Position numbers and translations under genes: made by a program. This document shows positions 1 to 20,596 of a stretch of DNA of 20,596 nt, in pieces. This stretch comes from Armatimonadota bacterium. GTDB taxonomy: Bacteria; Armatimonadota; UBA10988. The DNA lies in assembly GCA_016235455.1 (NCBI GenBank), contig JACRKZ010000112.1, positions 1-20,596 of the forward strand, written 5' to 3'. Within the stretch, counting starts at the first letter, position 1; every line of letters begins with the position of its first letter. The notes under the pieces were generated by a model. The model saw only the letters and a program-made list of their open reading frames with translations, made no database searches and was not told the origin of the DNA.

Positions 1-533
1 CCGAGGGCCAGCCGTTCGACCCCTTCGCCGCGGCGCTGGTAGACCGCTTCCAGCGCGGCGCGCCGCCCAAGGAGTGCGCCGCCTTGCCGGCCGATGACTG
101 GGTCGACTGGCAGGACGGTGCTCTGCGGCTGCACGGCCTGGGCGACTGGGTGACGCGTGTGGACGACCCGGCCGCATCGGACCGCAAGGCCGCGCGGATG
201 CGGGCGGACCACAACCAGTGGGCCACACAGTGCCCCATCGGCGATGAGTTGGCCGGTGAGAAGTGGCGCGTCTGCGTGTCGCTGCGCGCCGCGGCCAAGG
301 CCAAGGATGGCACCGCCTTCACCATCGGTATCTACGACACGGCCGGCGCAAAGGCCGTGTCGCAGCGCACGGTGCCCATCACCGAATTGGTGGCCGACGG
401 CTACCAGACCGTGGATCTGGGCACTCACGACATCAAGCCGGGCTACTACGTGTGGGTCGCGCCGAGCAACAACCCGACCGAGATGGAGGCCGTGCTCGTG
501 GACCGCATGTTCGCCATCAAAGCCAAGGAATGA
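1..533 (+). CDS. 5'-truncated CDS; C-terminal beta-sandwich region of a probable DUF4838-type/glycoside-hydrolase-associated protein
   Basis: Frame is open from nt 3 (EGQPFDPFAAALVDRF...) to TGA 531-533, which overlaps the next ATG (ATGA). Segments DPAASDRKAARM, AFTIGIYD and YYVWVAP..N...EAVLVDR resemble C-termini of DUF4838 proteins as I recall them; the family call is tentative. Confidence 0.7.
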   Translation, partial: EGQPFDPFAAALVDRFQRGAPPKECAALPADDWVDWQDGALRLHGLGDWVTRVDDPAASDRKAARMRADHNQWATQCPIGDELAGEKWRVCVSLRAAAKAKDGTAFTIGIYDTAGAKAVSQRTVPITELVADGYQTVDLGTHDIKPGYYVWVAPSNNPTEMEAVLVDRMFAIKAKE

Positions 534-2104
534 CCGCGGGATCGTGGCTGCGCTGGCTGCTCCTGGCCGCCATCGCGGCCGCGGCACCCGACGGCTCGAT
601 TTTCGAGCCGGTGGACAAGCCGACGGCCATGTACTTCGCGCCACCCGCCGAAGCGCCGTTGCTCGCGTCGCCGATCAACACCTCGCTGTCGACCATCGCC
701 ACCAGCGAGTACCACGAACTGCTCATCATCGACGACCGACTGTGGGCCATAGGCAGTAACCGCGCGGGCATGATGGGCTTGGGCCACGCGGCACCCGAGG
801 TGCACACGCGGCCGGCGCGGGTCAAGGTGCCGGACGACCAGACCTTCGTCACGGCTGCCGCCGGCGGCTACCAGAGCCTGGCGGTCGACGCGCAAGGCCG
901 GGTGTGGAGCTTCGGCGGCAATCAGTTCGGGCAGCGCGGCGACGGTTCAGTGCCGCGACCCGAGACCCTGGCCACCGCCAAGGCCGAGGATACCTGGGGC
1001 GTGCCGGTCATGCTGACCAGCGACGCGGACGGTCAACCGTTCGGTGGACCCGCCGACCCCGTAGCGCAGGTGATCAGCGTGCTGTGGTTCAACCTGGCGC
1101 TCATGCGCAGCGGCGCTGTCTACTTCTGGGGCATGAACGGCGACGACGGCGCCGGCAACGACTCGCGCGGCATGGTCGGTGACGGCCGACCTCTGAGCCT
1201 CGACCGGTCGTTCGAGGCGCGCTCCGTGCGTCGGCCGACGCGTGTGCGCTTCCCGGTGGGCGTTTGCATCGAGCGCCTGGCCTCGTCGTCGAGCATGGCC
1301 GTGGCCATCGACCGCCACGGCGCGCTATGGACCTGGGGCGGCGGCGCGGGCTGGGGGCTGGGCGACGGCGAGCGTGGCGACGGTCGCGGCAACAGCAGCA
1401 CGCCAGGCCGGCTGCTTCAAGGGCGTTCGCGAGCCAAGGCGGCGCTCGAGCCGCTGCCGCGGTATGTCGACGCGACCGCCACGACCACCGCCAACTTCGC
1501 GATCGATGCCGACGGAGACCTGTGGGGATGGGGCATGATCCTGCCGGCGCGCGGCTTGGGGCGCGCCGACGAATGGGACCCGCAGGGCTGGCCCGTGAAG
1601 CTGACGCGCACGGGCAACGCGCACTTCGCCTCCCTCGATGCCCTGCTGGCTCAAGGTCACCGGCTGACGTCGGTCCAGGCCAGCCTGAACAGCATCCACG
1701 TCCTGGTCGACGACGGCTCGCTCTGGGGCTGGGGCGACGCCGCCATGGGCGAAGTGGGCGATGGCCACATCGTCAACTACCTGCGCGTGACGCCCAAGGA
1801 CGGCCGCAACGACGTACGCTGCGCCTGGGACTGGGGCGGCACCCGCGCGGTGGTGGCCGACGCGACGCGCATCATGACCCAGGTGCGTTGGTTCGCCACC
1901 AGCCAGTTCTCGTTCCACATCGTGGCCATGCGCCGCGACGGCACGCTCTACACCTGGGGCCGCAACGCCAACGGCGTGCTGGGCAACGGTCTGGACCCGA
2001 TGGACCGCGCGGGACCGGGCCTGCGGCGGTTCGCGCCGCTGGGCGAGACGTACACGCCGAACCTGCTCGACCGGCCGTATCCGGTGCGCGTGCAGCCGTT
2101 CTGA
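530..2104 (+). CDS. Secreted RCC1/BLIP-II-repeat beta-propeller protein (524 aa)
   Basis: ATG 530 overlaps the upstream stop; signal peptide MTAGSWLRWLLLAAIAAAA. Seven RCC1-like repeats: LWAIGSNRAGMMGLG, VWSFGGNQFGQRGDG, VYFWGMN..GMVGDG, LWTWGG..GWGLGDG, LWGWGM..GLG, LWGWGD..GEVGDG, LYTWGRNANGVLGNG. Confidence 0.85.
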   Translation: MTAGSWLRWLLLAAIAAAAPDGSIFEPVDKPTAMYFAPPAEAPLLASPINTSLSTIATSEYHELLIIDDRLWAIGSNRAGMMGLGHAAPEVHTRPARVKVPDDQTFVTAAAGGYQSLAVDAQGRVWSFGGNQFGQRGDGSVPRPETLATAKAEDTWGVPVMLTSDADGQPFGGPADPVAQVISVLWFNLALMRSGAVYFWGMNGDDGAGNDSRGMVGDGRPLSLDRSFEARSVRRPTRVRFPVGVCIERLASSSSMAVAIDRHGALWTWGGGAGWGLGDGERGDGRGNSSTPGRLLQGRSRAKAALEPLPRYVDATATTTANFAIDADGDLWGWGMILPARGLGRADEWDPQGWPVKLTRTGNAHFASLDALLAQGHRLTSVQASLNSIHVLVDDGSLWGWGDAAMGEVGDGHIVNYLRVTPKDGRNDVRCAWDWGGTRAVVADATRIMTQVRWFATSQFSFHIVAMRRDGTLYTWGRNANGVLGNGLDPMDRAGPGLRRFAPLGETYTPNLLDRPYPVRVQPF

Positions 2105-2136
2105 CGGGCTGGGCGCCAAGGTCCGTGCGGCTCTGC

Positions 2137-2226
2137 TGGCACCGGCCTCCTGGCGGGTGATCTGCTCGACAAGCTGATGGACTGCCCGGAACGCCGGCGC
2201 AATCACCGGCCAGGAGATCGGTGCCA
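2137..2226. repeat. REP-doublet (REPIN/MITE-like) inverted repeat
   Basis: Arm 2137-2161 TGGCACCGGCCTCCTGGCGGGTGAT matches the reverse complement of 2202-2226 (TGGCACCGATCTCCTGGCCGGTGAT) at 22/25. Each arm is itself an imperfect palindrome (CACCGGCC-TCCT-GGCGGGTG). The element is intergenic. Confidence 0.65.
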
Positions 2227-2262
2227 ACACGAGGGCCTCGCGCGGTTCTGCCTGATGGGTGC

Positions 2263-2291
2263 TTGACATGGTCAACGACCTGATCAATGAT
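2263..2291 (+). promoter_or_regulatory. Sigma70-type promoter overlapped by a putative MarR operator
   Basis: TTGACA 2263-2268, 17 nt spacer, AATGAT 2286-2291, then ATG 2298 six nt later. A perfect palindrome TTGAC-ATG-GTCAA (2263-2275) covers the -35. Confidence 0.7.
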
Positions 2292-2297
2292 ATGCGC

Positions 2298-2768
2298 ATG
2301 AACGACTTCGACGAGGCCTCGGCGCCCGACTGTCTGGGCCACACCGGGGCCGAGATGCACTTCCTGCGCGAATTGGTGCGCGCCGCGCAGACGCTTATCG
2401 CCGCGTTCAGCCGCGAGGTGGGCATGACGGGAGCGCGGCTGGCTGTGCTGCGCGCCTTGGCGGTGTCGGCGTCCACGCCATTGGGCACCATGGAGATCGC
2501 GCGGCGACTGGCGGTGAATGCGGCGGCGGTGACTCGCCAGCTGCAGGCGATGGAAGCCGACGGCCTGGTGGAGCGCGTCTCCGACGGCCGAGACGGCCGG
2601 CGCAGCGCGGCTGTGCTGACAGTGGCCGGTCGCGAGGCGTTCGCGCTGGTGCATGAGCGGGGCCATGCGTTTGAGGAGCGGTTGGCGGCGCTGGTCGGCG
2701 CGGATGATATGGCGGTGGCCACGAGCGTGCTGACTCGTGCACGCGAAGCGCTGGAGACGGCGCGATGA
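2298..2768 (+). CDS. MarR-family transcriptional regulator (156 aa)
   Basis: Winged-HTH motifs GMTGARLAVLRAL, EIARRLAVNAAAVTRQLQAMEADGLVER and DGRDGRRSAAVLTVAGR. Start placed at 2298 from promoter geometry; ATG 2292 is an alternative. Confidence 0.92.
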   Translation: MNDFDEASAPDCLGHTGAEMHFLRELVRAAQTLIAAFSREVGMTGARLAVLRALAVSASTPLGTMEIARRLAVNAAAVTRQLQAMEADGLVERVSDGRDGRRSAAVLTVAGREAFALVHERGHAFEERLAALVGADDMAVATSVLTRAREALETAR

Positions 2769-2778
2769 GGAGGGCGGG

Positions 2779-3099
2779 ATGAGCGGCAAGCAGCGCCCGG
2801 GCCGGTTCGACCGGCGGGCCTTCGCGGCGACGGTGGCGGCGTCGAGCGGGCTGGCCCTGCTGGTCACTGGGCTGGGCACGCACCTGGCGCACCACGACAA
2901 TGGTCAGGCGGGCTACCACGGCTGGCTGGCCGCACATGTGCTGGTGGCCCTGGCCTTTGTGCTCAGTTCCGCCTGGCACGGCGTGCTCAACGGTCGCGCC
3001 CTGACCCGCTACGTGGCGCGCCGCGAAGCGGTGCTGGCCTACGGGCTGGTGTTGCTGCTGCTGGGCCTGGGCATGGCGCATGGGCACGTGCCGCACTGA
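2779..3099 (+). CDS. Small His-rich membrane protein, DUF4405-like (106 aa)
   Basis: RBS GAGGAGG 2767-2773; three hydrophobic segments; W-x3-H-x13-H-x3-N pattern (WLAAHVLVALAFVLSSAWHGVLN) resembles the DUF4405/cytochrome-b-like helix. Confidence 0.75.
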   Translation: MSGKQRPGRFDRRAFAATVAASSGLALLVTGLGTHLAHHDNGQAGYHGWLAAHVLVALAFVLSSAWHGVLNGRALTRYVARREAVLAYGLVLLLLGLGMAHGHVPH

Positions 3100-3119
3100 G
3101 CGGCCGGTCTCATTTCCGC

Positions 3120-3148
3120 TTGCGATCCGCCGGCGCGCGGGCTATGCT
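3120..3148 (+). promoter_or_regulatory. Sigma70-type promoter, probably leaderless
   Basis: TTGCGA 3120-3125, 17 nt, TATGCT 3143-3148, ATG 3155 six nt later; no SD sequence. Confidence 0.6.
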
Positions 3149-3154
3149 TCGCGC

Positions 3155-3880
3155 ATGCTTCGACGCCACCCGCCGGGCCTGCGGCCGTACCCCAAGCCGC
3201 AGTTCTTCATGTCGTTAGGCGACATCCGCTTCTGGATTGATAGCGCCCACACGGACAGCGCCTTGGCTCGGCTGCGCGCCGAACACGGCACGGCCGACGG
3301 CATTGACGCGCTGTACCGGGAGCGGCCCGATCCGTGGGGCGCGACGCGCACGTGTTACCGCTACCAGCGGCTCAAGTACGAGCGTCTGACGGCGTTCATC
3401 CCCGCTCGACGCTACGAGCGCGTGCTCGACCTGGGCTGCGGCATCGGCGCCTTCACCCGCCACCTGGCGCCGCATGTCGGCGCCATCACTGGTGTGGAGT
3501 TGTCGGCGTCGGGCGTGCAACAGGCGCGTGATCTGTCCGTTGACCATGCCAACGCCGACTACCGCCAGGGCGATGTGTTGCACGTGGGCGACGCCGTCGG
3601 CCAGTCGACGTACGACCTGGTCATCCTGGCCGATGTGCTCTACTACCTGTCGCCGCTCAGCGCGGAGGTGCTCGATGGTGTCTGCGCCTCGGTCGCGGCC
3701 GCCATGGAGCCGGGCGGCGTGCTGCTGCTGGCCAACCACTGCGTGGGCACGCCGGACGCCGAGTCGCGCCAGACGCGGTTCATCCACAGCCGGTTCCGGC
3801 AGTCGTCGGCGTTCCGTGTGCTACGCGAGGCGTGGCGGCCGTTCTACCTGGCCACCATCCTGGAGCGTGTCGAGGAGTAG
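3155..3880 (+). CDS. Class I SAM-dependent methyltransferase, NodS-like (241 aa)
   Basis: SAM motif VLDLGCGIG; acidic GVELS; YDLVILADVLYYL; N-terminal LY...PDPWG...YQRLKY as in NodS-family proteins. Confidence 0.85.
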   Translation: MLRRHPPGLRPYPKPQFFMSLGDIRFWIDSAHTDSALARLRAEHGTADGIDALYRERPDPWGATRTCYRYQRLKYERLTAFIPARRYERVLDLGCGIGAFTRHLAPHVGAITGVELSASGVQQARDLSVDHANADYRQGDVLHVGDAVGQSTYDLVILADVLYYLSPLSAEVLDGVCASVAAAMEPGGVLLLANHCVGTPDAESRQTRFIHSRFRQSSAFRVLREAWRPFYLATILERVEE

Positions 3881-3886
3881 CCAAAG

Positions 3887-6424
3887 ATGGTTGGCCTGGT
3901 GGTGGCACTGCTCCTGACGGCGCCGGCCGCGGCCGATGAGCCGCCGCTGTTCCGCAACCCAGAGGTCCCGCTTGAGGCGCGCGTGGCTGACCTGGTAGGG
4001 CGCCTGACGCTTGAGGAGAAGGCGGCGCTGCTCAACCACCGCTCGGGCAACCCGACCCGCTTCGGCATCCGCTCCGACCAATGGAACCAGTGCCTCAACG
4101 GCGTCAAGTGGGATCGGCCGACCACGCTGTTCCCGGCGTGCATCGCGCTGGCCGCGACTTGGGACACAGCGCTCGTCCATGAGGTCGCCGGCGTGTTGGC
4201 CGACGAGGCGAGGGCCATCTACAACGGCTGGCACCAGGACCCCAACGCGCCTGGCGAGCACAAGGGACTGATCTACCGCGCGCCGGTGATCAACATCGGC
4301 CGCAACCCCAACTGGGGCCGTAACCACGAGGCCTGGGGCGAAGACCCACGGCTCACGGGCGCCATGGCCGTGGCCTATGTGCGCGGGCTCAACGGTGACG
4401 ACCCGCGGTACCTGAAGATCGCCGCGACGCTGAAGCACTACGCGGTCAACAACGTCGAGACCGACCGCACCAAACTCGACGCCCACGTGCCGGTGCGCGC
4501 CTTGCGCGAGTACTGGCTGCCACACTTCCGCGACGCCATCGTCGAGGGTGGCGCGCAGTCGGTCATGGCCTCCTACAACGCGCTCAACGGCACGCCGAAC
4601 AACATCAACCACTGGCTGCTGACCGATGTGCTCAAAGGCGAGTGGCATCACCAGGGATTCGTGGTGTCCGACCTGGGCGGCGTGCGCACCATGGTCGATG
4701 GCCACAGCGGCGGCCGCATGAGCGTGGTCGATGCCGTGGCGCAGTCGGTCACCGCCGGCTGCGACTTCTCGGACGCTGAGTATGAGGCGAACATCCCGGC
4801 CGCCGTGCGCGCGGGCAAGCTGAGCCCTGAGCGGCTGGACGACGCCCTGTCTCGCGTGCTCCGTGTGCGCTTCCGTCTCGGCGAGTTCGACCCGCCCGAG
4901 CGCGTGCCCTACAGTCGTATTCCCACATCGGTGATTGGCAGCGCGGCACACCGCGCCGTCGCGCTCAGGGCCGCGCAGCGCGCGGTCGTCCTGCTGACCA
5001 ATCGCGACAAGACGCTGCCGCTCGACCGCGCCGCGCTGCGCAGTATAGCGGTCATCGGGCCGCTGGCCGACAGGGTCGTGCTCAATGGCTACAACGGCCG
5101 CACCGGCATGACGGTCTCGGCCCTGGCCGGTCTGCGCGATCGGCTGGGCCCGGCGGTGCCGGTGCGCCACGAGCCCGGCTGCTCGGTCACCGGCCAGGCT
5201 GGCTCGGCGACGCAGATCGACAACGAGGCAGGCTTCGCCGGCGGACGCAGCCTCAAGTTCGACGCCGCCGGGCCGGGCGAATACATCGAGTTTGTGGTCG
5301 ACGTGCCCCAGGCCGGCGGCTACGGCGTGGCCCTGCGCCACAAGAGCTTCCCGAGCCGGGGCATCTACCAGTTGGCCATCGATGGCCGGCCGCAGGGCGA
5401 GCCGGTGGACTTCTACGCCGCGCCCGGCGACTGGGGCCAGACGGCGACCTTCGGCCAGGTCGAGTTGACCGCCGGCGCGCACCGTCTGCGATTCACGGTG
5501 ACCGGCAAGCGCGCCGCGGCCACCGGCTACTCGGCGCACTTCGACCAGATTGTCCTGAGCGGCCCCAGGGAGCTGCGCATCGAGGGTGAGCAGGCCCGCT
5601 TTGCCACCGGTGGCCGTGACGAGACCGAGGCCATCGCCGCGGCGGTGGCGGCGGCCAAGGCGTCGGATGTCGCCGTAGTCTGCGTCGGCACTGACGCGGC
5701 CGTCGAGCAGGAGGGACGCGATCGTGCCAAGCTCGGCCTGACCGGCCGGCAGGAGGAACTGGCGTTGGCGGTGATCGCCGCCAATCCGCGCACGGTCATC
5801 GTGCAGATGAGCGCTGGTCCGCTGACCGTGCCCCGACTGGCCGCCGCCGCGCCGGCCCTGGTGCAGGCCTGGTGGGCCGGTGAGGAGGGCGGCCACGCGC
5901 TGGCCGACGTGCTCCTCGGCGACGTCAACCCCGCGGGCCGGCTGCCCCATACGGTGTACGCCGACGAGTCACAGGTGCCACCGCGCGACGAGTACGACCC
6001 CGCACGCGGCTTCACGTACATGTACTGCCGAGGCGAGCCGCTGTTTGCCTTCGGCCATGGGCTGAGCTACACGCGCTTCGAGTACGGCAATCTCCGCGTC
6101 GAGCCCGGTGACAGCTTGAGCGTCCTGGTGGATGTGCGCAACGCTGGCGTCCGCGCGGGCGACGAGGTGGTGCAGGTCTACCTCAAGGCGCTCGACTCGC
6201 GCGTGCCGCGGCCCGCGCAGCAACTCCAGGGCTTCGCACGGCTCGCGCTGGCGCCAGGCGAGACCAAGACGGTGACCGTCGCGGTGCCGGTCGCGCGACT
6301 GGCCTATTGGGACGAGGCCACGCACGCGTTCATCGTCGAGCCCGGGCGGTACGAGGTGAGGGTGGGGGCGTCGTCGGCGGACATACGCGTGTCGATGACG
6401 ACAACTCTGGGGACAAGACCATGA
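3887..6424 (+). CDS. Secreted GH3 beta-glucosidase/beta-xylosidase with inserted CBM6/35-like module and C-terminal Fn3-like domain (845 aa)
   Basis: RBS GAGGAG 3872-3877; signal peptide. GH3 motifs RNPNWGRNHEAWGEDP, TLKHY, VMASYN, GFVVSD (nucleophile), EQEGRDR, NPAGRLP, FGHGLSYTRF and GDEVVQVY. Confidence 0.95.
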   Translation: MVGLVVALLLTAPAAADEPPLFRNPEVPLEARVADLVGRLTLEEKAALLNHRSGNPTRFGIRSDQWNQCLNGVKWDRPTTLFPACIALAATWDTALVHEVAGVLADEARAIYNGWHQDPNAPGEHKGLIYRAPVINIGRNPNWGRNHEAWGEDPRLTGAMAVAYVRGLNGDDPRYLKIAATLKHYAVNNVETDRTKLDAHVPVRALREYWLPHFRDAIVEGGAQSVMASYNALNGTPNNINHWLLTDVLKGEWHHQGFVVSDLGGVRTMVDGHSGGRMSVVDAVAQSVTAGCDFSDAEYEANIPAAVRAGKLSPERLDDALSRVLRVRFRLGEFDPPERVPYSRIPTSVIGSAAHRAVALRAAQRAVVLLTNRDKTLPLDRAALRSIAVIGPLADRVVLNGYNGRTGMTVSALAGLRDRLGPAVPVRHEPGCSVTGQAGSATQIDNEAGFAGGRSLKFDAAGPGEYIEFVVDVPQAGGYGVALRHKSFPSRGIYQLAIDGRPQGEPVDFYAAPGDWGQTATFGQVELTAGAHRLRFTVTGKRAAATGYSAHFDQIVLSGPRELRIEGEQARFATGGRDETEAIAAAVAAAKASDVAVVCVGTDAAVEQEGRDRAKLGLTGRQEELALAVIAANPRTVIVQMSAGPLTVPRLAAAAPALVQAWWAGEEGGHALADVLLGDVNPAGRLPHTVYADESQVPPRDEYDPARGFTYMYCRGEPLFAFGHGLSYTRFEYGNLRVEPGDSLSVLVDVRNAGVRAGDEVVQVYLKALDSRVPRPAQQLQGFARLALAPGETKTVTVAVPVARLAYWDEATHAFIVEPGRYEVRVGASSADIRVSMTTTLGTRP

Positions 6425-7857
6425 TTCGCAGGCAGTTTCTGGCCGCCACCGCCGCCGCGCCGTTGGCCCTGCGCGCCGCCGCGCAGCCGGCGCGTCGGCC
6501 CAACCTTCTGTTCGTCTTCCCCGACCAGTTCCGCGGTTCGGCCCTGGGCTTTCTGGGCCGCGAGCCGGTCCAGACTCCGCGGCTGGACCGCTTCTCGCAG
6601 GAGAGCCTGGTGCTCACCAGCGCCGCCTCCAACTACCCGGTCTGCAGCCCGTACCGGGCCATGCTGATGACCGGCTGCTGGCCACACCGCAACGGCGTGC
6701 TGGAGAACTGCACCTCCAACTCCGAGCCGTTCGGCTGCGAACTGAAAGCCGCCGACCGTTGCTGGTCGGATGTGCTGGCTGACCAGGGCTACAGCCTGGG
6801 TTACATCGGCAAGTGGCACTTGGACTCGCCGCGCAAGCCCTATGTCGACTGCGCCAACAACAAGGGGCCGCTGGCCTGGAACGAGTGGTGCGCGCCGGCC
6901 CGTCGTCATGGCTTCGACCACTGGTACGCCTATGGCACCTACGACGCCCACCTGCACCCGATGTACTGGGCCAACGACACGCCCCGCGACCAGCCGCTGT
7001 GGATCGACCAGTGGGGGCCCGAGCACGAGGCCGACCAGGCCATCTCCTACCTGCGCAACGAGCGCGGCCAGCGCAAGCCGGACCAGCCCTTCGCGCTGGT
7101 GGTCAGCATGAACCCGCCGCATACGCCGTACGGTCAGGTGCCAGCGCGCTATGTGGAGCGCTATGCCGGCAAGAAGACCGACGAGTTGATCACCAAGCGC
7201 TGCCTCGACCTCAAGGACGACGCGGCCATGGGCACCAAGCTGGCCCGCGCGCAGACGCGAAACTACTTCGCATGCATCACGGGCGTCGACGAGCAGTTCG
7301 GCCGCATCCTCGACGAGCTCGAGCGCCAGGGGCTGGCCGACAACACCATCGTCGTGTTCACCAGCGACCATGGCAACTGCCTGGGCTGCCATGACCAGGA
7401 AACCAAGAACGTGCCCTATGAGGAGTCGATGCAGATCCCGTTCCTCATCCGCTGGCCGGGCCATATCAAGCCGCGACACGACGATCTGCTGCTGTCCACG
7501 CCCGACATCGCACCGACGTTGCTGGACTTGCTGGGCCACAAGGCGCCTGCATCCATGCAGGGCGCCAGCTCTGCCGGGCTGATGCTCACCGGCGACGGAC
7601 CGCGCCCGACCTCACAGTTCTACCTGCACGTGCCGCTGGGCAAGCCCTCAGGCGGCCGGCGGGGTGTGCGCACCAACCGCCACACCATGGTCGTCGACTG
7701 GAACGAGAGCGGCGACCGCGATGTCACGTTGTTCGACAACCAGACCGACCCGGACCAGATGCACAACGTGGCCGGCGCGCAGCCCGAGGTCGTCGCGGCA
7801 CTGAAAGACGAACTGGCCGGCTGGCTCAAGCGAGCCGAAGATCGGTGGACGCTGTGA
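6421..7857 (+). CDS. Tat-exported formylglycine-dependent (S1 family) sulfatase (478 aa)
   Basis: ATGA overlap with the GH3 stop; twin-arginine signal MIRRQFL. Motifs PNLLFVFPDQ, CSPYRAMLMTG (CxPxR), GYIGKWHL, NPPHTPY and NTIVVFTSDHG. Confidence 0.95.
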   Translation: MIRRQFLAATAAAPLALRAAAQPARRPNLLFVFPDQFRGSALGFLGREPVQTPRLDRFSQESLVLTSAASNYPVCSPYRAMLMTGCWPHRNGVLENCTSNSEPFGCELKAADRCWSDVLADQGYSLGYIGKWHLDSPRKPYVDCANNKGPLAWNEWCAPARRHGFDHWYAYGTYDAHLHPMYWANDTPRDQPLWIDQWGPEHEADQAISYLRNERGQRKPDQPFALVVSMNPPHTPYGQVPARYVERYAGKKTDELITKRCLDLKDDAAMGTKLARAQTRNYFACITGVDEQFGRILDELERQGLADNTIVVFTSDHGNCLGCHDQETKNVPYEESMQIPFLIRWPGHIKPRHDDLLLSTPDIAPTLLDLLGHKAPASMQGASSAGLMLTGDGPRPTSQFYLHVPLGKPSGGRRGVRTNRHTMVVDWNESGDRDVTLFDNQTDPDQMHNVAGAQPEVVAALKDELAGWLKRAEDRWTL

Positions 7858-7920
7858 GGCCGGGCCGAGGGTGAGCAGGAGACGCCCACGGCAGCCCGAA
7901 GCACGGTCGCGGAGCCTGCC

Positions 7921-9894
7921 ATGCGCCTCCTTGCCCTGCTTTGCCTGCTTTCCGCCGCCCACGCCGCCGACGTGCCCCTGCCGCCGCCGGCGCAGCCCGT
8001 GCCGGCCAAGGTCGAGATCGCCCGAGGCAAGTTCCAGCCGACAGTGGAGTCGCTCCGGCACTACGTCTGCCCCGAGTGGTTCCGCGACGCCAAGCTCGGG
8101 TTCTGGGGCATCCTCGGCCCGCAGTCGCTGCCCGAGGCTGGCGACTGGTATGCCCGGCACATGTACGTCGAGGGCAGCCCGCAGTACCTGTTCCACCTGG
8201 CGCACTACGGCCATCCATCGCAGTCTGGCTACAAGAACCTGGCTGCCGGTTGGCGGCTGGACAAGTTCGACCCTGACCGGCTGATGGCGCTGTACAAGCA
8301 GGCCGGCGCCAAGTACTTCGTGGTGCTGGCCAACCACCACGACAACTGGGACAACTGGAACTCGCGCTACCACGCCTGGAACTCGGTCAATGTCGGCCCG
8401 CGTCGCGACCTGGTGGGCGAATGGGCGGCGGCCACCCGCCGTGCGGGCCTGCGGTTTGGTGTCACCGAGCATCTGGCGCGCAGCTACTCGTGGTTCAACA
8501 CCAACAAGGGCGCCGACAAGACCGGGCCGCGGGCCGGCGTGCCGTACGACGGCAACGACAAGCGCTACGAGGACTTGTACTTCCCGCCGCACGCCGACAC
8601 CTCCGCCGGCTACCCCGAGAATCCACCCGAATGGTGGCCGCGCGAATGGTTCTGGCGGATGCGCGACCTGCTCGACACCTACCGGCCCGACCTGATGTAC
8701 TCCGACGGCGGCGTGCCGTTTGGCGACGTAGGACTGAGCCTGTTTGCCCACTACTACAACGCCAACACCGCCTGGCATGGCGGGCGCCTGGATGCGGTCT
8801 ACAACATCAAGAGCTTCGCTGGCGGCGACTACGCCGACGGGTTCGCCGTGCGCGACCTGGAACGCGGCGTGCTGCAGGGCATCGGCGGCGCACCGTGGCA
8901 GACGGATACCTGCATCGGCGACTGGTTCTACAAGACCGGCATCACCTACAAGCCGGCCAAGATGGTGGTGGCCATGTTGGCCGACATCGTCGCCAAGAAC
9001 GGCAACCTGCTGCTCAACATCCCGCTCAAGCACGACGGCAGCATCGACGCGGGCGAGGAGCGGTTCCTGGCCGATCTGGGCGCCTGGATGGCGGCCAACG
9101 GCGAAGCCATCTACGGTACGCGGCCCTGGTTGGTCTTTGGCGAGGGCCCGCACCAGAGCCGTGGCGGCCACTTCAACGAGGGTCTGTTCACCAGCATGAC
9201 GGCCGCGGACATCCGCTTCACAACCCGCGGCGGTGCGCTGTACGCCATCGTGCTGGCGCCGCCGAGCGACGGCGTGGTACGAATTCGCTCGCTGGCCAAG
9301 CCGGTCGGTCCGCCGACCAACCGCATCGCCAATCTGCGCCTGCTGGGCAGCCACCCCGCCGTGACCTGGTCGCAGGATGGCGAGGCGCTGACCGTTCGCC
9401 TGCCGGCTGGCTATCGTGGCGACGGCCCGCTGGTGATCAAGGTCGCCGGGCGCGACCTGCGGCCGGTAGTGGCCGAGTGGTTCGTCACGCCTACCGCTGA
9501 CGGTCACTTGCTGTGCGCTGCCGCCGATGCGCGCATTCATGGCCCATCGCCAGTGTATGAGCAGGACGGCGCCAAGGACCAGATCGGCTACTGGGCCGAC
9601 GCCAAGGACTACGTTGAATGGCCGCTGGCCATCGAACGCCCGGGCGTGTACGCTGTGCGCGTGACCTACTCCTGTGCCGCGGGTGCCGAAGGCAGTGCCT
9701 TCCGGGTGGTGGCTGGCGATCAGGCGGTGGCTGGGCGGTCGGCATCGACCGGCTCGTGGGCCGCGTACCGCACGGATGAACTGGGCCGTGTGAAGCTCGG
9801 TGCCGGGCGGGTAGCGCTTGCGGTCAAGCCCTTGGCCGACCCGCCATGGCGGGTGATTGGGCTCAGGTCGGTGGAGCTGCGGCCGGTGGAGTAG
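7921..9894 (+). CDS. Secreted GH29 alpha-L-fucosidase-family protein with C-terminal CBM6/35-like domain (657 aa)
   Basis: Signal peptide; PEWFRDAKLG, KQAGAKYFV, NHHDNWDNWNS, PDLMYSDG (nucleophile Asp), WQTDTCIG.W.Y, DIVAKNGNLLLN and NGEAIYGTRPW. C-terminal IGYW...DYVEW...PGVY beta-sandwich. Confidence 0.92.
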   Translation: MRLLALLCLLSAAHAADVPLPPPAQPVPAKVEIARGKFQPTVESLRHYVCPEWFRDAKLGFWGILGPQSLPEAGDWYARHMYVEGSPQYLFHLAHYGHPSQSGYKNLAAGWRLDKFDPDRLMALYKQAGAKYFVVLANHHDNWDNWNSRYHAWNSVNVGPRRDLVGEWAAATRRAGLRFGVTEHLARSYSWFNTNKGADKTGPRAGVPYDGNDKRYEDLYFPPHADTSAGYPENPPEWWPREWFWRMRDLLDTYRPDLMYSDGGVPFGDVGLSLFAHYYNANTAWHGGRLDAVYNIKSFAGGDYADGFAVRDLERGVLQGIGGAPWQTDTCIGDWFYKTGITYKPAKMVVAMLADIVAKNGNLLLNIPLKHDGSIDAGEERFLADLGAWMAANGEAIYGTRPWLVFGEGPHQSRGGHFNEGLFTSMTAADIRFTTRGGALYAIVLAPPSDGVVRIRSLAKPVGPPTNRIANLRLLGSHPAVTWSQDGEALTVRLPAGYRGDGPLVIKVAGRDLRPVVAEWFVTPTADGHLLCAAADARIHGPSPVYEQDGAKDQIGYWADAKDYVEWPLAIERPGVYAVRVTYSCAAGAEGSAFRVVAGDQAVAGRSASTGSWAAYRTDELGRVKLGAGRVALAVKPLADPPWRVIGLRSVELRPVE

Positions 9895-9908
9895 GCCGCG
9901 AGGAGACG

Positions 9909-10868
9909 ATGGTGGGGAAGCACGTTCGACAGACGCTTGGGATGGTTCTGCTGCTGGGGCTCGTGCTGTTGGCGCGCCCGGCGCGGGCCGAGGATACGTT
10001 CACGCTGGCCATCGTGCCCGATGTGCAGCCCGAGGTGGCCACCCCGCAGTTCCAGGCGCGCCTGCAGTGGCTGGTGGATAACCGCGCCAAGCTCAACCTG
10101 AAGGCCGTGCTCCAGGTGGGCGACCTGATGAACTTCAACGACGAGGTGCAGTACAAGCACCAGAGCGAGGCGCTGAAGGTCCTGGACAACGCCAAACTGC
10201 CGTACGCCATGTGCCTGGGCAATCATGACACCGCCGCGGTCAAGTTCGACGGCGGCAGCGCCGCGCCGGGCAATGTCAACCAGAACCTGCGCAACACCGC
10301 GCGCTACAACCAGTACTTCCCCTTGAGCCGCTTTGCCATGGCGCGCGACACCTTCGAGGCGCTCAAGATCGACAACTCGGTCCATCTGTTCGAGGCGGGC
10401 GGCCTCAAGTGGTGCATCATCAACCTGGAGCTGTGGGCGCGGACTGATGTCATCGATTGGGCCAAGCGCATGGTGGAGAAGTACGCGGACCGCAATGTCA
10501 TCTTCCTCACGCACGCGCACCTCAACGGCGATTTGACCATCCAGCAGAACAACGGCGGCTATGGCAACAACAGCCCGCAGCTGATCTTCGACCAGGCCAT
10601 GAAGCCCTATGCCAACGTGCAGATGGTGTTCTGCGGGCACGCCGGCGTGCAGGGCTACCGCACCGACAAGGCCGCCGACGGCCACCCGATCCACTCATTC
10701 CTGCAGTGCTACCACGACAACACCACCAACCCCACGCGCCTGCTGGAGATCGATACCAAGAACGGCACCATGAAGTCTCGTGTCTACTGCCAGACGCTGG
10801 ACACGGACAAGGCCGACGGCAGCACGATGACGGTGACGGGCGTGGCCTGGGTCAAGCCCAAGGGCTAG
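9909..10868 (+). CDS. Secreted calcineurin-like metallophosphoesterase (319 aa)
   Basis: RBS GAGGAG 9900-9905; signal peptide ending ARA. Metal motifs PDVQ, VGDLMN, GNHD, LTHAH and FCGH. Confidence 0.9.
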   Translation: MVGKHVRQTLGMVLLLGLVLLARPARAEDTFTLAIVPDVQPEVATPQFQARLQWLVDNRAKLNLKAVLQVGDLMNFNDEVQYKHQSEALKVLDNAKLPYAMCLGNHDTAAVKFDGGSAAPGNVNQNLRNTARYNQYFPLSRFAMARDTFEALKIDNSVHLFEAGGLKWCIINLELWARTDVIDWAKRMVEKYADRNVIFLTHAHLNGDLTIQQNNGGYGNNSPQLIFDQAMKPYANVQMVFCGHAGVQGYRTDKAADGHPIHSFLQCYHDNTTNPTRLLEIDTKNGTMKSRVYCQTLDTDKADGSTMTVTGVAWVKPKG

Positions 10869-10879
10869 AGGAGTAACCA

Positions 10880-12175
10880 ATGCTGCCGATGCTGACCTGC
10901 CTGCTCATCGCTGCCGCGCCGACGTCGCCGCGCTACGTCTTCGCGCACTACATGGTGGCCATCCCGACCTACGGCGGTGACAGCAAGGTCGAGGACTACA
11001 TGCGCGAAATCCAGGCCGCACAGTCGCGCGGCATTGACGGGTTCGCGCTCAACTGCGGCGGCTGGACCGCGCGCGAGCCGCACTACAAGGCGCGCACGCT
11101 GCTCATCTACGAGGCGGCCAAGCGGCTGAACAGCGGGTTCAAGCTGTTTGTCTCGGCCGACTACTGCTGCGGCCTGACCCTCGACGAGACCAAGGACATC
11201 CTCACGAGCCTCGCCGACCACCCCAACCAGTTCCAGGTGGGTGGCAAGCCGCTGCTCTCCACCTTCACCGGCGAGGGCGCCGACAACCAGCAGGGCCGCG
11301 ATCTGTGTGCGTTCCTGGACAGGCTGGGCGGCGACAAGGGCCGGGCCTGCGTGTTCGTGCCGTACTTCTACCCGCGGCCCAACGTCACCGAGCATCCCAG
11401 CCCAGAGGTGGCGGCCCAGGTGCTGCGTGACCATCCCACGCTCGACGGCTTCTTCTACTTCGGGGCGGCCGGCACCGACACGCAGTTGGCCAGCTCCAAC
11501 CGCAACTGCGCCAAGGCCTGGCTGGGCGCGGGCAAGCTGTTCATGGCGTGCGCCACGCCGTACTACCGTGGCCTCGGCGGCAACTACCGCTGCTTCGAGA
11601 CCAACGGCTTCGAAGGGTTCGCCAAGCAGTTCGTGGGCGCCATCGAGGACCAGGCCACCTGGATCGAGATTGTCACCTGGAACGACTGGGGCGAGGCCAG
11701 CTACGTCGCGCCGTTCGGCGAGCCCTCTGCTACGGAGCTGTGGGGCGGCCACTGGGGCAAGATACTGTCGCACGTCGCCTATCTGGATGCCATGCGCTAC
11801 TACATCGACTGGTACAAGACCGGTCAGGCACCCAAGATCACCGCCGACAAGCTGTTCTACGCCTATCGCCCGCACCCCAAGGCGCTGCTCGGCCCGACCA
11901 AGGCCCGCCCCGGCGGCGCCGATGCGTTGCTGGACAAGGTCTTCGTCACGGTCTACCTGACCGCGCCTGCCACGCTGACGGTGACCAGCGGCGACGCCGA
12001 GCAGCGCTTCGACCTGACCGCCGGCGTGAAGCATGTCGCCCTTGACGCCAAGCCCGGCGCCCAGCGCTTCCGGCTGATGCGCGGCGGCGCGACGCTGGTC
12101 GACAAGACCGGTGAGCTGCCCATCTCGGCCGATGAGGCGTTCGGCAACTTCAATATGTTTGCCGGACAGAGCTGA
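10880..12175 (+). CDS. Secreted GH71 endo-alpha-1,3-glucanase (mutanase)-like protein (431 aa)
   Basis: RBS GAGGAG; signal peptide. GH71 motifs VFAHYMV, GIDGFALN, FKLFVSAD, KPLLSTF.G and IEIVTWNDWGEASY; C-terminal YRPHPK...DKVFVTVYLTAPATLTVTSG sandwich. Confidence 0.9.
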   Translation: MLPMLTCLLIAAAPTSPRYVFAHYMVAIPTYGGDSKVEDYMREIQAAQSRGIDGFALNCGGWTAREPHYKARTLLIYEAAKRLNSGFKLFVSADYCCGLTLDETKDILTSLADHPNQFQVGGKPLLSTFTGEGADNQQGRDLCAFLDRLGGDKGRACVFVPYFYPRPNVTEHPSPEVAAQVLRDHPTLDGFFYFGAAGTDTQLASSNRNCAKAWLGAGKLFMACATPYYRGLGGNYRCFETNGFEGFAKQFVGAIEDQATWIEIVTWNDWGEASYVAPFGEPSATELWGGHWGKILSHVAYLDAMRYYIDWYKTGQAPKITADKLFYAYRPHPKALLGPTKARPGGADALLDKVFVTVYLTAPATLTVTSGDAEQRFDLTAGVKHVALDAKPGAQRFRLMRGGATLVDKTGELPISADEAFGNFNMFAGQS

Positions 12176-12182
12176 CCTGAGA

Positions 12183-12204
12183 GCGCGGACCTGGACGTCC
12201 GCGC
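12183..12204. terminator. GC-rich hairpin between convergent genes (possible bidirectional terminator)
   Basis: GCGCGGAC-CTGGAC-GTCCGCGC: perfect 8-bp stem in the 36-nt gap between convergent stops; no U-tract. Confidence 0.55.
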
Positions 12205-12211
12205 CCCAAGG

Positions 12212-14926
12212 TTAGCGCAGCGTCGCCGTATCCTTGGCCCAGTCGATGGCCACAGTGCAGGGCTTGCCGTCGGTGAGGTAGGTCGCCACGCTGACGCTGG
12301 ACTCCTTCCAGTCGACCTGCCCTTCGAGCTTGCCGCCGCCCAGGTCGGCGCGCGTGCGCAGCGCCACCACGCCGCGCGCCACCACCTGGCCCGCGCGCGC
12401 CGCGCCAACGCCGGCCGGCTTGAGCCGCACCACGGCGGTGCACAGGCTGGTGGCAAGGCGCTGCGGCGTGTCGAGCACCTCCCAGTCGCCATCGCCCAGG
12501 CTGGCGAGCATCAGGTCGCCATCGACCTTGAACCCGCGGCCGGGCACGGCCAGCGTGCGCTCGGCTGGCAAGTCCAGGCCGCGCAGCTCCAGGCTCGGCG
12601 TCGTCGCGTCGGTGGTCGTGATGGTGCGGCGCCGGTCGTTGAAGATGTCATTGCCCAGCCGCCAGTCGAGCAGGTCCAGGCTCTTGACCTGCACATCGGC
12701 CAAAGCGCTCCACTCGCTGATCAGCAGCGTGGTACGGCCGTCGGGCAGCGCCACGCAGGCGATGCGCTGCCGTAGCGCGTTGGTCGGCGCGGTGTTGATC
12801 GTCTCCGGGTTCCACTTGTCGTCCTGCAGCACCGAATTGACCACGATGCCGCCCTTGGCCACCCAGTCCAGAATGGTCCCGTAGTGCGGCGCCGCCGCGG
12901 TGGCGGTGCGGTCAATGAACAGCACGTCGATCGCCGCGAGTTGGTCGGCGAGTTTGGCGCCGCGGGCGCTGCCAGTGGTGGAGATGGCGACGGTCTTCAC
13001 CTTGGCCGCGTCCAGCGCGTTCTTGAGGTGGGCCTCGCCGGCCACATAGCCGCAGCGCCGGCCGGGCGCACGGGCATAGGCCAGCAGATTGGCGAACAGC
13101 GCCTTGGCCAGCGGGTCACCGGCGGCCGCCTTCTCGTCGAGGTTGGTCATCGAGACCACGAACTTGCCGGTGCCGAGCTTGGCTTCGAACAGCGAGGGGC
13201 CGCCGCGTGTGTTGCGGGCCAGCACGGTCCAGCCAGGCCCAGCCTTGGCCACGCTGTCCAGGTCGGTCAGGCCGGTCAAGCTGGTGATCTGGTTGGGCGT
13301 GGTGAACAGCGGATGCTTGGGGTCGGCCATGCTGCCCAGCGGGATGTTGTCGTCCTGCAACTCCAGCCGCAAGGGCGATGGCGGCCGGTCCGCGGCGCCG
13401 TGGCGCACCTCGCCGACGGACGCGAAACCGCCCTCGAACGTGGTCTCGTGGTGATGAGCGACGGTGGTGCCCGGCTTGGTGCGGTCACCAAACGCCACGT
13501 TGCCGGCCAGGCTGTGGTTCCACTCCAGCATGTCCTCGCCGGTGTCGGAGCAGACCATGCCGGTCACCGGTCCGCCGATGGAGCGCCAGCACCAGCCGAC
13601 CAGCCGTTGCGGATCGCGTCGCATGGCGAGCTCGCAGTACGGGCTGACGAACGTGCCCACGTTCTTGGCCGCCAACACCTCCCGTGAGGTGGGATGGGGC
13701 GGATCCTTCAGCTCGTGCATCATCGCGGCGATGGTCAGGTTGGCCGCGCAGTCGGTCTCCCATTCCGACGGCCAGCGTTCCATGATGCCCTTGGTGAACC
13801 GGCCGGAGAAGAAGGAGCCGTCGTTCCAGACCAGTTGCTCCCGCTCGAAGGTGCCCACGCGCAGGCGCTCGATGAGGCGCGCGTCGGCATCGCCGTAGAC
13901 CGTCTGCATGTGCACCAGCGCGGGCAAGATGAAGTACATGCCGTAGGCGTAGCGCGGCCAGTCCTTGCCGCCGACATAGGCGAACCGACCGTTCCACAGC
14001 GCGAACTGCTTGAGCCTCGACCAGACCTGGGGCAGGTTGTGATAGACCGCCGCGGGAGCCGCGCGTTGGTGGCTGGCATAGGCATACCAGACCCAGCCCA
14101 TGGAATGCTGCGGGCAGATCTGGTAGCAGATGTGGAATGGGCCGTGGTTCTCGATGGTGTAGTCCGGATGGATCGACGGGCCGCCGATCCACTGGTTGAT
14201 CGGCTTGCCGTCAACGAGCGTTGTGTTGCTCAGGTCTGCGGTCACGGAGAACGTGTTGAAGCACAGGGTGTCGAGTGCCGCGCGCCAGCCGGGCGCCTTC
14301 TCGTGGCGCGGATAGAGGTTCAGCGCCCAGGCCACGACTTCGGCGTCCCAGGCGTTCTCTTCGGCCTTGGTGTCGCCGTACTCCTGGTAGCGCGGCTTCA
14401 GGCCGATGTGCCGGCTCGCCTCGTGCTGCACCACCTTGTCGAACAGCGCCAGCTCGGCCGGCGTGAGGTCGGCCTTGAGCCGCAGCACCGCGGGCACCAT
14501 GCGGCTGACCCACCAGGCCGACTGCCAGTGGTTGCCCCAGGGCTTGTCGTCGGTACATTTGAGGTCGCCGACCACATGGGTGCGCAGGCGGTAGCGGATG
14601 GCCGCCAGAGCGTGGTCCTTCACCGTCGCCAGGCTCACGCCGCTGAGCGCGGGATCGTACTTGGCGTTGGTTGCCAGCCAGGCGTAGGTCAGCGTGAAGT
14701 TGGCCAGCGTCCGCTGGCCGTTCTCGTCGCTACGGCCGTCGCCAAAGTAGCCGACCTTGGTGTCACCGCCGTAGTTGCCGTGCCAGCCGCGCTCGGCGTA
14801 ACGCGGGAAACGGCCGACGATTCTCGTGTAGTCATCAGCGGCAGGATAGGCGGGCGAATCCCATGGGCCGGCGGGTGGTCCACCCGCCAGGGTCAGCAGC
14901 ATGCTCAGCAGTAGCGCAGGGGTCAT
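12212..14926 (-). CDS. Large secreted hypothetical protein: PL8/heparinase-like alpha-toroid plus beta-sandwich, with inserted GATase-like domain (904 aa)
   Basis: Start at ATG 14926 (MTPALLLSMLLTLAGG signal peptide; GGGAG upstream). Helical N-half with WQSAWW, DTKAEENAWD and DYTIENHGPFHICY; beta-rich C-half. The CDS is solid but the function is inferred. Confidence 0.8.
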   Translation of the reverse strand: MTPALLLSMLLTLAGGPPAGPWDSPAYPAADDYTRIVGRFPRYAERGWHGNYGGDTKVGYFGDGRSDENGQRTLANFTLTYAWLATNAKYDPALSGVSLATVKDHALAAIRYRLRTHVVGDLKCTDDKPWGNHWQSAWWVSRMVPAVLRLKADLTPAELALFDKVVQHEASRHIGLKPRYQEYGDTKAEENAWDAEVVAWALNLYPRHEKAPGWRAALDTLCFNTFSVTADLSNTTLVDGKPINQWIGGPSIHPDYTIENHGPFHICYQICPQHSMGWVWYAYASHQRAAPAAVYHNLPQVWSRLKQFALWNGRFAYVGGKDWPRYAYGMYFILPALVHMQTVYGDADARLIERLRVGTFEREQLVWNDGSFFSGRFTKGIMERWPSEWETDCAANLTIAAMMHELKDPPHPTSREVLAAKNVGTFVSPYCELAMRRDPQRLVGWCWRSIGGPVTGMVCSDTGEDMLEWNHSLAGNVAFGDRTKPGTTVAHHHETTFEGGFASVGEVRHGAADRPPSPLRLELQDDNIPLGSMADPKHPLFTTPNQITSLTGLTDLDSVAKAGPGWTVLARNTRGGPSLFEAKLGTGKFVVSMTNLDEKAAAGDPLAKALFANLLAYARAPGRRCGYVAGEAHLKNALDAAKVKTVAISTTGSARGAKLADQLAAIDVLFIDRTATAAAPHYGTILDWVAKGGIVVNSVLQDDKWNPETINTAPTNALRQRIACVALPDGRTTLLISEWSALADVQVKSLDLLDWRLGNDIFNDRRRTITTTDATTPSLELRGLDLPAERTLAVPGRGFKVDGDLMLASLGDGDWEVLDTPQRLATSLCTAVVRLKPAGVGAARAGQVVARGVVALRTRADLGGGKLEGQVDWKESSVSVATYLTDGKPCTVAIDWAKDTATLR

Positions 14927-14937
14927 CCTCGGGCTCC

Positions 14938-14965
14938 CGGCCGCGCGTTCAACGCCGCGCGGCCG
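14938..14965. other. Intergenic stem-loop between the MATE gene and the 904-aa gene
   Basis: CGGCCGCGCG-TTCAACGC-CGCGCGGCCG: perfect 10-bp stem, directly adjacent to the downstream gene's SD; no U-tract. Confidence 0.5.
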
Positions 14966-14982
14966 AATCCTGCGCCCAAATG

Positions 14983-16416
14983 CTAGACCGTGACGCTGCC
15001 CATCTCGATCACGCGCATATGGTGCCAGCGACGCGAGCGGAAACGAGCAAACAGCGCACAGGCCAGCACGGTGACCATCACCGTGGCCGCGGTCCAAAGC
15101 GCGTACAGCCCCTGGCCCAGGTGGTCCAGCAGGCCCAGCGTCAGCAGGAACCCGCTGTACAGCCCGACGCTGAGCACCAGCGTGGCCCGCGTGTCGCCGG
15201 CGCCGGTCAGCGCGCCCATGAGGATCAGGTTGGCCGCATCGGTCAGACAGTAGGCCGCGACGAAACGCAGCAACACCACGCCCGTGGCGATGGTGGCCTG
15301 CGCGGCGGGGTCGGTGGCCCAGTGGGGCATGAACATGTGCAGCAGCGACCGCGGCGCCAGCAGGAAGACCAACGTTGCCAGCAGCATCCAGCCCTGGGCA
15401 ATCTTCAGCCCTGTCCAGGCCACACGTTCCGACAGATCGGGGCGGAGCCGTCCTTGGCCCTGGCCGACCTGCGTGGCCACCGCCGCCGACAGCCCAAACA
15501 GTGGGAAGAAGGCCAGCGAGTTGATGCGCCAGACGATGTTGGTGGCGGTCAGCGCCGACTCGCCCAGGCGACCGACGATGAGCAGAAACGCCGTCCAGCC
15601 GATGACCTCGACGGTGAACCTCATACCGTTGGGCAGCCCATAGCGCAGCAGCCGTCCCAGCAGTTCACGGTCGAAGGCTCGGTTGCGCCACGTCCCGTAG
15701 ACCGCCCGATTGCGCGGCGAGAGGAACAGCAGCGTCAGCCACAGGGCGCACCAGCCCTGGGCACCGATGGTGGCCAGAGCCGCGCCGCGCAGACCGAGCC
15801 CCGCATGCCCCCCCACGCCGAAGATCAGGGCCCAGGCCAGGACCGCGTTCACGACCTGCGCGCTGAGCTGCACCGCCATCAACGTGCGGTTCTCGCCGCG
15901 CCCGGAAAAGAAGCCCGACAACGAACTGCTCAACAGCGCCAGGGGCGCGCCCAGACAGGCGATGTTGAAGAACGCCGCCTCATTGCTCGCCAGACGTGGC
16001 TCATGGCCCACCCAGCGAAAGACGCCGGAGAGCGGCCAGGCGATCACCGCCAGCAGCAGCCCCGCGCCCAGCGCGAAGCGGATGGCCTGCCACACGACCA
16101 GACTGATGCGCTCGGGCCGACCAGCGCCGTGGTACTGCGCCACGAACGTCGAGGAGAAGCCCGCCGCGCCGATGAACATGCTCATCAGCAGCCAGCAGAA
16201 CATCGACGCCGGCCCGTGTGCCGCCATGGCCGACGGCGAGTACCAGCTCAGGAACAGCCCATCGAGCAGGTGCATCAGCGTCTGCCCGGTAGACGCGAGC
16301 ACCAGCGGCACCGCCAGGCTCAGCAAGGAGCGAAGCGTGCCCAACTCCCCGTGGCCACCCTCGATGCGCACGGGCTGAGGCTCCAACTCGCTGTATTCGA
16401 CCAATGCTTCGCTCAT
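14983..16416 (-). CDS. MATE-family efflux/flippase transporter (477 aa)
   Basis: About 12 TM segments; LAVPLVL, VAQYHGAG, GLGLRGAALAT, LRYGLPNG, VGQGQG and GAGDTR MATE motifs; SD GAGGGAG. Confidence 0.93.
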   Translation of the reverse strand: MSEALVEYSELEPQPVRIEGGHGELGTLRSLLSLAVPLVLASTGQTLMHLLDGLFLSWYSPSAMAAHGPASMFCWLLMSMFIGAAGFSSTFVAQYHGAGRPERISLVVWQAIRFALGAGLLLAVIAWPLSGVFRWVGHEPRLASNEAAFFNIACLGAPLALLSSSLSGFFSGRGENRTLMAVQLSAQVVNAVLAWALIFGVGGHAGLGLRGAALATIGAQGWCALWLTLLFLSPRNRAVYGTWRNRAFDRELLGRLLRYGLPNGMRFTVEVIGWTAFLLIVGRLGESALTATNIVWRINSLAFFPLFGLSAAVATQVGQGQGRLRPDLSERVAWTGLKIAQGWMLLATLVFLLAPRSLLHMFMPHWATDPAAQATIATGVVLLRFVAAYCLTDAANLILMGALTGAGDTRATLVLSVGLYSGFLLTLGLLDHLGQGLYALWTAATVMVTVLACALFARFRSRRWHHMRVIEMGSVTV

Positions 16417-16443
16417 CGCTTCACTCCCTCAACCCCTGGGCAA

Positions 16444-16453
16444 ATGGTACAAT
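16444..16453. promoter_or_regulatory. Putative bidirectional promoter core
   Basis: ATGGTACAAT gives a plus-strand extended -10 TGgTACAAT (ATG 16460 six nt later) and a minus-strand TACCAT (16449-16444) facing the MATE gene. The two share the central TA. Confidence 0.55.
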
Positions 16454-16459
16454 CGCATC

Positions 16460-16738
16460 ATGGAAAGCGCGGTTACCGGTGTCACCCTGCCTCTCGGCGT
16501 GCGCGTGCTGCTCTGGCTCATCGGCGTGCTGTTCGCACTGCTGCCGCTGTTCGCCGGACTCTGCTTCCGGCAGGTGCTCCGTTGCCGCGACCGTGGCGAC
16601 GAGCCCCTGGCCCGCTCCTGGGCCGATGCCACCCGCAGCTTCGTGGGCATGACGCTGGCCAGTTGGTGCCTGACCGGCGTCGGCATGTGGTGCATTCGCG
16701 CCGCGCTTGCCTACCTCGATTCCTTCCGCCGCGGCTGA
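16460..16738 (+). CDS. Small two-TM membrane protein, hypothetical (92 aa)
   Basis: Fills the gap; two hydrophobic segments (VLLWLIGVLFALLPLFAGLCF; FVGMTLASWCLTGVGMWCI); GC3-rich codons; well-placed -10 box. Confidence 0.65.
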   Translation: MESAVTGVTLPLGVRVLLWLIGVLFALLPLFAGLCFRQVLRCRDRGDEPLARSWADATRSFVGMTLASWCLTGVGMWCIRAALAYLDSFRRG

Positions 16739-16954
16739 TGCAGCCGGCGCGGCTGAGGCAGCCCGGTTCGATCCAGGATTTCGCTCCGCCTCAACATGAA
16801 CTCAACCCCAGACCGTGTCGTTCTTGACATCGGTGCTGCTAAGATCCCGTTGGTCGGGTTTCCGCCCGCGCTATGGTGCCGTGTCGGCCAGGGGGCCGCG
16901 CACCGACTCGGGACCAAAACCCTTGTGTTGCGGTTGAGCCGTGTGGAGCGACCG

Positions 16955-17329
16955 ATGAAGGTCCTCATCGCTGATGACGACATCATGATCCGCTATGCCC
17001 TGGCGGCCGTACTGGCTGAGCGTGGACACGAAACCGCCGAGGCCAAGGATGGCGGCGAGGTCATCGAGTGCCTCGCCGCACACCCGCCACAGGTGGTCGT
17101 GCTCGACCTGATGATGCCCAAGGTGACCGGCTTCGATGTGCTGCGCTGGATGCGCGACAACGACCCGGAGGTGCGCACTCTGGTCATCATCCTCAGCGCG
17201 TTCTCGGCCGAGTCCGGCGGCTTCGGTGACTACCCGCATGTCATCGACGTCCTGGAGAAGCCGGTCATCCTGGACCGCTTCTTCGACGCCCTGGATCGCT
17301 GTCACCGCGCCGCCAGCCTCGCCGCCTAG
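16955..17329 (+). CDS. Stand-alone response regulator receiver (CheY-like, 124 aa)
   Basis: RBS GGAG 16945-16948; KVLIADDD, VVVLDLMMPKVTGFDVL (phospho-acceptor Asp), IILSA, LEKP; no output domain. Confidence 0.92.
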   Translation: MKVLIADDDIMIRYALAAVLAERGHETAEAKDGGEVIECLAAHPPQVVVLDLMMPKVTGFDVLRWMRDNDPEVRTLVIILSAFSAESGGFGDYPHVIDVLEKPVILDRFFDALDRCHRAASLAA

Positions 17330-17347
17330 CCGCGGCCGCCGGCCAGC

Positions 17348-18574
17348 TCACAGATCCCAGTTCGGCCTCGGCGTCGGCAGCCGTAGCGCGCCGTCGAGCC
17401 GCTCCAGCAGTTCGCGCGGTCCGCTCAGCCGGTCGGTCACCGCCAGCCCCGAGGCTGGCCGCACACCCAACCACAGACGCGTGAAGGCGTTGATGGTCGC
17501 CTCCAGCGTCGGCAGGGAGGCATCGAAGCCGACCTCGGCACCGGACTCGTCACCGACCGTCACGACATAGTCGCCACCAGCACCGCGCCAGGGCATGTCC
17601 GGGGGCAGATGGTCCACCACCGGGTCGGTCAGCCGCGCGTTGAACCGCAGGCGCTCCCCGACACCGCGACACGCGGCCACGCAGGTCGGCACGTCGTTCA
17701 TGCGCATCTGCCACCAGACGTTAGCATCGTAGCCAGTCTCGAACTCGCCCTTCTCGCGCACCCGTTCCGCGCGCGCCGGTGTGCGCAGCAGGTCCTGGAT
17801 CTGGATCTCCGCTGGCTCGACCATGCCCACCGCGTGGATCTGGTCTCCCAGGCTGCGCAGGAAGGCCAGCATCTCGAGCAGTTGCTCCGGTTCGCTCCAG
17901 GCCATCATGTGGATGTGCAGCGGGCCGTGGTAGCGCTCCTTGAACCGCCCCCAGAAGAAGTGGGTGAGGGTGTTGCCGTCGAACCAGCCGTAGCCCGCAT
18001 GGTCCTTCTGGGCGAAGGCGCCGCAAGTCGTCGGCTCCGCGGCGGTCACCGTCACGGCACCGTGCCCGCGCCGGCGCGCCACCCGCGCCGCGTGGGCCTG
18101 CTCGCCGTGCTCCTTGGTCAGCCGCTTGGGCGCTCGGAAGGCGCGGCCCACGGTGAGTGTGGCCGGATCGAACTGGGCCCAGATGTCGAACCCACCAGCG
18201 CCGAAGCCGAGCCGATCGTAGAAGCCCTGGTCGAACATGCCCAGGCACTGCACGGCCGCCCCGGCCAGCGCATCCTCGGCCACCAGCCGTGCCACAAGCT
18301 GTGTGGCCATGCCGCCCTGGCGAGCCAGGTGGCTGGTTGTGACCGCACAGACCGAGCACAGCGGCAGATCGCGGTCAAGATAGCGCAGCGTGCCCGGCGC
18401 CGACTGCACGAGGCACTCGGCCTGGCCGTCGAGTTCGCCGACCAGCGAGCGGTTAGCCGCTACGCCGCGGTCGAAGCTGTCGAAGTCGTCGTCGTCCTTC
18501 AGCCAGCCGATCTCCTGCCAGATGCGGCGGGTCGACTCGCGGTCGGTCTCAGCGTTATAGGGTCTCAGCACCAT
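17348..18574 (-). CDS. Eis-like GNAT acetyltransferase with C-terminal SCP2-like domain (408 aa)
   Basis: VCAVTT...ARQGGMATQLV acetyl-CoA motif; FYDRLGF; C-terminal ATINAFTRLWLGVRPASGL...L; SD GGGGGA before ATG 18574. Confidence 0.85.
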   Translation of the reverse strand: MVLRPYNAETDRESTRRIWQEIGWLKDDDDFDSFDRGVAANRSLVGELDGQAECLVQSAPGTLRYLDRDLPLCSVCAVTTSHLARQGGMATQLVARLVAEDALAGAAVQCLGMFDQGFYDRLGFGAGGFDIWAQFDPATLTVGRAFRAPKRLTKEHGEQAHAARVARRRGHGAVTVTAAEPTTCGAFAQKDHAGYGWFDGNTLTHFFWGRFKERYHGPLHIHMMAWSEPEQLLEMLAFLRSLGDQIHAVGMVEPAEIQIQDLLRTPARAERVREKGEFETGYDANVWWQMRMNDVPTCVAACRGVGERLRFNARLTDPVVDHLPPDMPWRGAGGDYVVTVGDESGAEVGFDASLPTLEATINAFTRLWLGVRPASGLAVTDRLSGPRELLERLDGALRLPTPRPNWDL

Positions 18575-18654
18575 TCCGTCATCCCCCGGCGACCGCACAC
18601 GTCGCGGTCACCTGCCCGCTGTGTCGCCGGGCGGTGCGGCGGTGCTAAGCAGCG

Positions 18655-19221
18655 CTACAAGATGGACTGCATCGAGCGCTTGGTGTCGACTCCCTTGTCG
18701 CCGTTGAGCAGTGACCAGGTCGTCTCCACCGCGACGCGGCCGAGTTCCTTGGCCTGGGCCTCGCTCAGTGTGTCGAGCGCCGTGCCGCCCGCGAGGTGCG
18801 CGGCGACCTTGCCATTGGCCTCGCCGCCGAGCACGATCACGGGCACTTTGCCATCGCCCGCGGCCTTGGCCGCATCGCCCGACACGCCGACCAGTACGAT
18901 GGCGCTGACCTTCTGGTCCATCAGCGCCTTGGCGTCGGCGCCGACCTTCAGGTCCGCACCATTGGCCGGAGCGACTTGCCGCATGCCTGCCTCGACCGTC
19001 TTGGCCACGGCGCCCTGACCCAGCACCACGCCCATGGTGCAGGTCGCGCCCATGGTCGCGCCACCGGTGTCGCTGCTGGGCTCAGCCGGCGCCGCGGCCT
19101 GTGTGGGCGGCTTGTCCGGCGTGGTCGCGGCGGGCGGTGCATCCTGCTTGCAGGCAGGCAGCAGCACCGCCAACGAGAGGGCCAGCAGTCCGGTCAGCAT
19201 CGTAGCAAGTCGTGTCTTCAT
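18655..19221 (-). CDS. Lipoprotein with a single-lobe, RbsB-like type I periplasmic-binding-protein domain (188 aa)
   Basis: MKTR + hydrophobic stretch + lipobox LPA-C; Pro/Ala/Thr linker; then MGVVL...GMRQVA, LMDQKVSAIVL, KVPVIVL, VAAHLA and QAKELGRVAVE..LLNG. SD AGAGG. Confidence 0.8.
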   Translation of the reverse strand: MKTRLATMLTGLLALSLAVLLPACKQDAPPAATTPDKPPTQAAAPAEPSSDTGGATMGATCTMGVVLGQGAVAKTVEAGMRQVAPANGADLKVGADAKALMDQKVSAIVLVGVSGDAAKAAGDGKVPVIVLGGEANGKVAAHLAGGTALDTLSEAQAKELGRVAVETTWSLLNGDKGVDTKRSMQSIL

Positions 19222-19239
19222 GGCACTACCTCTGTGGTG

Positions 19240-19268
19240 TCTATAGTCCATACCGAGAGCGATGTCAA
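19240..19268 (-). promoter_or_regulatory. Putative sigma70 promoter of the lipoprotein gene
   Basis: Minus-strand TTGACA (19268-19263), 17 nt, TATAGA (19245-19240); the -10 lacks the final T. Confidence 0.5.
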
Positions 19269-19308
19269 ACAGGACGTAGGCGGCAGGTGCGCACGGCCTA
19301 CGGCCCTG
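19266..19308 (-). terminator. Probable intrinsic terminator of the GH4 gene
   Basis: CGTAGGC (19275-19281) / GCCTACG (19296-19302) stem, imperfectly extendable, overlapping the stop codon and followed on the minus strand by TGTTT. Confidence 0.45.
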
Positions 19309-20569
19309 AGCGTTGGTCCCACGCCGCCAGCAGTTCGTCGCACAGCGATTCCGCCTGGGCCAGTGACGAGCAGCAGCCGTCGAGCACGAGCGCCTGGACG
19401 ACCAGGTCGCGCTCGCCGCTGAGTGCGGCGTCGACGACCACCTCGGCCCACTGGAACCGTGTGGCCAGCGTGCCCAGCAGGCCGGGCGAGAGCGGCGGCA
19501 TGGCAACCGGCCGCAGCGTGCCGCCGGTAGCCACGGCCGGGCTCTCGACCACCACGCCGTCGGGTAGACCGGGCACCTGGCCGGTGTTGGGCAGGTTGGC
19601 CGAGTAGATCGCGCCGTCATCGGCACGGATGCTGCCGATAATGGCCATGACCTGCTCGTGCTCGCCCCCCGACGGGTCGACGTTGACCGGCTCCTCGCCG
19701 CGCGCCACGGCGCCCATCCGGGCGAACTGCGCGTCGCCGCCGGCGATGGTGCCCTCGAAGCTGAAGGCATCGTGCCCGAGGCGCTGCTCGCCATAGGTGC
19801 CGTCGCGGTAGAACTGCGGGAAGAACTCGACGATGTGCCGGTCGAGCACCGCCGGGAACGCGCCGAACAATCGCAGGAGCTGCCAGGCGAACGGGTTGTC
19901 GTCGCGCTCCTCGGCCAGTTTGCGGAGCCGCGGTAGCTGGTCGTGGCCGTCCACGGTGATGCGAGTGAACCAGGTCAGGTGGTTGATGCCGACGGCCTCA
20001 TAGCGCAGGTCAGCCTGCGGCACGCCCAGCGCGTCAGCCAGGTAGTGCGCCACATGGTTCACGCCGTGGCACAAGCCGATGACCGGCGCGCCGGTGGCCT
20101 TGACGATGGCGCGGCAGCACACCGCCATCGGGTTGGAGTAGTTGAAGAACAGGGCCTCGGGCGCCAGGTCCAGCACGTCGCGCGCGATGGCCACCAGCGC
20201 CGGCACCATGCGCAGCCCACGGCTCGTGCCGCCGGGACCGACGGTGTCGCCCACCGGCTGGTGGATGCCGTGCCGGCGCGGGATGAAGACGTCGTGCTCC
20301 CAGGCCCGGCGCCCACCGACGCCGACGGTCATGATGATCGCCGTGGCGCCCGGCAGCAACTTACGCCGGTCGGTGTCGGCCCGCAGCGTGATCGGCGCGC
20401 CGCTGGCGGCGATCATCGCCGCGCAGACGCCGCGCGCGACCTCCAGCGCCGCCGGATCGATGTCGACCAGGCGCAGTTCCGCCTGCCACCCGGTGCGGAT
20501 CAGGTCGGCTGTCAGCCCGTGCGTGAACGAGGCGCTGCCGGCGCCGATCAGAACGATGGCTTCGGTCAT
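19298..20569 (-). CDS. GH4 NAD+/Mn2+-dependent glycosidase, alpha-galactosidase (MelA)-like, cytoplasmic (423 aa)
   Basis: IVLIGAGS..F Rossmann motif; [12 protein letters not shown]; NYSNP; IGLCHG (metal Cys); GINHLTW; [18 protein letters not shown]. Confidence 0.93.
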
Positions 20570-20596
20570 GGCGCGGTGATCTCCAGGCCTTCCACG
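20566..20596 (-). CDS. Possible 3' end of an upstream gene coupled to GH4
   Basis: Minus-strand frame ...[12 protein letters not shown] overlaps the GH4 ATG (ATGA); only 9 codons are visible. Confidence 0.4.

Follow-up and report, generated by a model that had tools for sequence, protein, structure and literature searches.

What kind of domain occupies the hairpin of a polysaccharide lyase-like protein from an Armatimonadota bacterium, how did it come to be there, and what might it contribute to the enzyme? These questions are raised by a single gene in the window, by which we mean the whole stretch of DNA that was analysed, with a length of 20,596 nucleotides. The gene lies on the minus strand within an open reading frame of 961 codons that starts at an upstream TTG; we count its product from MTPALLL at window position 14926, which gives a 904-residue protein identical to database entry P0002. 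All of the peptides quoted in the initial annotation were found in this one minus-strand reading frame, including RAPGR at the claimed position. The limits it gave for the insert, 12781-13395, mark the right region, but the upper end is one base out of frame; in frame the insert spans 12776-13396 and corresponds to residues 511-717, or roughly 200 amino acids. The features are as follows.

12212-14926, minus strand: whole gene, 904 amino acids from MTPALLL, with the stop codon at 12212-14 and a hydrophobic N-terminus
13664-14926, minus strand: residues 1-421, the alpha/alpha toroid (helices 30-421 in the model) with a signal-like N-terminus
13397-13663, minus strand: residues 422-510, opening portion of the beta-sandwich (model strands E424-511)
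13397-13429, minus strand: strand GFASVGEVRHG, which leads into the insert (residues 557-567 counted from the TTG of the 961-codon frame)
13058-13396, minus strand: half A, insert residues 1-113, PSPLRLE...HPLF...GTGKFVV...LFANLLAYA plus the linker RAPGR
13361-13381, minus strand: PSPLRLE, in half A
13058-13072, minus strand: linker RAPGR, joining half A to half B
12776-13057, minus strand: half B, insert residues 114-207, RCGYVAG...IDVLFIDR...WVAKGGIVV...LQDDKWNPETI
13037-13057, minus strand: RCGYVAG, the start of half B
12797-12814, minus strand: WNPETI, near the end of half B
12215-12775, minus strand: residues 718-904, remainder of the beta-sandwich (model strands E716-903)
12737-12775, minus strand: strand LRQRIACVALPDG, the first after the insert and the start of the second sandwich part

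In the full-length model (pLDDT 90.4, pTM 0.85) the predicted secondary structure of the host is that of an alpha/alpha toroid with an anti-parallel beta-sandwich after it. Foldseek with the full protein returned 78 matches at E <= 0.001, and all of the matches listed are polysaccharide lyases, the best among them being 1rw9 (E 4.7e-9) and the weakest reaching 4.9e-5. As modelled, the host shares its two-domain layout with the toroid-plus-sandwich polysaccharide lyases, which include the chondroitin AC, xanthan and hyaluronate lyases, the alginate lyases Alg17c and Atu3025, and heparinase III/HepC. The likeness lies in this overall architecture, whereas identity to these enzymes is 7-11% and the host matches no lyase family in Pfam or NCBIfam; no such insert was noticed in the matched lyases. 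Clusters annotated as heparinase II/III-like, ulvan-lyase-like and PL8-like were returned by the ESM Atlas for the N-terminal 510 residues at 0.86-0.89, and serve as leads only. Neither the 904-residue protein nor its insert, either insert half or either part of the host reached a curated cut-off in Pfam or NCBIfam, so that linear HMM annotation does overlook the domain, as had been predicted. At E <= 1 there were only sub-threshold matches, to Methyltransf_24 (13.9-17.3 bits, where 26.3 is the cut-off) and to the NCBIfam beta-galactosidase model NF049890 (12 bits, where it is 1500), and a sequence search of the PDB with a whole-protein profile found no chain at E <= 1. In an alignment of 18 relatives, some carrying the insert and some lacking it, the toroid accounted for the majority of invariant polar and aromatic residues (N224, E259-N260-H261, H265, Y268, H274, Y317, K321, D322, R325, Y326, Y328, R350 and E353, among others), and N260, H261, H265, Y268 and R325, all invariant, are candidates for the catalytic Tyr/His (plus Asn/Arg) of a lyase cleft. 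The many invariant Glu and Asp residues of the toroid would also fit a glycoside hydrolase, and the host may accordingly be a lyase or a hydrolase. Its neighbours encode GH3, a sulfatase, a GH29 fucosidase, GH71 and GH4, which suggests a complex, possibly sulfated, polysaccharide as the substrate. The host occurs in 39 of the 201 genomes sampled from the phylum.

The insert is a domain nested in a hairpin turn of the beta-sandwich. In the model it is flanked by strands E500-511 and E716-726 (904-residue numbering), both confidently predicted, in agreement with the proposal of a 200-residue insertion between two beta-strands; judging by the hairpin of relatives that lack the insert, these two strands probably pair with each other. 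In 11 such relatives the strands are joined directly, as the initial annotation had anticipated, through a turn of about 6 residues (4-6). One of these is P0023, which shares 45% identity over the toroid and joins the equivalents of query residues 509 and 715 via 4 residues, and the 10 others, encoded in genomes of this phylum, each fill 6 of the 204 insert columns, as compared to 197-204 in 7 insert-bearing proteins. Modelled alone, the insert forms one confident domain (pLDDT 93.6, pTM 0.91), which also matches a single domain of IMPa co-linearly, and because of the pTM we reject the reading in which the two halves are separate domains. An artefact of assembly, in which a chimeric contig fuses pieces of two genes, might be entertained for a draft genome of 185 contigs. 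However, the same A-then-B insert occupies the same hairpin in 19 other database proteins and in 6 loci of other genomes (42-63% identity), the reading frame has no interruption, and confidence in the model holds across both junctions; conservation of the insert in several genomes leads us to reject the chimera, whose probability we regard as negligible.

The central claim is that the insert is a circular permutant, and here the evidence comes from relatives in which the segments run in the other direction, half B and then half A. Searched against 1.84 billion representatives, a profile of the insert gave 448 matches at E <= 1e-3; among these are canonical-order relatives with library-wide E-values down to 5e-30, far stronger than chance would give. 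Segment order was scored locally in 146 representatives listed among the 448 matches: half B directly precedes half A in 77, and just 4 follow the order of the insert. Another 29 of the 146, out of 38 with junction-type matches, consist of two adjacent canonical domains and are therefore tandem arrays. The 4 co-linear representatives, together with P0029, P0016, P0017, P0021 and P0022, make up 9 clusters, all of which we take as members of the host family; P0025-P0029 are assumed to belong to that family on the strength of length and match position, and P0026 and P0029 also from reading their sequences. Since the canonical set was picked with the insert profile, it does not provide an independent definition of the family. 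The order of the segments within the proteins of this set is itself independent of the query.

The canonical-order domain belongs to a large family that has no Pfam model and is normally found at the C-terminus of carbohydrate-active proteins. It forms the C-terminal module of PIG-L, PcRGLX-like, GH2 and GH88 proteins; 5 of 10 tested matches carry an N-terminal PIG-L domain, in line with the home given for it in the initial annotation, and other matches are PcRGLX-like, GH2 or GH88 proteins. In the family proteins tested, the accessory domain matched no Pfam model above the cut-off. Segment B of these proteins, made up of strand-helix units, reads GY..G ... D.l..D/G ... yV..GG.lv..LQD..W.P, and segment A reads PYPL.l ... 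HPlF..PN.I ... GkG ... l..NL..Y. In examples such as P0030, P0031, P0035, P0153 and P0095, both halves are homologous to the insert and share its motifs, and both forms of the domain are tied to carbohydrate-active enzymes. They differ in that the canonical relatives have the B-A order and a C-terminal position, while the insert has the A-B order and is nested in a hairpin. The insert clade also has its own DR motif after the third strand of half B, where the canonical relatives have G-S/T-E/Q-A.

An HMM of the canonical order, built from the 77 relatives, was tested on 18 inserts. Every native insert (18 of 18) gave two swapped matches, with insert residues 7-110 aligned to HMM positions 92-202 and residues 110-199 to positions 3-91, which upholds the claim that the halves are exchanged. 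After re-ordering, a single envelope covering HMM positions 5-201 was obtained for 16 of the 18, with one of the remaining two reaching only position 173 and the other starting at position 10. For the protein of the window, the best single envelope rose from 93 to 134 bits and became one near end-to-end match, which is the gain that the check by re-ordering had been expected to reveal. The summed HMM score of the same protein went from 131.7 to 134.0, and across the inserts it increased by only about 2-4 bits, because HMMER adds both pieces; it is contiguity that improves. The position of the cut is equally clear from BLASTP against P0031, in which insert residues 8-113 align with P0031 187-301 (40% identity over 115 columns, E 1e-19) and insert residues 175-200 with P0031 161-186, so that the swapped segments abut at P0031 186/187. 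The HMM segments meet at the same place, between WNPETI and PSPLRL, where the cut had been proposed along with a short linker. The insert is a circular permutant: it now begins and ends precisely at the former junction between W.P..l and PYPL, and some 5 residues, RAPGR, connect the former C-terminus to the former N-terminus. The A-B order, the RAPGR join and the termini at the old junction therefore identify a circularly permuted domain nested in a loop of the host.

Comparison with known structures gives the insert an alpha/beta fold with a modest resemblance to the class-I GATase type, and its tie to class-I GATases proper is weak. From their N-termini onward, chains of S51 peptidase E and of cyanophycinase align with insert model residues 73-204 at Z 7.1 to 4.7 (peptidase E Z 7.1 with 111 residues aligned, cyanophycinase Z 4.7, about half of the model in each case), such that half B superposes on the N-terminal 150 residues of these structures. 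Conversely, the C-terminal parts of the GATase 1o1y (Z 4.3) and of MetA 2vdj (Z 4.4) align with model residues 9-112, that is, with half A. The two halves of the insert thus superpose on opposite ends of the class-I GATase-like fold (peptidase E, cyanophycinase, TM1158, MetA), from which the insert differs in its permuted order, in its lack of a catalytic triad and in the modest scores (Z 4-7; E 0.002-0.5). Z 4-7 is the range that the structure-comparison tool calls common. S51 peptidases, GATases, MetA, domain B of GH42, ThuA, DUF4350 and DUF4159 belong to one superfamily or clan. Canonical relatives have sub-threshold Pfam matches to DUF4350, DUF2194, Glyco_hydro_42M, DUF4159 and GATase1_like, and sub-threshold profile matches in the PDB to GH42 beta-galactosidases, GlmA and a ThuA-like protein (E 0.002-0.5 over both searches). 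A DUF2194 cluster is likewise the ESM Atlas lead for the insert, at 0.92, and is a lead only, while a Pfam scan of the 18 insert sequences at E <= 10 found no family that was shared by three or more of them. The class-I GATase-like label first given to the insert has behind it half-wise fold matches of middling score (Z 4.3-7.1) and sub-threshold profile matches.

The only strong match among solved structures is the N-terminal domain (PF18650) of IMPa, the M88 O-glycopeptidase of P. aeruginosa. In four entries (5kdv, 5kdw, 5kdx and 7jtv) it aligns co-linearly with the insert at Z 10.8-11.3, as against Z 7.1 for the next match, with 163-167 residues superposed at an rmsd of 3.2-3.4 A (model 24-202 on chain 81-266) and with the same strand order. 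Foldseek on the insert also placed IMPa first (E ~7e-4), followed by a long RecA-like and Rossmann-like tail that we regard as generic alpha/beta matches, and a sequence search of the PDB with the insert profile gave only chance-level matches (PknG, aspartase). Because this co-linear match exists, the topology of the insert is not unprecedented: the strand order is already known from the PDB, and no sequence family covers the insert. A full-length co-linear family match had been named in advance as an argument against permutation; no sequence family supplies one, and the co-linear match to IMPa (Z 11.3) is a structural one. On structural grounds alone the insert could be classed with the IMPa domain, and one might then argue that there is no permutant at all, only a co-linear member of the PF18650 family whose resemblance to B-then-A proteins reflects shared sub-motifs. 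We consider this very improbable. PF18650 (IMPa_N_2) gave no match at E <= 10 to the insert, its halves or 18 family members, and identity to IMPa is 11-13%, whereas the B-then-A proteins match both halves at the E-values given above, with 40% identity over half A and an exact abutment of the segments. A six-frame search of the genome with PF18650 at E <= 0.01 was also empty, a weak negative given that 14 control genomes likewise gave none. Moreover, the two readings would be compatible if IMPa_N_2 were itself a permuted relative. IMPa resembles the setting of the host in being an enzyme that acts on glycoconjugates, and its domain equals the insert in fold and connectivity, but it sits near the N-terminus of a metallopeptidase and is not nested in a sandwich. 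A literature search found no report of a permuted class-I GATase-like domain or of the insertion of one in a lyase.

The initial observation is confirmed, and the interpretation attached to it is supported. Considered as a whole, and with the proposals for origin and function included, a permuted GATase-like accessory domain nested in a lyase-like host is in our judgement a highly probable explanation. With respect to origin, the permutant probably arose once, as the insert-bearing proteins form one well-supported clade among relatives without the insert in a FastTree phylogeny of host-only columns (support 1.000). The most likely route would be a tandem duplication producing B-A-B-A, after which the central A-B unit was taken up by the hairpin. 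The B-A-B-A tandem arrangement is common in the canonical domain family; the closest canonical relatives, however, are single domains and not tandem arrays, and the duplication route is therefore plausible rather than demonstrated.

With respect to function, the alignment of 18 inserts has ten invariant positions, H28, P29, W56, G65, P67, G77, L100, N103, R163 and G182, and no Cys, Ser or Glu among them, hence no conserved Cys-His-Glu triad. The absence of a conserved nucleophile suggests that the insert is non-catalytic. A second catalytic activity, such as an amidase, esterase or peptidase by analogy with class-I GATases and S51 peptidases, would find some encouragement in the fold, which resembles peptidase E and cyanophycinase with Z as high as 7.1, and in the His of the HP motif and Arg of the DR motif that are invariant in the permuted clade. 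Yet the 18 inserts hold neither an invariant Cys or Ser nucleophile nor an invariant acid, and canonical relatives replace the DR motif altogether, which makes such an activity hardly credible. An oligomerisation module, comparable to the GATase-like domain of GH42 beta-galactosidases, is a better contender though still an unlikely one when set against a substrate-binding or cleft-shaping role. In its favour are weak matches of canonical relatives to Glyco_hydro_42M (2 of 20 members, best E 0.009), which the Pfam description calls a trimerisation domain, and to GH42 beta-galactosidase chains (E 0.04-0.3), all of which are nevertheless sub-threshold. The GH42 contact is made between different domains of neighbouring subunits, so that an oligomerisation role here would need the whole protein. 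A complex prediction with two copies of the insert scored 0.00 against a mark of 0.42 and has no bearing either way.

We therefore return to the nested accessory domain as a non-catalytic addition to the host. The putative catalytic machinery would reside in the toroid and would be the same with and without the insert, which would most likely add a predicted substrate-binding or cleft-shaping surface beside the putative active site, by analogy with the N-terminal domain of IMPa. An O-glycopeptide ligand is bound in that domain, according to two reports (PMC10550946; bioRxiv 10.1101/2021.09.09.459412). A more speculative extension, which we put forward tentatively and think somewhat doubtful, is that the host is the founder of an undescribed polysaccharide-cleaving family, that the permuted module, gained once by one clade, is a glycan-binding exosite or lid altering substrate range or mode, and that the N-terminal domain of IMPa is a second permutant.

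The locus shows, in a clean natural case, a circular permutation together with the insertion of a domain, and it documents the rearrangement and re-use of a domain with unusual completeness. The record comprises canonical relatives at 40% identity, tandem arrays as presumed intermediates, one permuted clade and sister proteins with an empty hairpin, and such sets serve as tests of permutation-by-duplication models, as benchmarks for permutation-aware aligners and as material for nested-domain engineering. It also exposes a blind spot of linear HMM annotation, in which a 904-residue host has no Pfam or NCBIfam model and a domain of about 200 residues found in 448 representative clusters goes unmatched above the Pfam cut-offs in the proteins tested. 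Because its gene lies in a glycan-degradation cluster, the enzyme qualifies as a candidate for a new activity that cleaves polysaccharides.

The whole feature lies in a single long minus-strand open reading frame called on the window (12212..15097), and the identical 904-aa database protein P0002, which begins with MTPALLL at window 14926, provides our residue numbering. All of the peptide strings quoted in the initial annotation were found in this frame, and the insert that it placed at 12781-13395 was correctly located, with an upper limit one base off the in-frame one:

window 13397-13429, minus strand: host strand GFASVGEVRHG, residues 500-510
window 12776-13396, minus strand: insert, in frame, residues 511-717
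window 13058-13072, minus strand: linker RAPGR, residues 619-623
window 12737-12775, minus strand: host strand LRQRIACVALPDG, residues 718-730

A word-index search returned 23 relatives of the host, 22 of which were aligned (the 502-aa fragment P0006 was omitted). The columns of query residues 495-735 hold 230-249 residues in 20 aligned relatives, 40 in P0023, and 86 in the distant and poorly aligned P0024. BLASTP matched the host to P0023 at 45% identity over residues 24-509 and resumed at residue 715. Within a phylum sample of 201 genomes, the host family is present in 39, including the window's own; matches run through the insert in 8 genomes and in many others end at residue 507-517. Six of the 16 host loci that we fetched carry the insert (197-203 residues in the insert columns). 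As a check on host homologs, the initial annotation had asked whether the flanking strands can join directly, and insert-less relatives do join them through a short turn, of 6 residues (..DG.P..) in the other 10 loci and of 4 in P0023; these 10 loci have merely 161-234 residues C-terminal to the turn. In a midpoint-rooted FastTree of the host-only columns (18 sequences, with the insert-bearing locus of another sampled genome, G069, left out), the hairpin is empty in the sister proteins, and the insert-bearing proteins form one clade (support 1.000) beside P0023 and other insert-less proteins, which fits a single acquisition. The window's own genome also encodes an insert-less host paralog (G000:C69:8682-9947, minus strand; 31% identity over residues 27-459); a single organism thus has the host both with and without the insert. 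Two records deserve separate mention. P0021 (1515 aa) is a host fusion: some 600 additional N-terminal residues, among them a PF16153 domain, precede its lyase-like unit, which has the permuted insert at residues 1128-1323. P0017 has an Arg/Pro-rich divergent stretch right after the insert, where others keep the ALPDG strand, which suggests that the record contains a frameshift or a sequencing error.

Permutation of the insert is evident from the order of its halves, A (PSPLRLE to the linker) and B (RCGYVAG to WNPETI), which relatives usually carry as B then A. Our insert alignment has 18 rows, comprising the window sequence and 17 of 19 other insert-bearing homologs (P0012 and P0020 omitted), and a model of the insert alone built from it (pLDDT 93.6, pTM 0.91) predicts one domain where the initial annotation had asked whether the halves fold separately. 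The insert profile, searched against 1.84 billion representative proteins, gave 448 matches at E <= 1e-3, 71 at E <= 1e-10 and 9 at E <= 1e-30, the 448 being representative clusters of a large canonical-order family.

Order of the halves in 146 of the matches listed, each matched stretch re-scored
Half B (profile 110-193) then half A (profile 7-110) within 40 residues: 77/146
One stretch across the A-to-B junction: 36/146
Half A alone, mostly short fragments: 22/146
Co-linear with the insert (P0025-P0028): 4/146
B then full A-B unit (2) or A then full A-B unit (1): 3/146
Half B alone: 3/146
B and A 70 residues apart: 1/146

The co-linear group comprises nine clusters: P0025-P0028, the fragment P0029, and the known P0016, P0017, P0021 and P0022. 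We take all nine to be of the host family, P0025-P0029 having been placed by length and match position, without alignment to the host, and P0026 and P0029 also by reading the sequence. A canonical-order HMM, built from the 77 canonical-order domains (203 positions), finds two adjacent canonical domains in 29 of 38 junction-type proteins (P0029 excluded), so B-A-B-A tandem arrays are common. Against the same HMM, all 18 native inserts align as two swapped pieces (insert 7-110 to HMM 92-202, insert 110-199 to HMM 3-91). The re-ordering proposed in the initial annotation had the expected effect: inserts with exchanged halves give a single end-to-end piece (HMM 5-201), with gains for the window's protein in both the best envelope (93 to 134 bits) and the summed score (131.7 to 134.0). 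BLASTP, which uses no profile, aligns insert 8-113 to residues 187-301 of the canonical protein P0031 (40% identity, E 1e-19) and insert 175-200 to its residues 161-186; as these segments adjoin in P0031, the end and the start of the insert are neighbors in the canonical protein. Judged from this alignment, the cut separates ...LQDDKWNPETI from PSPLRLE..., and ...LLAYA-RAPGR-RCGYVAG... connects the former termini, bearing out the cut point and short linker first proposed. Together, these data establish the architecture and the permutation of the insert. Elsewhere in the window's genome, a weak half-A-like match (L003; G000:C118:29792-30112, minus strand; E 5.5e-4) lies in an 824-codon open frame with one in-frame TGA, which may represent either a disrupted gene or two separate genes.

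The initial annotation had expected linear HMM annotation to miss the insert, and in our Pfam and NCBIfam scan of the whole host protein and its parts no family reached its curated cut-off; a profile of 22 host homologs found no PDB chain at E <= 1. An AlphaFold2 model using the 22-homolog alignment (pLDDT 90.4, pTM 0.85) predicts an alpha/alpha toroid of helices (residues 30-421) and a beta-sandwich of strands (residues 424-511 and 716-903), with an alpha/beta unit between the two strand blocks. Foldseek gave 78 PDB matches at E <= 0.001 (top match 1rw9, E 4.7e-9), and all of those listed are polysaccharide lyases of the toroid-plus-sandwich kind (chondroitin AC, xanthan, hyaluronate, alginate, heparinase III/HepC, GAGase II and chondroitin ABC) with identities of 7-11%, so the "putative lyase" of the initial annotation holds at the level of fold only. 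In 18 relatives with and without the insert, the toroid carries an identical, dense set of invariant polar and aromatic residues (N224, E259-N260-H261, H265, Y268, H274, Y317, K321, D322, R325, Y326, Y328, R350, E353 and others). The Asn/His/Tyr/Arg residues are consistent with a lyase, by analogy with the mechanisms of PL8, PL15 and PL17, and the abundance of invariant acids is also compatible with a hydrolase. The surroundings of the gene are a glycan-degradation neighborhood:

window 3887-6424, plus strand: GH3
window 6307-7857, plus strand: sulfatase
window 7921-9894, plus strand: GH29 alpha-L-fucosidase
window 9846-10868, plus strand: metallophosphoesterase
window 10880-12175, plus strand: GH71
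window 14983-16416, minus strand: MATE transporter, immediately upstream of the lyase-like gene and in the same orientation
window 19298-20569, minus strand: GH4

The window also holds a 613-aa open reading frame with RCC1 repeats (263-2104, plus strand; RCC1-like domain E 9e-41), followed by a class-I SAM methyltransferase (3080-3880, plus strand).

Several kinds of protein end in the canonical-order domain, which often occurs as tandem pairs. The home initially given for it, the C-terminus of PIG-L proteins and several CAZymes, agrees with our tests: the PIG-L family PF02585 was found in 5 of 10 matches tested, and the domain ends PcRGLX-like proteins (5/8) and GH2 enzymes (2/8); it also occurs in the N-terminal part of one GH88 protein and in proteins with NEW3 domains. 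No Pfam model exceeded its curated cut-off for the domain in the proteins tested. Among 20 short canonical proteins, sub-threshold matches were to DUF4350 (5), DUF2194 (4), Glyco_hydro_42M (2), DUF4159 (2), GLMA_2nd (2) and GATase1_like (1), and a profile of these 20 gave weak PDB matches (E 0.02-0.5) to a mannanase, GH42 beta-galactosidases, GlmA and a ThuA-like protein; most of these families are presumably members of the class-I glutamine-amidotransferase-like clan. In a structure-only search of 48,161 chains with the insert model, peptidase E, dipeptidase E and cyanophycinase aligned from their N-termini onto model 73-204 (Z 7.1 to 4.7), and GATase TM1158 (chain 98-227) and MetA (chain 156-296) onto model 9-112 (Z 4.3 and 4.4). 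Such opposite-end matches are the pattern expected of a permutant, with scores in a range that the search tool warns is common, and the class-I GATase-like assignment of the initial annotation is thus kept as likely but not proven; the permutation itself is carried by the sequence evidence, which is much stronger. The 18-row alignment has no invariant Cys, Ser or acidic residue, so an amidotransferase- or peptidase-type active site in the insert is unlikely.

Only one structural match of the insert is strong, that to the N-terminal region of IMPa, an O-glycopeptidase from P. aeruginosa (PDB 5kdv, 5kdw, 5kdx and 7jtv; Z 10.8-11.3, rmsd 3.2-3.4 A over 163-167 residues, 11-13% identity). IMPa chain 81-266 aligns co-linearly with model 24-202, so the A-then-B connectivity already exists in a solved protein, which cuts against the novelty of the insert. 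According to one article, this IMPa domain belongs to PF18650 and binds a ligand at an exosite (PMC10550946); a preprint describes binding of an O-glycopeptide at this domain in a mutant lacking activity, from which a recognition role was proposed (bioRxiv 10.1101/2021.09.09.459412). PF18650 gave no match to the insert, its halves or the 18 aligned inserts, nor in the window's genome, although control genomes gave none either. The PF18650 domain may be an unrecognized circular permutant of the GATase-like accessory domain.

The permutant most likely arose by tandem duplication of the domain, followed by capture of the central A-B unit into the host hairpin. The A-to-B junction of the insert aligns, with its length unchanged, to inter-domain junctions of tandem arrays (e.g., profile 68-178 with 114 residues of P0137), yet the nearest relatives of the insert are single domains. 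Probably non-catalytic itself, the insert is about as likely as not to provide a polysaccharide-cleaving enzyme with an extra surface for binding or for shaping the cleft; a role in oligomerization is unlikely, and we rate each of the remaining roles lower still. Each of three features, circular permutation, domain nesting and GATase-like accessory modules in carbohydrate-active enzymes, is known on its own. In the literature searchable to us, where a search on permuted class-I GATase-like domains or their insertion in a lyase returned nothing relevant, they seem not to have been described together in a host family that has no model, as here. The value of this case lies mainly in a well-documented evolutionary example and in a pointer to two unmodeled families.
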